IMG/VR virus record: IMGVR_UViG_3300032086_003216
Coordinates: 1 to 52,940 of that record
Origin: a virus
Taxonomy: Duplodnaviria; Caudoviricetes
Length of the DNA: 52,940 nt
Direction: 5' to 3' (one strand)
Shown here: positions 1 to 52,940 of the stretch, one piece after another
Layout of the letters: every line of letters begins with the position of its first letter
Numbering within the stretch: position 1 is the stretch's first letter
Notes under the pieces: generated by a model
What the model was told of the DNA's origin: nothing
The model's input: only the letters and a program-made list of their open reading frames with translations
Databases searched by the model: none
Position numbers and translations under genes: made by a program

Positions 1-57
1 ATAGTGATATTTCAGGTTTTTGATGTGGGTATCCCCAAAATGTGCTATCCGCACCAT
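1..57 (-). CDS. Metallophosphoesterase-family nuclease (SbcD/Mre11/T4 gp47-like), N-terminus only; truncated by the window edge
   Basis: Not in the ORF track. Manual translation from ATG at 57 gives MVRIAHFGDTHIKNLKYHY, matching the calcineurin-like DxH motif I. An AAGGAG Shine-Dalgarno lies upstream. Confidence 0.7.
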   Translation of the reverse strand, partial: MVRIAHFGDTHIKNLKYHY

Positions 58-111
58 AGGCGCACTCCTTCTGTCAGTGTGTCTTATTGTACCAGAGGAT
101 GTTTAGGGTGT

Positions 112-516
112 TTAGGCTTTTATAGACCTACGGCGCATACGTCCAGTCATTTTGTCGAAGCGTGGCCTCATGTTAGCACGTCGGCTATTAATATATTTTT
201 GTACGATGGGTTCCACAAGTATCTCTGTTGAGAAATTTTTTGTTAGGTCTTCACGACCTATCTCATCAAACATTTCTTCAAGATGTTTTTTGATAATATC
301 CTCTGCCCGCAAAATATCCTCCATCGGAATGGCGGCACGCTCTTCTAGTGTCTCGCTTTCAGCAGGTTCCTCAGATTCTGCTTTAACGCAGTTTCTGTAT
401 GTTCTACCAAACATCTTTTTGGTTTTGCGAGTTTCGTGGGTCTTGTAGCCCTTCTGGCAACGTTCGTCAAGTTGCCTCTTCACCATCTCACGGATTTGTT
501 CTCTGGTGATTTTCAT
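112..516 (-). CDS. Class A leader protein with a basic Cys module (putative internal head/cargo protein)
   Basis: Starts MKITREQIREMVKRQLDE, then CQKGYK...YRNCVK, resembling the CWxGY...NCV motif of T4-like phage hypothetical proteins. ATGA overlap with the upstream gene. Confidence 0.75.
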   Translation of the reverse strand: MKITREQIREMVKRQLDERCQKGYKTHETRKTKKMFGRTYRNCVKAESEEPAESETLEERAAIPMEDILRAEDIIKKHLEEMFDEIGREDLTKNFSTEILVEPIVQKYINSRRANMRPRFDKMTGRMRRRSIKA

Positions 517-917
517 ACGTCCTTGATGCCGTAGTATTTCTTTGGTCCTCGACGAGGGTTCTCTGCTTTGCGTCCCATACTCTGGGCGAAAAGGTCAGTT
601 CGCTTTTCAAGGAATTTTGGACGGACAAGAACTTTATCGCCACGCTTGTAAGTGATCGAAGATGTTGATGCAATCGAGGGGTCATTCAGCAAGCGCAAAA
701 CAACAGTCGGGCGTCCATCCACATTACCCATTGCCGTTATTTCACCAACAGCGCCAGCCAAGATACTTCCTATAACATCGACTTCATCACCAATTTCAAA
801 TTCTAATTCTGGCATTGGTTCAAACTCTTTGGTTTGAAGTCCGTACTCTTCCGAGCCAAACTCTTTGAGTAACTCTTCTTGAATAATCTTTCGTAGTTGG
901 GTCTTGGTAATTTTCAT
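513..917 (-). CDS. Class A leader protein with a KOW/SH3-like motif
   Basis: Start moved to ATG 917 (MKITKTQLRKIIQEELLKE), 1 nt after the upstream TAA. FEIGDEVDVIGSILAGAVGEITAM fits a KOW motif. Confidence 0.75.
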   Translation of the reverse strand: MKITKTQLRKIIQEELLKEFGSEEYGLQTKEFEPMPELEFEIGDEVDVIGSILAGAVGEITAMGNVDGRPTVVLRLLNDPSIASTSSITYKRGDKVLVRPKFLEKRTDLFAQSMGRKAENPRRGPKKYYGIKDV

Positions 918-918
918 T

Positions 919-1269
919 TTAGATGTCCGAATCTGGTCCAACCAGTTTGTCTAGTTCAGCACTTGATATAGGTCCTTTGCCGACTGGTCCGTCATAGGAT
1001 GGTCCTTCAACGCCTTTTTGCAGAATAGCATAGAGGTCCGAAGCATAGGCTCTGGCTGCTGCCGAAATCTTCGCTCCGATCTTGGTTGTGCCAATTTCTT
1101 TGTATAGCAGTTCAGCCGTCTTCAATGCTGCTCTTGCGTCTTTATCACTCATCAAAGAGCGACCTGTTCCCAGAGGGCGGTCGTCTTCGGTAGCATACTT
1201 ATCTTCGCTAAGTTCTGCCTCCATCTCTTCTTTGATAATTTGTTGTAGTTGTTGTTTGGTGATCTTCAT
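919..1269 (-). CDS. Class A leader protein, unknown cargo
   Basis: Starts MKITKQQLQQIIKEEMEAELSE; 1-nt gaps to both neighbours. Confidence 0.75.
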   Translation of the reverse strand: MKITKQQLQQIIKEEMEAELSEDKYATEDDRPLGTGRSLMSDKDARAALKTAELLYKEIGTTKIGAKISAAARAYASDLYAILQKGVEGPSYDGPVGKGPISSAELDKLVGPDSDI

Positions 1270-1270
1270 T

Positions 1271-1525
1271 TTAGATATCCATCTTGCTCATATCTATATC
1301 GCCAACGGGCTTACCACTTGGTTTTGTTCCACCATGGCGGTTCTTCATAGCCAAAAGGTCATCCATTATTGCTTTTCCGTCAATGCCAGTTCTTTCTATG
1401 AAGTATTTGGCTTGTTTCATTAACATATCAAAGAAAACTTCCATTTCCATGCTATGTTCTTCGTTGAGTGTCTTTGTGAGTTCTTCTCTGATAACTTTTC
1501 GTAGTTGTTGTTTTGTGATTTTCAT
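1271..1525 (-). CDS. Class A leader protein, unknown cargo
   Basis: Start moved to ATG 1525 (MKITKQQLRKVIREELTKTLNE), with AGGGG upstream. Confidence 0.75.
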   Translation of the reverse strand: MKITKQQLRKVIREELTKTLNEEHSMEMEVFFDMLMKQAKYFIERTGIDGKAIMDDLLAMKNRHGGTKPSGKPVGDIDMSKMDI

Positions 1526-1529
1526 TTTT

Positions 1530-2246
1530 TTATCCCCTTGCAATTACGCTCAATAAATCTTCGGCTCGGGATGCCTGTTTAGCAGAGCGAACATCGTTGG
1601 ATGTTTGTCGGATGTCTATCAATAATTGTTCAAGTTCTTCCATGGCTTCCATAGCAGACATCGCATCCAGTCCTAGTTCTGCGTCAGCCATAGCCTGTAA
1701 ATCCTTGCCAGAGAGGCGGTCGCCCATCTCTTCGTCAAGTGCTTCTCTAATAACTTGTTGAAGTTGTGATTTAGTAATTCTCATTTTATTCTCCAAAGGT
1801 AATTCTGTTTGTGCTTCAGGTTCGCCGACCATTCCAGCGGGCTCTGGTCCTAAGTTCCTAAGGTCTGCAACATATTGCGCAACACCCTTCATAGTGGGGA
1901 GACTTATCTCACTTGGAGAAACATCGTCTTCGGCTCCCGCAAGGGGGTAGACCTGAACATCGTAACGTCCCATCATTCCAGCAGGGTCAATTGTCACTTC
2001 TGTATCCCTATAGTTAGTGAAGACAAGTTCGCCACGACTATAAAAGGCTTCGGCTTCAAAGAAAAGACCCAATTCAGCCATGATGGGCTCTACAAGTTTT
2101 TCCACCATAAGTCCAAGTTCGTGTCTGGTATCGTCGTTTCTGTCTTCAATATAGGCTCGGCGGGCTGCTTCTAATTTAGCAAACTCCATCTCGCCTTGGG
2201 TTTCTTCTTTGATTATTTGAAGAAGTTGCGTCTTTGTAATTTTCAC
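1530..2246 (-). CDS. Class A leader protein with a second, internal leader
   Basis: GTG start, MKITKTQLLQIIKEE. An in-frame MRITKSQLQQVIREALDEE begins at ATG 1784, preceded by GGAG. Confidence 0.75.
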   Translation of the reverse strand: MKITKTQLLQIIKEETQGEMEFAKLEAARRAYIEDRNDDTRHELGLMVEKLVEPIMAELGLFFEAEAFYSRGELVFTNYRDTEVTIDPAGMMGRYDVQVYPLAGAEDDVSPSEISLPTMKGVAQYVADLRNLGPEPAGMVGEPEAQTELPLENKMRITKSQLQQVIREALDEEMGDRLSGKDLQAMADAELGLDAMSAMEAMEELEQLLIDIRQTSNDVRSAKQASRAEDLLSVIARG

Positions 2247-2347
2247 TTACAGGCTCCTTTACATCCCGAACAGGAGCAGCATCCACAGCAGCAGCAACAA
2301 TGATTACTATTGAAAAGATTAACCAATTTGTGAAGCACGAGTTTCAT
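2243..2347 (-). CDS. 34-aa cysteine-rich peptide (metallothionein-like or RiPP-precursor-like)
   Basis: Manual translation MKLVLHKLVNLFNSNHCCCCCGCCSCSGCKGACK. GGAGG SD upstream; its TGA overlaps the GTG of the next gene (GTGA); it fills the gap between neighbours. Confidence 0.7.
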   Translation of the reverse strand: MKLVLHKLVNLFNSNHCCCCCGCCSCSGCKGACK

Positions 2348-2379
2348 TATGATCCCTCCAGGGTTTTCTTAAGTAGTTC

Positions 2380-3183
2380 CTAGAAACCAGCAAGTCTTAT
2401 GATATCAGAAGTTATCGCTAAGACAAAAATACCGAGCACTAGAACCGCACCAATAATATTTAGTACGTTCCTTGTCTTTACTGCCAATTTTTTGCGTCTT
2501 ACGCCCTCTACCGTAGACATCACAATATGTCCGCCGTCCAAAACAGGGATTGGCAGTAGATTGATAACCCCGAGATTGATAGAGAAAAAAGCAATCCAGT
2601 CTATTAAGAAACCCCAGTCGCCCGTTTCGGCACTGCGTTTTCTTGCTTGTTCTGTGAATTCATAGACTGCTACAGGTCCGCCAACCTCTTTGATGCCCAT
2701 AGGTTCTGGTCGTGGCATCGTTGCGGCTTCCCAAATGCTGCTATACATTCTTAGCGACACATTGTGAGCATACCCAGCAGCCTCTATCACCCCAATGCGA
2801 TGAGCCTGTGCCCCCTCAGGAACGTGAACGTCAGGGTATGGCTGTCCCACTAAGAATAAAAAATACAATGGCCAAGGCAACAACAAATTAAATACTGGAC
2901 CCATCACCGCAATAAACGCACGTCTCCACGGACCTGCTGCCCAAAATGATTGTGGATCTTGTTTTCTATTGTGATAGTCATCTTCTCCACGAGGTTTGAT
3001 GTAACCACCAAAAGGCAAGAGTGACAACCGCCACTCAGTTCCCCACATCTTCTTTTTGAGGAGGACTTTGCCAAAGCCTATTGAAAAACTATCGACGGCA
3101 ACGCCCACTGATCGGGCAGCAAGATAGTGCCCCAATTCGTGTATGAAAATTACTAAAACAATTATTCCAAGAAAGGTAAGCAC
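2380..3183 (-). CDS. rseP: Site-2 protease, M50 family intramembrane zinc metalloprotease (RseP-like, apparently PDZ-less)
   Basis: HELGH in TM1, FSIGFG and LSLLPFGGYIK motifs, GPVFN, and NLLPIPVLDGGH. GTG start with AGGAG SD. Confidence 0.9.
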   Translation of the reverse strand: MLTFLGIIVLVIFIHELGHYLAARSVGVAVDSFSIGFGKVLLKKKMWGTEWRLSLLPFGGYIKPRGEDDYHNRKQDPQSFWAAGPWRRAFIAVMGPVFNLLLPWPLYFLFLVGQPYPDVHVPEGAQAHRIGVIEAAGYAHNVSLRMYSSIWEAATMPRPEPMGIKEVGGPVAVYEFTEQARKRSAETGDWGFLIDWIAFFSINLGVINLLPIPVLDGGHIVMSTVEGVRRKKLAVKTRNVLNIIGAVLVLGIFVLAITSDIIRLAGF

Positions 3184-3632
3184 AAAGTTTCTCCTAGAGA
3201 CATTTGGTAGGATTGATATTCATACCTCGGAACTCCGTATCCAGGTATGTCCCACCTCTCTTTGATCCCAGGCGGTAAACGATGTTCTATCGGAGCCCAG
3301 AATTTTATATGATCATATATTCTTTTATTTTCTGCCTTGAGTCTTTTTATCTCTTCGTTTTGAAGTTCTATCTTGTTTTCAAGATTGCTAATTGCGTGGG
3401 TTGCTGCTTTTTCTAGTGTCCTTTCAAGTCCGCTTTCATTGAACAAGAACAACAAGAAGCCTGTATATATTCCACAGACCATTGCAGACAAAACAACAGT
3501 CCATACAACAGCCGAAAAATAGTTAGTCTTTATTTTATTATCAGGTGGGGAGACATCAATAATCTCAGGCTCATAAATAGATTCACGAGCATTGTCTCTC
3601 ATATTTCTATAGAAGTCTCTTTCCCTACTCAT
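3162..3632 (-). CDS. Single-pass membrane protein with a coiled coil
   Basis: Hydrophobic AVVWTVVLSAMVCGIYTGFLLFLF followed by heptad-like ISNLENKIELQNEEIKRLKAENKRI. Confidence 0.7.
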   Translation of the reverse strand: MSRERDFYRNMRDNARESIYEPEIIDVSPPDNKIKTNYFSAVVWTVVLSAMVCGIYTGFLLFLFNESGLERTLEKAATHAISNLENKIELQNEEIKRLKAENKRIYDHIKFWAPIEHRLPPGIKERWDIPGYGVPRYEYQSYQMSLGETLCLPFLE

Positions 3633-3658
3633 AAAGTAAATAGTTTGGGAAGGTTGTT

Positions 3659-4285
3659 TTAGTTCTTACGTTCGCCCTTTTTGCTTCTGCTCGATTGGTT
3701 TTTACAGAACTGCTTCATTGTAAAACCTTTAGGGTTAGAGCATTTATCTTTTCTTTTTTTTCGTTCCGCAGAAGACCACTCTTCTTTGATTCCGCCGCCT
3801 TTTGTTGCCCGCCAGCGGTTGCCTGTTTCTTTGCTTGGTTCCTCAACTTTGAGGGCTGGGTCTCGCTGTAGCCTCTTCCAAATGCTCTCACCAGCAGTTG
3901 TCTGCTTGGAGTCGCTATACAGAGTTCCATACCTATCAACTAGGAAGTTGTAGAGGTCGGTGATATAAAAGCCGCCACCCTTGACTTTGCGGACATTCCC
4001 AATAGCATAAGCATCTTCGTGTGGGTTGGTCGCAACATAAGCAATAGGTCTGTCGTCTTTATCAACCACAAACATTAGTTCGTCTTTGCCGAACTCACCA
4101 CCTGTAAAGAGTGCTATTTGGTGTCCCTTAAAATCACCAAGGTCTTGTCGCTTGGCTTTGCTGGGAGCATGTTCTTTATAAAAGTAATCTAGGCTCTTTT
4201 GTATTTCGCTTTGGTCGGTTGCTATATCAGCAATCTTCTCAACCTCTTTGATATACTTCCGCCACTCTGTTAGTAGTTTTTTCAT
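3659..4285 (-). CDS. Class B leader protein with a GNAT-like domain and a C-terminal basic Cys module
   Basis: Starts MKKLLTEWRKYIKE. LYNFL...LYSDSKQTTAGESIWKRL resembles a divergent phage GNAT pattern. After IKEE comes WS...CSNPKGFTMKQFC. Confidence 0.7.
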   Translation of the reverse strand: MKKLLTEWRKYIKEVEKIADIATDQSEIQKSLDYFYKEHAPSKAKRQDLGDFKGHQIALFTGGEFGKDELMFVVDKDDRPIAYVATNPHEDAYAIGNVRKVKGGGFYITDLYNFLVDRYGTLYSDSKQTTAGESIWKRLQRDPALKVEEPSKETGNRWRATKGGGIKEEWSSAERKKRKDKCSNPKGFTMKQFCKNQSSRSKKGERKN

Positions 4286-4286
4286 T

Positions 4287-4760
4287 CTACAACCCTCTTA
4301 CAATATCTTTGAGATGTAAATAGCCTCTGGCTTCATATTCATCATTTCTTTTGATTGAGTTGTCAATAGTTCCTCGTGTGAATTTTCTGCGGACAACTTG
4401 GTCTTCAAGAAATTGTAGCGGTTCTATGAAATTTTCTATGTCATCCCTTTTAAAAATCATACCGCCGCCTGCTTCTCTCATAAATTTTTGGGCTCCGCTT
4501 AACGCATACACGACATTGTTGATGGCTCTCGGAGAAGTGTTCCCTGAGAGGACTTCTTCAATTGCCTCATCAAATCGTTTAAGTTGACTTACTATTCGGC
4601 GAAGGTCAGTTACCTTCTCCATCTCTTCGTCTCCCAAAGAATCCAACAGGAATATAGCGTGTGAAGGAGATGATACAAATGCTTTGGCAATAGCATCCAT
4701 TTCCCGAGTTATTACAACTTCGTTCAAATACTTCCGCCACTCTGTTAGTAGTTTTTTCAT
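4287..4760 (-). CDS. Class B leader protein, unknown helical cargo
   Basis: Starts MKKLLTEWRKYLNE; ATGA overlap with the upstream gene. Confidence 0.75.
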   Translation of the reverse strand: MKKLLTEWRKYLNEVVITREMDAIAKAFVSSPSHAIFLLDSLGDEEMEKVTDLRRIVSQLKRFDEAIEEVLSGNTSPRAINNVVYALSGAQKFMREAGGGMIFKRDDIENFIEPLQFLEDQVVRRKFTRGTIDNSIKRNDEYEARGYLHLKDIVRGL

Positions 4761-5173
4761 TGTTCCATCACCATTACTGGGTTTCCGCCACTATCTTTGC
4801 CGACAACCTCAAAGCCATATCCTTCATACCAATCTACTAGACTGAAACCTTCTGCTTGGCTTTGTCCCAAGTCGGCTATGAGTATTGTAGTGTAAGCACC
4901 CGCATCAGCGGCTTGGCTCATAAAGTCTTCAACCAATTGGTTTCCAACACCTTGTCCTCTGTTTTCTTCGGGGACAAAAGCATTTTTCATTATAGCAACA
5001 GGTAGTTCAAGGTTTTGTATCACCTCTTCACTAACCCCTTCTTTGTTCGCCCAGTTCATTAGCCGGTCGATATTGTTATGAATAACACCATCAATAGTAG
5101 CACCATCTACATCAATTGATATTTCTTGGGCTTCTTTCAAAAACTTCCGCCACTCTGTTAGGAGTTTTTTCAT
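4757..5173 (-). CDS. Class B leader protein carrying a GNAT N-acetyltransferase
   Basis: Start moved to ATG 5173 (MKKLLTEWRKFLKE, ATGA overlap). Motif A VPEENRGQGVGNQLV and motif B LVDWYEGYGFEVVG. Confidence 0.85.
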   Translation of the reverse strand: MKKLLTEWRKFLKEAQEISIDVDGATIDGVIHNNIDRLMNWANKEGVSEEVIQNLELPVAIMKNAFVPEENRGQGVGNQLVEDFMSQAADAGAYTTILIADLGQSQAEGFSLVDWYEGYGFEVVGKDSGGNPVMVMEQ

Positions 5174-5745
5174 TTGTTTTTTTGTTTCCCCACAATACGC
5201 ACCTGCTTGGGTGAAAATACAGAAATGTTTTTCTCGCCGTCGCCGGTAACATAGAAGGCGTCGTAGCCTTGTGATTTCATCCATTGTTTCATTTGGGGGG
5301 TCTCCATTATATCGTAGTCCATACGCATTATAGAATGGAACGAGCCGCCGTAGGCTTCCATCTCATCATATTCATCGTCTTCATTTTTAATAAGACCTTC
5401 AAAGATTTCGTTATTTACTAACGCATCGTAAAGTTTCTGACCTTCTGGGTTTAGCTGCTCTCTTTCTGGGGGGTAAGCGGCATTTTCATCTGATAGAAGG
5501 TTAGAAGTGTCAAAGGCATTCTGGAAGTCCAGAGCCACTTCGTATATAATCCCGTCTTTTCCAGTAGCGTATAGTTTAGCAAAGTCCTTAGAAGGGGAGA
5601 AGAATAGGGAAGTCTCTGCGGCGGTGTTGCCAAAAGTGTGAAAAAACGTCGTCTCAAAATCATCAAAGTCTTTCGTGGAACCGTGGTACCATACTTCGCT
5701 ACCCTCGGCTAGATACTTCCGCCACTCTGTTAGGAGTTTTTTCAT
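5170..5745 (-). CDS. Class B leader protein carrying an ADP-ribosyltransferase-like domain (polyvalent-protein type)
   Basis: MKKLLTEWRKYLAE, then WYHGS..DFDDF, LFFSPSKDFAKLYA, IYEVALDFQN, GYDAF and SVFSPKQV. Confidence 0.7.
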   Translation of the reverse strand: MKKLLTEWRKYLAEGSEVWYHGSTKDFDDFETTFFHTFGNTAAETSLFFSPSKDFAKLYATGKDGIIYEVALDFQNAFDTSNLLSDENAAYPPEREQLNPEGQKLYDALVNNEIFEGLIKNEDDEYDEMEAYGGSFHSIMRMDYDIMETPQMKQWMKSQGYDAFYVTGDGEKNISVFSPKQVRIVGKQKNK

Positions 5746-5927
5746 TTTTTCTTTTTTGCCTTATCTTTTTCCAACGAATCCATCCCCCTCTTTAGCAGGT
5801 CAACTTGCCCGAGGGGTGCTGTTGTAGTAATGGCATCGACAAACGTTTCAAGCCAGCCCTTTTCTTTTTTCTTTTGCTCCACTACTTGCCGAACAATTTT
5901 TCTTAATTCATTGATTTTTATTTTCAT
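5742..5927 (-). CDS. Small basic protein with a class A-like leader
   Basis: MKIKINELRKIVRQVVE; ATGA overlaps on both sides. Confidence 0.65.
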   Translation of the reverse strand: MKIKINELRKIVRQVVEQKKKEKGWLETFVDAITTTAPLGQVDLLKRGMDSLEKDKAKKKK

Positions 5928-6748
5928 ATTCCTACCGCCTCTGGATATTTTGTTTTAGCGAACGCAATATATTTATCACGCAGTTCCTTAAAAAAGAAGT
6001 CTTTGAGTTCTTCTTCTGTATATTGAACTCTGTATTCCCCAGGAGTTTCTCTCTCGTCTTCGGCGTTCATCTTGTCTCGGCGTCGGCGGAACATATCAAA
6101 GAATTGTTTGAGACGTCTATCCAGTGCTTCCGTGTAGGGTATCTTGTAATACTTTGCTCTTTTGTAAACTTCTTTGGTGTAAGAATCTGTTTCAGATTCC
6201 GAAGCATAATATCCACGGACACCATCAAGGTTGTTATAGTTCCAGTTGATTCCGCCCATAGGGTTGTAAGTGCGAGGGTCAGAAGTTTTCAGCACATCAT
6301 CGGTTTGACCGCCGTGCTGGATCTCGTGGATGGTGACTGATTTGAGTTCGCCAAGATAAGAGTTAAGGTCTTGCTCATTGAAGCCGATATCTAGATAACT
6401 ACTGACTGTCATATAACTATCTCTTGGGTCCTGTGAGTCTCCCATAAAAGCCCCGCCGATTTGGAACTTGTCCCCTGTTTCTTCTGCTAGTTTTTTATCA
6501 ATGTAAAATTTGAACGAAACAGAGTACATCTTTTCGTCAAGTTCTTTTGGTAATGCTTCACCTCTTTCGTATCTTTTGGGTGTTACGACTATCAGGTCCT
6601 TGCGTGAGTTCTGGACATTCTCGCTGGGGATAACCTCGTCAATAATATATTTGACATAAGGTATTACCTTGCGGGTTAGTTCTGTTGTGGCTGCTTCGTA
6701 CCTTCCCTCTTGGAGAAAGCCTCGCCACTGCTCCATAATCAGTTTCAT
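5924..6748 (-). CDS. Class B leader protein with a zincin-like metallopeptidase motif
   Basis: MKLIMEQWRGFLQE; VTIHEIQHGGQ (HExxH) and a downstream YYASESETDSY candidate third-ligand Glu. Confidence 0.65.
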   Translation of the reverse strand: MKLIMEQWRGFLQEGRYEAATTELTRKVIPYVKYIIDEVIPSENVQNSRKDLIVVTPKRYERGEALPKELDEKMYSVSFKFYIDKKLAEETGDKFQIGGAFMGDSQDPRDSYMTVSSYLDIGFNEQDLNSYLGELKSVTIHEIQHGGQTDDVLKTSDPRTYNPMGGINWNYNNLDGVRGYYASESETDSYTKEVYKRAKYYKIPYTEALDRRLKQFFDMFRRRRDKMNAEDERETPGEYRVQYTEEELKDFFFKELRDKYIAFAKTKYPEAVGI

Positions 6749-7245
6749 TACGTTGGGTCCACTGCTCTACTCACATCTATAGTACGTCCGCTATAAGTTC
6801 CTGCAAGCCATCTTTTTAGTATTTGGTTCATATTGAATTCTTCAGAATCAAGTCTCATTTGAGCAAGATTTGAATTATCCTTTCCTACTTCTTCAATAAA
6901 CCATTGCACAAATGCTTCTTCAACATCGTTGTCAACAATAGCTGCGATCTTATCGTCTATCCGAAAAAGTTTTAAAAACTCTTGAGGCTTTGGTGGCTTC
7001 TTAGCAACATATGAATTGAAGAGGAACTTTACCAGAGGTGCTGCACTGACTGAACCAGCAGCATCTTTTGCCCAATCTACAATTGCCTTAGCCCCCTCTT
7101 TTGCCCTTCCCTTAGAACGAATGATTTTCATAAACTCAACCATATCGCCCAAGGTTTGCAGATTTTGACTTTGTATGAATTGTTGCATATCCTCAGTCAG
7201 TACTTCTTTTTGATAATTGCGCCATTCTGTCATTATTTTTTTCAT
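6748..7245 (-). CDS. Class B leader protein, unknown cargo
   Basis: MKKIMTEWRNYQKEVLTE; overlapping junctions with both neighbours. Confidence 0.75.
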   Translation of the reverse strand: MKKIMTEWRNYQKEVLTEDMQQFIQSQNLQTLGDMVEFMKIIRSKGRAKEGAKAIVDWAKDAAGSVSAAPLVKFLFNSYVAKKPPKPQEFLKLFRIDDKIAAIVDNDVEEAFVQWFIEEVGKDNSNLAQMRLDSEEFNMNQILKRWLAGTYSGRTIDVSRAVDPT

Positions 7246-7841
7246 CGTGATTGTACCTTATAAGTTTTTTGCTTACCGCCTGCAAATGTGTCTGTTTTAA
7301 AATCGTCCTTACGCATGACTGTAATTACTTTTATAGTGTCTGGTCCTTTTCGCATATCTAATACTGCGATGACGTTGAGGGCGGGGACTTTGCCTTTGCC
7401 GACCATACGAATATGGAATGGCTCGTCGTTGCCAAGTTCGCCGTTCGCATAGTCCTGAATGATTTTGCCGATGGCTAGTTCAACCGCTTGGATAATTGCT
7501 CGGTTAGAAATTTTCTCATCGTGGCGGAACTGGCGTTCCTTGCTGTGCTTGGTTGCTTCAAGGTCTGTGTCCTTTAAATTAATAATGACGTTGACGCCAC
7601 GAACTTTTGTGCTATATGCTTGTTCGGCGTCAAGGTCAGCCATCTTTTCTTCCATGAGGTGGTCGGCTGGGCGTCCTTGACTTATCCAGTCTTCAACAAC
7701 AAATACTTTTTGGTCTTCCGATAAATTCCAGAAAACCTCTTGGAGTTCTTCGCTCAAACGAGAGGCGTATTGCTTGTAAACCTTTTCGTTTACCTTTTGT
7801 ACTTTGACAAAATTACGCCACTCGGTCATCAACTTTTTCAT
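7242..7841 (-). CDS. Class B leader protein with a possible RelE/BrnT-like RNase domain
   Basis: Start moved to ATG 7841 (MKKLMTEWRNFVK, TAATG overlap). C-terminal ATKHSKERQFRH...IKVITVM pattern. Confidence 0.6.
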   Translation of the reverse strand: MKKLMTEWRNFVKVQKVNEKVYKQYASRLSEELQEVFWNLSEDQKVFVVEDWISQGRPADHLMEEKMADLDAEQAYSTKVRGVNVIINLKDTDLEATKHSKERQFRHDEKISNRAIIQAVELAIGKIIQDYANGELGNDEPFHIRMVGKGKVPALNVIAVLDMRKGPDTIKVITVMRKDDFKTDTFAGGKQKTYKVQSR

Positions 7842-8305
7842 TAGTCGTCCCCGAAGTCGTTTCTTTCCTGCCACTCGTAGGATACGCTGTCTTCTTTGAT
7901 TGGTCCGCCTTTTGCCCAAGTGCGGCAAGAGCGAGCAGAGTGACACTTGAAGTGATGCATCCAGCAGTAGCCAAGCCTACCATCGTCGTCAGAAGTCACG
8001 CCTGGCATACAGTCGTCCATTCGTGGGGAAATATCAAAAGCGGTGCAATTGCCGCAGTTAGACTTTTTGGCAGCCTCTTCGGTCGTGTTCCAATATTCGG
8101 CTATGTCTTTCCAGTAATCACCTGGTTCATCTACATTGAGTGGTCCATACTGGATATGTTCTGCCTTAATGGAGGCGTCACGATTCTTTGTGTTGAGTTC
8201 TAGGTCTTGGGTCGCAGGCGGACAAACAAAATCTTTTGCTGCCTTGATAACAACCTTCATCTCCTCTTGGAGAAATTTTCTCCACTCGGTCATCAGTTGT
8301 TTCAT
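7841..8305 (-). CDS. Class B leader protein with a Cys-rich, HiPIP-like metal-binding domain
   Basis: MKQLMTEWRKFLQEE; CGNCTAF...GYCWMHHFKCHSARSCRTW. Confidence 0.65.
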   Translation of the reverse strand: MKQLMTEWRKFLQEEMKVVIKAAKDFVCPPATQDLELNTKNRDASIKAEHIQYGPLNVDEPGDYWKDIAEYWNTTEEAAKKSNCGNCTAFDISPRMDDCMPGVTSDDDGRLGYCWMHHFKCHSARSCRTWAKGGPIKEDSVSYEWQERNDFGDD

Positions 8306-8701
8306 TTACCACTTCCTACAGGACCAGTAGCGTGCCTTTGTCTTAGGACCTGGATTATCGCAATTGTGGCGGGCACGGAACGACTTACGGCGTTCGGGGT
8401 TAGACTTCTTAATCCTCATATTGGGATCACCAAAGTTTACTTTCTTGACATTACCAGTCTTGGGATCTTTGACATAAACTTTAAATTTCTTTACGTCCCC
8501 ACGCATTGGTTTGTTCAATTGAACCTTGCGTCCTTGATACTCAGCCTCTACAAGTGTGTCGTCCCAAAACTCTACGTCCTCAGCCAAGGTCCCGTCATCA
8601 TAAGATGCATCTTCAATATAAAAATATTCTTCATCTTCAGAGAGAAAATGAGATACTTCCTCTTTTATCAACTGTCGTAAGTATGACTTTGTTATTTTCA
8701 T
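8306..8701 (-). CDS. Class A leader protein with a conserved basic viral domain
   Basis: MKITKSYLRQLIKEE and an acidic linker ending LVE, then a basic domain KKVNFGDPNM...RRKSFRARHNC...ARYWSCRKW that I recognise as widespread in viral hypothetical proteins. Confidence 0.8.
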   Translation of the reverse strand: MKITKSYLRQLIKEEVSHFLSEDEEYFYIEDASYDDGTLAEDVEFWDDTLVEAEYQGRKVQLNKPMRGDVKKFKVYVKDPKTGNVKKVNFGDPNMRIKKSNPERRKSFRARHNCDNPGPKTKARYWSCRKW

Positions 8702-9540
8702 CCTTTTTTACCTGCCTTTGATTTTTTGCCGTAGTTGCCTCGCTCTCCACACGCTGATGGTGTTGGTCGGCACTTCGGATACTTTGCTCGTTTTTCGCCG
8801 CTTTCACGACCGCAGGCACTGCATTTCTTTCTGCCTGTCTTTTTATCTTTGCGGCAGGTGTTGCAATCCACCCATCCGCTTTTACTACCCTTGGCACCTT
8901 TGCGACCAAACCAGTCACGCAGACTTGTTTCAGACGAAGGTTTCTTGGTTAGTTTTCTTTTCTTTTCCTCGATAGGTTCTTCTTCGAGGTTCTCATCTTT
9001 TTTTACAGAGTTGATATATTTTCTGTAAACTGCGGCAGCAGATGCTTTACCCGCTGCCTTGGCTCTTTGTTCCATAGCAACAGCCGCCTGGACTTTATGA
9101 GCGTGTGAACGGCTGGAGTTTCTAATCTTGGATACGCTTTTCTTTGCGTCTGCCTCAGTGGCGAACTTCAGTCCGTGGATTGTACCCTTGGGGTCTTCGT
9201 CGGTGTAAAGGTCGCTGTGTTTTTTTGACTTTGCCTTTTGTCCCTTTTTTCTTGGGATGCGAGGATTAGTTTTTTTTTCAGCCAACTCCGCAATCGCTTC
9301 ACGGATCATATCACGCAAAGGATCTTGTTCGACACCTTCTTTCTTGCTCTTATTACCCCAGTTAGCAGCGCCGACTTTTCGACACTTTACCAAAGCACCA
9401 GAAGCATAAGCGGAAGGCCAAACATCATAGCGTGCCTTAACCTTATGATAACAAGCATCTTTCTTGCCACCGCTCTTCTTTTTCTTCTCGACAAGAGCCT
9501 GCTCTATCATCGTTCGAAGTTGAGACATTGTTATTTTCAT
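8698..9540 (-). CDS. Class A leader protein made of three basic modules
   Basis: MKITMSQLRTMIEQALVE; modules DACYHKVK..WPSAYASGALVKCRK, NPRIPRKKGQ..HSDLYTDEDPKGTIHGL and SLRDWF..GWVDC..YPKCRP, separated by acidic linkers. Confidence 0.8.
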   Translation of the reverse strand: MKITMSQLRTMIEQALVEKKKKSGGKKDACYHKVKARYDVWPSAYASGALVKCRKVGAANWGNKSKKEGVEQDPLRDMIREAIAELAEKKTNPRIPRKKGQKAKSKKHSDLYTDEDPKGTIHGLKFATEADAKKSVSKIRNSSRSHAHKVQAAVAMEQRAKAAGKASAAAVYRKYINSVKKDENLEEEPIEEKKRKLTKKPSSETSLRDWFGRKGAKGSKSGWVDCNTCRKDKKTGRKKCSACGRESGEKRAKYPKCRPTPSACGERGNYGKKSKAGKKG

Positions 9541-9549
9541 TCTGTGCCC

Positions 9550-10497
9550 TCATGCTTGTAAAGCAATCTTGAATAAATAGGCATCAGAATCAATAAAAGG
9601 CGCATCTTCTTTGCGTTGGTCAAAAACTTCTTGTGGCATCTCGCCAATGTCTTTGTAACCAGACGTGTCCATCAGTCGAACTTCTACATCATAAGCCAGC
9701 AAAGCCTTCACAAGTTTCATGGCTTTTTTGTGTGCATCGGCATCCAATCCCAACAGGACTGGTGTATCGTTTTTTACAATCTTTCTGAAGAGTCTGCTGT
9801 CTTCCCGAAGTGTTGAGCCGAGCAGTGGAATACTGTTCTCGCCAGCAACGATTGCGTCAAAGACACCCTCGACCAAGGTGACCTCTCGTTCCCAGTCAAT
9901 CAGCAGTTCGTTAAAGATGATATCTTTGTTGCCTGGTCCGTTGAGATAGGGAGGCCAGACATTAGGGTCATATGTGCGGGACGTAAAAAAGTTACAGTAG
10001 CCTTCTTCGTCAAACGATGGGAGAATAATTCTATTTTTGTATTCGCCAGAAGCGCAGTAGCCGATCTTCCAATAAAGGACGTCTCTTTGCTCAACGGCAC
10101 GTTTACGGAGATAGTTTAGGGGCACTCTTGCAGAGGCAGGATGAGAGCGACCAGTTAGTGTTTGAAACTCACTTGGAAGGTCGATTCGCTGCGGAGAATC
10201 TTCTTCCTTAGCAAACAGGTTATCTAGGTCGCCTAACTCAATATCAGCGTCAAAATCTTTCCATCTATGGATATGACTTACATCGCCCCAACGCCTGACT
10301 AGGCGTCGTAAATTTTTGGTGCGGAAGTCGCACGCCCAACATTTGGCTACGTTCTTGTCAAAGTTGACTGATAGTTTGGGTTTGTGGTGCGAGCAACAGC
10401 GGGACTCGTATAGATACTCCTTACCTTGACGATACGCTCTGCCGAGTATCTCGTCAAGGATTTTCTTTTTCTTCGCTGAGTTAGGGTCGCTAAACAA
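9550..10497 (-). CDS. Phage DNA primase (zinc finger plus TOPRIM)
   Basis: N-terminal CCSHH...CWAC zinc-binding region, YLRKR, RIILP, TOPRIM LVEGVFDAI, LDAD and KDIGE. Confidence 0.9.
   Translation of the reverse strand: MFSDPNSAKKKKILDEILGRAYRQGKEYLYESRCCSHHKPKLSVNFDKNVAKCWACDFRTKNLRRLVRRWGDVSHIHRWKDFDADIELGDLDNLFAKEEDSPQRIDLPSEFQTLTGRSHPASARVPLNYLRKRAVEQRDVLYWKIGYCASGEYKNRIILPSFDEEGYCNFFTSRTYDPNVWPPYLNGPGNKDIIFNELLIDWEREVTLVEGVFDAIVAGENSIPLLGSTLREDSRLFRKIVKNDTPVLLGLDADAHKKAMKLVKALLAYDVEVRLMDTSGYKDIGEMPQEVFDQRKEDAPFIDSDAYLFKIALQA
9574..9580 (-). promoter_or_regulatory. Putative phage late-promoter core CTATTTA upstream of the leader-gene array
   Basis: CCTATTTATT within the primase 3' end, about 34 nt before ATG 9540. 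The same core recurs before several other gene starts. Confidence 0.45.
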
Positions 10498-11103
10498 TCA
10501 CAGCCCGAGTTCTTTGAGTTGTGCGATCGTTGCCGCAACATTGTCAGGGTCGTGCTTGATGGCAATGCCACCGCCCGCTCGGAACTCGTTGACGTACTTA
10601 TCTCGGTCGTCAATCAAAAGTCCTTGCTTGCCGTTCCAAACTCCGTAGGGCTCTTTGCTGTCAGAAAGGTTGACCTTCTCAACTGGGAATCCCAACTCAC
10701 GAGCAACCCAGATTCGCTTACCAACCTTAGAGCCTTCCGCCATCGGAGCCGACAAGATTTCCAACCCTGGGATATCCTTGATGTAATCCCAAAGTTCTTT
10801 GCCGCCACGTTCCCAGCCGAGGTTTGCCCAAAGATCGACGTTGTCTTCAACCAGTCGGTACATAAAGTCTCGGACACGATAGTTCCGAGGCAGGCTGCTT
10901 TCCTGATCAGAGCGAGCAATGTGCCACTTGTTGATTACCACATCCCAGCCGCCAAGTTCTTTGGCTGCCGATCGGGCAAGTTTGTGGTCAGGATGATCAG
11001 GCTCGTGGCGAAGTTCTCGCAGGCGCTTGTTCATATAACTCAGGACACCATCCTCAAAGTTGACGAGGACACCATCCATATCACTAAACACTTGGTATCT
11101 CAT
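10498..11103 (-). CDS. HAD-superfamily 5'(3')-deoxyribonucleotidase-like protein
   Basis: DMDGVLVNF motif I, ILSAP, GKRIWV and LLIDDR. Start moved to ATG 11103, which has a GGAGG SD. Confidence 0.85.
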   Translation of the reverse strand: MRYQVFSDMDGVLVNFEDGVLSYMNKRLRELRHEPDHPDHKLARSAAKELGGWDVVINKWHIARSDQESSLPRNYRVRDFMYRLVEDNVDLWANLGWERGGKELWDYIKDIPGLEILSAPMAEGSKVGKRIWVARELGFPVEKVNLSDSKEPYGVWNGKQGLLIDDRDKYVNEFRAGGGIAIKHDPDNVAATIAQLKELGL

Positions 11104-11125
11104 GGGGACACCTCCCTCCATAAGT

Positions 11126-11153
11126 ATAATACCACAGGTTTTGTTTAGGTCAA
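11126..11153 (-). promoter_or_regulatory. Sigma70-like promoter for the nucleotidase-primase pair
   Basis: TTGACC-N16-TATTAT with TG at the extended -10 position, in an intergenic gap. Confidence 0.55.
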
Positions 11154-11160
11154 GTAATTT

Positions 11161-11760
11161 TTACTTATCTTCTTGTGCGTCGAGATATGCTGCTATAGCC
11201 ATCTCTTGCTTTTTCTTTTTTGATTTGCCCTTAAATTGCGGGGCTTTCGATTTACGGAAGTCTTTGACATAATCGCCTGCTGTAGAATCCTTGTCAAGTT
11301 TTTCTCCCATAATATGATCATACTCAAGGTAATGTTTGACTACGCCAATGTAGTCTGCTATCTTTGTAATCTTGCTCTGAATCCAGGCTGGCATATGATC
11401 GTCATCTTCTAGCATATCAAAAATCTCAGCGGCGTATTCGGCTGTCTTATACATTTGGCGCTTTGCCATATCACCTTCGTGATCTTTTTCTTTATTGTGG
11501 TGATCAACACCCATATCAATTGATTGCATGTGCATGTCACCACAGGCCTCTTCAATTTCTGCTGGTTCTATATCATCGGGCTCAGTCATTTTTGCCACCT
11601 CAGCACGCAAGGAGTTGGCTACCTTGACTGCATCAGATTTAGAGAGATTAGAGATCTGAGAATACAGAGTATTCACTTTCTTGTCCACTTCTGAAGCAGA
11701 CATCTGTTTTTCTATTTCTTCTCTTATTAGAGATGAGATAATTTCTTTCGTAAGAATCAT
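11161..11760 (-). CDS. Class A-like leader protein with two conserved phage modules
   Basis: MILTKEIISSLIREEIE; DHEGDMAKRQ...MPAWIQSKITKIADY module and DYVKDFRKSKAPQFKGKSKKKKQEMAIAAY module. Confidence 0.75.
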   Translation of the reverse strand: MILTKEIISSLIREEIEKQMSASEVDKKVNTLYSQISNLSKSDAVKVANSLRAEVAKMTEPDDIEPAEIEEACGDMHMQSIDMGVDHHNKEKDHEGDMAKRQMYKTAEYAAEIFDMLEDDDHMPAWIQSKITKIADYIGVVKHYLEYDHIMGEKLDKDSTAGDYVKDFRKSKAPQFKGKSKKKKQEMAIAAYLDAQEDK

Positions 11761-11775
11761 ACAATAAATAGATTG

Positions 11776-12351
11776 TCAATCCAATAAAACTATTTTTTCT
11801 GTAAGAAATCCTTTATTATCTTTGTTCCTAAGCAGAAACTCTCCTGCTCGGGCAATAACGACAGCATCAGCACGGTCATCTGTGCCTTTTTTATAGTTCC
11901 TTCCGCCACGAGCCATTTCATATGGAAAGGCTGTTTTTTCTTTTTCGATCACTGCCTCAATAACCATTTTCTTTCTTTGGGGTCCCTTTGTCCCTCGTGG
12001 GAAAGACAATCCGTAAAGGGATCTTGCAGTGTTGACATTTATATAAGTCGGCTGCATCTCAAAGCATTCAAAACATATCCAGGAAACAACACCATTAAAC
12101 TTTGCTAGTTTGATGATTGTGTCAGCCCTTGACTTGCCAGGAAGAAACTTTTTCAAAGCAGTTTCAATAAACACATGCTCAATATCATATTCAGACCGAA
12201 GAGTATATAACTCAGCGCCAATGGTCTCTAGTCTCTCATAGATGTTGTCAATCTTGGAAAGATCAACTCCCTCTGACTTTACTAGCTTTCCATCGTTATC
12301 TATAATCGCTATCCCAACTAGAGTTGTTGAGATATCTAAACCTAATATCAT
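11776..12351 (-). CDS. ruvC: RuvC-like Holliday junction resolvase
   Basis: ILGLDIST..GIAII, VFIE and DRADAVVIA give the acidic residues of the RuvC/RNase H fold. Confidence 0.85.
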   Translation of the reverse strand: MILGLDISTTLVGIAIIDNDGKLVKSEGVDLSKIDNIYERLETIGAELYTLRSEYDIEHVFIETALKKFLPGKSRADTIIKLAKFNGVVSWICFECFEMQPTYINVNTARSLYGLSFPRGTKGPQRKKMVIEAVIEKEKTAFPYEMARGGRNYKKGTDDRADAVVIARAGEFLLRNKDNKGFLTEKIVLLD

Positions 12352-12363
12352 ATAGGGAGTATA

Positions 12364-13716
12364 TCAGAAGTCCATTTTAAGTTTAAATGTAAATGACTCT
12401 GACTCTTTCTTTCTTACAGGATTCGCTAGCTTTGCCACAGCGATCAGGTTTTTCTCATCATCGTAAATTCCAATCTTACTTATGAATACCTGCTTTTCAA
12501 AACCTTCTTCATAGTTGCAGTAAGGGCTTTGAATTGTATTCTTCAAAGGCACCTCTTTTGGCTCTATGTATGATGAGCTATCATAAAAAAATGTTTCTTG
12601 CCAATTGGCATGTGATGAACTAACCCAAGTTGGGTTTTGCGAATTGTTAACTTCTCCTGACCTGGCAGCAGCGAACATTGTAGTCGTAGGTATTTTATTT
12701 GTTCCCCTAAATGACATCTTCCACAAACTTGCCGATGGGTAATAGTTTCTTGGGTCTGTGCCATCATGCCTGTGTCCATGAGCGCCAGACAGATAAGACC
12801 CAAAATAAAGCCAACTTGCAGTATCCTGTTGGGCATCGCCTTGGGCAACTCTGGTTCCAGTGTATGCGTCTCTTGCAAACGGAGCGCCGCCAACAGGGGC
12901 AGATGATGTCAACATTATAAATCCTTGATCGTACAAGACCATTCCCACAACAGTGCCGCTAGCGTTACCCATTGTAGAAACTAGTTCACCATTTTGTCTA
13001 ATATCTTTTGCTTCATCAAGGAGAGACCCTGTATAGTAAAACTTTAAACTAACCGATCCTCTTTCTATTCCCGATCCAAATATCACCGAAGGTATTGATA
13101 AAAGGTTAACCGCACCTGTCACTAGTCCAGTCCCTGTTGAATAACCATCATTAGATGATGTGAAGACATTGTAATCAAAGACTGGGCTGTACCTTCTATA
13201 ATCATTGATTGTATTAGACAAAGCAATCATTCTCTTGCGGCGTCTAAAGTAAATGTCTGTATCTTGTTCTCGGGCCAGACCATCGATCCCTGGCACAAAA
13301 GCATCATGCTTTCTCGGCAATGCGTTAGGAAAAATATACTCTCGCTCAATGCTAGACGTAAGAGGATATTTTCCTTCTAGGAAAGTCCCATAATCTTGCC
13401 TAGCAGACTGAGATAGAGTTGTATTCTTAAAAGTCAGATAGTTGCCATCCTTTACCATAAATGATTGAACGTAATATGTCCAATTATATGGTGTTAGTGG
13501 CGTTCTGTCTCCTTGGTCGTATTGTCCATCAGATGCACTAATTCTATTTACATTAAGTTCATAAAGGCTAATACTGCCTGTTGGTATATTTCCGCCTCTA
13601 AAGCTTTCGTTGTTTAGATAAGCACTTCCGCTATACATCGTAAACTCATAACTTGGATGAGTTTCGAGCGTGTTGAAAAATACGTCATTGATGCCAAACT
13701 TGTGGAGGTACGACAT
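12364..13716 (-). CDS. Virion structural protein (baseplate/tail-collar-like C-terminus)
   Basis: C-terminal ISKIGIYDDEKNLIAVAKLANPVRK..FKLKMDF; located in the tail module. Confidence 0.65.
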   Translation of the reverse strand: MSYLHKFGINDVFFNTLETHPSYEFTMYSGSAYLNNESFRGGNIPTGSISLYELNVNRISASDGQYDQGDRTPLTPYNWTYYVQSFMVKDGNYLTFKNTTLSQSARQDYGTFLEGKYPLTSSIEREYIFPNALPRKHDAFVPGIDGLAREQDTDIYFRRRKRMIALSNTINDYRRYSPVFDYNVFTSSNDGYSTGTGLVTGAVNLLSIPSVIFGSGIERGSVSLKFYYTGSLLDEAKDIRQNGELVSTMGNASGTVVGMVLYDQGFIMLTSSAPVGGAPFARDAYTGTRVAQGDAQQDTASWLYFGSYLSGAHGHRHDGTDPRNYYPSASLWKMSFRGTNKIPTTTMFAAARSGEVNNSQNPTWVSSSHANWQETFFYDSSSYIEPKEVPLKNTIQSPYCNYEEGFEKQVFISKIGIYDDEKNLIAVAKLANPVRKKESESFTFKLKMDF

Positions 13717-13728
13717 TACCCACCTCCG

Positions 13729-14844
13729 TTAGTAATCTAGCCTGACTCTTAGGGTAAACTCGTTTGAAGGTGTTTTCTTGAGTGGTTCGCTAAGCTTAGC
13801 AACTGCCAACAATTCATTATTCGCACTATACAAACCAACGGTTGTTATATAAGAGATTGGCTCATCTGTTCTAGATTCCTTGACCCTTATTTGACTTTGC
13901 GACAAATAAGTTGGGGAACTGCTGTAGTTGAACTCATTTGCATTAGCACGGCAGAAGTATACTGTTGAGTTAAGCTCTGTCGTGTTAGTAAAGTAAATGT
14001 CTTGCAATCTATTACGGAGTGCGTCAGCCGAGCCCGAGATTGAAGAACTAACAAAAAGCTCCTCTACTCCAAGTCCAGCAGGTCCCGAAGAGGCTGTAAC
14101 CATTATGATCTTGCCACCAGTTTCATTATTGACAACAGTGTTATTAACAATGCCGCCACTAGCTGCAACCTTGAAAAGCGAAGAGGTTAAGACAGCAATA
14201 CCTGCCTGGTAGTAAAGTAGTCCAATTGCTTTTTCTCCATGGAACGGGAGAATGGTACTAGTACCAGTTGCGTACAATATATTGTACTCTCCTGCGGGGG
14301 AGTTCGTCTTGAATGTGTTCGATGTGTTGAATTTATCAAAAACACGAGCAGTAACGTTTGTAAACCCTATGCCCTTGCTGCCTGTTGGGTTCAGAGAGAA
14401 GTCCATGCGGAAGGTTCCCTTCTGAATTTCATCTTTGGCCAAAAGTCTTGAGAAGTTGAAAAAGAAGGCTTCCTCCAGCTTAGGGCCATCCGACAAATCG
14501 CCATCTTCGTCAAATCGACGGATGCTACCTGTCTGGTCATGTCCAACTAACACTTGTGCAAGCGTGTTGTACATTTGGAGTTTTTGTCTATTTTGTGTAC
14601 TGAGCGAACTCGAAAGGTCCGAACCAGAAGCATAACCTGCTGTTATGTCAAAAATGTGGTTTGCAGAAGAACTCAGATATGGGTAGTCGTAAACACTTTG
14701 GAACATTCCATGAGAATAGTTTTTGATGTTTAGATCATTATAAGTCCCTGTTGTGATAGTACCAGTTATTGGGATCGCTTCATGAAGCTTTGTTCTAGTA
14801 GATTGTACATCACTTCCCAAAAGTGTTTTGAATGAAGTAGCCAT
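13729..14844 (-). CDS. Virion structural protein, paralogous C-terminus to the adjacent gene
   Basis: C-terminal ITTVGLYSANNELLAVAKLSEPLKK..LRVRLDY. Confidence 0.65.
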   Translation of the reverse strand: MATSFKTLLGSDVQSTRTKLHEAIPITGTITTGTYNDLNIKNYSHGMFQSVYDYPYLSSSANHIFDITAGYASGSDLSSSLSTQNRQKLQMYNTLAQVLVGHDQTGSIRRFDEDGDLSDGPKLEEAFFFNFSRLLAKDEIQKGTFRMDFSLNPTGSKGIGFTNVTARVFDKFNTSNTFKTNSPAGEYNILYATGTSTILPFHGEKAIGLLYYQAGIAVLTSSLFKVAASGGIVNNTVVNNETGGKIIMVTASSGPAGLGVEELFVSSSISGSADALRNRLQDIYFTNTTELNSTVYFCRANANEFNYSSSPTYLSQSQIRVKESRTDEPISYITTVGLYSANNELLAVAKLSEPLKKTPSNEFTLRVRLDY

Positions 14845-14855
14845 ATCTTATCCTT

Positions 14856-15899
14856 TTATACCTTCTTTATAAATCTAACAGGAATGTCCACTCGGTATCC
14901 TGTTGTGAAGCCAGTTATTCTTATATTGGAATCAATAAACCTAAACTGGCTATTGCTGTTAACGTAGTTTGATGCTGTTGTGCCACCAAGTTCGTTAAAC
15001 AAAACATTGCTGGTTGAAAGATTTTCGCTAGCCAAAATTCTCATTGCTAGACGAGTTCCATATCTTCCGCCACCAGAATCACCAATCACAGAGAAAGTAT
15101 CTGCTGGTTGTTCTGGGTTGGCGCTAGTATTAAATTCTGCAATGCCTGGTGCTGTTCCAGCAGGGGCTGCAAAATACTCAGAATTTGCGTTCAAGGAAAT
15201 GTAATAGCTAGCGATATCGTCATCATCAACAAACGATGGTCTTGCAACCGTTGTTCCATCAAGAGACAATATCTGCCCCAATCTATTGTCCATTTCAATG
15301 AGGTATTGAGTTTCCCTCAGTGGGTCGCTGGCTCCTAAAGTGGCAACCGACAAATTCACATTATCTATGCCTTGATCAAAAATAAGCGCTTGTCCAGATG
15401 TTGCAAAGGTTCTGTTGCCTCTCAATAGTCCAACATTAGTTCTAAATGGTGCCTCAACATCAGCCGAAGTAGCAAACGTATTCGGGTCTGATGTTGTATA
15501 ATCTGCTGTAATAAGATATCCACCAACTGGCACGTCTGTATAAGTTTGAACATTTTTATCAATTGTTTTCGACAACTTATCATTGTTTTTGATAACTGGC
15601 AAATAGAGCAAGTCATTCCTTGCATAAGAAACGAGTCTGCTCTTCATTGTCGATGTGTTGTTAGTGAATGCTTCTAAAACGGGAGTTTGTAATATATTGA
15701 GATCATAATAAGCAGAGCCACTTGGGTGCGTACCTTCTAGGCTATTTGCATTTCTGTATAAACCATAATCAATTTCATCATCGGCTAAGGCAAACTTTGC
15801 GATGCGAAAACTTCCATCTGCTGCGGCGAGGCGCTTTCTACCAGTATCTGTAAGGACAGCATCCAGTATAATATCACCGCTATTGTCTAAAAATCCCAT
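14856..15899 (-). CDS. Virion structural protein (baseplate-associated)
   Basis: N-terminal MGFLDNSGDIILDAVLTDTGRKRLA..FRIAKFALADDEIDY, typical of large-myovirus tail modules. Confidence 0.65.
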   Translation of the reverse strand: MGFLDNSGDIILDAVLTDTGRKRLAAADGSFRIAKFALADDEIDYGLYRNANSLEGTHPSGSAYYDLNILQTPVLEAFTNNTSTMKSRLVSYARNDLLYLPVIKNNDKLSKTIDKNVQTYTDVPVGGYLITADYTTSDPNTFATSADVEAPFRTNVGLLRGNRTFATSGQALIFDQGIDNVNLSVATLGASDPLRETQYLIEMDNRLGQILSLDGTTVARPSFVDDDDIASYYISLNANSEYFAAPAGTAPGIAEFNTSANPEQPADTFSVIGDSGGGRYGTRLAMRILASENLSTSNVLFNELGGTTASNYVNSNSQFRFIDSNIRITGFTTGYRVDIPVRFIKKV

Positions 15900-15996
15900 T
15901 TATTACTTCCTCACTTGTATCTTATTGTGTGGCTTTATTAAGTAGTACGCTTTTTTTGTTTTTGGTCATTTATAAAACCTCACCAAAAAACCTATC

Positions 15997-18900
15997 TTAT
16001 CCTCTTCGTTCTTTTACAACGAAAGAAGTTTTTATATCAATTTTGCGGCCAGTGTCTTTGGAACTCAATCTGATAAGAAACTTATTGTTCTCTACTTTGT
16101 TTTCCGAGTCAGACTCGACCAGGCTTTTTATGGAAGTAGTTATGTCACCCTCTGCTGCGGCAACGTATGGCAGCGACTGAATATCTGCTGCTTGCACTTC
16201 GATGTACCTAATCATTTCCTTCTCTGGTTTAGTTACCATTCTTTCCTTCAGTTTGACTTCTTCGATAACGTAGTAAGATCCAGCCTCTAGTGAATCTATC
16301 CTAACCCTGTATATCTCTGTTGGGTTTGAAACATTTTCGTGGACGTCGCCCATTCTAAAAGTATAGTAGTAGTTTACGTTTGGCTGTATATCGTCAATAA
16401 AATCAAATGATCTAGCATAGTTTCCACTCGGATCATCAGGATCTAGAGTTATATCTAAAACCTTGTGCAGCCTATTTTCAAAAGATCTATACAACGACTC
16501 GTATGAGGTAACATTCATATCAAGTTCTGTTGTTCTAAAAATCTCTACCTTTTTTATCTCTTCTGCACCTTCCGACCTAAACTCCATGTGACCCTTGGGT
16601 AGAGTAAAGTTTTCAACATTCCTTTGTACGTCAGAAATTATTCTATTTCTTTCCTCGTCTCCAGGCATGATGGAAATATATGGGACTGTATTCTTACGGG
16701 TTAGTTCACCAATTTTAGGAGAAAAATTCATTAGAATTTTATTTTTGTCCCCCTGGAAGGGGAATATTGATGACTCAGGCGGCAGCGGTGGTCTATCATA
16801 TACAGCAGCTATGGGATAAGATACTCCGCCCATTTGTCCAGCTTGAAGTTGCTGGAATTGCTGTGCGTTGTCTGTAACACCCGCTGCGGCAGCAAGAGCT
16901 ATTGTATTATCAAAAGAGTAGATCGGATACTCTATAACTTTTAAGTTTGGAAGGGTTTCAACATTAAAAGAGAAGGATACCCGCTTGTCAAAATAAGGCT
17001 GCAAAGAACCTTCGTCATTTGGATTCCAAGGTCGTCCTCGAACCCCTGTTGCTGGTCCTGGATATTCTGCCCATCTATTTCTGAACCTGAACGTGGAGCC
17101 ATACACTATGTCGTACCCAAACAATTCAAAAAGATAGTTTTTACCATATTTTACCTGCGTGTCCACAAACTTAATAATTCTTGTTCTTGATCCCGCTGGG
17201 AAAAAGTAGTTTTGCAAAACATCCCCTGTTTGGAAATCTCTTTTGACAAGTTTATAGATTATTGTTTCGTTATCAGCTACCAATTTTGATTTTGTTACCA
17301 CCAAGTCTTGGTACTTGACCATGTTTTCTTGGCAAAGTCTTTCTGCATTTGTTCTAACTGATCTCAGAAATTCTTGTAACTCCCCAGTTCTAACAGGATT
17401 TAAGTTTTGCTGATTTGGACCCCTAAAAGATATCTTAGAGATTTGATCTGTTTGAGATGCTGGTGTCTCAGAAACGTTATCTAGCCATTCATTAAAATCA
17501 TATACCTTAAAAGCATTATTGTCTGACTTAGTGCGAACAAGTCTTGCTCCTATTTCTTGTGCGTTTGTTGTTCTTTCCCTGTCCCTTGAAATGCTAAAAG
17601 TATCTGTTGGGTCAAAATTAGTTGAAACAATCCCAGAAGAATTTATAGTAAAGTTAATATCTCTTGATGTTGTACTTAGCAAGCTATTTATCATACCTGT
17701 TGATTTAAAGCCTAAGTCAAAATCAACCTCTTCTGTTTCAGGGTTATCTAAAGATAATAGAGACTCACCTATTGGTCCTAATGTGTTATAGCATGGTACA
17801 CCAACCTCTATGTACATAGGAAAATAAGTCCTAAGCTTGTAAAAATTATCATACATCTGCAACTCGTCAGGCGATGTTGCTAAATTGTAAAAATCTCTGT
17901 TTAGTCTACTAGTAAAATCAATTGTGACATTGCTGCCCTGGACTGCCTGGGCATATTCGTTCAAAAACTGTTGGAAAGATTCTCTCTCCTCTTCTTCATT
18001 GTCTAGCCCGCCCAGGGCTTTCAAAGTAAAGTTTTCGAACTGATCCAGTGTTATAAGTTTATCATAAAGGCGGACTCTTTGAGACCCGTCTCCCACAAAC
18101 GCAGCCTGACGCTGGTCACGACGGCCGCCGAATTCGATTGTCAATATTTCACTGCGAACAGGATCATTAATATCATAAGCGGGTATATCCTGACTATTCC
18201 CTGTTGCCAATTCATATATGTACATGTTTGGCAATAAAGCCTCTGGCATTTGTTGGCTGGCCGCCTCGTAAGCTCCGTTATAGTAAGAATACTCTGGGTT
18301 GATGTATCCACCTATGGAGTCTATGAGTTCGCCTGCGAAAGAGTTATCGACACGACCAAACTGACCTGCTATTCGATTTCTTAGGGTTCTCGGCGGTGGC
18401 ATTAAGAACTCGCCAGGAGCGAGATCTAAGAGATCCGTAAATCTGTCTCTAGTCCACGGATTTTGTGAAACAAAATTATAAAACTCAAAGTCTACAAAGT
18501 TGTTTAATTGATCTGCAAAAAGCCCTCTTCGGTCACCCATGCTAGCTCGTCCATACAAATCAAATAATTCATTAGCTCGATCTCTTCCTAAAGACTGGGC
18601 TGCGGAGCCTGCGATTGAAAACATCATCGTATTCAGCGATAAAAGTCTTGGTAACTTATCTTCTATACTATCTTCTGAAAGAATATTTGCCCTGCACAAA
18701 AGATAGACATCATATAAGCTGCATTGAACTGATCGTAGTTGATCTGGTGTGGTACCTTCTCTATTGGTAATCTGAAAGTTTACGTCACGTCCTAGTTCTA
18801 CTGTGGTGGATCCTAATTCAGTAACCGATAATTCTTTTCCGTATTCTCTATCCTCTCCTGAAAATCCAGCGATTGTCAATAACTGACTAACTCGCAAATC

Positions 18901-19893
18901 ATCATATCGATACAATCCGCCATCACCTCGGCTTCTAAGATATCCTACATAATCTTCTGGTAACGACGGGGTTGTGTCTAAACTCACAGGAGAAGAATTA
19001 TTAGCTAGGTCAATTAATGCCTTAGCTACGTTAAAAATGAGCCCTTGGTTATCTTGATCTGGTTGGTTTTGTTGTCCTTGCCCAGGAGTCCTAACAGGTT
19101 GAGGTAATCTGTTTCGGAAAACTAATTGTTTCCTGAGCGGTTTTTTATTTGGGGCTTGAGCATCCCAAGCACCATATTCTGGAGAAAGAGCATAAACAGG
19201 TTGAGCTTCATCTCCATCTATATGATTAACTGCTAGCGCCCATTGTAAAGCGCTATCATTCTCTTCTCTTGGCGACGGCGAGTTGTTGGACGGGGGTGGG
19301 TTTGTTTTCGCCCACACTCTTCGTCGTGGATTTCTTTCGCTAACAGAGCCAGGCAAGTTCCATATAATATTGACAGATCCTTGCGGCTCGTAAGTCCTAG
19401 CGTTAGTAGAAATAATCCCACTTTCATTATAGCCTGAAAAGCGTGGCTCTTCATCTACCCCTATTATGCTAGAACGATAAAAGTTTGCACCTGGGTCATT
19501 AGGTATGTTTTCTCCCAATTTAAGAAACAACCTTATGGGATCCATCTGCGCAACTGGTGCTTGAAACTGTTGTGCCGTAAGATCTCTTTCTTCGGTTATA
19601 AGATTTTTTGCAGACATCACACTATATGATGTAATGTTTCCTGGTGCCGTTTGAAAAATGTCACTCTTTGTTGCAGGACCACTTGGGTACCGATTTTCAA
19701 TACTCCTTAGGTCTGTTGCCCCTCTTGCAATATCATTTGCTGCTAGAATCGCAAGAGTTTCTTCAATAATTCTGCTAATTCCTTCACGATTTTGACCGCT
19801 AGAGAATTGCTCTATCTGTCGTCTTATTCTATTTATGTTTTCATCTACACCAGCGTTTTCTAATTGCTCTGGGTTGATTGGGGGAATAGTCAT
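15997..19893 (-). CDS. Large hypothetical protein, probably virion-associated
   Basis: 1298-aa ORF in the tail module; beta-rich FVDTQVKYGKNYLFEL and FIDDIQPNVNYYYTFR segments suggest Fn3/Ig-like folds. Confidence 0.6.
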   Translation of the reverse strand: MTIPPINPEQLENAGVDENINRIRRQIEQFSSGQNREGISRIIEETLAILAANDIARGATDLRSIENRYPSGPATKSDIFQTAPGNITSYSVMSAKNLITEERDLTAQQFQAPVAQMDPIRLFLKLGENIPNDPGANFYRSSIIGVDEEPRFSGYNESGIISTNARTYEPQGSVNIIWNLPGSVSERNPRRRVWAKTNPPPSNNSPSPREENDSALQWALAVNHIDGDEAQPVYALSPEYGAWDAQAPNKKPLRKQLVFRNRLPQPVRTPGQGQQNQPDQDNQGLIFNVAKALIDLANNSSPVSLDTTPSLPEDYVGYLRSRGDGGLYRYDDLRVSQLLTIAGFSGEDREYGKELSVTELGSTTVELGRDVNFQITNREGTTPDQLRSVQCSLYDVYLLCRANILSEDSIEDKLPRLLSLNTMMFSIAGSAAQSLGRDRANELFDLYGRASMGDRRGLFADQLNNFVDFEFYNFVSQNPWTRDRFTDLLDLAPGEFLMPPPRTLRNRIAGQFGRVDNSFAGELIDSIGGYINPEYSYYNGAYEAASQQMPEALLPNMYIYELATGNSQDIPAYDINDPVRSEILTIEFGGRRDQRQAAFVGDGSQRVRLYDKLITLDQFENFTLKALGGLDNEEEERESFQQFLNEYAQAVQGSNVTIDFTSRLNRDFYNLATSPDELQMYDNFYKLRTYFPMYIEVGVPCYNTLGPIGESLLSLDNPETEEVDFDLGFKSTGMINSLLSTTSRDINFTINSSGIVSTNFDPTDTFSISRDRERTTNAQEIGARLVRTKSDNNAFKVYDFNEWLDNVSETPASQTDQISKISFRGPNQQNLNPVRTGELQEFLRSVRTNAERLCQENMVKYQDLVVTKSKLVADNETIIYKLVKRDFQTGDVLQNYFFPAGSRTRIIKFVDTQVKYGKNYLFELFGYDIVYGSTFRFRNRWAEYPGPATGVRGRPWNPNDEGSLQPYFDKRVSFSFNVETLPNLKVIEYPIYSFDNTIALAAAAGVTDNAQQFQQLQAGQMGGVSYPIAAVYDRPPLPPESSIFPFQGDKNKILMNFSPKIGELTRKNTVPYISIMPGDEERNRIISDVQRNVENFTLPKGHMEFRSEGAEEIKKVEIFRTTELDMNVTSYESLYRSFENRLHKVLDITLDPDDPSGNYARSFDFIDDIQPNVNYYYTFRMGDVHENVSNPTEIYRVRIDSLEAGSYYVIEEVKLKERMVTKPEKEMIRYIEVQAADIQSLPYVAAAEGDITTSIKSLVESDSENKVENNKFLIRLSSKDTGRKIDIKTSFVVKERRG

Positions 19894-19895
19894 TG

Positions 19896-22800
19896 TTACC
19901 CTTCCTCTGGCATCAACATGAAGTACTTGTTATAAATAGGTAGGTCAAATAAATCTACATGGTCAACTGGCATTTCTGCTTGAACGTCTTCTTTGCTAAT
20001 GCTTCTTATTCGGCATAAAAACTTTCTGTCTTCATTGTCACGATAAAAATCTGTGCTGAACTTTTTCCAGATCGGCAACAACTTTTTATCTTGTGAACTA
20101 GAGCTTACGTCAGAATCGCTTAAGTTTTCAAACCCAGCCAAATACTCAAGGGTTCCTACCTGCTTGTAGTTCATCCAGAAAGTTAAGAACTTTGCATAAA
20201 CTTTCATTGGGTCTTTGGCATTTTTATAAGGAGGGAATGCATCACCATCATAAATATTGGTTATTACTTTGTCAACAGAGGAAACATCTTGATCTTCAAG
20301 AAGAAACCTCTTTGCATCAAACCCACTACCCAATGATAATCTATCACCAGAACTTGCAATGACTATCATCGACTTGTACTGGTTTGGTATTTCAGATAAA
20401 TCGCCCTCTAAAGTTGATTTTATATTTTCTGACGTAATCTTCAGTATGTTGCTGATATTAGCTAAAGAATTGTAAGTTTTGTTCTCATATTGTTCGTCGT
20501 CTTTTTGTATTGGATTAAAGTGCAACTCGCCTAGAATATTGAACATCAACTTAGTTGGAGGTTTACTATTTTTTGTTGCTTTTGTTGCTTCCTTGTCCAA
20601 AAAGTCAACCTGACCAAAGTTCTTTGGTTTAAGGGGAGTGTCAGACAAACCAAAATAATTCTTGCTGGAATCGCTTTCGTCTGTTTCACCACCTAAAAAT
20701 AGTTTAAAAAGTTCTGGTGGTTGATCTAAGTTAGCTCTTGATATTAGTGTTTTTTCTTTTTGCTTACCTGCTGGTGACTTGATAACATTACCAACTTTAT
20801 AAGTCTCAAACTCTTCTGTAGTACCATCTGTAACAACACAATCCTCCATTATTAAGCTCTCTCTAAGGCTCGTGTTTATGTCCATTTGCTCCATCTGAAG
20901 AAATGGCGAATGGTTTTGTGTTTCTTTCTTAAGCTTATAGATGTCCAGGAATAAAGATGCATACTCGTTTATGTCATATCTCGCAGAGTTAGTTTGAACA
21001 TCATAATATGATGGCTGATTTATGGTCTTTTTCCCAAAGACCTTTATGTCCCTCGGTGTATAAAAACTAATCGTTGAATTACCATATGTGCCGTCAATAC
21101 TATCAACAAGCGATGGAGCCTGAGATTCGTTTGCGTATTGTCCAAAATACTTGTTGAATTCTTCGGTAAACCTATTTTGTAAAACTGATCTGCTGTACTG
21201 TGGTAATCCAGCTATTGCCTGATCATAGTCTCCGCCTATATAATCATACCCAGTTTGATATAAATTTCCGTATTCTATAGCATCTGAGAAGAAATGAGTT
21301 TTCTCTAGCAAAACAAACTTAGTTTGCATAAACCCTCGTTGACGGAGAGTAGATCTTTCTACATTGCCTGTCTGTCTAATTCCATTTGGTAACTCAGCGC
21401 TTAGCAGTTTCTCAATTGAAAAATTCAGCTTTTCAATAAAAGATGATATTTCTAAAATGCCATCTACCTTTGGAGTATTTGCTAAAGAATATAATGCTAA
21501 GCCAATTTCTGTTTCAAGAGGATTCAATATCAAACTTGGCGGTATGAGTTCAAACTTTTGAGCGTAAGAAATATATTTTGTTATAACTCTCGTAACTATG
21601 TCGTCCGCTGTTTCTGATCCGATCCCAATCCTGGAAAGGGGCACAATCCTTTTGTTGCCAAGAGCATTGAGTAAGCCTCTACCATTGACAATCACTCCTC
21701 CAGGTGGTGGTCCTTCGTTCAGATTGTTTGGTTGAGAGTTTACAACTACATCATAAATTTTTTGAATATCTTTAGCCATCTCATTCAAGTCTGCCATCAC
21801 TCTTTCGAGAAATAACAAAGAGGGATCCGTCACAGAAATCTTCACACCATATTGGAATTTAGACAAGGATTGAGTCTTCCTGTTTTCAGAACACTCATCA
21901 ACACCCTCATAGAATAAAATCGAACTATTATTTTGTGAGTCTTCTAAGAAAATATTATCTACCAAATTTGGTATTGTTACAATCTCTTCTGGATAAGTGG
22001 CACTTGGCTGTATCTTTTTATTTCTTGTCGAAGTTCCGATGTCACTTAGGGAACCATATGACTCAAACTCGACCTGTCTTTTTTTCATGCAAATATATTT
22101 TACTGAAACTCTCTCAAAATCTTGTATTAATTCTCCACCATTAATAAGCTCTTGTGCAATTAGGTTCTTAGAGTAGAGAACAGGAAAAGAGCTTTCCTTT
22201 AGCAGGAAAGACCTAAGATCGTAAGAAAAAATAAATCTCTTTATGTCCGCATCACTTCTTGTTATCCACAATTTTGAAAAACAATTTGTATCTTTTATTA
22301 TGTCAATTGTTGGTTTTTGATTTGGGTCAACACTTAGTAGCCTCTTGAGACGATCCAACTCGTTTACGTTTTGAGATAGCTTAGTCGAGGGGTTTGATTG
22401 ATCAATTACCTTAGTGGCTCTAGTGTCATTTAGGATTCCAGAGTTATCCACTCTTCTAGAATTTTGCCCCTGAGGACCGAAGGCTGCCGCACCTCTTGGC
22501 TGCATATCAAAACTATATTCATTACCAGATATTGTTTTAGAATCAACAAAGCCAGACGATGTCTGCAAAGAATAAAAAACACTGTTCTTACTATTGTCAC
22601 TATTTTCTTCAGTCGCATCATAGTAAACAAAGCAATATAAACTGAGGTTGCCGTTGAGAGATTTACTGGGAACATTAAACATAATTGGCTTCAAACCAGC
22701 TTTACCAATGCTGTCATCCTTAGTTACACTTGGAAGACCTTTTGCATCCCTTTCTAAATACTCAAAGGCTGAAACGTCTGTGACCACCACATCATTCAGG

Positions 22801-23324
22801 GTTTGGCGGACGGAACTTACTGAATCATCTCCATAAGTTACTATTTTTTCTTCGCTTCCTTTTATTAACCTAGTAATTTCACTAACAGAAAAAGGACCGA
22901 GAGGATTCAGGATGTTTGATATATTAACACCTCGAACACTATACTGGCTCATGCTGGCGAGGAATGCTCTTGCACCACTTACCCCTGTAGTAGACATCAT
23001 TTCTGCTTGGTATTCATTTATTCTTTGAGCAACAAAATCAAGAGCAGCACCAGTTTCATCGCCATAGGATGCAATCAATCTAACTCTATATTTTTTATTT
23101 CTTTTTGAAGGCGTAAGAAACCACCAGTCGGGATCAAGTGCTTCTTTTACATTTTGCGTAAAACAAAGGTCAACGGAAACTTTAGATGTTTCATCGCCGT
23201 TATCTTCGATGGTCACATCATCCACTTGAACTGATGGCATAGTATTCGATAAAAACTGCTGTTCCGAGGCTCTTATGAGCCCCAAGTTATTTATTGGAAA
23301 TACGTTGAATTTTTTATTTAGCAT
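19896..23324 (-). CDS. Large hypothetical protein, probably virion-associated
   Basis: 1142-aa ORF closely packed with its neighbours; no motif recognised. Confidence 0.55.
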   Translation of the reverse strand: MLNKKFNVFPINNLGLIRASEQQFLSNTMPSVQVDDVTIEDNGDETSKVSVDLCFTQNVKEALDPDWWFLTPSKRNKKYRVRLIASYGDETGAALDFVAQRINEYQAEMMSTTGVSGARAFLASMSQYSVRGVNISNILNPLGPFSVSEITRLIKGSEEKIVTYGDDSVSSVRQTLNDVVVTDVSAFEYLERDAKGLPSVTKDDSIGKAGLKPIMFNVPSKSLNGNLSLYCFVYYDATEENSDNSKNSVFYSLQTSSGFVDSKTISGNEYSFDMQPRGAAAFGPQGQNSRRVDNSGILNDTRATKVIDQSNPSTKLSQNVNELDRLKRLLSVDPNQKPTIDIIKDTNCFSKLWITRSDADIKRFIFSYDLRSFLLKESSFPVLYSKNLIAQELINGGELIQDFERVSVKYICMKKRQVEFESYGSLSDIGTSTRNKKIQPSATYPEEIVTIPNLVDNIFLEDSQNNSSILFYEGVDECSENRKTQSLSKFQYGVKISVTDPSLLFLERVMADLNEMAKDIQKIYDVVVNSQPNNLNEGPPPGGVIVNGRGLLNALGNKRIVPLSRIGIGSETADDIVTRVITKYISYAQKFELIPPSLILNPLETEIGLALYSLANTPKVDGILEISSFIEKLNFSIEKLLSAELPNGIRQTGNVERSTLRQRGFMQTKFVLLEKTHFFSDAIEYGNLYQTGYDYIGGDYDQAIAGLPQYSRSVLQNRFTEEFNKYFGQYANESQAPSLVDSIDGTYGNSTISFYTPRDIKVFGKKTINQPSYYDVQTNSARYDINEYASLFLDIYKLKKETQNHSPFLQMEQMDINTSLRESLIMEDCVVTDGTTEEFETYKVGNVIKSPAGKQKEKTLISRANLDQPPELFKLFLGGETDESDSSKNYFGLSDTPLKPKNFGQVDFLDKEATKATKNSKPPTKLMFNILGELHFNPIQKDDEQYENKTYNSLANISNILKITSENIKSTLEGDLSEIPNQYKSMIVIASSGDRLSLGSGFDAKRFLLEDQDVSSVDKVITNIYDGDAFPPYKNAKDPMKVYAKFLTFWMNYKQVGTLEYLAGFENLSDSDVSSSSQDKKLLPIWKKFSTDFYRDNEDRKFLCRIRSISKEDVQAEMPVDHVDLFDLPIYNKYFMLMPEEG

Positions 23325-24253
23325 TCTTCAGGTCCAACCACCTTGCCAGATTTGTATAACGTGTCGCCATCTATGGGCTTATCAAATTCAATCTCATCGT
23401 CCACACGAATAGATAAATAATACTCTACAAATTCAGGTCCAATCATAGGAAAATTTCTTTCAACCTGTTCCTCTGTTCCATTTAAGTATCTTGCAAATAC
23501 ATCAATGTTTTGTTGTGACATCAAGTCTTCTGCAACACTAGATTTTTCATTTATAAAGTATAGCTTTTCTAAGCTTTCCTCGCCTTGTTCAGACTCTATA
23601 ATTTTGTACACTTCAATATCAAAATTACTATTAGATTTTAGCAATGTGTTGATTTCTTTTACATCGAGCAAAATTGTATCTGATCTTGTCAGATCATAAA
23701 CATCTATTTCAACATCTTGTTGGTTATCGTTTGTTTGCAAAATAGTTGAAACATCATATTCAATATTCAGACTTGAGGTCAGGGTTGGTATTCCTAATGA
23801 TTTATAAGATATTGTACCAGAAAACGGCGTTCCATTCTCCATACACTTGATGTCCCAAGCTGGCATAAAATCATCCCACGGACTGCTAGTTCCTATCATT
23901 TTGAAATATTTTTCATTTCCTGGGTTGACATTGTTAGAGGATATGTTATTTACATTTGTTGTTGCCTCAGAACTTGCGCCCATGCTTGACGTAAAATGTA
24001 CTATGTTTTCTAGTCTCTGTGTTTCCTTGATTCTGGCTACAACATTGTTTTGCTCTTCATAAAGACCCTTTGATCCTGCATCGCCGTCACCGTTCCTGTC
24101 AGGCGGAGACGAATATATTGAATCATACAAAATATCGTCATCCAAAAAAGAATAATAGGTTGGCGCAAACTCTCCTCTAGAGAATTTATGCTTCCCGTAA
24201 GCAGTAAGGTCAATTTGAATTACTTCTTCTTTTTTGTTAATAAACTTTGCCAT
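23318..24253 (-). CDS. Virion structural protein with an N-terminus related to 14856-15899
   Basis: VIQIDLTAYGKHKFSRGEFAPTYYSFLDDDILYD parallels ILDAVLTDTGRKRLA...FALADDEIDY. Confidence 0.6.
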   Translation of the reverse strand: MAKFINKKEEVIQIDLTAYGKHKFSRGEFAPTYYSFLDDDILYDSIYSSPPDRNGDGDAGSKGLYEEQNNVVARIKETQRLENIVHFTSSMGASSEATTNVNNISSNNVNPGNEKYFKMIGTSSPWDDFMPAWDIKCMENGTPFSGTISYKSLGIPTLTSSLNIEYDVSTILQTNDNQQDVEIDVYDLTRSDTILLDVKEINTLLKSNSNFDIEVYKIIESEQGEESLEKLYFINEKSSVAEDLMSQQNIDVFARYLNGTEEQVERNFPMIGPEFVEYYLSIRVDDEIEFDKPIDGDTLYKSGKVVGPEEC

Positions 24254-24283
24254 ACTTTAAATACTTACTAACTTAGATATTTG

Positions 24284-27200
24284 TTAGTATCCTCCAAAGT
24301 TTCCGCCGCCAAAACCACCGCCGCCAAAGTTATTTCCACCTCCGATGCGCCCAAGGTTAGCGACTGGGCTAACATTAGGGATGTTTGTACGTCGAAGACT
24401 AATATTAGGGCTAACTACTGGCACAGCATTTTGCTGCTGCCCTGTAGGTGCTGGTGCGGCAGCCTGTGCAATAGCTTGAGTATCAGGCACAACGTTTATG
24501 TTTTGGATCGCTGGCAGTACTGGTATTATTGGCGTTGCGATAGCTGGAGTGGCTAAAAGTTCTTGTCCAGCGGGAGGTGCTGGAGGAGCTATAGGCGGTG
24601 GTGCAAAGACCATATTCTGCATCATGTTTAGATTAGGCAGCAAAATATTGTCTGAACTTATATCATCAATGTCTATATTTGGCTGCGGGGCTTTAGACTT
24701 AGCGGTGGTAACTTTGCTTTCATCAAATTCTTCCACTTCTCTGTCAAGCTCTGGTCTAAAACCAACCTTTGTCGTTATCTTAGCGGACTCAATCAAGGAA
24801 CAGAAATCATACGGCCAGTTGAAAGTATTTCTACCTCGACCGAGTTCATCAATATGGTAAAGCCCCTTGGTGTAGACATTTTTCCTGTCTTCCAGATATC
24901 TTTTTTGTTCGGGTGGCAAATCATCTGCAATATATCCAAACATGTTTTCGAAAGATAGTGAGGCTGCACCATCATTGATTTCTTCTATCATCATGTTTGT
25001 ATAATCTGTTTGTCCACGTTCTTTGACTTTGAAAATAAACCAACGGATTTCTGGCTGGAATCCGTCTTGAATATTCATATCCTCTGTGTCAATAAGATCT
25101 GGTCTTGGGTGACCATTTCTAGGCAGCCCAAGTTCTAATTCTTTTTTCAATATCTCGGGGAATATTGTTTCTGTTTCTTCAGACCTTTCGCCAGGCATAT
25201 AGTGATCAATTGCTGTCACGCTTGTCTTCATGGAGTTTCCTATTTCAGGCATTATATTTTGCCATATGTCAGCAAGATCTTGCTTGCTAAGTTCAACCGT
25301 ATGTTCCATAAGGTAAACAATAGGAGCCCTTGCTAGTGTTAGTTCTCCTGAAGACAGCAAGGAATCATAATCGTCGCCGCCAAAAGGATTTATAAAGTTA
25401 GAAACTTTCGGGAAGTTTGGTGGCAACAAATTGACCAACGTTTTTCTCAGCGACGGCGGGAAAGAATACTTTGTAAAAGCTTGACGGAACTCTTTAATTT
25501 TTGGACCAAGCGAATCCTTTGGAGCTTTGAGCGTCATTGCTCTCATTTTATCAGTTTCACTATCGTAAAAATAAGGAATAGCAATGATAGCTTCAGACAT
25601 TGTTTTTTCGCCATCCTCAGCTAGTTCCCCCAAACGCTTTGCCCTTGTGGGATCCCACTCGTTTGCAGGCATAATTTCTTTTTCATCAAATCCAACCAGC
25701 GTTGCTAGCGAAGCAATCTCTCTTCCTGATTGTATGACAGAAAGAGGAACTTTCTTGACTGGTCTCACTTCCCCAGTAGCACTGGAGAATGATCCACCCC
25801 CAGAGCCTGTCGGGTTACCAACCAGCCTAAACTCTGTAGATTGATCATCAACGTCAGAAATATAGAGATATATACCCTCGTTCTCTTTTGGCATAAGCCC
25901 GTACTGGTGCCAGATACCTTTTGTTTCCATTTCATATTCGCCAACGTTGACACTAGACGAAAAATTATATGGATTAGATGTTGGGTCACCAGAGACACCA
26001 GAGCCGCTAAAGTCTAATATTGGACACTCCCACTTCGGCATAACAACCCACTTATTTGGATCTAACGGCTTAAGTTTTGAACCTGCGTCAGACGGGAAAA
26101 GATTATCTATAATAATAGAGGCATCAATATCCTGCCTATTTTGCCAAGCTCTGTTCCATTGATAGAATGGTACACCCGAAGTATCGACTTCACTATTCTG
26201 TAAATCCGCAAAAGATCCCGAGTCGAAATCATAATAATATCCGTTAGAGTTAACATATTGGACAGAAATCTCGCTACTATTCAATATCTCACTCAAGGAA
26301 ACTTCCTTGTTTGACGATGGTGTATAGGTTATGCGAACAAGACTTGGTCCATAATAGTACGTCGGGGTAAATGGCGCAAACTCACCACGGTGAAGAGGCC
26401 AGTTTTTCCCTTGAGGATAAGCACCCTCAGGAGAACTTGCTGTTGTTATTGGTTTTGCACTATTTTCTTCAGCAGCAGTATCCCAGCCATATGAACCTGT
26501 CGAGGTTGGAGGTCCGAAAGCATATGGATTGTTATAAAGGTTAAAGTTGTCTGTCTTTTTGAGTCCAATTTCCATAATGTAAGCCTTATTACTGCTCACA
26601 GGAATCCTATTTGGCTCGACCTGAGAAGTTTTTGACACACCAGCGGGATCGTTTTTAGAAGCTCTAGACGGGACATTTGCGACGAACTTAGTCATAAAGC
26701 CACCTTCTTTCTTCTCTTTCAAGAAGAATTGTGGGACATTTGCAACAAAGTTAGAAATTGACATTCTGTAAAGCAAATCGCTAAAGGTTTTTACTTTACC
26801 ATCAGTACCCAGTCTTGTCTCTTCTGTTCCATCAACACTGGCAGAAACATGAGTACCAGCATATAGGTTGTCATTGAAGTCTATATTTACAAGTCTGGTT
26901 TTACTTGTTCCGATATGTTCTAGTGGATTTAGTATTCCTTCAAACGGAATTACATCACCCCAAAAGAATTTTTGAGTATCTGAGTGGCTTACCCAATCAA
27001 AATTGGTTTGGTCCCCTTCAGTACGACGGCGACGGTTGCCTGGTATTTGTCCTGGTGCGCCGGCTGTAAAACCGGCGATACCATCACCAGCCCCTGCGCC
27101 TTTAACTATTGTATCTAGAGCCCCACTCAAACACCCGTGAAGTGGCGAAAAATAGTTTGATACTACAAATTGACCACTGGACATTGATAACATGGAAGAA

Positions 27201-30200
27201 CCTGTAAGAAACTGATCATCTGAAAGCCTTACTCTGCCATCAACGTTTCCTTCGACTAGGGGGTCTGCGGGAGATCCCGTATCACGATAACTTTCACGCC
27301 TAACTGGGAATTGAACCCCAACACCAGACTTGATTGAATTATAAAGAATACCAGGAGCAAAGAAAGGTCTAGATAACGCTCTAAATCTTGATGGCATACT
27401 AGCAGAACTCTCAACAATACGACCGCCGCCACCAGGAGCATATCCGCCACGGAAAGTAGAAAAATCAGCATAAGACTGAGAGAAAAGTGTTGCTATTTCA
27501 ATCGTTCTATTGACAGGATAAAAACCATCATATGGCAGAAGTTTTAGTATAGCCTCTGACTCCATCTTAAAATGTCTTGGATTTTTATTAAATTCTTTAT
27601 CATCCGAACTTTCTGCCATAAAAGGTTTCAGATATTCGATAACATCTGTTGTTCCATATCTAGGCATAAAATCTTCACTTGATCCGTCAAAAACATTTTC
27701 ACTCGCACCTGTTAGCTCAAAAGATGCTGTTACCAATGAAGATACTGAAGCTAAGTCTTTATAATTCGATATCTGGCTGCTAATTCTAAATTCTGGAACA
27801 ATGCTGAAGTCTTTTCCTTTTAATCTAACATCTGCAACATACTCGTCATACGTTTCATAAGTCGGGAAACGTGAAGGTGCTACTTTTGCTTTGGATGGTC
27901 CGTCAACAAATCTTCTTTCTTTTGCTGCTGTCCAGGGAGGTAAAGTTATGCTACCACCAGGCGACCTTCTTTCTAGAATAATTGCAAACGTGTCTGCGTG
28001 CTCTGGGTCTCCTTCATACACTGTTTTCGCCCCAGACATAAGAGAAGGTACTCCATAAACATATTGTGGACTATTGATACTTGAAGTGCCTGGCAACACA
28101 TTTCTAGCCTTTGTTTTGTGGTTAAGGGACCCGCTGATCGCTCGACCGTAGTGGGGCATCATTAATTCCCCCAAACCATATGTTCCAAGACAAGAAGCTA
28201 AAACATTTATGTTATTAGAAAACGATCCAGAATATGGACGCAACAAATAAGACACCAAATCAGAATCAGAAAATAGGTGAGAATCAAGTGGCCAAATTGA
28301 ACCAGACCCATAAAACTCATGAATATTAGTATTATCAACAATATCTGCATCGATTGGGGCTGTTTCATCAAATCGCACTCCATACCCAAAGGACGTAGTA
28401 AAATTCGCAAGAACTCTATTAAAATGAGAGTTAGAATCTTTCATCGTAAATTGTGCAGACGTCTCTAATCCTGGATTGAAATAGTTTCCATAAATACTAC
28501 CAGGGGTGTTTGTAGGAATCGTAACGATAGGATCAAAAACTTTAGTAATGTTAAACAGGTTTATAAGTGATGCGTTTCTTGTGCTTCCAGATGGTTGATC
28601 ATTTCGCCAGTAATCTTGTGCAAACGCCAGCCGTTGGCGAGTTCCAGAAAGATATGTATATCTTTCTCTTGGGAAGATTGTTTCTTCATATGCCATCAGT
28701 TTTATAAGCTCAGCACCAGTTGTATTTCGCTGCACTTTATCTGTAAAATTATCTCTCAAAACCTCATAAGGTCTTTTTATTTCACCAGACATGTATCCAG
28801 ACTTTTTGCCAAGTTTTATGTTTATTTCTTTATTTGCGAAAGATTGTAAAACATTTCCATATGAATACTCTAAAGTAACATCCATCTTTTCGTCATAGTT
28901 TGTTTTAGATGGAGTGCCCCTAGTTGTCTGTACATGATGAATCAGTGGTTTATATTTTGACGTCAAAGGTGGCTCAACGTACCTTGCAGAAAAACTTGAT
29001 GTTATTCTATTTGTAAACCTATCAGTGTAGTAGGCATATGTAGTATTTTCTGCATATTGTTTTTCCCAATTAATTACAATATCACCTTTGTTTGTTTTAG
29101 AATCAATAGTTTTCTTTACTGTTTGGTTTGGTTCAAACTGATAAATATTTTTCTTAATGAGATGTCTAGCTCTGGTTGTTTCTGAGGTTCTTAATTGTGA
29201 CCAGGGAACGATACCATTAGAACTAACCCATTGATAGTTTACCTGTCCTGAAGAGGCTGAGTAGATTGACAAGGATTGTCCTAATCGAGTTTGTACAGGA
29301 ACAGCACCATTTGTTGGTTGTTGCGTAACAGCCAAAACACCACTGAAAAAGGATATAGCTCCATTGCCGGCTGTTGGAGGGTTTTGTTCATAAGTTCCAG
29401 AAATATCACTAACTGGACCCTGAAGTGACTGAGTTATTGTAATTACTGGCACTGCACCCTCGCCATAATCAATGTCGGTCACTGTAACAGAATAGTTCAT
29501 GTAAGAGCTAGCGTCATTAAGAGCTAAAAACAACGAATCTCTTATTTCCGTGAATGAGGTAGCACCTTGCACACCAAATTCATATACTCGTTGGCCCAGA
29601 TAATCATCGCTTGTAAAACTATCTAACGCTCTTCCGCTTGAAGCTGAAACCCTTATAAACTCAAGACCTCCGGCTTCTGGTTGAAAAATATCTATTGTTC
29701 TAGAGTCCCACTGGGATGGTTTATTGCTGTTTATTGCAAGCACTGCATTGTCCGCAATTCTTCCCTCTGTCCTTGTTGCAATTGAAGATGTGTTTATATA
29801 GATGTTTTGAGGATATCGAGAGCCAGAAATTAAATATTGACTATAAGTGTTTGTATAATCATCTCCCTCAACAGAATTAATAAACCAGTTTAACCTATCT
29901 GCTTGAGGAATTGGTCTACTAACAAAAGCGTTATCATATCTAAAGCTGCTAGATGTATAAATCTCATTGTTGACACCTGAAGCTTTATGGTCCGAAGAAA
30001 ATATTTTTAATTTTCTTGTTGCGTTTCTTTGGGTTTTATGTACAGCAGCTTTGGCAATAAATTTCGGACTTACCTCCATAGCGTTTGCAGTAACCCCAGT
30101 TGCTTCAGCAAGTTCCTCTGTAAAATTAGTTCCTATGATCTCAGTGTCAAACTCATTTCTTCTTATGCCGATAGAAACCTTGTCTCCTGAAGCATCTGAA

Positions 30201-33200
30201 AAAGAAGTAGGTCCTACAACTGAATATTTGTATGGATTGCTAAGTGTTGCTATCCAAGAGGTTAAACTTATAGATATCGCCGTAGCAAGATCACTGTCAG
30301 CGGCCGGTCCTGGAGTTAGACCATTAACTCCAATCTCTGTGGTGGTGGAGTTAAATGGCGTCACACTAGCATCAACCGATGCGTCGTAGGTGTCTCCATC
30401 TGGTGTTACAAATTGTAACGGCTGACCATCTGAAAATTGTGCGGATTGTAGAAACAAAGAAGCGGAAGGATATCCAAATTCTTGAACACCTGCATTAAGT
30501 AAATCAAGTGCAACTTCTGGGTTCCCAAACCCGTTAGTACCATCGTTTTGTCCCTGTTCAGAATTTCTAATAGCTAACGGAGTAAAGGTTGTCAATATCT
30601 CGTTGCTCGATCCAGAGAAGCCGCCCCAGTTTACATGTGCCGCAAGTTCTCTCATATAGGGAAGTCTTGTGTCTATATTTCTGAAAGGAAGCGCATTGTT
30701 CGGTGAAAACTGGTCCGAGGCAACATCTCTAAATTGTTGCTTAGAGTCTAGTTTACTACCAGGCGACGAGAATCTGCTAGCTATTACTGTTCGTGTTGTC
30801 CTCAGAGAATCTCTGTTTCTTGGATTATAGTAATCGTCTGAACCTGTCCTGTTCAGATTTCTCATCTCAATCGTGCTTACAAAAGCAGTTGGGATACTAG
30901 AAGTATAATAAAGATTGTTATGAAAGAGGAAATCCATATTGGCAGAATTTCTGTCAGAAGTCTGCAAAACTTCATAGTTTTTATGGAAGTTGCCAATTGG
31001 ATTAACACCACCTGTAACGCTACCATCTAAGTTCTGTAGATTTGTTCGTATGTTAGCAATATTCACAGGCGAAGCAGCACCAAGTGTCCTCCTGTATTGT
31101 CCCTTTGGAACACTACCAGTTATAATTGATCGTATTCGCCCCTTGACAGGGTTCGAAGCTAGGAACTCAAGAGCAAATGCTTCCCTTCTTTCGCTTTGTA
31201 AAAGCGGCGCAACATGGCGGCTTTGCAACCCACCAACGTGTTGCAGGGTAAATGGTCCCTGTAATGTCTCAGGATCCTCGTGCAAATTTGTTATAATGGT
31301 TCCTGTCAATCCATTATTACTTACATCCAACATATAACCAGTATTTACACTAGAACTATACGCAGTAAACGGAACTAAAAGCTCGCCTGAAAACTTTTCA
31401 TTATCATTCGTAGCTTCGAAGATAGTTTTTCTTTTTACCTTTGGATCTGGATCATCTGTTGTATCCTGGAAAGCCTTAAAGTTTCCAAAAGTTATATCCC
31501 TAATATTTGAATACTTAAATGTGCCTGGAGTCTGTCCTATGCCTTGACTTTTGTAGACTGAGCCTGCTATGCTAACCAGCTTACTTGATGTAACCTCTGA
31601 TTGTAAAACACTAAGTATTCTCTGCCTGTAATCATTAACTCCTGGTACAGATGAGGAGATTGTTGGGTTTGTTCGCTCTGCCCTATATTTCCACCAGAAT
31701 GAGTTTTCGTTTTCTTTTTGCGGCGACTGTGGCAGAGGAGCACGGCGCTGAACATACGAAACAACTCCTGCTTCGCCACCAAGTGCAAGCTGGCTTCTTC
31801 CTGCTCGGACCAAAGGTTGTGATCCCATTGTGCCCCTGGAAACTTCTCCTCCTGGAGGGAAGGTCCCCTTTCGATCGCCAAGGAAAGCATATTTATATTT
31901 AGGTCTTTCCAGAACGTGACTTTCAATTATGTTTCTCACACCAGATGCGTGAGGAGAAGAAGCTGGGTAAAGTTGCTCAACTATATTACCAATGGAAGAA
32001 TCTATCCACTTGTAGTAATCCAAATACTTGTCAAAGTCTGGTATATTTCCAACCTTCTTGAAAAACAATTGTCTTAGTTTTTCCATGCTCTTATAGTTTG
32101 GTCTGTATGTGTTTACTGGCTCACCTATAAGATTATTCATTTCATCAATTGAAGCAAAAAGCTGCAACATAACTTTAGACACGTTTCCATACATGCTCTT
32201 CTCCAGAGCATAGTAATAGTCAGTTGGGCGGGCAGCGGGCGTAAACACATTGCTGTCGGAAGATACAACAGAAACCATATCTGTACTAGACACAAATTCT
32301 GGGACTTGAAGCTCTTCTTTGTAGACGTATTCTTTTCTCGCTGGGGTGGAAGATCCTGCAAAGTCTCTACCTTCGCCAGTGTGTTGTCTAAGGGTTATGT
32401 TACTAAAGACCCCTTGATATTGATTTTCGTATGAATCATCGGCAGACCCTGAGGATCTATCCAATACATCAAACTGACCCGAAGAGTCGCTTCCAGTAAT
32501 ATTTGCAAAGTCCCAGTTAAGTGCCAAGGTTTCAATTCTTGGTATATGCATCCCAGGATTTCTTGATTGGAATTCATAAGACTCTCTTGTTGGGTCTTTT
32601 CTTCCGTAAGAATCTACTTCGTTTGCGTGCAGATCAATTGTTCCAGTTGGTAGAACGTCTGTCCAGTATCGCAAACTGCTAGCTCTAACATCAGATCGAG
32701 CAAGGATAGCTCCTGTAAAGTTTGTTTTATGAGCACCAACGAAGAACCTTTTTGCTGCTGCTGTCATCCTAGAGCCTGTAGCATAAGACAAGGTTCTTCT
32801 TGCCAAGAAAGAATTTCTCTTCACTCCTGTGTCGTAGTTGACACCATAGAAAGAAACCTCATAGCCATCGCTCGTGTCAATAAAAGATCCTGTTATTCCT
32901 GTCGCAAATTGATACTTAGTGGGGTTTACAGATAAAGCAAAGTTCCACTTTTGATTGTCATAGACGTTATAAAAAACGCTCGACGTTAGTAGTTGAGTTC
33001 CATCCCGATCTTGCACAGAAAAATAAACATCTCTGACATTGTCTATAGGACTAGATACCTCAGAAAAGGCTGCTGGGCTCTTGATAGCCCGAACTTGAAG
33101 ACCCCAATCGTTTAGCGTCCCTGTGACTGTTGTGTCTGTATTTTCAGCAGCATTTGTTCCAGGTGCTGGAGAATGGAAACCAAACAAAGATGAAGTTACA

Positions 33201-35302
33201 ACAGAAATTAAATCATAGGAAAGATTTTTAGCATTTTGGAAAGATGGAAAAACGACTTCACACTCAGCAGTAAATCCAAATTCGTGTAGTTCTGCACTGC
33301 CACTATCACCATAAATTATACCCCAAGATCCAGATACATTAGGATTATGGATTTGGAACACTGTACCACTAACATCTGCTCGGTTGTTAAGTCCACTGAA
33401 ATCAATATATTTCTTGTTACTTACAGCGGGCTTATATTGGGATTCTAGCTTATAGGAAGAATTGACACCATAGGTGTTAAGAGAAACTATTCCATCATCT
33501 ACACCAAAACACCTGATTAGATTGCGAATAGATTTTTCGCTGCCCTTAGACTTCAAAATATTACTAAGGTTGTTATAGATGTTTCTGTAGATTGTATTTT
33601 TGATAGACTTTACGTCTTGCTCAAAATTTATCTGCTCATCTCTCTTGAAGTAGTTTTCTAAGATTCCTGTGTCGGCAAAGATCTCAGACGCCTCTAGCCC
33701 TAAGCTATCAACCAACCTATCATTATATGGAAATTCATTTATACTTCCTGAGGAACTACCGCTTATGTACTGAACATCTTTTATTCTGGATAATTCTGTT
33801 ATCTGCAAGTGCAGGGTATCAAAGTAGCTTGACATCACTTGTGTGATATTGCTTAATTCTTTTGACGAGTTCTCATCTTCTTCGATTATCCACGACGGAA
33901 TCGAATTCATCATATGAGCAGCGTTTTCATAATCGTGCTGACGCCCATCAGACGTTAGCTCATTTTTGATTCTAGTATATTCAGAGTTTGGCAACCTAAC
34001 AATCGGATCAGCTACTTCGCTTATAGATTCTCTATTCATTTGATCCAGTGCGGATTCTGTTTCTCTTATCCCTGAAGTTTCGTATCCTCTCCAGGATCCG
34101 TTTGATATTCTGCCAGAATAATCAAGAACTATCTTATCGGTTGCTGCTACGCTAGTAACACCCTCATTAAATTTAAAGTACACGCCGAGACTAACATTTG
34201 CATCATATTTGTTTGCGCCGCCATTGACAGACGACATCCAATGTCTTCCAACCTCTTCAGCGTTTCGTGCTTTTTTCCAAAATCTAAATTCGTCCAGAGA
34301 TGCAGACAGCTTACCATAACCTTTGTTTACGACCCTGTCAGCATGAGGAGAAGTTCCAGAGGGAGCAGTAACCAAAGCGCCGAGATTGGCGATTAGCGAG
34401 CCTGTAACTAAGTCAATCCGACCTGCATGGCGGCTTGGCTCACTCGCATCAGAAGCAGATATGCTAGTCTCTCTACAAACACCATTGACATAAAAATCAA
34501 TTGTTGGAGTAGATCCGCTAGTATTAAACACAAATGAGTAAAAGTCCCATGACCCACTCGTTGTTTGAAGACCACCAGTTGTAGGAACAGACTGAGTCAC
34601 GAAGCCTGTAGCACCAGACATCATGGTAACTCTGAATCTGTCTTCAGATCCTGAGAATATTTCTATGGTCAATCTTCCGTAGCCAGCAGATCCTGATGTA
34701 AATCCGTTATGTGCATCAAAGATAACTTGTTTGTGTGATTGCGAATTTCCTAAAGGTATGCCGCTTTCTTTCTTATAAAAGAATTCAACAGTTGAGCCAC
34801 TTGGTCCACCAAACTCTAGATTGTTTGTCCTATTTGATCCAGAAGAATAAACCGTGGTTGCATGTGGTCCACCTTTTACTTCGATGTATTCGGCGGACGA
34901 AGAAAAATATCCTGTTGAACCAGAGGTTGCTGATCCGTAGGTATTGCCAAGAACAACATACCCCTTAGATGTAGGATATTTGTTCTCAAGCAGCCACTTT
35001 TCTAGCGGGTTTAGTTGGTTAAAGAATTGTTCTTTTTCAAACCCAGAACCATCATATGGATAGTTGCTTGCTATATGAGAAAAGGCATTCTCATAATATT
35101 TTTCAGCCGAACCAAATTTTGCAAACTCTTTTGGGTTAGCATAATCAGCACGGGGAACGAACGCTTCTGATCTGTCAACAACCTGTTTAAGATGCGCAGC
35201 AGATTCTATAGAAGTTGCTACGTTATCAGCAGATGATTTCTTGAGATATTTTGAGGCAGAGGTCTCTTTTTTATTTTTATCAAATAACTTTTTGATACTC
35301 AT
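24284..35302 (-). CDS. Giant (3672-aa) baseplate/tail protein with LamG/ConA-like domains
   Basis: WDFYSFVF..IDFYVNG..LDEFRFWKKAR LamG pattern; ILKSKGSEKSIRNLIRCFG resembles the KGT wedge motif of tail-I/gp7-like proteins; Pro/Ala- and Gly-rich C-terminus. Confidence 0.7.
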   Translation of the reverse strand: MSIKKLFDKNKKETSASKYLKKSSADNVATSIESAAHLKQVVDRSEAFVPRADYANPKEFAKFGSAEKYYENAFSHIASNYPYDGSGFEKEQFFNQLNPLEKWLLENKYPTSKGYVVLGNTYGSATSGSTGYFSSSAEYIEVKGGPHATTVYSSGSNRTNNLEFGGPSGSTVEFFYKKESGIPLGNSQSHKQVIFDAHNGFTSGSAGYGRLTIEIFSGSEDRFRVTMMSGATGFVTQSVPTTGGLQTTSGSWDFYSFVFNTSGSTPTIDFYVNGVCRETSISASDASEPSRHAGRIDLVTGSLIANLGALVTAPSGTSPHADRVVNKGYGKLSASLDEFRFWKKARNAEEVGRHWMSSVNGGANKYDANVSLGVYFKFNEGVTSVAATDKIVLDYSGRISNGSWRGYETSGIRETESALDQMNRESISEVADPIVRLPNSEYTRIKNELTSDGRQHDYENAAHMMNSIPSWIIEEDENSSKELSNITQVMSSYFDTLHLQITELSRIKDVQYISGSSSGSINEFPYNDRLVDSLGLEASEIFADTGILENYFKRDEQINFEQDVKSIKNTIYRNIYNNLSNILKSKGSEKSIRNLIRCFGVDDGIVSLNTYGVNSSYKLESQYKPAVSNKKYIDFSGLNNRADVSGTVFQIHNPNVSGSWGIIYGDSGSAELHEFGFTAECEVVFPSFQNAKNLSYDLISVVTSSLFGFHSPAPGTNAAENTDTTVTGTLNDWGLQVRAIKSPAAFSEVSSPIDNVRDVYFSVQDRDGTQLLTSSVFYNVYDNQKWNFALSVNPTKYQFATGITGSFIDTSDGYEVSFYGVNYDTGVKRNSFLARRTLSYATGSRMTAAAKRFFVGAHKTNFTGAILARSDVRASSLRYWTDVLPTGTIDLHANEVDSYGRKDPTRESYEFQSRNPGMHIPRIETLALNWDFANITGSDSSGQFDVLDRSSGSADDSYENQYQGVFSNITLRQHTGEGRDFAGSSTPARKEYVYKEELQVPEFVSSTDMVSVVSSDSNVFTPAARPTDYYYALEKSMYGNVSKVMLQLFASIDEMNNLIGEPVNTYRPNYKSMEKLRQLFFKKVGNIPDFDKYLDYYKWIDSSIGNIVEQLYPASSPHASGVRNIIESHVLERPKYKYAFLGDRKGTFPPGGEVSRGTMGSQPLVRAGRSQLALGGEAGVVSYVQRRAPLPQSPQKENENSFWWKYRAERTNPTISSSVPGVNDYRQRILSVLQSEVTSSKLVSIAGSVYKSQGIGQTPGTFKYSNIRDITFGNFKAFQDTTDDPDPKVKRKTIFEATNDNEKFSGELLVPFTAYSSSVNTGYMLDVSNNGLTGTIITNLHEDPETLQGPFTLQHVGGLQSRHVAPLLQSERREAFALEFLASNPVKGRIRSIITGSVPKGQYRRTLGAASPVNIANIRTNLQNLDGSVTGGVNPIGNFHKNYEVLQTSDRNSANMDFLFHNNLYYTSSIPTAFVSTIEMRNLNRTGSDDYYNPRNRDSLRTTRTVIASRFSSPGSKLDSKQQFRDVASDQFSPNNALPFRNIDTRLPYMRELAAHVNWGGFSGSSNEILTTFTPLAIRNSEQGQNDGTNGFGNPEVALDLLNAGVQEFGYPSASLFLQSAQFSDGQPLQFVTPDGDTYDASVDASVTPFNSTTTEIGVNGLTPGPAADSDLATAISISLTSWIATLSNPYKYSVVGPTSFSDASGDKVSIGIRRNEFDTEIIGTNFTEELAEATGVTANAMEVSPKFIAKAAVHKTQRNATRKLKIFSSDHKASGVNNEIYTSSSFRYDNAFVSRPIPQADRLNWFINSVEGDDYTNTYSQYLISGSRYPQNIYINTSSIATRTEGRIADNAVLAINSNKPSQWDSRTIDIFQPEAGGLEFIRVSASSGRALDSFTSDDYLGQRVYEFGVQGATSFTEIRDSLFLALNDASSYMNYSVTVTDIDYGEGAVPVITITQSLQGPVSDISGTYEQNPPTAGNGAISFFSGVLAVTQQPTNGAVPVQTRLGQSLSIYSASSGQVNYQWVSSNGIVPWSQLRTSETTRARHLIKKNIYQFEPNQTVKKTIDSKTNKGDIVINWEKQYAENTTYAYYTDRFTNRITSSFSARYVEPPLTSKYKPLIHHVQTTRGTPSKTNYDEKMDVTLEYSYGNVLQSFANKEINIKLGKKSGYMSGEIKRPYEVLRDNFTDKVQRNTTGAELIKLMAYEETIFPRERYTYLSGTRQRLAFAQDYWRNDQPSGSTRNASLINLFNITKVFDPIVTIPTNTPGSIYGNYFNPGLETSAQFTMKDSNSHFNRVLANFTTSFGYGVRFDETAPIDADIVDNTNIHEFYGSGSIWPLDSHLFSDSDLVSYLLRPYSGSFSNNINVLASCLGTYGLGELMMPHYGRAISGSLNHKTKARNVLPGTSSINSPQYVYGVPSLMSGAKTVYEGDPEHADTFAIILERRSPGGSITLPPWTAAKERRFVDGPSKAKVAPSRFPTYETYDEYVADVRLKGKDFSIVPEFRISSQISNYKDLASVSSLVTASFELTGASENVFDGSSEDFMPRYGTTDVIEYLKPFMAESSDDKEFNKNPRHFKMESEAILKLLPYDGFYPVNRTIEIATLFSQSYADFSTFRGGYAPGGGGRIVESSASMPSRFRALSRPFFAPGILYNSIKSGVGVQFPVRRESYRDTGSPADPLVEGNVDGRVRLSDDQFLTGSSMLSMSSGQFVVSNYFSPLHGCLSGALDTIVKGAGAGDGIAGFTAGAPGQIPGNRRRRTEGDQTNFDWVSHSDTQKFFWGDVIPFEGILNPLEHIGTSKTRLVNIDFNDNLYAGTHVSASVDGTEETRLGTDGKVKTFSDLLYRMSISNFVANVPQFFLKEKKEGGFMTKFVANVPSRASKNDPAGVSKTSQVEPNRIPVSSNKAYIMEIGLKKTDNFNLYNNPYAFGPPTSTGSYGWDTAAEENSAKPITTASSPEGAYPQGKNWPLHRGEFAPFTPTYYYGPSLVRITYTPSSNKEVSLSEILNSSEISVQYVNSNGYYYDFDSGSFADLQNSEVDTSGVPFYQWNRAWQNRQDIDASIIIDNLFPSDAGSKLKPLDPNKWVVMPKWECPILDFSGSGVSGDPTSNPYNFSSSVNVGEYEMETKGIWHQYGLMPKENEGIYLYISDVDDQSTEFRLVGNPTGSGGGSFSSATGEVRPVKKVPLSVIQSGREIASLATLVGFDEKEIMPANEWDPTRAKRLGELAEDGEKTMSEAIIAIPYFYDSETDKMRAMTLKAPKDSLGPKIKEFRQAFTKYSFPPSLRKTLVNLLPPNFPKVSNFINPFGGDDYDSLLSSGELTLARAPIVYLMEHTVELSKQDLADIWQNIMPEIGNSMKTSVTAIDHYMPGERSEETETIFPEILKKELELGLPRNGHPRPDLIDTEDMNIQDGFQPEIRWFIFKVKERGQTDYTNMMIEEINDGAASLSFENMFGYIADDLPPEQKRYLEDRKNVYTKGLYHIDELGRGRNTFNWPYDFCSLIESAKITTKVGFRPELDREVEEFDESKVTTAKSKAPQPNIDIDDISSDNILLPNLNMMQNMVFAPPPIAPPAPPAGQELLATPAIATPIIPVLPAIQNINVVPDTQAIAQAAAPAPTGQQQNAVPVVSPNISLRRTNIPNVSPVANLGRIGGGNNFGGGGFGGGNFGGY

Positions 35303-35304
35303 TA

Positions 35305-36792
35305 TTACTCACTCTCTTTATCATCTACTCTAAATTTGAATACTTCTGGTTGCTGTCTGTATTCGCCCTGTAAATAATAACAAAATTGAATTCCATAAGA
35401 GTACCCTGGCTCTAAAAAAGAAGTGTCCAGTTGGAAATAGCTACCGCTAATATCGTAGGACATCTTGGTGTGAGATGAGCTTCCTGTTCCAAAAGGTATT
35501 ATCTCCATATTATCCACTGTTCTGAACAAGCGATAAAAGCCATCCTCTATTATCTCTGGCTCAACTTCAGCACTAGCAACATTATAAATATTTGGCTGCC
35601 AGTTTTTTTGCCTTGAGAATACCCTTAATCTTGGTTTTTGTCCTTTTATATAACTACTCTTCAAATTTGTAATATCGGTGACATATTCGTCTTCGTATAT
35701 AAGAGCACTAGCTTGAAGAGTTTGTGGTTCAAAAGAGCCAGTAAAAAATTCTATTGGTTGTGTTAGCGAGCCCGTAAACCAAACATCATAAAGGACGTCC
35801 AAGGAAGAGGTTGAAGCAAAAGAACAGCTATAAGTTCCCGTTATATCAACGCCATTTTCAACAAGCAAAGAAGCAGTCACATGCTGTACATTTGCACCAG
35901 TTGAATCAATTATATGCAAAGCGTGGCCAGTTGGACCACCATTACTACCAGAATATATCCTGACTAACAAATCATTGTTTTCAATGTTAGGTAACATTTT
36001 AAGTTGACCTCGAACATTATTATACAAAAACAATGTATTCAAGTTGTCAGATGGAGTTGCCAAAGAACTACTAACCAAGAAGTTAGCCCTATGATCTTTT
36101 CTTCCAGAATCCCACCGAGCCTCAATATAAGGTCTCTTAAAGTAATATTGGCTTGTTCTTCCGAAAAATTTCTTGGTAAAGAAGGTTCCTTCATTGCCTG
36201 ATATTACTGAATCCGTATGCTTCAAGATAAAGCCATAGTTTAGACTGCTGTCTGTCCTCCATCGATCGATTGCATAACCAACATTCAGATCAATGTCCTC
36301 AAGCCCACCAGAGAAGTAAAAACTTGCAGAATACTGAGATCCCACAAAGTAGTAGCCACCCTCTGAATTCCATGCATTGTTGACAGATCCAGATATCCAG
36401 TTAGAAGCTCCAAGGTCTGAATATTGGTCCATATCTAGGCCTGTGCCTTCGTTCCAAGATTGTCGAAGAAGTGGCACTTCAAGACTATAGCCTAAAGGCG
36501 TACTATCAGCATGTGGGGCATTAAACATCCTAAGCCTATACTCAACGCTTGAGGACGGAACAATACCATCAGATATATCAGCCAAAATATCATCTACAGG
36601 AAACTCAATGATTATTCTTGATTGCTCTGCGTTTCCTGCATTTATAGAGGCAGAAGTTTGACCATGAATAACAAAAGCCTCAAGAACATCCGAAGCACCC
36701 ATGTTTGAACCCGTTGCACGAGTTATTAGGTTTGACTTAAATGCGTTTGTTATAGTATTATCTTTTGTTGCGAAATACCTTTTTATAGCCAT
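35305..36792 (-). CDS. Virion structural protein
   Basis: Beta-rich, ATKDNTI..NMGASDVLE..SRIIIEF N-terminus and PYIEARWD; adjacent to the gp6-like gene. Confidence 0.6.
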   Translation of the reverse strand: MAIKRYFATKDNTITNAFKSNLITRATGSNMGASDVLEAFVIHGQTSASINAGNAEQSRIIIEFPVDDILADISDGIVPSSSVEYRLRMFNAPHADSTPLGYSLEVPLLRQSWNEGTGLDMDQYSDLGASNWISGSVNNAWNSEGGYYFVGSQYSASFYFSGGLEDIDLNVGYAIDRWRTDSSLNYGFILKHTDSVISGNEGTFFTKKFFGRTSQYYFKRPYIEARWDSGRKDHRANFLVSSSLATPSDNLNTLFLYNNVRGQLKMLPNIENNDLLVRIYSGSNGGPTGHALHIIDSTGANVQHVTASLLVENGVDITGTYSCSFASTSSLDVLYDVWFTGSLTQPIEFFTGSFEPQTLQASALIYEDEYVTDITNLKSSYIKGQKPRLRVFSRQKNWQPNIYNVASAEVEPEIIEDGFYRLFRTVDNMEIIPFGTGSSSHTKMSYDISGSYFQLDTSFLEPGYSYGIQFCYYLQGEYRQQPEVFKFRVDDKESE

Positions 36793-38588
36793 TACTTAAT
36801 CACTCCTACGATATCTTGATCGGGGAATAAAACTTCCATCACAGTATCATCTGGCACATTGACAAAGCGACCATCTCTAGATAAATTCATTCTCATATCA
36901 TAATTTATAGAGCTATAAGGTCCACCTGTCTTGTTGACTATTTCAACTTTCACTGTGTCTGTAACACCTGGAACCTCATTGAGGTTTTTGTAAATATCTG
37001 ATATAAAGACTGATTCTCCAAAATTTGCTTTTACATTTAAGAAATCTTCTTTTAGTTTGTCTATACATTGCTGTAAAACAGTAAACCTATTGGCATCTAT
37101 ATCTGCAACTATTTCAAAGTTAATTCCATAGTTTACAATCTTTCCATCCAATATGTCAATAGAATCACTAACCATTCTGTAGTGATCAATCCATGTGGCA
37201 AGGTTGCTCTTAAGTGTTTCGCTAGACTTGACAAAATTTCCGTCTGAATCTGAAGATATGACATACATGTTTAGGGAGCGATTTAATGATTGCGGGTCCT
37301 TAACGATGTTAGCTCGCTTGATCGATCCAAACCTCGATGGCATCCTGTACGCAAGATTTATATAGTCTTCCTTTGTCACCGCCCTGTTCTGAGCGGCGAA
37401 AGTTCCATACGCTCTTTGTTTGATCTCTTCTGCTATGAGATCTTCCGTGTCTCCAATGATTGGCTCTTCGTTTTCTACCTCAAGAGACGCAAGTATTGTT
37501 TGAACAGTGCTTCCAACTAAGGTCTGTTCTTCTCTAAACTGGACATTCGATGCAGCTATGTCGGATATCGCTCCAACTGGTGCATTTACTGTAACGGAGT
37601 TATTGGCTCGATAAACAATTGTCAAGGTAGTATCTGTTGGAACAACACCAAACTTATCTGTTTTTATAAGGTTTGTGGGATCAAACGTAGTGTCAGAAAC
37701 ATATTGTCTGCCTGTTGTATCAAGCACAACATCGGCAGGATCTGCAACCACATCCCCTGTTAGGTTGTCAGCCGAACCATAACCAAACTGCAAAAAAGTA
37801 TTTCCCTGGTCATCGTATTCTACTACATAACGTCTTGGCACGGGCTTAAGTTTCATTATTGTCTGGGCAGTGTCACGAGTTGAAGATGTGTTCAATGTCG
37901 GAACCATAACCACATCCTGAGACAGATGTGCCACCTCAAAGTATTCATTACCCTGAGAATCTGTTACAGACAATATTTCAGATATATTTTCTACATCTAT
38001 TCTCAATCTTAAGAATCTTCTATAATCTCGAACAGTGATATTTACTTGCCCCTGTTCGCCTGATACAACTTGACCAAAGGCTTTGATAGCGAACCAGGTG
38101 GGAACACCTGTGTCGGGATCGACTCTGGCAACCGTTATCTCGTTATTTTGATTTGTAAAGTCAACTGCCTCAACAAGTGTATACACAGCACCGCCTTGGG
38201 ACGACAATATCGCACCAGCAGACAATATTGGAATATAGTCGGTGTCTGGACCAGAGGTTGTTGTGGATGCTGGGACAAGGATGTAAAAAGAACATTCCCC
38301 GACTGATGTTGCTGCTCCCTGAGGTTTATATCCTAATTGTTTGGATAATGCAACAACATTCTTGAATTCTATTGCGGTATCTAAAAAACTTTCGTTAGCT
38401 TGATAATCAACATAAAAAGACAACTGATCGCCAACATACGATACCAAATCCAACATCAAAGCACCGAAAGAAGCCTCATTAAAGTCTTGGAAAGTTGAAG
38501 AGTAATATCTTTTTGTATAATTGACTAGAGAACTCTTTATCGAATCAAAATCTCTACTTGTATAAGATATTGGTTTTTTTGCCATCAT
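36792..38588 (-). CDS. Baseplate wedge subunit (T4 gp6 / baseplate J-like)
   Basis: YTSRDFDSIKSSL..DFNEAS..LDLVSYVGD.LSFY.D...NESFLDTA...LGYKP and AQNRAVTKEDY. Confidence 0.9.
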   Translation of the reverse strand: MMAKKPISYTSRDFDSIKSSLVNYTKRYYSSTFQDFNEASFGALMLDLVSYVGDQLSFYVDYQANESFLDTAIEFKNVVALSKQLGYKPQGAATSVGECSFYILVPASTTTSGPDTDYIPILSAGAILSSQGGAVYTLVEAVDFTNQNNEITVARVDPDTGVPTWFAIKAFGQVVSGEQGQVNITVRDYRRFLRLRIDVENISEILSVTDSQGNEYFEVAHLSQDVVMVPTLNTSSTRDTAQTIMKLKPVPRRYVVEYDDQGNTFLQFGYGSADNLTGDVVADPADVVLDTTGRQYVSDTTFDPTNLIKTDKFGVVPTDTTLTIVYRANNSVTVNAPVGAISDIAASNVQFREEQTLVGSTVQTILASLEVENEEPIIGDTEDLIAEEIKQRAYGTFAAQNRAVTKEDYINLAYRMPSRFGSIKRANIVKDPQSLNRSLNMYVISSDSDGNFVKSSETLKSNLATWIDHYRMVSDSIDILDGKIVNYGINFEIVADIDANRFTVLQQCIDKLKEDFLNVKANFGESVFISDIYKNLNEVPGVTDTVKVEIVNKTGGPYSSINYDMRMNLSRDGRFVNVPDDTVMEVLFPDQDIVGVIK

Positions 38589-38615
38589 TTATCCTCTTGT
38601 GGTCAATATTCTTAA

Positions 38616-39017
38616 TTAGTCATTGACTTGAGATATTTGTAATGTATTAGAGCCACCCAGAGAACCAATGTTGTAACGAATTATTAATCGAACCTCATTA
38701 GCAGATAAATTCAGGTCTGTTTCGCTATTCAAAATTTGAATATCTTCTATGATAACAAACGACATATATGCCCTAACTTGCTCATATATCTTAGATGTCA
38801 ACCTATTGAACGAGTCTCCATTTATTTGTTCAAAAAGGAATCTTCGAGCGCCAACACCAAAGTTGGGCTGCATGACTCTTTCACCAGGCGCTGTTAGAAC
38901 TAAGTTTTTTAGATTTTGTTGAACAACTTCTTGTAAGCTTTTGTTGAGCCTATAAGGCCCATCTTGTGTACTATAAGCCAAAGGAAGCTTTACTGATAGT
39001 CCTTGTAGTTTTGACAT
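38616..39017 (-). CDS. Baseplate wedge subunit (T4 gp25 / GPW-like)
   Basis: QNLKNLVLTAPGERVMQPNFGVGARRFLFE. Confidence 0.9.
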   Translation of the reverse strand: MSKLQGLSVKLPLAYSTQDGPYRLNKSLQEVVQQNLKNLVLTAPGERVMQPNFGVGARRFLFEQINGDSFNRLTSKIYEQVRAYMSFVIIEDIQILNSETDLNLSANEVRLIIRYNIGSLGGSNTLQISQVND

Positions 39018-42000
39018 TTATGTATTCTCCCAATTACCAACATCGTTGTTTCGTAAGAAAGTTTCTAGAGCCTCTATTGTCCCACGCAAACCATCAATAT
39101 TTAGTTCAGAACCTGGAGAATATACAAACCCAAGTCCTCTAGCTTCGTTTGCTCTACGTAACTCTTCAATGTTTGATGGCACACTATCAAAAAGAACTCG
39201 ATTTCTTTCCTCTGGTTCATTGACACCGGGAACAGGAGATCCCCCAACTCTAGGTCCAGTAAAATATGTAACGCTGAGGTCTAATAAAGCTTCTTTAAGT
39301 TTGGCAAACGGTCCAGACTCTCTTGGTTCTAAACCAAAAGCGGTGGAGAGCCCGTTGCCCCCTCCGCTCAGAACCCCCGGACGCTGTAAAAGATCCCAGT
39401 TTGAGCGATCAAATCGATCGTCGCCGGAGCCGCCAGCAAATGGTCTAATATTATCCATCATCTTAATTGTTGCCTGTCTTAGATCTTCTTTTAGAGAATC
39501 CTCATCACGATCTATTTCTCCACCTGCTCCAAAAAACCACCTTGCCCAGGCTGGTCCATAAGCATCATCATAGTAAGATTTGTTTATTTCTTCAATTTTG
39601 TTCCAATAAAATGGCTTTAGTCCATCCTTGTACTTCACTGAGATAAATCCTTCGGGGGAGCGTTCGGTTCGGGTCGGTGTCGGTCCAGTTGGGGTGCCAT
39701 CAGGACTTGCTGTGTATTTTGTGATTAACAAATTGAATTGAGTATTTGGTCGGTCAGGTGCATTTGGTAGTGTCCCATATCTTGGTCCTGTAAACCCAAC
39801 GTCACCTGGGCTACTGCCAATTAACGCACCTTCATAAGTTATTGATCGCTCACCCGTATAATAATTGAGAAGGTTCTGTTGTTCTTCAAATTGTTCTCGC
39901 ATATCATCTAGCCTGCCATCGCCATTTGATTCCACATTTGTAAGTAAATCATTAGCAGCATCTAAATTCTCTTGTATGACCTCCCTTGCATCAATAACTT
40001 CCTGAGCCTTACTAATAAGGTTCCTATAAAATTTTACAGCATTTCTAACATCGGCAAATGTAAAGAAATCAACTCCTGCTACCCGCACTGGGAACGGGCT
40101 GAAGTATCTCAGGCTATCGGCTAAATTATCTGGGACAACTGCGTTGATAAACGCATCATTAGCAGCAGCAACCCTGCGATAAGCATAAAATTTTGTAGAG
40201 GTTGTTTTTTCTTTCAAATCAACAACTCGATCATAATAAGCCGCATATGCGGCAAGAATATACGGAATTGGAACAAAATTCAAAAATTGTTCTTTTGCAA
40301 ATGTTTCATCATCCATTAGGAAGATAACCGAGTTTGGAATATTGTTTAGTGAATTTTCTACGGCTCTAGTGCCACCCAGAATGGATGCTGTTGATCGCCT
40401 AACAATACCATAATTTATTGGTCTTTGATCACCTGGTATTTCTGTAAAGATCCTTGCAAGATCAAAATCAGGGTCCCTGTTTATGTAGCGCTCTATCCCT
40501 CTGTCGATAAAGAATTGTCTGCTTCCTTGTCTTACATTCTCAACTGTTGTTCTTTGGATGTTCGCTATATTCCTAAAAGTAAACGGAACTCTATTTTCAG
40601 GGTTTGCAGGGTCACCTTGCCCTATGTAAAGATCTGGAAAATCAGGAGATATTGCAAACCCCTGTATCCTTGTACTACCTGTTTCAACAACCCCTCTCTT
40701 AAAATAATTTGATAATTTGTGATATTTCTCTCTAAGAGTAGGATCCTCAAACAAGTTTTTATCAGTAAGAAAATTCATTGGCTCTGCTGATAGCCTCTTG
40801 AGTGTTTCTGAAATTGCTTGTCTGATATAGTATTCTAGCCTTTGATAGGGGTTATCAAATTGCTTTAGGTTTATGTCTGTTAATCCTCTTGACTCTTGGT
40901 CTCGTCTTGAATAAACATCTGTAAAGTTTTCCATTTCGCTAATATAAAAAGGAAACACCCCATCACTTTTAGCTTCATATTTTATTGATTGATAAACATA
41001 TGCGGCTATAAGATTAAGCGTGTCTGGTGTTTGCCACCCATGATAAGCTCTAAACAAAGGCACTATATTCATAAAAAAGTTAGCCAAGTGACTTTGAATT
41101 GATTCAGCCATCATTCTGGCTCTGAATTCTTCAGGAGTCTCATAACAAGGGTCCCCATTTGGCTCAAACGGAACTTGTATAATGGTAGACATAAAAGCTC
41201 GTAGCTTTTGTTCCCCTGTTTCTGCGACCCCTTCTCTGGCGACGTCCTGTAAAAGATAAATGCCCCTGACTGTATGGTTGATGTGTTCGGAACTATTAGC
41301 TAGTAGCCCTATAAAATTATAATCATTGGCATCACCGCCATTTGTTCTAATCAGTCGCTGCCTGTTTGTACTATCCCATTGTCCAATATTTGGCCCATAT
41401 ACGTTATTTGTTAGGACATGTTGAAGTTCTCTTAATCTATTTTGAACACTGGCTTCACCTGTAGTGTATATTAAGTTTAAATTATTAAGTATGCTTGGTG
41501 TGTTTCTAGAGTTTATATTTACAGGTCTTAGTCCAGTTGTTATATTATACGAATCACTGAGCGAAGGTGCATTTGTTGTGGCTGGGCTTGTAATTGCAAT
41601 GATTCTCTCTGTTGATTTCTGCTTTGTGTCGGCATTATCTAGTGCAGATCGACCAACCTCAAGTTTTGCTTGATTCTTATCCCAAGATAACTCAATATAT
41701 TGTTGATCTGTGCCAAGTCCGCCAAACTTATAAGTTAGCTCTTTATTTATGAACCCAAGACCCCCAAGGCTGTCTTTAGTTGCACGAGGTCTTAAATATT
41801 CCGAAGGTGCGTAATTAGGATTCGAAGTTATAGCTCTCCACAACTCTGTTTCTGTATAAGGTGGTGGCGATGGTGCGGGCAGTGCTGCTATCTGTGCGTT
41901 TGCAGACATAGCCTCAGATAAAGCATCATTAACAATTCTTCCAAATATTCTTAGCCTTTCTATAAAATCAGTATAAAATTTTGGTGGTGCTAAAAGACCC

Positions 42001-44900
42001 TCAAAATCACTCAGATCCAAACCAAAATTGAAATCGTCAGACGTTATTTCACAAAGTTGGTCAACCTTATTCAGGATTGAATTTATTTGCTGTTTTACTT
42101 GTTCTTCAGCTTGTTGATTGCTGACACCGCCAAAATTACCCAAATCTTGATTACTATCAGGAGAACAATACTCATCTGCCGAAGATAGGTCCTCTAATAC
42201 ATCCTCCACAAGATCTTCTAGTAAATCACCAATAACTCCAAAATATTCGGACATTGTTTCTTTTGTTATTGTTAGAGTTGCGTATTTTTCATCTTGAAGG
42301 TTTAGAGAGTTTTCAGCCTGCAAGACTTCAAAGTCTGATTCAGATTTCTGGGGGCTATTACTATAAACCACCTCCTCAATAATTGCTCTAGTTCTTTCGG
42401 ATGATTGTCTGCCCAGTAGGCTAGCAGTTTCCTCAGGTAATAAAATATCAGACGCATCTTGGTTGAATTGTCTTATTTGAGATTCGGTTGGACTGATGTT
42501 TACAACATCCCCATTTTCATTCTTGACACGATTCAGGATACCACTTTCACTAGCGACCTCAACTAGATCTATTCCGCCTTTGCGATCTACTAAATCGTTT
42601 ACTTGCAAGGCTCCATATGCACTCCTTAGTTTTTTAGGGGCACCAGCTAATTGATCTGTCTCTTCAAGACCACAAGCCAAAGCAGCTTTCAACATATCCC
42701 TAAAAGCGGTATAAATCAATTGAGAAATAAATTTAACCAACAATCTTTCTAAATTTTTTCTCCAAGACTTGTAAAAATCCGTAGTTGATCCTCTTTTGAA
42801 ATCTAATCTTGGTCGTGAGGAAGATACAACATCTCTTGTCAATTTCTTAACGCTAGGAGATGCTCCAAGTGGCTCTAGGACTTGCTCAACAATTGCTTCT
42901 CCAAGTGCTCCAAAAAGACAATACAAAGCATCATTAACTTCTTTTTCTACCTCTCGCAGGATAATATCTGGATTACTAGCATATCGAGCAGCCGTTTCTA
43001 CGTCTGCTACTAGCTGCTTTTCTACAAGCTTTCTTTCTAATAGTTGATCCCTTAGCACTGTGGCTGCACGGATAGCAAGCTTTCTTGGGCTTGACTTGCC
43101 ATAAATTGTGTTGTATATCAATATTGCATCTTTCAACACAGTAGCAGAAGCACTATCACAACTTCCTAATGTTGACTTAACAGCATTGTAAAAAAGCTTT
43201 TCTGTTAATCCTAGTGCAGCGTTTACCTGGGATTGTACCTCAGAGTCTGTTTTGAATAGTTTGTCTTTTTCGGTCGGTCCCGATTTGTTTTTTCTTTTGT
43301 TTTCCTCAATCTTGTTTTGTATTTCTGTTGGTTTTACACAAGGATTGGGATATGTAAAAGACGGAATAAATTCAGACCATGGCATCGGGTCTCTAGTATT
43401 TCTACTTGCCTCGACCATATCTCTGGCATAAAAAAGAAAACCATATGAAGTTGGTGAAACATCTGCAACTAAATTAGCCCCAGAGCTAACGTCCTCTATG
43501 ATGCCATCATTTGTAAACGTATAACCTAAGCCTTTTGTCTTTATATCACCATTATAGATTATACACTGCAACGAAAATTTATCGTCAAAAGATAGTTCCA
43601 AAAGATCTGTTGGCGCAGGGTCTGGTATATTATTTGCATCTAATAATTTTGTAATTATTTCAGGAAGTCTAGATAATTTACCAGCTTCTGCTTCAAGATT
43701 CAATCCTCTCAACATGTCAGGCGTAATTTGCTCGTCAGAAAGAATTTTAGAATATTTCATCAAAGCTCTGTCGGCTGCCTTTGTAGTCTTTTTAAGGTCC
43801 GATCTTCTTATAGTTGCTTTTCTTTGTATGTTCGCTTGTTCTAGAAAATCTGTGAATCCCTTTACTATATGAGGGATGTTTTCACCAGCCCTAAAGTTTG
43901 ATTCAAGTTCTCTTATTACATCATTGCTTATTCTTGCAGTCAATCTCCAAGTTGTGGAATTTGGCGGAGGATTTGGTCTATCAGGAGCACCGTAAGTGCC
44001 TTCGACTATCATCTGCTCTAAAATACCACTTGTATCCTCAGGTAAAACTCTATTAGTAAAACCTGCTAGCTTCTGTAACGCTTGTTGCTTGAATACCTCT
44101 CTTGCAGCTTGACCTTCACTAGTCGCACTATCATACGTTTCAGGATTTTTATTTGTCAGGCGAGCAACGTAATAGAAGTTCTGTTCCTTGGGATTGTTAT
44201 ATATTACAACAGGATTTTTTTCAGCAGTTACATTAGCCGTCCAATCATCAAAGTCAATATCTTCAGGCTGCTTATAAATAATTGTATCTTCTATTGGTTC
44301 CCTTTCTCGAATAACTGAAGCGTTAGGACCGAGAGCAGAACGGAAGGAAGTCTCTATATCTCGTAGTCTTCCTTGCGGGAGTTCTATCCTAAAGGAAGGT
44401 AACTGAGAAACGGCTGTAGATCCAGTTAGTACACTTTCCTGATCCGTCATGTTGGTTTGGAATCTAGGGTTTTGTGATTCTGGAGTTGTTATGGAAAGAA
44501 TTTTCTTTATACTCGGGACTCTGGTGTTTATCTCAAGCTCTTGCCAGCACTCATAACTAGACGGAGTAATCATCTCAAGTGATCCTTGAGAGGCAATATT
44601 TATTATAACTTTACTATTTTGTGGATATACCGCACTGTATGCCAAAGCATCGCTCAGCGTTATTGTTCTGTTGTTTTCCGTAATCGGACCTATGATAGAA
44701 AGATCAGACCCTATATCAGGGAAAACGTTGTAGTTAGTATAGATATGATGTATGCCCTGTTGAACAAACTTGTTTCTAGGGTCAGCGTAATCATATCCTG
44801 TTCCATCTCTTTCATTTCCAGAATATCTTTCAGGCGCAGGATTTACTATATCCTTTTGCCTATCGGTAAGATTTGGGGCTACAAAATCTATTGGTATCAT
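39018..44900 (-). CDS. Large hypothetical protein (1960 aa), probably baseplate hub/tail associated
   Basis: Long, largely helical ORF between the spike-like and gp25-like genes; no motif recognised. Confidence 0.55.
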   Translation of the reverse strand: MIPIDFVAPNLTDRQKDIVNPAPERYSGNERDGTGYDYADPRNKFVQQGIHHIYTNYNVFPDIGSDLSIIGPITENNRTITLSDALAYSAVYPQNSKVIINIASQGSLEMITPSSYECWQELEINTRVPSIKKILSITTPESQNPRFQTNMTDQESVLTGSTAVSQLPSFRIELPQGRLRDIETSFRSALGPNASVIREREPIEDTIIYKQPEDIDFDDWTANVTAEKNPVVIYNNPKEQNFYYVARLTNKNPETYDSATSEGQAAREVFKQQALQKLAGFTNRVLPEDTSGILEQMIVEGTYGAPDRPNPPPNSTTWRLTARISNDVIRELESNFRAGENIPHIVKGFTDFLEQANIQRKATIRRSDLKKTTKAADRALMKYSKILSDEQITPDMLRGLNLEAEAGKLSRLPEIITKLLDANNIPDPAPTDLLELSFDDKFSLQCIIYNGDIKTKGLGYTFTNDGIIEDVSSGANLVADVSPTSYGFLFYARDMVEASRNTRDPMPWSEFIPSFTYPNPCVKPTEIQNKIEENKRKNKSGPTEKDKLFKTDSEVQSQVNAALGLTEKLFYNAVKSTLGSCDSASATVLKDAILIYNTIYGKSSPRKLAIRAATVLRDQLLERKLVEKQLVADVETAARYASNPDIILREVEKEVNDALYCLFGALGEAIVEQVLEPLGASPSVKKLTRDVVSSSRPRLDFKRGSTTDFYKSWRKNLERLLVKFISQLIYTAFRDMLKAALACGLEETDQLAGAPKKLRSAYGALQVNDLVDRKGGIDLVEVASESGILNRVKNENGDVVNISPTESQIRQFNQDASDILLPEETASLLGRQSSERTRAIIEEVVYSNSPQKSESDFEVLQAENSLNLQDEKYATLTITKETMSEYFGVIGDLLEDLVEDVLEDLSSADEYCSPDSNQDLGNFGGVSNQQAEEQVKQQINSILNKVDQLCEITSDDFNFGLDLSDFEGLLAPPKFYTDFIERLRIFGRIVNDALSEAMSANAQIAALPAPSPPPYTETELWRAITSNPNYAPSEYLRPRATKDSLGGLGFINKELTYKFGGLGTDQQYIELSWDKNQAKLEVGRSALDNADTKQKSTERIIAITSPATTNAPSLSDSYNITTGLRPVNINSRNTPSILNNLNLIYTTGEASVQNRLRELQHVLTNNVYGPNIGQWDSTNRQRLIRTNGGDANDYNFIGLLANSSEHINHTVRGIYLLQDVAREGVAETGEQKLRAFMSTIIQVPFEPNGDPCYETPEEFRARMMAESIQSHLANFFMNIVPLFRAYHGWQTPDTLNLIAAYVYQSIKYEAKSDGVFPFYISEMENFTDVYSRRDQESRGLTDINLKQFDNPYQRLEYYIRQAISETLKRLSAEPMNFLTDKNLFEDPTLREKYHKLSNYFKRGVVETGSTRIQGFAISPDFPDLYIGQGDPANPENRVPFTFRNIANIQRTTVENVRQGSRQFFIDRGIERYINRDPDFDLARIFTEIPGDQRPINYGIVRRSTASILGGTRAVENSLNNIPNSVIFLMDDETFAKEQFLNFVPIPYILAAYAAYYDRVVDLKEKTTSTKFYAYRRVAAANDAFINAVVPDNLADSLRYFSPFPVRVAGVDFFTFADVRNAVKFYRNLISKAQEVIDAREVIQENLDAANDLLTNVESNGDGRLDDMREQFEEQQNLLNYYTGERSITYEGALIGSSPGDVGFTGPRYGTLPNAPDRPNTQFNLLITKYTASPDGTPTGPTPTRTERSPEGFISVKYKDGLKPFYWNKIEEINKSYYDDAYGPAWARWFFGAGGEIDRDEDSLKEDLRQATIKMMDNIRPFAGGSGDDRFDRSNWDLLQRPGVLSGGGNGLSTAFGLEPRESGPFAKLKEALLDLSVTYFTGPRVGGSPVPGVNEPEERNRVLFDSVPSNIEELRRANEARGLGFVYSPGSELNIDGLRGTIEALETFLRNNDVGNWENT

Positions 44901-44912
44901 ATTATCCCCTAA

Positions 44913-45839
44913 TCAATTTGTATTATTATACCGACTATTAATGTAGTCGTCACCAAAAGGATATGTATAATTAATTGAGGCTTTAACAGAGTTCGTTTGT
45001 AGAGTCAATATATCTGTTGCTGCTTTTGCTAGTGAACTAATTTGACTCGAACACTGCGTTGCTAACAGCGGCGGTGGAGTGGTTGGTCCCCCAACGAGTG
45101 GGGCACCTATGTGCGTGTGGACGGCTAGTGAAACTAAAAGCTGTGCGTAGTTTTTTTGATGCGCCAACATAATCCCGCTCAAATCATTTATTAGTTCTAA
45201 CACCTCTCTCAATGCTAGCTCCATGTTATTGCCTTTTACTAATGGTTGCATGTCCTCATCATTGTTCCCAGCAATTAGATCTATTCCAGATATAGAATCA
45301 ATTGAAACTCCTTGGGAATTATACGTATCAGTGCCTGTGACTAGTTTTATACCGTCTCTTGCTACAATCCTGACACCATCAGCTTTTATTGCAATTCCAG
45401 ACCTTGGTGTAGGACTACCAACAATGCCGTCAGCTAAATTAAAATTCTTATCTATATCTGTTCTTTGGCTTATGTAAATTCTAGCGGCATCAAGCTCAGG
45501 ACTCTTGTCTGTGTTCACAAGGTTGCCTCTTGAATCAACAACCCTAGCCATCATGCCACTCATGCCGGCCACTAAATCAATCGAACCACAATGAGAGTTT
45601 CCCTTCCCTCCATAACCAGAAGAAAGCCCTCTAGGTCTATCACGTCCTAAAATTATGAACTGATTGTTCTCTCCTTCGATAACTCTCTCTGACTCTGATT
45701 TATTATATCTTGGATGAGCTTCTGGAATGGTCCTGTTATTAGTGCCAAGATTCAGTTCGTTGTATTCAGCGATCTCTTTTATTCTTCGCTTTACTTCGTT
45801 TGAAACTCCGTCCTTTATGTCTGCTCTTATTTTTACCAT
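44913..45839 (-). CDS. Baseplate spike-like protein (gp5/gpV C-terminal-like)
   Basis: VIEGENNQFIILG, IAIKADGVRIVARDGIKL beta-repeat character, QPLVKGN, and an HTH (HxH) tip motif followed by GPTTPP. Confidence 0.65.
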   Translation of the reverse strand: MVKIRADIKDGVSNEVKRRIKEIAEYNELNLGTNNRTIPEAHPRYNKSESERVIEGENNQFIILGRDRPRGLSSGYGGKGNSHCGSIDLVAGMSGMMARVVDSRGNLVNTDKSPELDAARIYISQRTDIDKNFNLADGIVGSPTPRSGIAIKADGVRIVARDGIKLVTGTDTYNSQGVSIDSISGIDLIAGNNDEDMQPLVKGNNMELALREVLELINDLSGIMLAHQKNYAQLLVSLAVHTHIGAPLVGGPTTPPPLLATQCSSQISSLAKAATDILTLQTNSVKASINYTYPFGDDYINSRYNNTN

Positions 45840-45845
45840 ATTTCA

Positions 45846-47315
45846 TCAAATGTCAACGTAGACATTTCCATTATTTTTAATTACTTTACCTGTATCATAA
45901 AGTTTCTTTAGTTGTCTTACAGACTTTCCGAAAGTTAAGTGAAAATGAACTGGATCCCACTTAGAATAAGTACCACCCCACGACTGGAAGCCGCATTGTA
46001 ATCCTATCTGTCCTAGTTGGTACCATCTTTCTTTCGGATATCCGTTACTGCAATTCATTTTTCCAGCCTTGAATCCATTCTCTTCAGTTGGCACCTCAGC
46101 AACATCTACGGCAAGACCAAAATTGTGTGTACTTCTACCAGGTATGGCAACAGCAGGAACACCTTTTTTAAGCGGGCCTGTAATAGGTCCGTTGGGGTTT
46201 ACCAGTCTTGGTCTCCTAATTCTTTCTTGATCTGCTATAGACCTAAAGCCAGAGGTAATTCTCAGTTTGAATCCTTGCTGAAAAGCAGTATTTATAAAAT
46301 ATGCTACCAAGGGTCTGATTTTTGGATGCAGGTTCTGAATCTTTCTATCATTGGAAGCCGACCAGGTTTTGGGAACGGTCGTCCCACTAAAATCAAAAGG
46401 TGTAACACTACCCACGCCACTGGGTATCTCTATCACTGTTTGCTGAATCGTATAAGTTCTAGAACAATCAATGGAATTAGGTATTGAAACACCGCTAGAA
46501 TCAATTGATCCACCATAGTTAGCTGGTTGCGGGGTATTTACACCCGCAGGTCCACTATTAGGGTTTCCGTTAGGATTTGTCTGTGCAGTACCAGGGATTG
46601 TTGAGTTTTCATCATTACAACCACCAGGAGAGTAACTTTCCTGAGGAAATGTTGATAAGTCTGATGATCTGTTTATTGTCCTTGGGTTTCTAGCAGAAAT
46701 TGATTTATTTAAGTTGTTTGAGTTCGGAAGAACAGACCCTGCTGGTGATTTTGTCAAGGGCTTTCTTGGCGGACAAGAGAATGAAGATAAAACATCAAGC
46801 CTGTTCCTTTTAGAAGCGGCTTTTACGTTTTTATTTGCTTGTGTTTGAAATCCAGATACATTACCCCCAGCACCTACTAGTTCTAATAATCTGCCGTTAT
46901 TATAACGCAGCGAAGTTTGAAATCTATCCAGATGAGTTACTCGAACAACATTTCCTGGTTTTATGTTTGGAAAATCTCCGCTTTTCTCAGCAATAAACTC
47001 AGGGTACATATCAATAACTTTATTGTCCTGTGAATTTTTTGGCATCGGCAGATGTGAGTGAACCTCTGGTATTCTTGCTCTTATTGATAACTGCGGAGTT
47101 TGAGCACTAGGACCTTTTTTGTAGGTTACCCTTAAAACAGTAGCAAAAAATTCAGTTTTTCCGTCATAAGTTTCGGATTTGTATTGATTAACAGCAGCAA
47201 GCTGTAAGTTATCCATAAAACCAGACCTAGCTGAATTATACCCTGCCTTTAGCTTGGTGTTTTTTCTATTAGGTCTAATGTCTTGTATATACTCATCAAT
47301 ATTTGGTTTTGTCAC
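45846..47315 (-). CDS. Tail-associated lysin: possible OB-like N-terminus plus C-terminal M15 peptidoglycan peptidase
   Basis: LHP..., RITSGFRSIADQ, STHNFGLAVD (SxHxxGxAxD) and WGG..WDPVHF. Confidence 0.8.
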   Translation of the reverse strand: MTKPNIDEYIQDIRPNRKNTKLKAGYNSARSGFMDNLQLAAVNQYKSETYDGKTEFFATVLRVTYKKGPSAQTPQLSIRARIPEVHSHLPMPKNSQDNKVIDMYPEFIAEKSGDFPNIKPGNVVRVTHLDRFQTSLRYNNGRLLELVGAGGNVSGFQTQANKNVKAASKRNRLDVLSSFSCPPRKPLTKSPAGSVLPNSNNLNKSISARNPRTINRSSDLSTFPQESYSPGGCNDENSTIPGTAQTNPNGNPNSGPAGVNTPQPANYGGSIDSSGVSIPNSIDCSRTYTIQQTVIEIPSGVGSVTPFDFSGTTVPKTWSASNDRKIQNLHPKIRPLVAYFINTAFQQGFKLRITSGFRSIADQERIRRPRLVNPNGPITGPLKKGVPAVAIPGRSTHNFGLAVDVAEVPTEENGFKAGKMNCSNGYPKERWYQLGQIGLQCGFQSWGGTYSKWDPVHFHLTFGKSVRQLKKLYDTGKVIKNNGNVYVDI

Positions 47316-47608
47316 TTTTTGTCCTCTTTGATCAGATCAAATAACTCATTCTTATCATCATCAGACAAAGCAAAATTATCTTTTGCGGATTCTTTTTTAT
47401 ACATGATTGTGGCTAGCTTTACAAGCTGCTCGTTGCTTCTTTGTAAAGTTTCTACAAATTTAGCTGCTGTAGTTCCAGCGTCAGCATATCTCTCTTTAGA
47501 TACGCTCATATATTCTTTTAGCTCAGCAAGCAGCATTTCTGTCTCTTGCCGATCATCATTAATATTTTTTAATGCTTGGCTTATAAGCGAGTCTAAGTCT
47601 TTTCGCAT
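47312..47608 (-). CDS. Hypothetical coiled-coil protein
   Basis: Start moved to ATG 47608 (MRKDLDS), which has an AGGAG SD; helical. Confidence 0.65.
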   Translation of the reverse strand: MRKDLDSLISQALKNINDDRQETEMLLAELKEYMSVSKERYADAGTTAAKFVETLQRSNEQLVKLATIMYKKESAKDNFALSDDDKNELFDLIKEDKK

Positions 47609-47640
47609 ATTGAATCTCCTAGGATACAATAAATAGTTAC

Positions 47641-48330
47641 TTAGTTTATTTCTCCTCGATCCCACTTTGACTTAAAGTTAGCGTATTTTTCTCGCATCTT
47701 CTTAAGGCAGCTAACAATCTGCTTCGTGTTCAAGCCAGTTATTTCTCTCATATAGAGATAGATTGCTTTTTTGTTGAATATTTCTATTTGCTCAATGTTT
47801 GACATTAGCAAGATAACAGCATCCAAAACCTTTTGTTCATTCTCTTTCAAATTAAGGTTTTGCCATCCGTTAATTTCTCTCATAAGAAAAAACCAATATT
47901 CTCTTTCTTCTTGCTCCTCTTCGAGAGTTTTCTTACCTTCTGATTTTATAACCTCTACCTCTCTAATGATTGAATTATATTCAACCTCTCGTCTTCCTCT
48001 AGTAGCTTGTTTTTTTGCTTTATGAGTAAACCAATTTTTTGTTACCACTGAAAAATACGAAAAAGCTTTTGTTCCCTTGTCGGGATTAAATTTGCCTAGA
48101 ATAGTAGTAAGCCATATTTTACAATCATCTTTCAAAACATCTATATTTTGTAAGGATGTAAATTTATAAGTGTAAACAATTTTATCTACAAGTTCGTCAA
48201 AAGCTGGTTGTATGTGCTCGACATACAAATCTGTCCTAATTGTTATATCGTCAGTTGAACAGTAATCTACTATTGCTTGTTCCGTAACCTCCGTAAAGTA
48301 ATATTTTTTTGTTTTTGTTTTAGCAGCCAA
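47641..48330 (-). CDS. Phage sigma-factor-like protein (sigma70 region 2, gp55-like)
   Basis: YFTEVTEQAI..., KFNPDKGTKAFSYFSVVTKNW region-2-like motif and a C-terminal HTH-like YMREITGLNTKQI. Probable TTG start at 48330. Confidence 0.7.
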   Translation of the reverse strand: MAAKTKTKKYYFTEVTEQAIVDYCSTDDITIRTDLYVEHIQPAFDELVDKIVYTYKFTSLQNIDVLKDDCKIWLTTILGKFNPDKGTKAFSYFSVVTKNWFTHKAKKQATRGRREVEYNSIIREVEVIKSEGKKTLEEEQEEREYWFFLMREINGWQNLNLKENEQKVLDAVILLMSNIEQIEIFNKKAIYLYMREITGLNTKQIVSCLKKMREKYANFKSKWDRGEIN

Positions 48331-48331
48331 G

Positions 48332-48628
48332 CTATTCCCCCGAATCCATTTCTTCAAAGGGAAATTCTTCTACAAAGGCTTCAATATCAGTTGAAAAATC
48401 TTTTGTGTGTCGCAACAACTCACTCAGAGTTGTGTCTCCGTAGAACATGTCAAGTTCATATACCGCTTCTAAATGATTTCTATAATCTCTAGCCATATAA
48501 TTCATTTGTTTAAAATTTTCATAATAAACTTTCATTTCCCTAATAAGTTGTACAACATACCAAACAGCGGCGATATTAATAATAAGGCTGACAAAAAGCA
48601 AAAGGTACATCATAATTGTTGAAATCAT
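48332..48628 (-). CDS. Small membrane protein with an N-terminal TM helix and a coiled coil
   Basis: YLLLFVSLIINIAAVWYVVQL hydrophobic segment. Confidence 0.65.
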   Translation of the reverse strand: MISTIMMYLLLFVSLIINIAAVWYVVQLIREMKVYYENFKQMNYMARDYRNHLEAVYELDMFYGDTTLSELLRHTKDFSTDIEAFVEEFPFEEMDSGE

Positions 48629-48876
48629 TTTTTTGTCCTTTGTTTTAGTCGCTTCTTCTCTTTTGAAACGTCTTCTTTCATTTCTTCAATGGTCTTTTTC
48701 ACAATGGAGCCAGCCGTAGCTTCTTTATTCACATTTGAATTTATTCTTGGTATTCCCATTATTTTTTGTAGTGAATCCGTTTGACACTCTGGACATTCTG
48801 TCAGAGTATCTTTCGCAGAATGACGGGCTTCAAAAGTAAACTCGCACTGAAGACACTGGTAGTCGTACCTACCCAA
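48625..48876 (-). CDS. FmdB-family zinc-ribbon protein
   Basis: YDYQCLQCEFTFE....CPEC. Confidence 0.8.
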   Translation of the reverse strand: MGRYDYQCLQCEFTFEARHSAKDTLTECPECQTDSLQKIMGIPRINSNVNKEATAGSIVKKTIEEMKEDVSKEKKRLKQRTKK

Positions 48877-48877
48877 T

Positions 48878-49066
48878 TTACTCTACCTCAAATTTATTCT
48901 CTGTTGTGACCTCAGCCTTCACCGAGGGAGGGTTGATAACATTTATTTCATTGTCAACAACTTCAAGGTCCCACTCGGCTAGCAATTCTGTAATATCAGA
49001 TTGTTCTGAAAGGCACTTCTGCAAGGTCATAAGCAAAGCGCCTATTGCTTGGTTTGATAGTTTCAT
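48878..49066 (-). CDS. Hypothetical protein
   Basis: 62-aa ORF with an AAGGAG SD and 1-nt gaps to both neighbours. Confidence 0.65.
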   Translation of the reverse strand: MKLSNQAIGALLMTLQKCLSEQSDITELLAEWDLEVVDNEINVINPPSVKAEVTTENKFEVE

Positions 49067-49067
49067 T

Positions 49068-50072
49068 TTATTCTCCTTTATATTCAGTTTCTAGTATTTT
49101 TTTATAGTCAGCCTCATACATGAGTCTAGCTAATTCTTTGAATTTAGTATTTGGCTCCCACCCCAGTTTTTCTTTTGCTTTTGTAGGGTCTCCCAAGAGA
49201 ACTGGGACCTCATGGGGTCTAAATAATCTTTCATCTATTTCAACATGTTTATCAACATCAAGACCTGCATGTTCAAACACCTCATGCAAAAACTCTTTTA
49301 CTGTATGAGTTTCGCCAGTTGCAATGACATAATCATCCGCTTCATCCTGTTGCAGCATCAGCCACATGAGTTTTACATAATCACCAGCGTATCCCCAGTC
49401 TCTTTTAGCATCAAGGTTTCCAAGATAGAGAGTATCTTGAAGTCCTAATTTGATTCTAGCAGCAGCTAAAGTTATCTTTCTGGTCACGAAAGTTTCTCCT
49501 CGGCGAGGCGATTCGTGGTTAAACAAGATTCCACTAGAAATATGCATACCATAAGATTCTCTGAAGTTTCTACAGAGATTATGGGCAAAAACTTTAGCGC
49601 AAGCATAAGGCGAAGCTGGCATTAGTGCTGTTGTTTCAGATTGAGGGACTGATGGATTATCTCCAAACATCTCTGATGACGAAGCTTGGTATATCTTCGC
49701 TTTAGGTACGATTGTTCTCGCAGCGTTCATCAACCTAAGAGTTCCCATGGCAATACCCTCAACAGTATTCTCTGGGATGTCAAAAGAAACTCTAACGTGT
49801 GACTGCGCAGCTAGGTTGTATATTTCGTCTGGTTTGTGTTTTATTAGCAAATTCCAAATGGAACTAGCATCATTTAGATCATAATATTCTAAGATCAAAT
49901 CAGGATTATCAAAATATTCATCTATACGATCAGTCGTAATAATAGATGTTCTTCTCTTCAATCCAATTACTTTATATCCTTTTTGTAAAAGGAGTTCTGC
50001 TAAATAAGAACCATCTTGACCAGTTATCCCTGTTATTAGCGCTACCTTTTTATTGTTTGTTGTACCAGTCAT
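49068..50072 (-). CDS. gmd: GDP-mannose 4,6-dehydratase
   Basis: [64 protein letters not shown] and [11 protein letters not shown]. Probable start ATG 50072. Confidence 0.95.
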
Positions 50073-50946
50073 ATGTCTCTTTAAACCCTTTTGCAAATGT
50101 GGTGAACGAAAAATCACCTATCGTCAATAGAAGACTTTCATTTGAACCATCTTTTCTAAATTGACCATCAAGCTCGTTATTGTATTCTACCCCAATATTT
50201 TTATTTGTTATACTTTTTGCAATAAACACCATATCGTTTATTGATAAGTTTTCTTCTGGCGCTACCATAATTGGCTCACCAGAGTTGTGCTTCTCTAAAA
50301 GCATTGGAATTATTTTCACTAAATCTTCGACATATAATTGTTGTCGCAGTGGTTTACCAGTTCCCCAAAACTCAATTACGTCACCATCTTTAGCTTCCGA
50401 AATTTTTCTTACCAAAGCAGCAACAAAGTGAGACTTGTCTCGATCGAAACAATCTCCTGGTCCATAAAGATTAGAGGGGCAAAAAGTAGAATAGTTTAGT
50501 CCATATTGTTTTCGGTATGACAGCGTTTGAACCTGCAACATTCTTTTTGCATATCCATAAGAAAAATTAGTATCTGCTGGTGGTCCTAGAAACAGATCAC
50601 TTTCTTTCATTGGATAGTTAATAACACTATCTGGGAAGGCACAAGTACTCAAGCAGGATAAGACTCTTCCTACATTCTTAATCCTGGCGGCTTCCAACAA
50701 GTTTGTGTTCATGCACACATTCTTATAAAAGAACTCACCTTGTTTTTTAGAATTTTCTTTTATTCCTCCAACAATACCTGCTAAATGAATTATAGACGAT
50801 GGATTATGTCTTTCCAACACACTAAAAATTTCTTCCATAGAAAGAAGATTACAATCCTTCGAGGACAAATATACCCAATCAGGATTAGCTCTCTGTAATG
50901 CTTTTCCTACAAAGCCTGTGCCGCCTGTGACAAGTGTGGTCCCCAC
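50050..50946 (-). CDS. fcl: GDP-L-fucose synthase-like epimerase/reductase
   Basis: [40 protein letters not shown] and WGTGKPLRQ; adjacent to gmd. Confidence 0.85.
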
Positions 50947-51318
50947 TTAGTCACCTTTTAGCACTCGATAGCTATCGCTATCAAAATGTTGTGTAGAAAA
51001 CTCAAATAACTCTGAATCTTCTAGCGCTATCATTTGATGTCTGAGTCGTCGAGGTACCCAAAAATTTTCCCCTGGATTTAATACAAACTCATCAGCATCA
51101 TCAATATCATCAGTCCTGCTATACTTTACAATCATCTTACCTGATTGAAGATAAAAAACTTCATCCTTCAACTTGTGGTAGTGCCAAGAACATCTTTTAT
51201 CTTTATTGAAAAATAATAGCTTTCCACAATATTCTTCTTTATTTACAATCCATCTTTCCCAGCCCCATCCTTTATCGACGTGTTTCATGGGTAAAGAATT
51301 TGGATTTATATTTACCAT
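50947..51318 (-). CDS. Cupin protein (mannose-6-phosphate isomerase-like)
   Basis: KGWGWE, SWHYHKLKDEVFYLQSG and P..RHQM cupin motifs. Confidence 0.8.
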   Translation of the reverse strand: MVNINPNSLPMKHVDKGWGWERWIVNKEEYCGKLLFFNKDKRCSWHYHKLKDEVFYLQSGKMIVKYSRTDDIDDADEFVLNPGENFWVPRRLRHQMIALEDSELFEFSTQHFDSDSYRVLKGD

Positions 51319-52139
51319 ACAGTCTTGCCTCCATCAATAACCATATTTTCGCCAGTCATGTATGAGCTTGCTTCGGAACACAAAAATGCTATTGCACCTT
51401 TATATTCATCAATATGAGCCATTCTTCCCATAGGAATAATATTAGATAGTTTCTTTACAAACTCTTCTGGATGATTATTAAATACTCCTGTTGGGCTAAG
51501 GCAATTAACTCGAATGTTCTTCTCTGCAAAATAAACGGCTAAATATTTTGTCATCCCAATAATAGCCCACTTAGCAGCAGAGTACGTAATTGGTTTTACG
51601 TTTTGCATATCTTCAGCAACACCAGGCTTTCTATAAATTCTTTGATCAGGTGCAATCACACCAAGATCAGAAGAGATATTTAGAATCACACCACCTGTGC
51701 CGTTATCTAACATTTTGTTGGCAGCTACCTGAGAGCAAATGAAAGTTCCGTTAATGGCAGCATCAATACCCTCATTCCAGTATTCTTCCGACATGGTTTC
51801 AAATCTAGAATCTGGCTTTAGTCCGCCGTCTTTTTTAACTTTGGGATCCTTAGCTGCATTATTGACAAGAATGTCGATACACTCATATCTAGAAAAAACA
51901 TCTTCGACCCATTTTTTATTTGTGACATCCATGTAGTGAGAAGAAGCAACCAGTTTGCCATATTTATCATTCAACATCTCGGCTTTTTCCACAGCACGAT
52001 CTTCATGGTGATCTGTCAAAATAACATAAGCACCACACTCGATAAGAGCCTCGGCATGTTTTGGCCCAAGCAATCCTCCTGCCCCAGTTATTAGAGCAGT
52101 CTTGCCAGTGAGATTAAATAGATCAGGAGTGTGATGCAT
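51312..52139 (-). CDS. SDR-family oxidoreductase (nucleotide-sugar pathway)
   Basis: TGAGGLLG, DILVNNAA, NISS, YSAAK, IRVNCLSP and IDGG. Probable start ATG 52139. Confidence 0.9.
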   Translation of the reverse strand: MHHTPDLFNLTGKTALITGAGGLLGPKHAEALIECGAYVILTDHHEDRAVEKAEMLNDKYGKLVASSHYMDVTNKKWVEDVFSRYECIDILVNNAAKDPKVKKDGGLKPDSRFETMSEEYWNEGIDAAINGTFICSQVAANKMLDNGTGGVILNISSDLGVIAPDQRIYRKPGVAEDMQNVKPITYSAAKWAIIGMTKYLAVYFAEKNIRVNCLSPTGVFNNHPEEFVKKLSNIIPMGRMAHIDEYKGAIAFLCSEASSYMTGENMVIDGGKTVW

Positions 52140-52896
52140 TATACAGCCTTTCAAAAATGTTTTTATGTTGCTTCATTGTTCTTATTTCAGAACCAGTTTT
52201 ACCTCTAGCAGTTTGTATTGTGTACAACTCATCATATCCCATAGAAGACAATGTGTTAAAAATCAAATCGAAATCAGTATCGCCACTTAGTGGAGGGACA
52301 GTTTCAGCACTATAAGTTCTGTCCTTGAGATGAACATTGTTTATTTTATGAAAAGTTTTTTCGATGTAATCCTTATGATCAATACCTTCTGAAGTTATGT
52401 TTCCAGTATCATAAGTGATGAAAAAGTTATCTCTTAAAGAAACGAGTCTAAGAACATTCTCTGCTGATGTTTCAGCTTCAAAAGAAAAGTTAAGTCCTGG
52501 GTACTTGTCTGAATACTCCAATATCAAAGCAATGAATTGATTCCGAATATTCTCATCAGATATTGAACTATCTTCTAGAAGAGGAATTGTAACAAATGGG
52601 ATTCTGTTTTTTATTGCTGCTCGGCAAATTGGATCTAAATTGTGAAACAAGAAATCACGATCAATAAATCTTTTGTTTACAAGATTATCCGCACAAATAG
52701 AACTTATATTATAATCTTTACAATCCTCTGTGAAGATAGGATTCGTTTCAAAAGATCTCTCGGTAACAATCCATTCAATGTGCCCAAACCCAAGAGTCTT
52801 GGCTTTAATAAATTCTTCAACCCAGCAAGTTGGAAACTCTTGAATCCATCCGTCCTCTGGTCTTAGTAATCTTCCTTGAATTAAGCCTAATTTCAT
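52123..52896 (-). CDS. Sugar-phosphate isomerase/epimerase (xylose isomerase-like TIM barrel)
   Basis: LGLIQGRL, HIEW, SFE, YDTGN and VHLKD. Confidence 0.85.
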   Translation of the reverse strand: MKLGLIQGRLLRPEDGWIQEFPTCWVEEFIKAKTLGFGHIEWIVTERSFETNPIFTEDCKDYNISSICADNLVNKRFIDRDFLFHNLDPICRAAIKNRIPFVTIPLLEDSSISDENIRNQFIALILEYSDKYPGLNFSFEAETSAENVLRLVSLRDNFFITYDTGNITSEGIDHKDYIEKTFHKINNVHLKDRTYSAETVPPLSGDTDFDLIFNTLSSMGYDELYTIQTARGKTGSEIRTMKQHKNIFERLYNASHS

Positions 52897-52940
52897 TTCT
52901 TTTTAAACTCATATGGTGATGCTCCGCCGTCTGATCCAGA
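52893..52940 (-). CDS. 3' end of an upstream gene, truncated by the window edge
   Basis: Open frame ...SGSDGGASPYEFKKK-stop with an ATGA overlap onto the next gene. Confidence 0.4.
   Translation of the reverse strand, partial: SGSDGGASPYEFKKK

Follow-up and report, generated by a model that had tools for sequence, protein, structure and literature searches.

What do the shared N-termini of about 17 otherwise unrelated small proteins do for a marine, T4-like phage? The stretch of DNA analysed here (the window, 52.9 kb) is a fragment representing 28% of the genome, and it carries the genes in question within positions 112-11760, all on the minus strand. Two leaders account for most of them: leader A (MKITKxQLRxIIKEE), found in seven genes plus one internal copy, and leader B (MKKLLTEWRKYLxE), found in eight genes. 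Two further genes, starting at 5927 and 11760, have weak variants. A first-pass annotation had compared the leaders to the capsid-targeting sequence (CTS) of T4 internal proteins, and every computational test able to refute that analogy favoured it. Our analysis suggests that both leaders are probably T4-type capsid-targeting propeptides that combine targeting with cleavage; that the cargo is then ejected as effectors is an even call.

A mixed array of leader-bearing genes

The genes of the region are as follows.

112..516, minus strand: leader-A gene, 134 aa; N-terminus MKITREQIREMVKRQLDE; LDE ends at residue 18; basic body
513..917, minus strand: leader-A gene, 134 aa; N-terminus MKITKTQLRKIIQEE; IQE at residues 12-14
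919..1269, minus strand: leader-A gene, 116 aa; IKE at 12-14; LSE ends at 22
1271..1525, minus strand: leader-A gene, 84 aa; IRE at 12-14; LNE ends at 22
1530..2246, minus strand: leader-A gene, 238 aa; GTG start
2380..3183, minus strand: Peptidase_M50 (3.9e-57), site-2-protease-like membrane metalloprotease; without leader; separates the A and B blocks
3162..3632, minus strand: single-pass membrane protein, 156 aa; without leader; CTATTTA directly upstream at 3643
3659..4285, minus strand: leader-B gene, 208 aa; N-terminus MKKLLTEWRKYIKE; basic body
4287..4760, minus strand: leader-B gene, 157 aa; …YLNE
4757..5173, minus strand: leader-B gene, 138 aa; body weakly GNAT acetyltransferase-like, under Pfam cut-offs
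5170..5745, minus strand: leader-B gene, 191 aa; ART-PolyVal ADP-ribosyltransferase body (Pfam 6.3e-15, above cut-off) matching from residue 18; …YLAE ends at residue 14
5742..5927, minus strand: weak leader variant, 61 aa; MKIKINELRKIVRQVVE
5924..6748, minus strand: leader-B gene, 274 aa; MKLIMEQWRGFLQE then GRYEAATTELTR; HExxH motif in body
6748..7245, minus strand: leader-B gene, 165 aa; …NYQKEVLTE; LTE ends at residue 18
7242..7841, minus strand: leader-B gene, 199 aa; …NFVKVQKVNE; VNE ends at residue 19
7841..8305, minus strand: leader-B gene, 154 aa; Cys-rich body
8306..8701, minus strand: leader-A gene, 131 aa; leader, acidic linker to …TLVE (residue 52), then basic domain (AEYQGRKV…)
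8698..9540, minus strand: leader-A gene, 280 aa; MKITMSQLRTMIEQALVE; very basic body (phrog_727); CTATTTA upstream at 9580, as for the orthologue in relative G001
9550-10497, minus strand: primase; without leader
10498-11121, minus strand: nucleotidase; without leader
11161..11760, minus strand: weak leader variant, 199 aa; MILTKEIISSLIREE; IRE at 12-14; CTATTTA directly upstream at 11771

The array of 17 proteins first described is real as far as its leader genes go, but it is a mixed one, interrupted by four genes without leaders (M50, membrane protein, primase and nucleotidase). The window is collinear with G001, a syntenic relative whose 190.5-kb record is rated 100% complete; 33 of 43 compared window proteins match it at about 27-90% amino acid identity, the product of gene 7242-7841 being 90% identical to its orthologue. 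Gene 1530-2246 contains a second in-frame leader-A copy (MRITKSQLQQVIRE, start at nt 1784, residue 155), which was missing from the first-pass list; the G001 orthologue shares this two-leader form.

In the window the array adjoins baseplate and fibre genes. Alt-family genes are likewise described as adjoining baseplate genes, and T4 Alt as the prototype ADP-ribosyltransferase that is packaged and injected (PMC5512222). In both the window and G001, replication genes (primase, nucleotidase, RuvC) rather than the head module surround most leader genes, a placement that counts against the CTS reading. The motif ACTATTTA, oriented with the genes, was counted 19 times on the G001 coding strand (about 5-6 expected) and a single time on the opposite one. 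It lies upstream of the scaffold, sheath and tube genes and of several leader genes in G001, but because it also precedes non-structural genes it is no proof of late expression.

The leaders are conserved as peptides

A leader HMM recovered all eight leader-B starts reported earlier (4285, 4760, 5173, 5745, 6748, 7245, 7841, 8305) at 26-32 bits, and no other leader-B match exceeded 7 bits in the whole 52.9-kb window. For leader A, seven of the nine reported starts (516, 917, 1269, 1525, 2246, 8701, 9540) scored 14-32 bits; the HMM did not detect those at 5927 (MKIKINELRKIVRQ) and 11760, whose weak variants resemble N-termini also seen in relatives.

Leader similarity begins at the ATG and is over after about 14 codons. 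We compared 26 A and 21 B leaders, taken from the window and two relatives: pairwise nucleotide identity averaged 0.31 (A) and 0.28 (B) in the 45 nt upstream, 0.72 and 0.73 within the leader, and 0.32 and 0.30 in the 45 nt that follow. Identity at codon positions 1/2/3 was 0.77/0.84/0.54 for leader A and 0.72/0.87/0.62 for leader B, and each conserved residue is encoded by 2-5 synonymous codons. Since third positions are the least similar, selection acts on the leader peptide.

Public viral contigs supplied 159 leader-A and 59 leader-B proteins, and positions outside the search pattern are strongly conserved among them. Leader A has K/R13 in 143/159 and E14 in 154/159; leader B has F/Y11 in 56/59, L/I12 in 52/59 and E14 in 51/59. 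Across the 59 leader-B proteins, from many contigs, W8, R9, [FY]11, L12 and E14 are maintained, and conservation drops sharply beyond residue 14. Leader A decays gradually past E14, with E15 in 104/159 and a second peak at L19/20 and E22. The Glu that follows E14 in these 104 proteins, where the inspected T4 sites have Ala, would count against the CTS reading.

Could the repeated 5' coding stretch instead act as nucleic acid, as a translation-initiation enhancer or a patch of recombination homology, the peptide being functionless? Four leader-B genes (starts 4285-5745) are near-identical in their first 33 nt, a pattern that recent duplication or gene conversion would produce; gene packing is tight, many of the genes show no obvious ribosome-binding site, and homology patches probably help gene shuffling. 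Nevertheless, we consider this explanation extremely unlikely, given the onset of similarity exactly at the ATG (upstream identity 0.28-0.31), the poor conservation of third codon positions (0.54/0.62 versus 0.84/0.87 at position 2), the synonymous codons and the five residues retained throughout leader B.

Both leaders have [LI]-x-E at residues 12-14, and their aromatic/aliphatic-x-x-aromatic/aliphatic-[LI]-x-E spacing fits the T4 CTS, MKTYQEFIAE; the N-termini of T4 Alt, gp24, gp22 and gp21 share this form. In the T4 CTS, residues 4 and 7 are described as serving targeting, and residues 8 and 10 processing (PMC9026906, PMC8442874). The first-pass annotation had similarity stopping at an [LIV]-x-E site. 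Such a site does end exactly at residue 14 in 12/17 window proteins, whereas in the other five the one nearest the leader end finishes at residue 17-19; each of the 17 contains at least one that is complete by residue 22. Each site variant it listed (LDE, LKE, LSE, LNE, IKE, LAE, LQE, LTE, LVE) is present. The bodies are unrelated, as it had stated: from residue 23 onward, the 17 yielded only two marginal short BLASTP pairs (E 0.004 and 0.009). Beyond residue 14, the pI is acidic (4.1-5.5) for 10/17 bodies, which counts against the CTS reading, since the abundant T4 internal proteins are basic.

Leaders and bodies combine modularly

The 232 leader-bearing bodies form 151 BLASTP clusters, 115 of them singletons, and one cluster mixes members with leader A and members with leader B. 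Homologues of the 7841-8305 body, annotated in other phage records as high-potential iron-sulfur protein, number 2013 and have very diverse N-termini; B-type, A-type and T4-CTS-like (…KKFIAE) forms all occur among the best 120. In 3/3 podovirus or siphovirus records, the 8306-8701 body has no extension and begins at MAKYQG, MAKYKG or MATYKG, whereas T4-like myophages add an extension that ends L-V-E, L-T-E, L-E-E or L-D-E in 4/5; the fifth has M-M-E at the junction. Across these two families and that of gene 5924-6748, cargo domains take varied leaders, or, for one of them, none in phages that are not T4-type, with [LIV]-x-E at the junction, in agreement with the CTS analogy.

In the 5924-6748 family, a body anchor can be recognised close to the N-terminus in 27 of 55 representatives. 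The leaders of 26 of these 27 differ in class and length and end in [LIV]-x-E exactly 6 residues before the anchor. In principle, this [LIV]-x-E/G could belong to the domain itself, as its first turn, rather than mark a cut site. The HExxH body of the window member gives a weak atlas match to LPD23/SprT-like domains, which we treat as a lead only.

Leader-bearing sets include ADP-ribosyltransferase (ART), GNAT-like, kinase-like and transglutaminase-like enzymes. From 17 to at least 28 genes are tagged per genome, with at least 28 in the examined parts of one jumbo relative. At 20 or more species per genome, the cargo is far more numerous than in T4, which raises the question of head capacity. 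It is also not obvious that iron-sulfur-protein-like and GNAT-like bodies would fit as injected effectors.

Protease, capsid protein and head modules of relatives

As a 28% fragment, the window contains neither head genes nor a protease, and its S77 protease is therefore inferred from relatives. G001 encodes TerL, portal, an S77/gp21-type protease, a gp22-like acidic scaffold and a gp23-like capsid protein. The protease matches PF03420 (1e-31) and phrog_207 (6e-54) and is 35% identical to T4 gp21 (E 1e-25). In alignment, the T4 gp23 cut site, FLTE/AEIGG, falls opposite QLLRE/T of the G001 capsid protein and QLLKE/S of its G002 counterpart. The packaging-tag proposal called for a Glu-specific prohead protease, and the T4-like relatives encode a protease of the gp21 family, together with L-x-E at the T4 capsid cut. 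S77 proteases occur in 13/14 large (147-367 kb) contigs, which are phylogenetically non-independent and all leader-bearing; the single contig without a match is an 81%-complete record.

Leader genes are found within head modules. In G002, a canonical leader-A gene lies immediately 5' of the protease gene and a MKKSELKSLIKE… gene, also found in G001, immediately 3'. In LR756508.1, a 484-kb uncultured phage, the protease gene lies amid 12 small genes whose N-termini are leader-A-like, and the cluster has a portal-side gene on one side and scaffold and capsid genes on the other. These two cases of leader-A or leader-A-like genes adjoining the protease gene agree with the T4 analogy.

The protease encoded in the array offers a different reading, in which Peptidase_M50 removes both leaders, or leader B at minimum, as pro-sequences, and activation or localisation takes place at the host membrane instead of in the capsid, much as SpoIVFB removes the N-terminal pro-sequence of pro-sigma-K. 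The M50 gene sits mid-array, is 82% identical in G001, occurs in 4/5 close leader-B relatives and adjoins the B block in G002. Yet only 5/14 large leader-bearing contigs (1/9 leader-A jumbo contigs) have M50, compared with the S77 count above; G005 (an 81%-complete record) has leader-B genes, and M50 was not found in it; and in G003 and G004 the M50 gene is distant from the B genes. The leaders are charged amphipathic peptides and not membrane helices, and we know of no L-x-E requirement among M50 proteases. We regard this reading as very unlikely.

It is unlikely, too, that the leaders are helices that dock proteins on a hub other than the prohead (RNA polymerase, ribosome, a chaperone or a phage-encoded partner), giving takeover proteins a shared intracellular address or shared regulation during infection, without packaging. 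The leaders are amphipathic, helix-like and conserved at the protein level, replication genes and not head genes surround most of the array, and the cargo enzymes could act equally well if expressed early. What a docking hub leaves unexplained is the near-invariant terminal [LI]-x-E in two unrelated leader classes, the exact position of [LIV]-x-E at the leader/body junction while leaders change, the protease-flanking genes in head modules, and the podovirus and siphovirus versions of a domain without the extension.

A further alternative accepts prohead targeting and cleavage and makes the tagged proteins disposable core or scaffold, degraded and expelled rather than delivered, as are most T4 gp22, gp67 and gp68. 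Leader-like genes do occupy a gp67/gp68-like position by the protease gene in G002 and LR756508.1, and many bodies are small, acidic and rich in additional L-x-E sites. Structural scaffold would not need unrelated, enzyme-bearing, fast-exchanged bodies (151 clusters; ART), however, and some bodies are compact basic domains conserved in many phage types. Although decidedly unlikely as a general account, this reading may hold for a subset of the tagged proteins.

Discussion

For T4-type capsid targeting, we infer core binding, cleavage, head retention and ejection of the tagged proteins. Each leader would form an amphipathic N-terminal helix of about 14 residues, with hydrophobic positions 4/5, 8, 11 and 12 in leader B and 3, 8, 11 and 12 in leader A, that may dock the tagged protein on the scaffolding core during prohead assembly. 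A gp21-family (S77) prohead protease would then cleave following [L/I]-x-Glu at residue 14, and also at further L-x-E sites in acidic linkers, such as LVE-52 of gene 8306-8701. The freed cargo (the ADP-ribosyltransferase, a GNAT-like protein, the HExxH protein, basic DNA-binding-like proteins and many unknowns) would be retained in the head with the DNA and most likely enter the host cell alongside it.

The closest known system is the gp21-processed CTS of T4 IPI, IPII, IPIII and Alt, likewise a short N-terminal propeptide on otherwise unrelated proteins. Both systems end in (L/I)-x-E with the hydrophobic-x-x-hydrophobic-[LI]-x-E spacing, and both lineages have a gp21-family protease, a gp23-like capsid protein and an ADP-ribosyltransferase among the cargo. 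The leaders differ in being 14 residues or more, versus 10, and in forming two new sequence classes without alignable homology to the T4 CTS. Moreover, T4 has about 4 tagged genes, against the 17 to at least 28 per genome counted here; acidic cargos are numerous in the leader phages, and one cargo can exchange its tag class. More distantly, phage P1 Dar and encapsulins use a short terminal peptide or adaptor to load non-structural cargo into an HK97-fold shell, as proposed here, with different targeting sequences and partners; encapsulin tags are C-terminal and uncleaved.

The giant phages phiKZ, 201phi2-1 and SPN3US are described as having tens of head-internal proteins processed by an S80 protease (gp175/gp245), several inner-body or ejection proteins having N-terminal propeptides cut at x-x-E; paralogues gp53 and gp54 have identical N-terminal 15-mers, and paralogue numbers differ widely among phages of this type (PMC5694885). 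On that account, their S80 sites are A/S/G-x-E and their head proteins are paralogous families, whereas the leader phages have S77, L/I at P3, and unrelated bodies that share only the tag. Polyvalent proteins (Iyer et al. 2017, PMC5512222) are predicted, like the leader cargo, to accompany the DNA into the host as infection begins, and the ART-PolyVal domain occurs in both. As described there, they fuse 2-15 effector domains in one giant polypeptide, the opposite architecture to one small tagged gene per domain.

That T-even internal proteins are diverse, with only the CTS conserved, has been reported (PMC3012670, PMC9026906). Diverse internal proteins with a common CTS are thus already known from T4; the novelty lies in the sequences of the leaders, in the lineage and in the scale. 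A tag this short and self-contained would turn any gene acquiring it into cargo, and such portability would explain both the arrays of unrelated bodies and the exchange of leader classes on one body.

Two leader peptides on an array of unrelated proteins

All genes of the 52.9-kb window lie on the minus strand, and they are densely packed from 11760 down to 112. The first-pass annotation had described 17 small proteins here, united only by two kinds of N-terminal leader, and hidden Markov models (HMMs) of leader A (MKITKxQLRxIIKEE-type) and leader B (MKKLLTEWRKYLxE-type) show that the two families are real. Canonical leaders begin 15 of the 17 genes; the other two listed starts, 5927 and 11760, carry weak variants only. 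The list was also incomplete, as it lacked an internal leader-A copy, so that the HMMs recognize eight copies of A (one internal) and eight of B in the window and nothing comparable in its remainder.

Features of the window
4285, 4760, 5173, 5745, 6748, 7245, 7841, 8305 (minus strand): starts of the eight leader-B genes, near-identical over their first 14 residues (HMM)
516, 917, 1269, 1525, 2246, 8701, 9540 (minus strand): starts of the seven leader-A genes (HMM)
5927, 11760 (minus strand): starts of the two genes with weak leader variants
1784 (minus strand): second in-frame leader-A copy, residue 155 of gene 1530-2246
2380-3183 (minus strand): Peptidase_M50 membrane protease (3.9e-57), leaderless, within the array
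Within the array, also leaderless: small membrane protein, DnaG-type primase, nucleotidase
Immediately upstream of the array region: RuvC-like resolvase
Remainder of the window: baseplate proteins (gp25-like, gp6-like), M15 peptidase domain, GDP-sugar modification cluster, ORFs of 1142-3672 aa
15997-19893 (1298 aa), 19896-23324 (1142 aa), 24284-35302 (3672 aa), 39018-44900 (1960 aa) (minus strand): four very large ORFs near the baseplate genes
49068-52896 (minus strand): sugar-nucleotide cluster with GDP-mannose 4,6-dehydratase, NAD-dependent epimerase/reductase, cupin, short-chain dehydrogenase and xylose-isomerase-like TIM-barrel protein

The ORF with two leaders has the same layout in its orthologue in G001, a 190.5-kb syntenic relative, and may represent two fused cargo genes, an internal start nested in the frame, or a protein cleaved into two parts. 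The M50 gene embedded in the array is full length and site-2-protease-like, with an HExxH motif and multiple membrane passes; it is 82% identical in G001, and four of five close relatives have it, compared with only one of nine jumbo contigs bearing leader A. Roles as fibres or in host recognition are presumed for the four very large ORFs, which match almost no known family (a single weak Laminin_G_3 match) and share only 27-47% identity with their G001 counterparts. A tRNA gene search found none.

As had been claimed, the bodies that follow the leaders are unrelated: there is no significant pairwise similarity among the 17. A shared N-terminal propeptide on unrelated mature parts is the arrangement of T4-type tagged proteins. 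Ten of the 17 bodies are acidic. The only one with a Pfam match above the cut-off is ART-PolyVal in gene 5170-5745, where the match begins at residue 18, just past the leader. In polyvalent proteins, as part of one account describes them, such domains are fused into giant polypeptides (PMC5512222). The leader genes encode only 61-280 aa, each with at most one recognizable domain, which rules out membership of that class.

The leaders are conserved as peptides

Could the role of the leaders lie at the level of nucleic acid? We compared pairwise nucleotide identity for 26 A leaders and 21 B leaders, taken from the window and from two relatives. Identity is high within the leader and falls to about 0.3 on either side, and within the leader it is lowest at the third codon position.

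Table. Mean pairwise nucleotide identity in and around the leaders
Region	Leader A	Leader B
45 nt upstream of ATG	0.31	0.28
Leader	0.72	0.73
45 nt after leader	0.32	0.30
Leader, codon position 1	0.77	0.72
Leader, codon position 2	0.84	0.87
Leader, codon position 3	0.54	0.62

Each conserved leader residue is encoded by 2-5 synonymous codons. Together, these patterns indicate that selection acts on the peptide and not on a promoter, a ribosome site or a patch for recombination, and so the codon analysis speaks against a nucleic-acid-level role. Four leader-B genes do have the DNA-level look of recent duplication or conversion.

A T4-like cut-site motif at the end of both leaders

Both leaders place an [LI]-x-E motif at residues 12-14 (I12-K13-E14 in A, L12-x-E14 in B). 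Of the 17 window proteins, 12 have an [LIV]-x-E whose Glu is residue 14, and all 17 have one that ends by residue 22; in the other five, the motif nearest the leader end stops at residues 17-19. A scan with a leader-A pattern returned at least 145 stretches, in contigs of up to 367 kb, and a leader-B DNA pattern matched 48 stretches, spread over about 29 viral contigs in public data. Conservation was counted over 159 A and 59 B proteins among the matches listed, leaving aside positions fixed by the search patterns. In leader B, F/Y11 is present in 56/59, L/I12 in 52/59 and E14 in 51/59, with a sharp drop in conservation past residue 14. In leader A, K/R13 is found in 143/159 and E14 in 154/159 of the matches listed; the residue after E14 is mostly Glu (E15 in 104/159), and conservation decays gradually to a second peak at L19/20 and E22 (65/159).

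In the T4 capsid targeting sequence (CTS), MKTYQEFIAE, residues 4 and 7 serve targeting and residues 8 and 10 processing, and the prohead protease gp21 cleaves after (L/I)-x-E, as described in section 2.6 of one review and in parts of a second source (PMC9026906; PMC8442874). The spacing of the CTS is kept in leader B (…W8-R-K-[FY]11-L12-x-E14) and leader A (…L8-R-x-I11-I12-K-E14), and the same form is seen at other T4 N-termini (Alt MELITELFDE, gp24 MAKINELLRE, gp22 MLKEQLIAE, gp21 MNEPQLLIE). What the leaders and the T4 CTS have in common is only the hydrophobic spacing and [LI]-x-E, in peptides too short for a test of homology.

Leaders change while cargo and junction persist

Three cargo families serve as natural experiments on the leader. 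Gene 8306-8701 encodes a basic domain that is widespread among marine phages. This domain starts the protein directly in 3/3 podovirus and siphovirus records (HTVC111P, MAKYKG…; CRP-901, MATYKG…; Kolga, MAKYQG…). In T4-like myophages it follows an N-terminal extension, and L-x-E abuts the domain start in 4/5: …TLVE/AEYQG in the window, …ELTE/AEYQG in C48C1, …PLEE/AEFQG in HTVC008M and …ELDE/GEYRG in immuto. In Melnitz the junction reads MME/SEYQG, and the domain there closes a long protein. The leader of C48C1 (MKKFKQYIDE) is itself T4-CTS-like; N-termini of this kind (also MKTFQEFMK… and …KKFIAE) are found with these cargo families among Kyanoviridae phages and metagenomic homologues.

An exhaustive HMMER search with gene 5924-6748 gave 55 representatives, of which 27 have a TTELTR-like body anchor in their first 80 residues. 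In 26 of these 27, [LIV]-x-E ends exactly six residues ahead of the anchor, under differing leader classes (B-type, A-type and others). The 28 representatives without the anchor are fragments, embedded copies or divergent, and several show the same junction by eye. Pfam searches of seven longer homologues (367-1010 aa) of this HExxH body gave none recognizable as a polyvalent protein. The Cys-rich body of gene 7841-8305, annotated as a high-potential iron-sulfur protein in other phage records, belongs to a family with very many members in marine data (2013 homologues). In the 120 best of these, the N-termini ahead of a conserved CP[PA]ATQDL include B-type, A-type (MRLTGTKLRSIIRE) and T4-CTS-like (MKDFDLKKFIAE…) forms.

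More broadly, 232 leader-bearing bodies from public contigs, among the matches listed, fall into 151 BLASTP clusters, 115 of them singletons, and one cluster mixes leaders, with A on some members and B on others. Only eight of 129 body-cluster representatives have any Pfam match at E<=0.001, most of them below curated cut-offs (ART-PolyVal three times, GNAT, kinase-like, transglutaminase-like, RMF and PepSY). PDB sequence searches with four bodies gave nothing useful, and protein-atlas look-ups with two gave sub-threshold leads only (LPD23/SprT-like and DUF4258).

A distant branch of the T4 superfamily

The window record is a 28%-complete fragment that carries no head genes, and so neither an S77 protease nor a capsid gene. 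In G001, which is rated 100% complete, the whole window is collinear, 33 of 43 compared window proteins match at about 27-90% amino acid identity, and the array spans both ends of the record. G001 encodes TerL, portal, an acidic gp22-like scaffold, a gp23-like capsid protein, sheath and tube, together with UvsX, a gp32-like protein, DnaB and ribonucleotide reductase. One 1050-aa ORF (G001 1806-4958), with an N-terminal SbcD-like and a C-terminal SbcC-like nuclease subunit match, looks like a fused gp47/gp46-type protein. The closest named phages are Flavobacterium phage immuto (capsid protein 45%, primase 34%), Microcystis phage Mel-JY01 and Rhodothermus phage RM378. The phage falls within the T4 superfamily as one of its distant members.

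It is also widespread. DNA near-identical to window 1-10000 (at least 91% of sampled words) is present in 19 marine, estuary and sediment metagenome runs, with 10 studies listed and no RNA runs among them. Against named phages, megablast of window 1-12000 gave no match; tblastn with short and therefore insensitive N-terminal queries gave a single weak match for leader A (25 aa; LR756508.1) and none for leader B (20 aa).

At 12 bits or more, the leader HMMs match 16 times in the window, 20 times in G001 and 18 times in G002, a further leader-bearing record. A more permissive N-terminal motif (hydrophobic-x-x-hydrophobic-[LI]-x-E within residues 1-22) is found in 26/222 G001 genes versus 58/2421 interior windows; since most of the 26 come from the two leader families, they do not count as independent events. 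In G007, a 293-kb jumbo record of which 120 kb was examined, an unbroken run of 21 leader-A genes occupies 47.6-56.6 kb, and seven more lie at 284.5-286.3 kb. Tagged genes number from 17 to at least 28 per genome.

Links to head assembly

The first-pass annotation had named the absence of a Glu-specific prohead protease as a reason to abandon the packaging idea. For the lineage this does not apply, because G001 encodes a gp21-like S77 protease (PF03420 1e-31; phrog_207 6e-54; 35% identity to T4 gp21, E 1e-25), as do other relatives. It is in relatives such as G001, not in the window record, that a T4-type gp21-family protease is found with a gp23-type capsid protein predicted to be cut at L-x-E. 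The T4 capsid maturation site FLTE/AEIGG has its aligned counterparts in QLLRE/T (G001 capsid protein) and QLLKE/S (G002), which suggests that protease specificity is conserved from T4 to these phages. Of 14 large leader-bearing contigs, 13 encode an S77 protease (4/5, 5/5 and 4/4 by group), a count that is not independent given that the genomes are related; the sole contig without a match is an 81%-complete record.

The M50 protease might instead be the leader peptidase. This reading is weakened because M50 is found in only 5 of the 14 large leader-bearing contigs, and not wherever leaders occur.

Some leader genes sit in the head module itself. In G002, the gene directly upstream of the protease gene, where T4 has genes 67 and 68, is a canonical leader-A gene (MKITKSHLRKIIKEEVSKVLSEE…, 115 aa), and a gene starting MKKSELKSLIKE…, also present in G001, lies directly downstream. 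In LR756508.1, a 484-kb uncultured phage, the protease gene is flanked by 12 small genes with leader-A-like N-termini (for example MKVTEEKLRKVIRRE, MKIQEQKLRGIIKEE and MEINRKQLRGLIKEE), which span from a portal-side gene to the scaffold and capsid genes. Most array genes are placed among replication genes, and two immuto genes, gp176 and gp177, whose products start MKKSELVKLIKEE and MKKSQLREIIRKE, lie ahead of the primase, near the equivalent spot of the window array. Between the protease and scaffold genes there is a ribosomal protein S21 homologue (phrog_21469) in both G001 (17197-17478) and G002 (locus L222, 10238-10528). A predicted complex of G001 scaffold, protease and leader-B residues 1-40, run without controls, had a score of zero; it gives no answer and weighs neither way.

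Alternatively, the leaders could be a common helix for a partner outside the capsid. That would leave unexplained the motif at the junctions, the placement of leader genes in the head module and the absence of the extension in phages that are not T4-type.

A promoter-like motif

The coding strand of G001 has 19 copies of ACTATTTA, where about 5-6 would be expected, and the opposite strand has one. Of 30 CTATTTA sites in G001, 20 lie 10-135 nt upstream of a start, compared with 13.5% of positions. Gene-oriented copies of (A)CTATTTA on the minus strand of the window are at 52121, 47636, 19939, 11771, 9580, 4323, 3643 and 3580. The G001 word ACTATTTA lies upstream of the genes for scaffold, sheath and tube, of some leader genes and also of non-structural genes. 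(A)CTATTTA is probably a promoter element of the lineage. The T4 late-promoter word TATAAATA is not enriched on the G001 coding strand (3, versus 14 on the other strand), and sigma-70-like promoters and intrinsic terminators in window 1-13000 are at shuffle or chance level.

Discussion

The T4 CTS is the textbook example of protein loading into a phage head, and it already serves as an engineering tool. To our knowledge, experimental work on such loading is limited to T-even phages and a handful of proteins. The principle of the tag is already in print for T-even phages, and a section of one review proposes that the CTS is perhaps a general protein-loading route of T4-like phages (PMC9026906). 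In the main texts of the open literature we found no description of these leaders or leader strings. The two leader classes themselves appear to be new, as do their co-existence and swapping on one cargo, their occurrence in an abundant uncultured lineage of far-T4 and jumbo marine phages, and arrays on the scale seen here. phiKZ-like phages have many processed ejection proteins in paralogous families, cut by an S80 protease at A/S/G-x-E sites, according to part of one study (PMC5694885). The relatives described here differ in using an S77 protease and in having L or I, not A, S or G, at P3, which excludes the leader proteins from the phiKZ/SPN3US type.

The reading of the leaders as T4-like capsid-targeting tags, proposed in the first-pass annotation, gains indirect support from the cut-site motif, the co-occurrence of S77, the genes in the head module and the junctions. 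Judged from sequence, it is the best-supported account: the amphipathic leader would dock its protein onto the scaffolding core, the S77 protease would cleave after E14 and at further L-x-E sites within acidic linkers, and the cargo would stay in the head with the DNA. By analogy with T4, and judging by the kinds of protein involved, the cargo probably enters the host along with the DNA. Several observations weaken this reading: most array genes lie among replication genes, ten of the 17 bodies are acidic, Glu usually follows E14 in leader A, the number of cargo species is very high, and the promoter-like motif also precedes non-structural genes. For a subset, the proteins may be packaged yet serve as disposable core components.

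A more far-reaching reading, which we consider rather unlikely as a whole, is that far-T4 and jumbo marine myophages have an injected proteome that can be read from sequence. Any gene acquiring a 14-residue tag with a terminal [LI]-x-E would turn into head cargo, with at least 20 cargos per genome (at least 28 in the part of G007 examined). The tag classes (A, B and T4-like) would be non-redundant, sorting docking site, copy number or release order, and a swap of tag would retune dose. If this were true, the first-minute takeover and anti-defence effectors of uncultured ocean phages could be listed from DNA alone, and the tags would form a natural set of orthogonal protein-packaging signals.

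If the leaders simply work as in T4, the principle reaches an abundant and mostly uncultured marine lineage, with about five to seven times the number of cargos in T4. They would provide new short packaging tags with built-in release sites. Moreover, a sequence rule would flag candidate injected proteins, among which anti-defence and host-takeover functions are to be expected.

Follow-up and report, generated by a model that had tools for sequence, protein, structure and literature searches.

A 31-base coding repeat that opens unrelated genes of a marine T4-like phage: a candidate capsid-targeting tag and recombination joint

Why do four adjacent phage genes with unrelated bodies begin with almost the same 31 bases of DNA? 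The genes are located in a 52,940-base fragment (28% complete) of an uncultured marine T4-like myovirus. This whole stretch, below called the window, has 43 ORFs, and all of its genes run on the minus strand. The repeat, written in the gene sense as ATGAAAAAACT[A/C]CTAACAGAGTGGCGGAAGT, matched four times with 0 mismatches, always on the minus strand. It was absent from 100 dinucleotide-preserving shuffles of the window, and a search across the 52,940-base record returned no copies beyond these four. Identity among the copies spans 31-33 bases and ends abruptly. When the four bodies were compared minus their first 16 residues or 48 bases, no significant match was obtained (best E 1.2 in blastp, 0.08 in blastn). 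An earlier note on this DNA had described a near-perfect leader with one variable base, unrelated sequence after each copy and further starts with diverged leader DNA. All three observations were confirmed; the diverged starts at 6748, 7245, 7841 and 8305 carry 15, 6, 8 and 8 mismatches to the 31-mer, respectively. The note had also likened the locus to a repeat-and-spacer architecture. Here the comparison failed: unlike those of a CRISPR-like array the repeats are coding and constitute ORF starts, their spacing is irregular (475, 413 and 572 bases), and no Rfam match was found in positions 1-12500.

The array is situated directly behind the primase gene, amid replication genes instead of head genes (Table 1). 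The tail of w11 is a separate leader-tagged gene in the relative L036. w10 was not seen in other IMG/VR contigs; it was present with 0 differences in at least three of four metagenome runs, among the pieces listed. In the relative L033, w09 comes straight after the HExxH gene and the w05 body is swapped for an unrelated one. The position immediately downstream of w06 is a hot spot of cassette change. Two leader copies in L036 and L053 which seemed to be orphans were actually intact genes with a GTG start. One cyanophage protein with the w01 motif carries the depositor's annotation 'structural protein'.

Table 1. Features of the leader-tagged arrays and their surroundings in the window.
Feature	Position	Strand	Remarks
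Leader repeat copy 1, CTA variant	4255..4285	-	opens 208-aa gene w11
Leader repeat copy 2, CTA variant	4730..4760	-	opens 157-aa gene w10; ATGA gives the upstream gene its stop
Leader repeat copy 3, CTC variant	5143..5173	-	opens 138-aa GNAT-like gene w09
Leader repeat copy 4, CTC variant	5715..5745	-	opens 191-aa ART-PolyVal gene w08
Second array	112..2246	-	five MKITK-type leader genes, one with the leader twice; variable among relatives too
M50 peptidase	2380-3183	-	conserved pair with the membrane protein; the pair (2380..3632) closes the W-type array
Membrane protein	3162-3632	-	conserved pair with the M50 peptidase
Cassette w11	3659..4285	-	core of residues 1-162, GNAT-like fold (a lead only), then basic Cys-containing tail of ~47 aa
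Cassette w10	4287..4760	-	no family found
Cassette w09	4757..5173 (leader ATG taken at 5173)	-	weak GNAT acetyltransferase matches, below Pfam cut-off
Cassette w08	5170..5745	-	ADP-ribosyltransferase of polyvalent proteins, PF18760, E 6.3e-15, above cut-off; domain from residue 18
w07, 61 aa	5742..5927	-	second leader type (MKIKINELRKIV...)
w06, 274 aa	5924..6748	-	HExxH motif; diverged W-type leader, 15 mismatches; in most relatives
w05	6748-7245	-	W-type leader gene, diverged leader DNA
w04	7242-7841	-	W-type leader gene, diverged leader DNA
w03	7841-8305	-	W-type leader gene, diverged leader DNA
w02	8306-8701	-	MKITK-type leader
w01	8698-9540	-	MKITK-type leader; basic Cys motifs common to cyanophage proteins
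DNA primase	9550..10497	-	conserved anchor for fetching and aligning relatives

How do such arrays change? Relatives with a primase identity of 79-97% differ in array content by whole cassettes. Five of seven two-flank junctions (four distinct), which comprise every one found in arrays, were on a leader of the W-type, the type encoded by the repeat; because every cassette boundary carries a leader, homology must cross it, and a joint on the leader alone is no proof of crossover there. In all four distinct two-flank array indels the flanks overlapped by 27-43 bases on a leader. In the relative L021, w11 (the 162-aa core alone, 97.7% DNA identity) follows directly after the w07 homologue (91.3% identity), and the two matches have an overlap of 34 bases that falls exactly on the leader. 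At this site the window is longer by 1426 bases (w08-w10), and this additional stretch has a leader copy at each end. The L021 leader consists of the CTC of the leader that follows w07 in the window and of the downstream bases of w11, which confines the crossover to leader bases 13-33; variable positions of the leader are bases 12, 13, 21 and 27. As an anecdote, the identity of w11 between L021 and the window exceeds those of w07 and of the M50 peptidase (86.4%). Contigs from other metagenomes joined w06 straight to w10 (X9) or to w09 (X17). At these two joints only 7 bases are shared (ATGAAAA), which counts against the recombination reading. Two contig joints that lead backwards fit the gene orders of L021 and L036 as well as excised circles. 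Joints with at most 31 bases on one side were excluded (3651>4255, 4285>5133, 4760>7935, 6747>9560 and others), since 31 bases on a side amount to no more than the repeat.

According to the earlier note, the leader acts as a recombination anchor. The whole-cassette differences and the positions of the joints, i.e. all four array indels and bases 13-33 in L021, support this in part; identical cassette content in relatives and an assembly artefact were looked for and neither was found. The DNA identity may cause recombination or may result from it. Gene conversion, which the note had set apart as an alternative, belongs to the recombination picture and is not a separate explanation.

Of 96 W-type starts, 52 share an ATGA with the stop codon of the preceding gene, and 88 are located between -4 and +2 relative to that stop. 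We propose that the indel joints arose by homologous crossover between leaders. The leader opens with ATGA, by which it provides the stop codon of the upstream gene in about half of the cases; because of this any crossover between two leaders would leave stop, start and tag intact. Such events, both inside one genome and between relatives that infect the same cell, may delete, insert or swap whole cassettes, and they would homogenise the leaders of mobile cassettes. As a result of homogenisation such leaders would be near-identical in DNA while those of long-resident cassettes drift. The likeness of mobile cassettes compared with that of the backbone was available from two usable strict pairs only (+0.06 and -0.056). 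Upstream contexts counted per cassette did not tell strict and diverged leaders apart, because resident genes too gain new neighbours.

The earlier note had further stated that synonymous positions of the leader are conserved, and this was upheld, the conservation being greater than expected by chance. The chance of obtaining the consensus from a random synonymous encoding of 11 codons is about 1e-5. CGG makes up 2.3% of the Arg codons in the window, yet 31 of the 38 strict leaders have it, which rules out codon bias as the source of the DNA identity; ACA is present in all 38. Between records, synonymous-codon identity was 0.81 in the leader but 0.49 immediately downstream of it, and diverged leaders had 0.50, with the leaders picked by identical peptide, a choice that may favour young copies. 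In 44 matched record pairs the leader had a value of 0.79 and the primase one of 0.64, and the leader was higher in 30 of the 44. The lineage-wide synonymous excess of the leader over the primase is moderate, and the best-conserved body reaches 0.75. In a four-gamete test within the leader all four combinations were present in 5 of 15 site pairs, which recurrent mutation could produce as well. MKITK-type leaders, with a value of 0.52, have no DNA-level conservation and their arrays are equally variable. Therefore DNA identity is unnecessary for cassette turnover.

Could the synonymous conservation reflect a function of the nucleotides themselves, for instance efficient reinitiation where ATGA overlaps or binding of a translational regulator or nuclease to the mRNA, with recombination being incidental? 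The 88 of 96 W-type starts close to the previous stop cannot accommodate a ribosome-binding site and must rely on coupling. In addition, the first 11 bases are A-rich and almost invariant, diverged leaders included, and the rare CGG has been retained. However, the long-resident w03, w04 and w06 are equally coupled and nevertheless display synonymous drift (0.50; 6-15 mismatches), and the MKITK-type leaders lack a DNA constraint altogether. The missing Rfam match and the counts of promoter-like (28 versus 18.7 +/- 4.9) and terminator-like sites (13 versus 12.2 expected), in which we saw no excess supporting a regulatory cassette, also argue against it. We consider such a nucleotide function rather unlikely as an explanation.

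A function of the encoded peptide is suggested by its C-terminal end. The repeat encodes a 14-residue leader, MKKLLTEWRK[YF][LI]xE, the W-type. In all, 102 distinct starts with a W-type leader were found, distributed over 48 body clusters, and in 26 of the 48 the leader is at most three mismatches away from the 31-mer. Glu at residue 14 within [LI]-x-E was present in 82 of the 102 leaders against a background of 1.1% per position, the definition having fixed residues 1-11 only and left residues 12-14 free; the motif is absent from residues 12-14 in the other 20, which counts against a capsid-targeting signal. All four window copies end in the motif (YIKE, YLNE, FLKE and YLAE), and at residue 14 it closes both leader types, W and MKITK. 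The boundary between leader and body is seen in three ways. Pfam domains of tagged proteins start at residues 18-20. The w02 body has a W-type leader in L040 and L036 and an MKITK-type leader in the window. Single-cassette bodies recur in relatives as internal domains of far larger proteins (1655-1868 aa), with alignments starting from cassette residues 14-16.

In T4 the protease gp21 cleaves after L/I-X-E, and the capsid targeting sequence (CTS) consists of the first 10 residues of IPIII (PMC9026906). The T4 internal proteins (IPs) are described in PMC3012670 as diverse defence proteins with the CTS as their sole common part. The leader has no sequence homology to the T4 CTS (MKTYQEFIAE in ipII/ipIII); common to both is a pattern of an MK start, hydrophobic or aromatic positions and a final [LI]-x-E. 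Head genes and the protease are absent from the 28%-complete window and are known from relatives: Peptidase_S77, the gp21-family protease, was present in four of five large relatives (E 1e-28 to 4e-33) and had no match in the fifth. In the relative G001 a Gp23-family capsid protein adjoins the protease, and a head-module gene opens with a leader-like peptide. Among the T4 head proteins that undergo processing, gp24, gp67 and gp21 have short N-termini similar to the leader. By analogy, the leader is most likely primarily a protein tag, i.e. a T4-type capsid targeting and cleavage signal on swappable cargo. It is predicted to form an amphipathic helix and to work like the T4 CTS. It would bring the cargo into the prohead, where the gp21-type protease of the phage would remove it after Glu14, and the cargo (ADP-ribosyltransferase, GNAT-like proteins, NUDIX and other enzymes) would be delivered together with the DNA. 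The T4 late-promoter motif TATAAATA had 5 matches in the window versus 3.4 expected, 0 of 5 in arrays, and is uninformative on timing.

Might the leader be a tag for another purpose? It could direct proteins to the membrane or nucleoid, be recognised by the M50 peptidase encoded nearby, or serve as a signal for chaperones or for degradation. The M50 peptidase and the membrane protein are conserved at the array end in every relative reaching that far, and the location of the array among replication instead of head genes would suit such a role. M50 enzymes cleave inside membranes, however, and the leader lacks a hydrophobic span. Moreover, the shared end of both leader types corresponds to the specificity of the gp21 family encoded by these phages, and the similar N-termini of processed T4 proteins and of the G001 head-module gene point to the head as well. 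Another purpose of the tag is unlikely.

That the four copies represent a recent tandem duplication, as the earlier note had considered, or an assembly artefact which stitched strains together at the repeat is highly improbable: the copies are adjacent and nearly identical, many contigs of the lineage end within arrays and Logan contigs break at every leader copy, but the unrelated bodies rule out whole-gene tandem duplication, Logan contigs of four other metagenomes, each from another study, reproduce every cassette and its leader ends without a single difference among the contig pieces listed, the 3.7-kb stretch is covered to at least 92% of sampled words in 20 runs from 9 studies (8 of them possible sources), and the same leader DNA is present on 19 other IMG/VR records. 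Because of the breaks at each leader copy, the order of the four cassettes is that of the IMG/VR record only.

Our main reading is that the portable 14-codon leader is both a capsid-loading tag and a DNA joint at which cassettes recombine, to which we assign a probability of roughly 0.6. The principle of a tag with conserved DNA is already known from T4 ipII/ipIII, and Repoila et al. 1994 reportedly discusses the conserved leader in recombination. The T4 CTS, carried by IPI, IPII, IPIII and the Alt propeptide and removed by gp21, is likewise a short N-terminal peptide on unrelated, non-essential proteins. It ends in L/I-x-E, a gp21-family protease is encoded by four of five large relatives and the loci are polymorphic among relatives. 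The leaders are conserved at the DNA level, with 32 identical bases in T4 ipII/ipIII and 31 in the window copies. Alt of T4 is an ADP-ribosyltransferase, and such an enzyme is among the cargo here. The differences are that the T4 CTS has 10 residues instead of 14 and no sequence homology to the leader, and that two interchangeable leader families exist here. T4 has three IPs, whereas one complete relative has about 18 genes with the tag and the lineage as a whole 48 body clusters. In ipII/ipIII the upstream bases are also common, whereas here the genes are packed stop-on-start without a promoter or ribosome site of their own. The cargo here is enzyme-rich, and its packaging and cleavage are predicted.

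Hyperplastic regions of T4-type phages undergo modular shuffling mediated by PeSL elements (Arbiol et al., 2010, PMC2839356; PMC4122927), for which homologous stretches shorter than 50 bp are enough (PMC2839356). There, too, short repeats flank small non-essential genes, and recombination explains indels and replacements between close T4-type relatives; here they are similarly bounded by the repeat (four distinct array indels; L021, L033). PeSLs, however, are intergenic cassettes of promoter and stem-loop, whereas our repeat is coding and without intergenic space. A PeSL-like promoter/terminator cassette was considered for the window and is unsupported by the counts of promoter-like and terminator-like sites. 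Polyvalent proteins of phages and conjugative elements (Iyer et al., 2017, PMC5512222) share the ART-PolyVal domains, and multidomain proteins of 1655-1868 aa are located at the same place in relatives; the window genes differ as single-domain proteins, each with its own leader, which amounts to a disaggregated form. In the giant phages phiKZ, 201phi2-1 and SPN3US a diverged homologue of gp21 processes many head-internal proteins at a short motif, with cleavage following its Glu (PMC9026906). The motif given there for the propeptides of ejection and inner-body proteins is S/A-X-E, compared with L/I-x-E here, and the passages considered describe no near-identical DNA repeat or recombination joint for them. 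Integron cassettes are likewise promoterless, unrelated single genes with a recurring recombination sequence in between. In contrast, no family of integrases or other site-specific recombinases was found among the 43 ORFs of the window, and the repeat, being part of the coding sequence of the genes, would act by general homologous recombination.

A more far-reaching version, which we put forward tentatively, is that the leader is a dual-purpose module, i.e. a capsid-loading tag removed by the protease and at the same time a recombinase-free joint that brings its own start and the upstream stop. It might enable an integron-like, self-homogenising exchange of injected effectors, and the polyvalent giants might form and fall apart via the same joint.

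If the main reading is correct, the leader marks proteins which a widespread marine phage group injects with its DNA. The arrays would then be a catalogue of candidate counter-defence and host-takeover effectors, mostly without a known family, and the capsid-targeting principle of T4 would be widened to dozens of cargo families and two interchangeable tags. Single-domain cassettes would be linked to polyvalent proteins. Arrays of repeat-joined cassettes would also account for the frequent breaks at these places in assemblies of such phages. Finally, a coding repeat that doubles as a crossover site would keep the effector arsenal exchangeable between co-infecting phages.

The pattern noted earlier, ATGAAAAAACT[A/C]CTAACAGAGTGGCGGAAGT, was matched exactly four times, always on the minus strand, and never in 100 shuffles. 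A further copy of the 31-mer pattern was absent from the whole record. Since all genes of the window are on the minus strand, the string represents the sense strand. An ORF begins with each copy, and DNA identity among the four copies extends over 31-33 bases. No significant similarity was detected among the four leader-stripped bodies (best blastp E 1.2, best blastn E 0.08). The diverged 'class B' starts of the earlier note (6748, 7245, 7841 and 8305) were also recovered, with 15, 6, 8 and 8 positions differing from the 31-mer. The repeat translates to MKKLLTEWRK and the peptide then runs [YF][LI]xE (W-type). Most of the remaining small genes in this region begin with a second leader family, MKITKxQLxxIIxEE (I-type). 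Counted over the window and its relatives, distinct leader starts number 102 (W-type) and 80 (I-type). The leader is a modular element on unrelated genes, which we regard as virtually certain. Two leader copies in relatives, one at L036:16505 and one in L053 at array position 8222 counted from the start of the primase, have GTG in place of ATG; the upstream gene ends in TAG and the remaining leader DNA is unchanged.

Coordinates of leader copies, the genes they open, and related genes in other contigs
Feature	Position	Strand	Remark
Leader repeat copy 1	4255-4285	-	exact pattern match
Leader repeat copy 2	4730-4760	-	exact pattern match
Leader repeat copy 3	5143-5173	-	exact pattern match
Leader repeat copy 4	5715-5745	-	exact pattern match
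ORF opened by copy 1 (w11)	3659-4285	-	208 aa
ORF opened by copy 2 (w10)	4287-4760	-	157 aa
ORF opened by copy 3 (w09)	4757-5173	-	138 aa counted from leader ATG
ORF opened by copy 4 (w08)	5170-5745	-	191 aa
Giant multidomain protein	L041:10958-16564		
Giant multidomain protein	L046:12890-18469		
Giant multidomain protein	L053		1655-aa gene
128-aa gene of G001 head module	L066:16814-17200		between prohead protease and scaffold-like gene; leader-like start MKKSELKNIIKE

The window, a linear piece of a large myovirus genome, is an entire IMG/VR virus record with a completeness estimate of 28%. It encodes gp25- and gp6-like baseplate wedge proteins, a primase, a RuvC-like resolvase, an endolysin-like domain and proteins of 3672 and 1960 aa. 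The closest cultured phages are remote: the gp6-like protein is 32% identical to Microcystis phage Mel-JY01, followed by Flavobacterium phages and T4-like cyanophages. A related primase was found on 29 IMG/VR contigs (79-97% identity in 27, 43% in two). The large relative G001 (190,528 bases) has a completeness rating of 100%. Elsewhere in the window, a sugar-nucleotide cluster (49068-52896) comprises GDP-mannose 4,6-dehydratase, epimerase, cupin, short-chain dehydrogenase and a xylose-isomerase-type TIM-barrel protein. Adjacent 450- and 371-aa genes at 12364-14844, without family match, have clearly similar C-terminal ends and probably are paralogous structural proteins.

Is the leader conserved as DNA? 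With window codon usage (CGG 2.3% of Arg codons, CTA 16% of Leu codons) the chance that random synonymous encoding yields the leader consensus is ~1e-5. A fully degenerate MKKLLTEWRK pattern retrieved 28 loci from IMG/VR, with the window 38 distinct copies in 20 records; these use ACA in 38/38, CGG in 31/38 and AAG at codon 10 in 37/38. Leader DNA identity goes beyond codon usage. Between records, synonymous-codon identity in leader codons 2-10 was 0.81 (4382/5416), for leaders chosen by identical peptide, a choice that may enrich young copies. It was 0.49 in codons 12-21, 0.50 in diverged W-type leaders and 0.47-0.75 in orthologous bodies; leaders of the same record gave 0.86. Because the leader scored 0.79 (960/1216) against 0.64 (7605/11970) for the primase in 44 shared record pairs, and was higher in 30 of them, the synonymous excess is real but moderate. 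DNA-level conservation was absent from I-type leaders (0.52 vs 0.43). The MKITK-type arrays (112-2246, 5742-5927, 8306-9540) are as variable among relatives as the W-type array. Recombination would homogenise the leaders of mobile cassettes, and we lean slightly towards this, and not a separate nucleotide function, as what keeps the leader DNA identical.

Gene content from the primase to a conserved membrane protein/M50 pair is different in nearly every relative. That pair, at 2380-3632, consists of a small membrane protein and a peptidase of the M50 (site-2-protease) family (PF02163, E 3.9e-57); it lies between the W-type and MKITK-type arrays and is kept in every relative whose contig extends that far. 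The four flagged genes occupy a hot spot directly after the HExxH gene w06; this site has no cassettes in L034 and different ones in L037, L051/L052, L036 and L053. Compared with L033 (primase 97% identical in amino acids), the body of the upstream leader gene w05 is swapped from leader base +30 to 1 base before the next ATG. L033 is also without w08 and the preceding 61-aa gene w07, with the joint within ATGAAAA. Two matches of the window to L021, w07 (5930 to 5713, 91.3%) and w11 (4286 to 3800, 97.7%), share a 34-base overlap that lies exactly on the leader; w08, w09 and w10 are 1426 extra bases in the window, flanked by two leader copies. In L021 the leader combines the CTC variant seen after w07 in the window with the downstream bases of w11, therefore the exchange point lies in leader bases 13-33. 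This is the only case locating a crossover within the repeat.

A systematic scan for junctions with two flanks, each of at least 90 bases and at least 85% identity, identified seven. Five are in arrays (four distinct, two contigs being near-duplicates) and in all of them the flanks share 27-43 bases lying on a W-type leader, the extra sequence amounting to 373, 485, 825 or 1426 bases; the other two junctions, both 154-base indels, lie upstream of the primase. W-type starts overlap the preceding stop as ATGA in 52/96 cases, and 88/96 are within -4 to +2 of it versus 25/282 other genes. Because every cassette carries a leader, a joint on the leader is expected under any gene-preserving mechanism. 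Leader-bounded recombination produced the indels with a probability of about 0.85. A crossover inside the leader would be the mechanism of cassette change. In T4-type recombination small homology patches (under 50 bp) suffice, according to PMC2839356, citing Singer et al. 1982.

At least 92% of the sampled words of the 3.7-kb stretch were present in 20 metagenome runs of 9 studies; 8 runs are possible sources. Four runs from four other studies were compared, and each cassette was reproduced with 0 differences in at least 3 of them, among the contig pieces listed. These pieces stop inside leader copies, so cassettes were seen singly; such ends are expected because the words are 31 bases. Run X9 had a joint 4753>5921 connecting w06 to w10 (shorter side 55 bases), and run X17 a joint 5166>5921 connecting w06 to w09 (43 bases), the same as in L033; each has 7 ambiguous bases. 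Contig depths in X9 (w10 16.7, w08 8.8, joint 9.0), a poor measure, would fit two co-existing arrangements. In 22 of the 29 relatives (L033-L061) the contig stops no more than 10 kb downstream from where the primase starts, approximately 16 within arrays and 6 within the primase; the window and G001 also end in an MKITK-type array. It seems that assemblies in this lineage are interrupted at the repeat-rich, variable arrays.

What do the cassettes carry? The w08 product is an ART-PolyVal ADP-ribosyltransferase (E 6.3e-15). Weak GNAT matches of w09 were under the Pfam cut-off, a GNAT-like fold of the w11 core is a lead only, and w10 was assigned no family in the Pfam search. Among 47 cassette representatives and giant proteins of relatives, Pfam identified further ART-PolyVal, GNAT and NUDIX domains, one 2H-phosphoesterase-like match, one transglutaminase-like match and one weak ParB_N match; most had no Pfam family. 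Recognisable domains begin at residues 18-20, therefore the leader is an add-on. The body of w02, an upstream leader gene, occurs with both leader types: I-type in the window and L048, W-type in L040 and L036. Giant proteins of 1655-1868 aa occupy the array position in three relatives, and their internal domains match stand-alone cassettes of other relatives from cassette residue 14-16 on. Giants and single cassettes are best read as products of fusion and fission at the leader boundary. In gene 1530-2246 the MKITKxQLxxIIxEE leader occurs both at the beginning and near residue 157, suggesting that two cassettes were fused. T4-like cyanophages account for most of the 371 phage records with the basic Cys-containing motifs of w01 (8698-9540); there the motifs sit within larger proteins adjoining structural genes, one labelled 'structural protein' by the depositor. 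The w11 tail (3659-3800) is a basic Cys-containing segment and a separate leader-tagged gene in L036. These proteins may be DNA-binding internal proteins.

T4 prohead protease gp21 cleaves after L/I-X-E, and the T4 capsid targeting sequence (CTS) is residues 1-10 of IPIII, with residues 4 and 7 for targeting and 8 and 10 for processing (PMC9026906). According to PMC3012670, the internal proteins of T4 are diverse and serve in defence, and the CTS is their only conserved part. In the T4 record ipII and ipIII both begin MKTYQEFIAE, gp24 begins MAKINELLRE and gp67 MEGLIE, and gp21 has LIE at residue 9. Of the W-type leaders, 82/102 carry an [LI]-x-E whose Glu falls at residue 14, whereas the background in other window proteins is 1.1% per position; the search expression constrained residues 1-11 only. 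I-type leaders have I-x-E at the same position, which is not independent because their search expression demanded it. Head genes lie outside the window, and protease and capsid genes were read from relatives. A Peptidase_S77 (gp21-family) gene is present in 4/5 large relatives, the remaining one being rated 81% complete; in G001 it sits between portal and Gp23-family capsid protein. This complete genome has ~18 leader-bearing genes, grouped at 179.9-190.5 kb and 0.1-1.7 kb. The start of its 128-aa head gene resembles the MKITK-type leader, and the gene may encode a core protein with an N-terminus imitated by the leaders.

The closest recombination model is PeSL-mediated shuffling (PMC2839356, PMC4122927); PeSL repeats are intergenic promoters plus stem-loops, which are absent here. 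A limited literature search of main texts found no publication applying the CTS idea to arrays of marine or uncultured T4-like phages. Among known systems, the T4 CTS and the polymorphic IP loci come closest; there, ipII and ipIII have 32 identical leader bases in common. The leader probably acts in capsid targeting, and the cassette products would be loaded into the capsid and cleaved.
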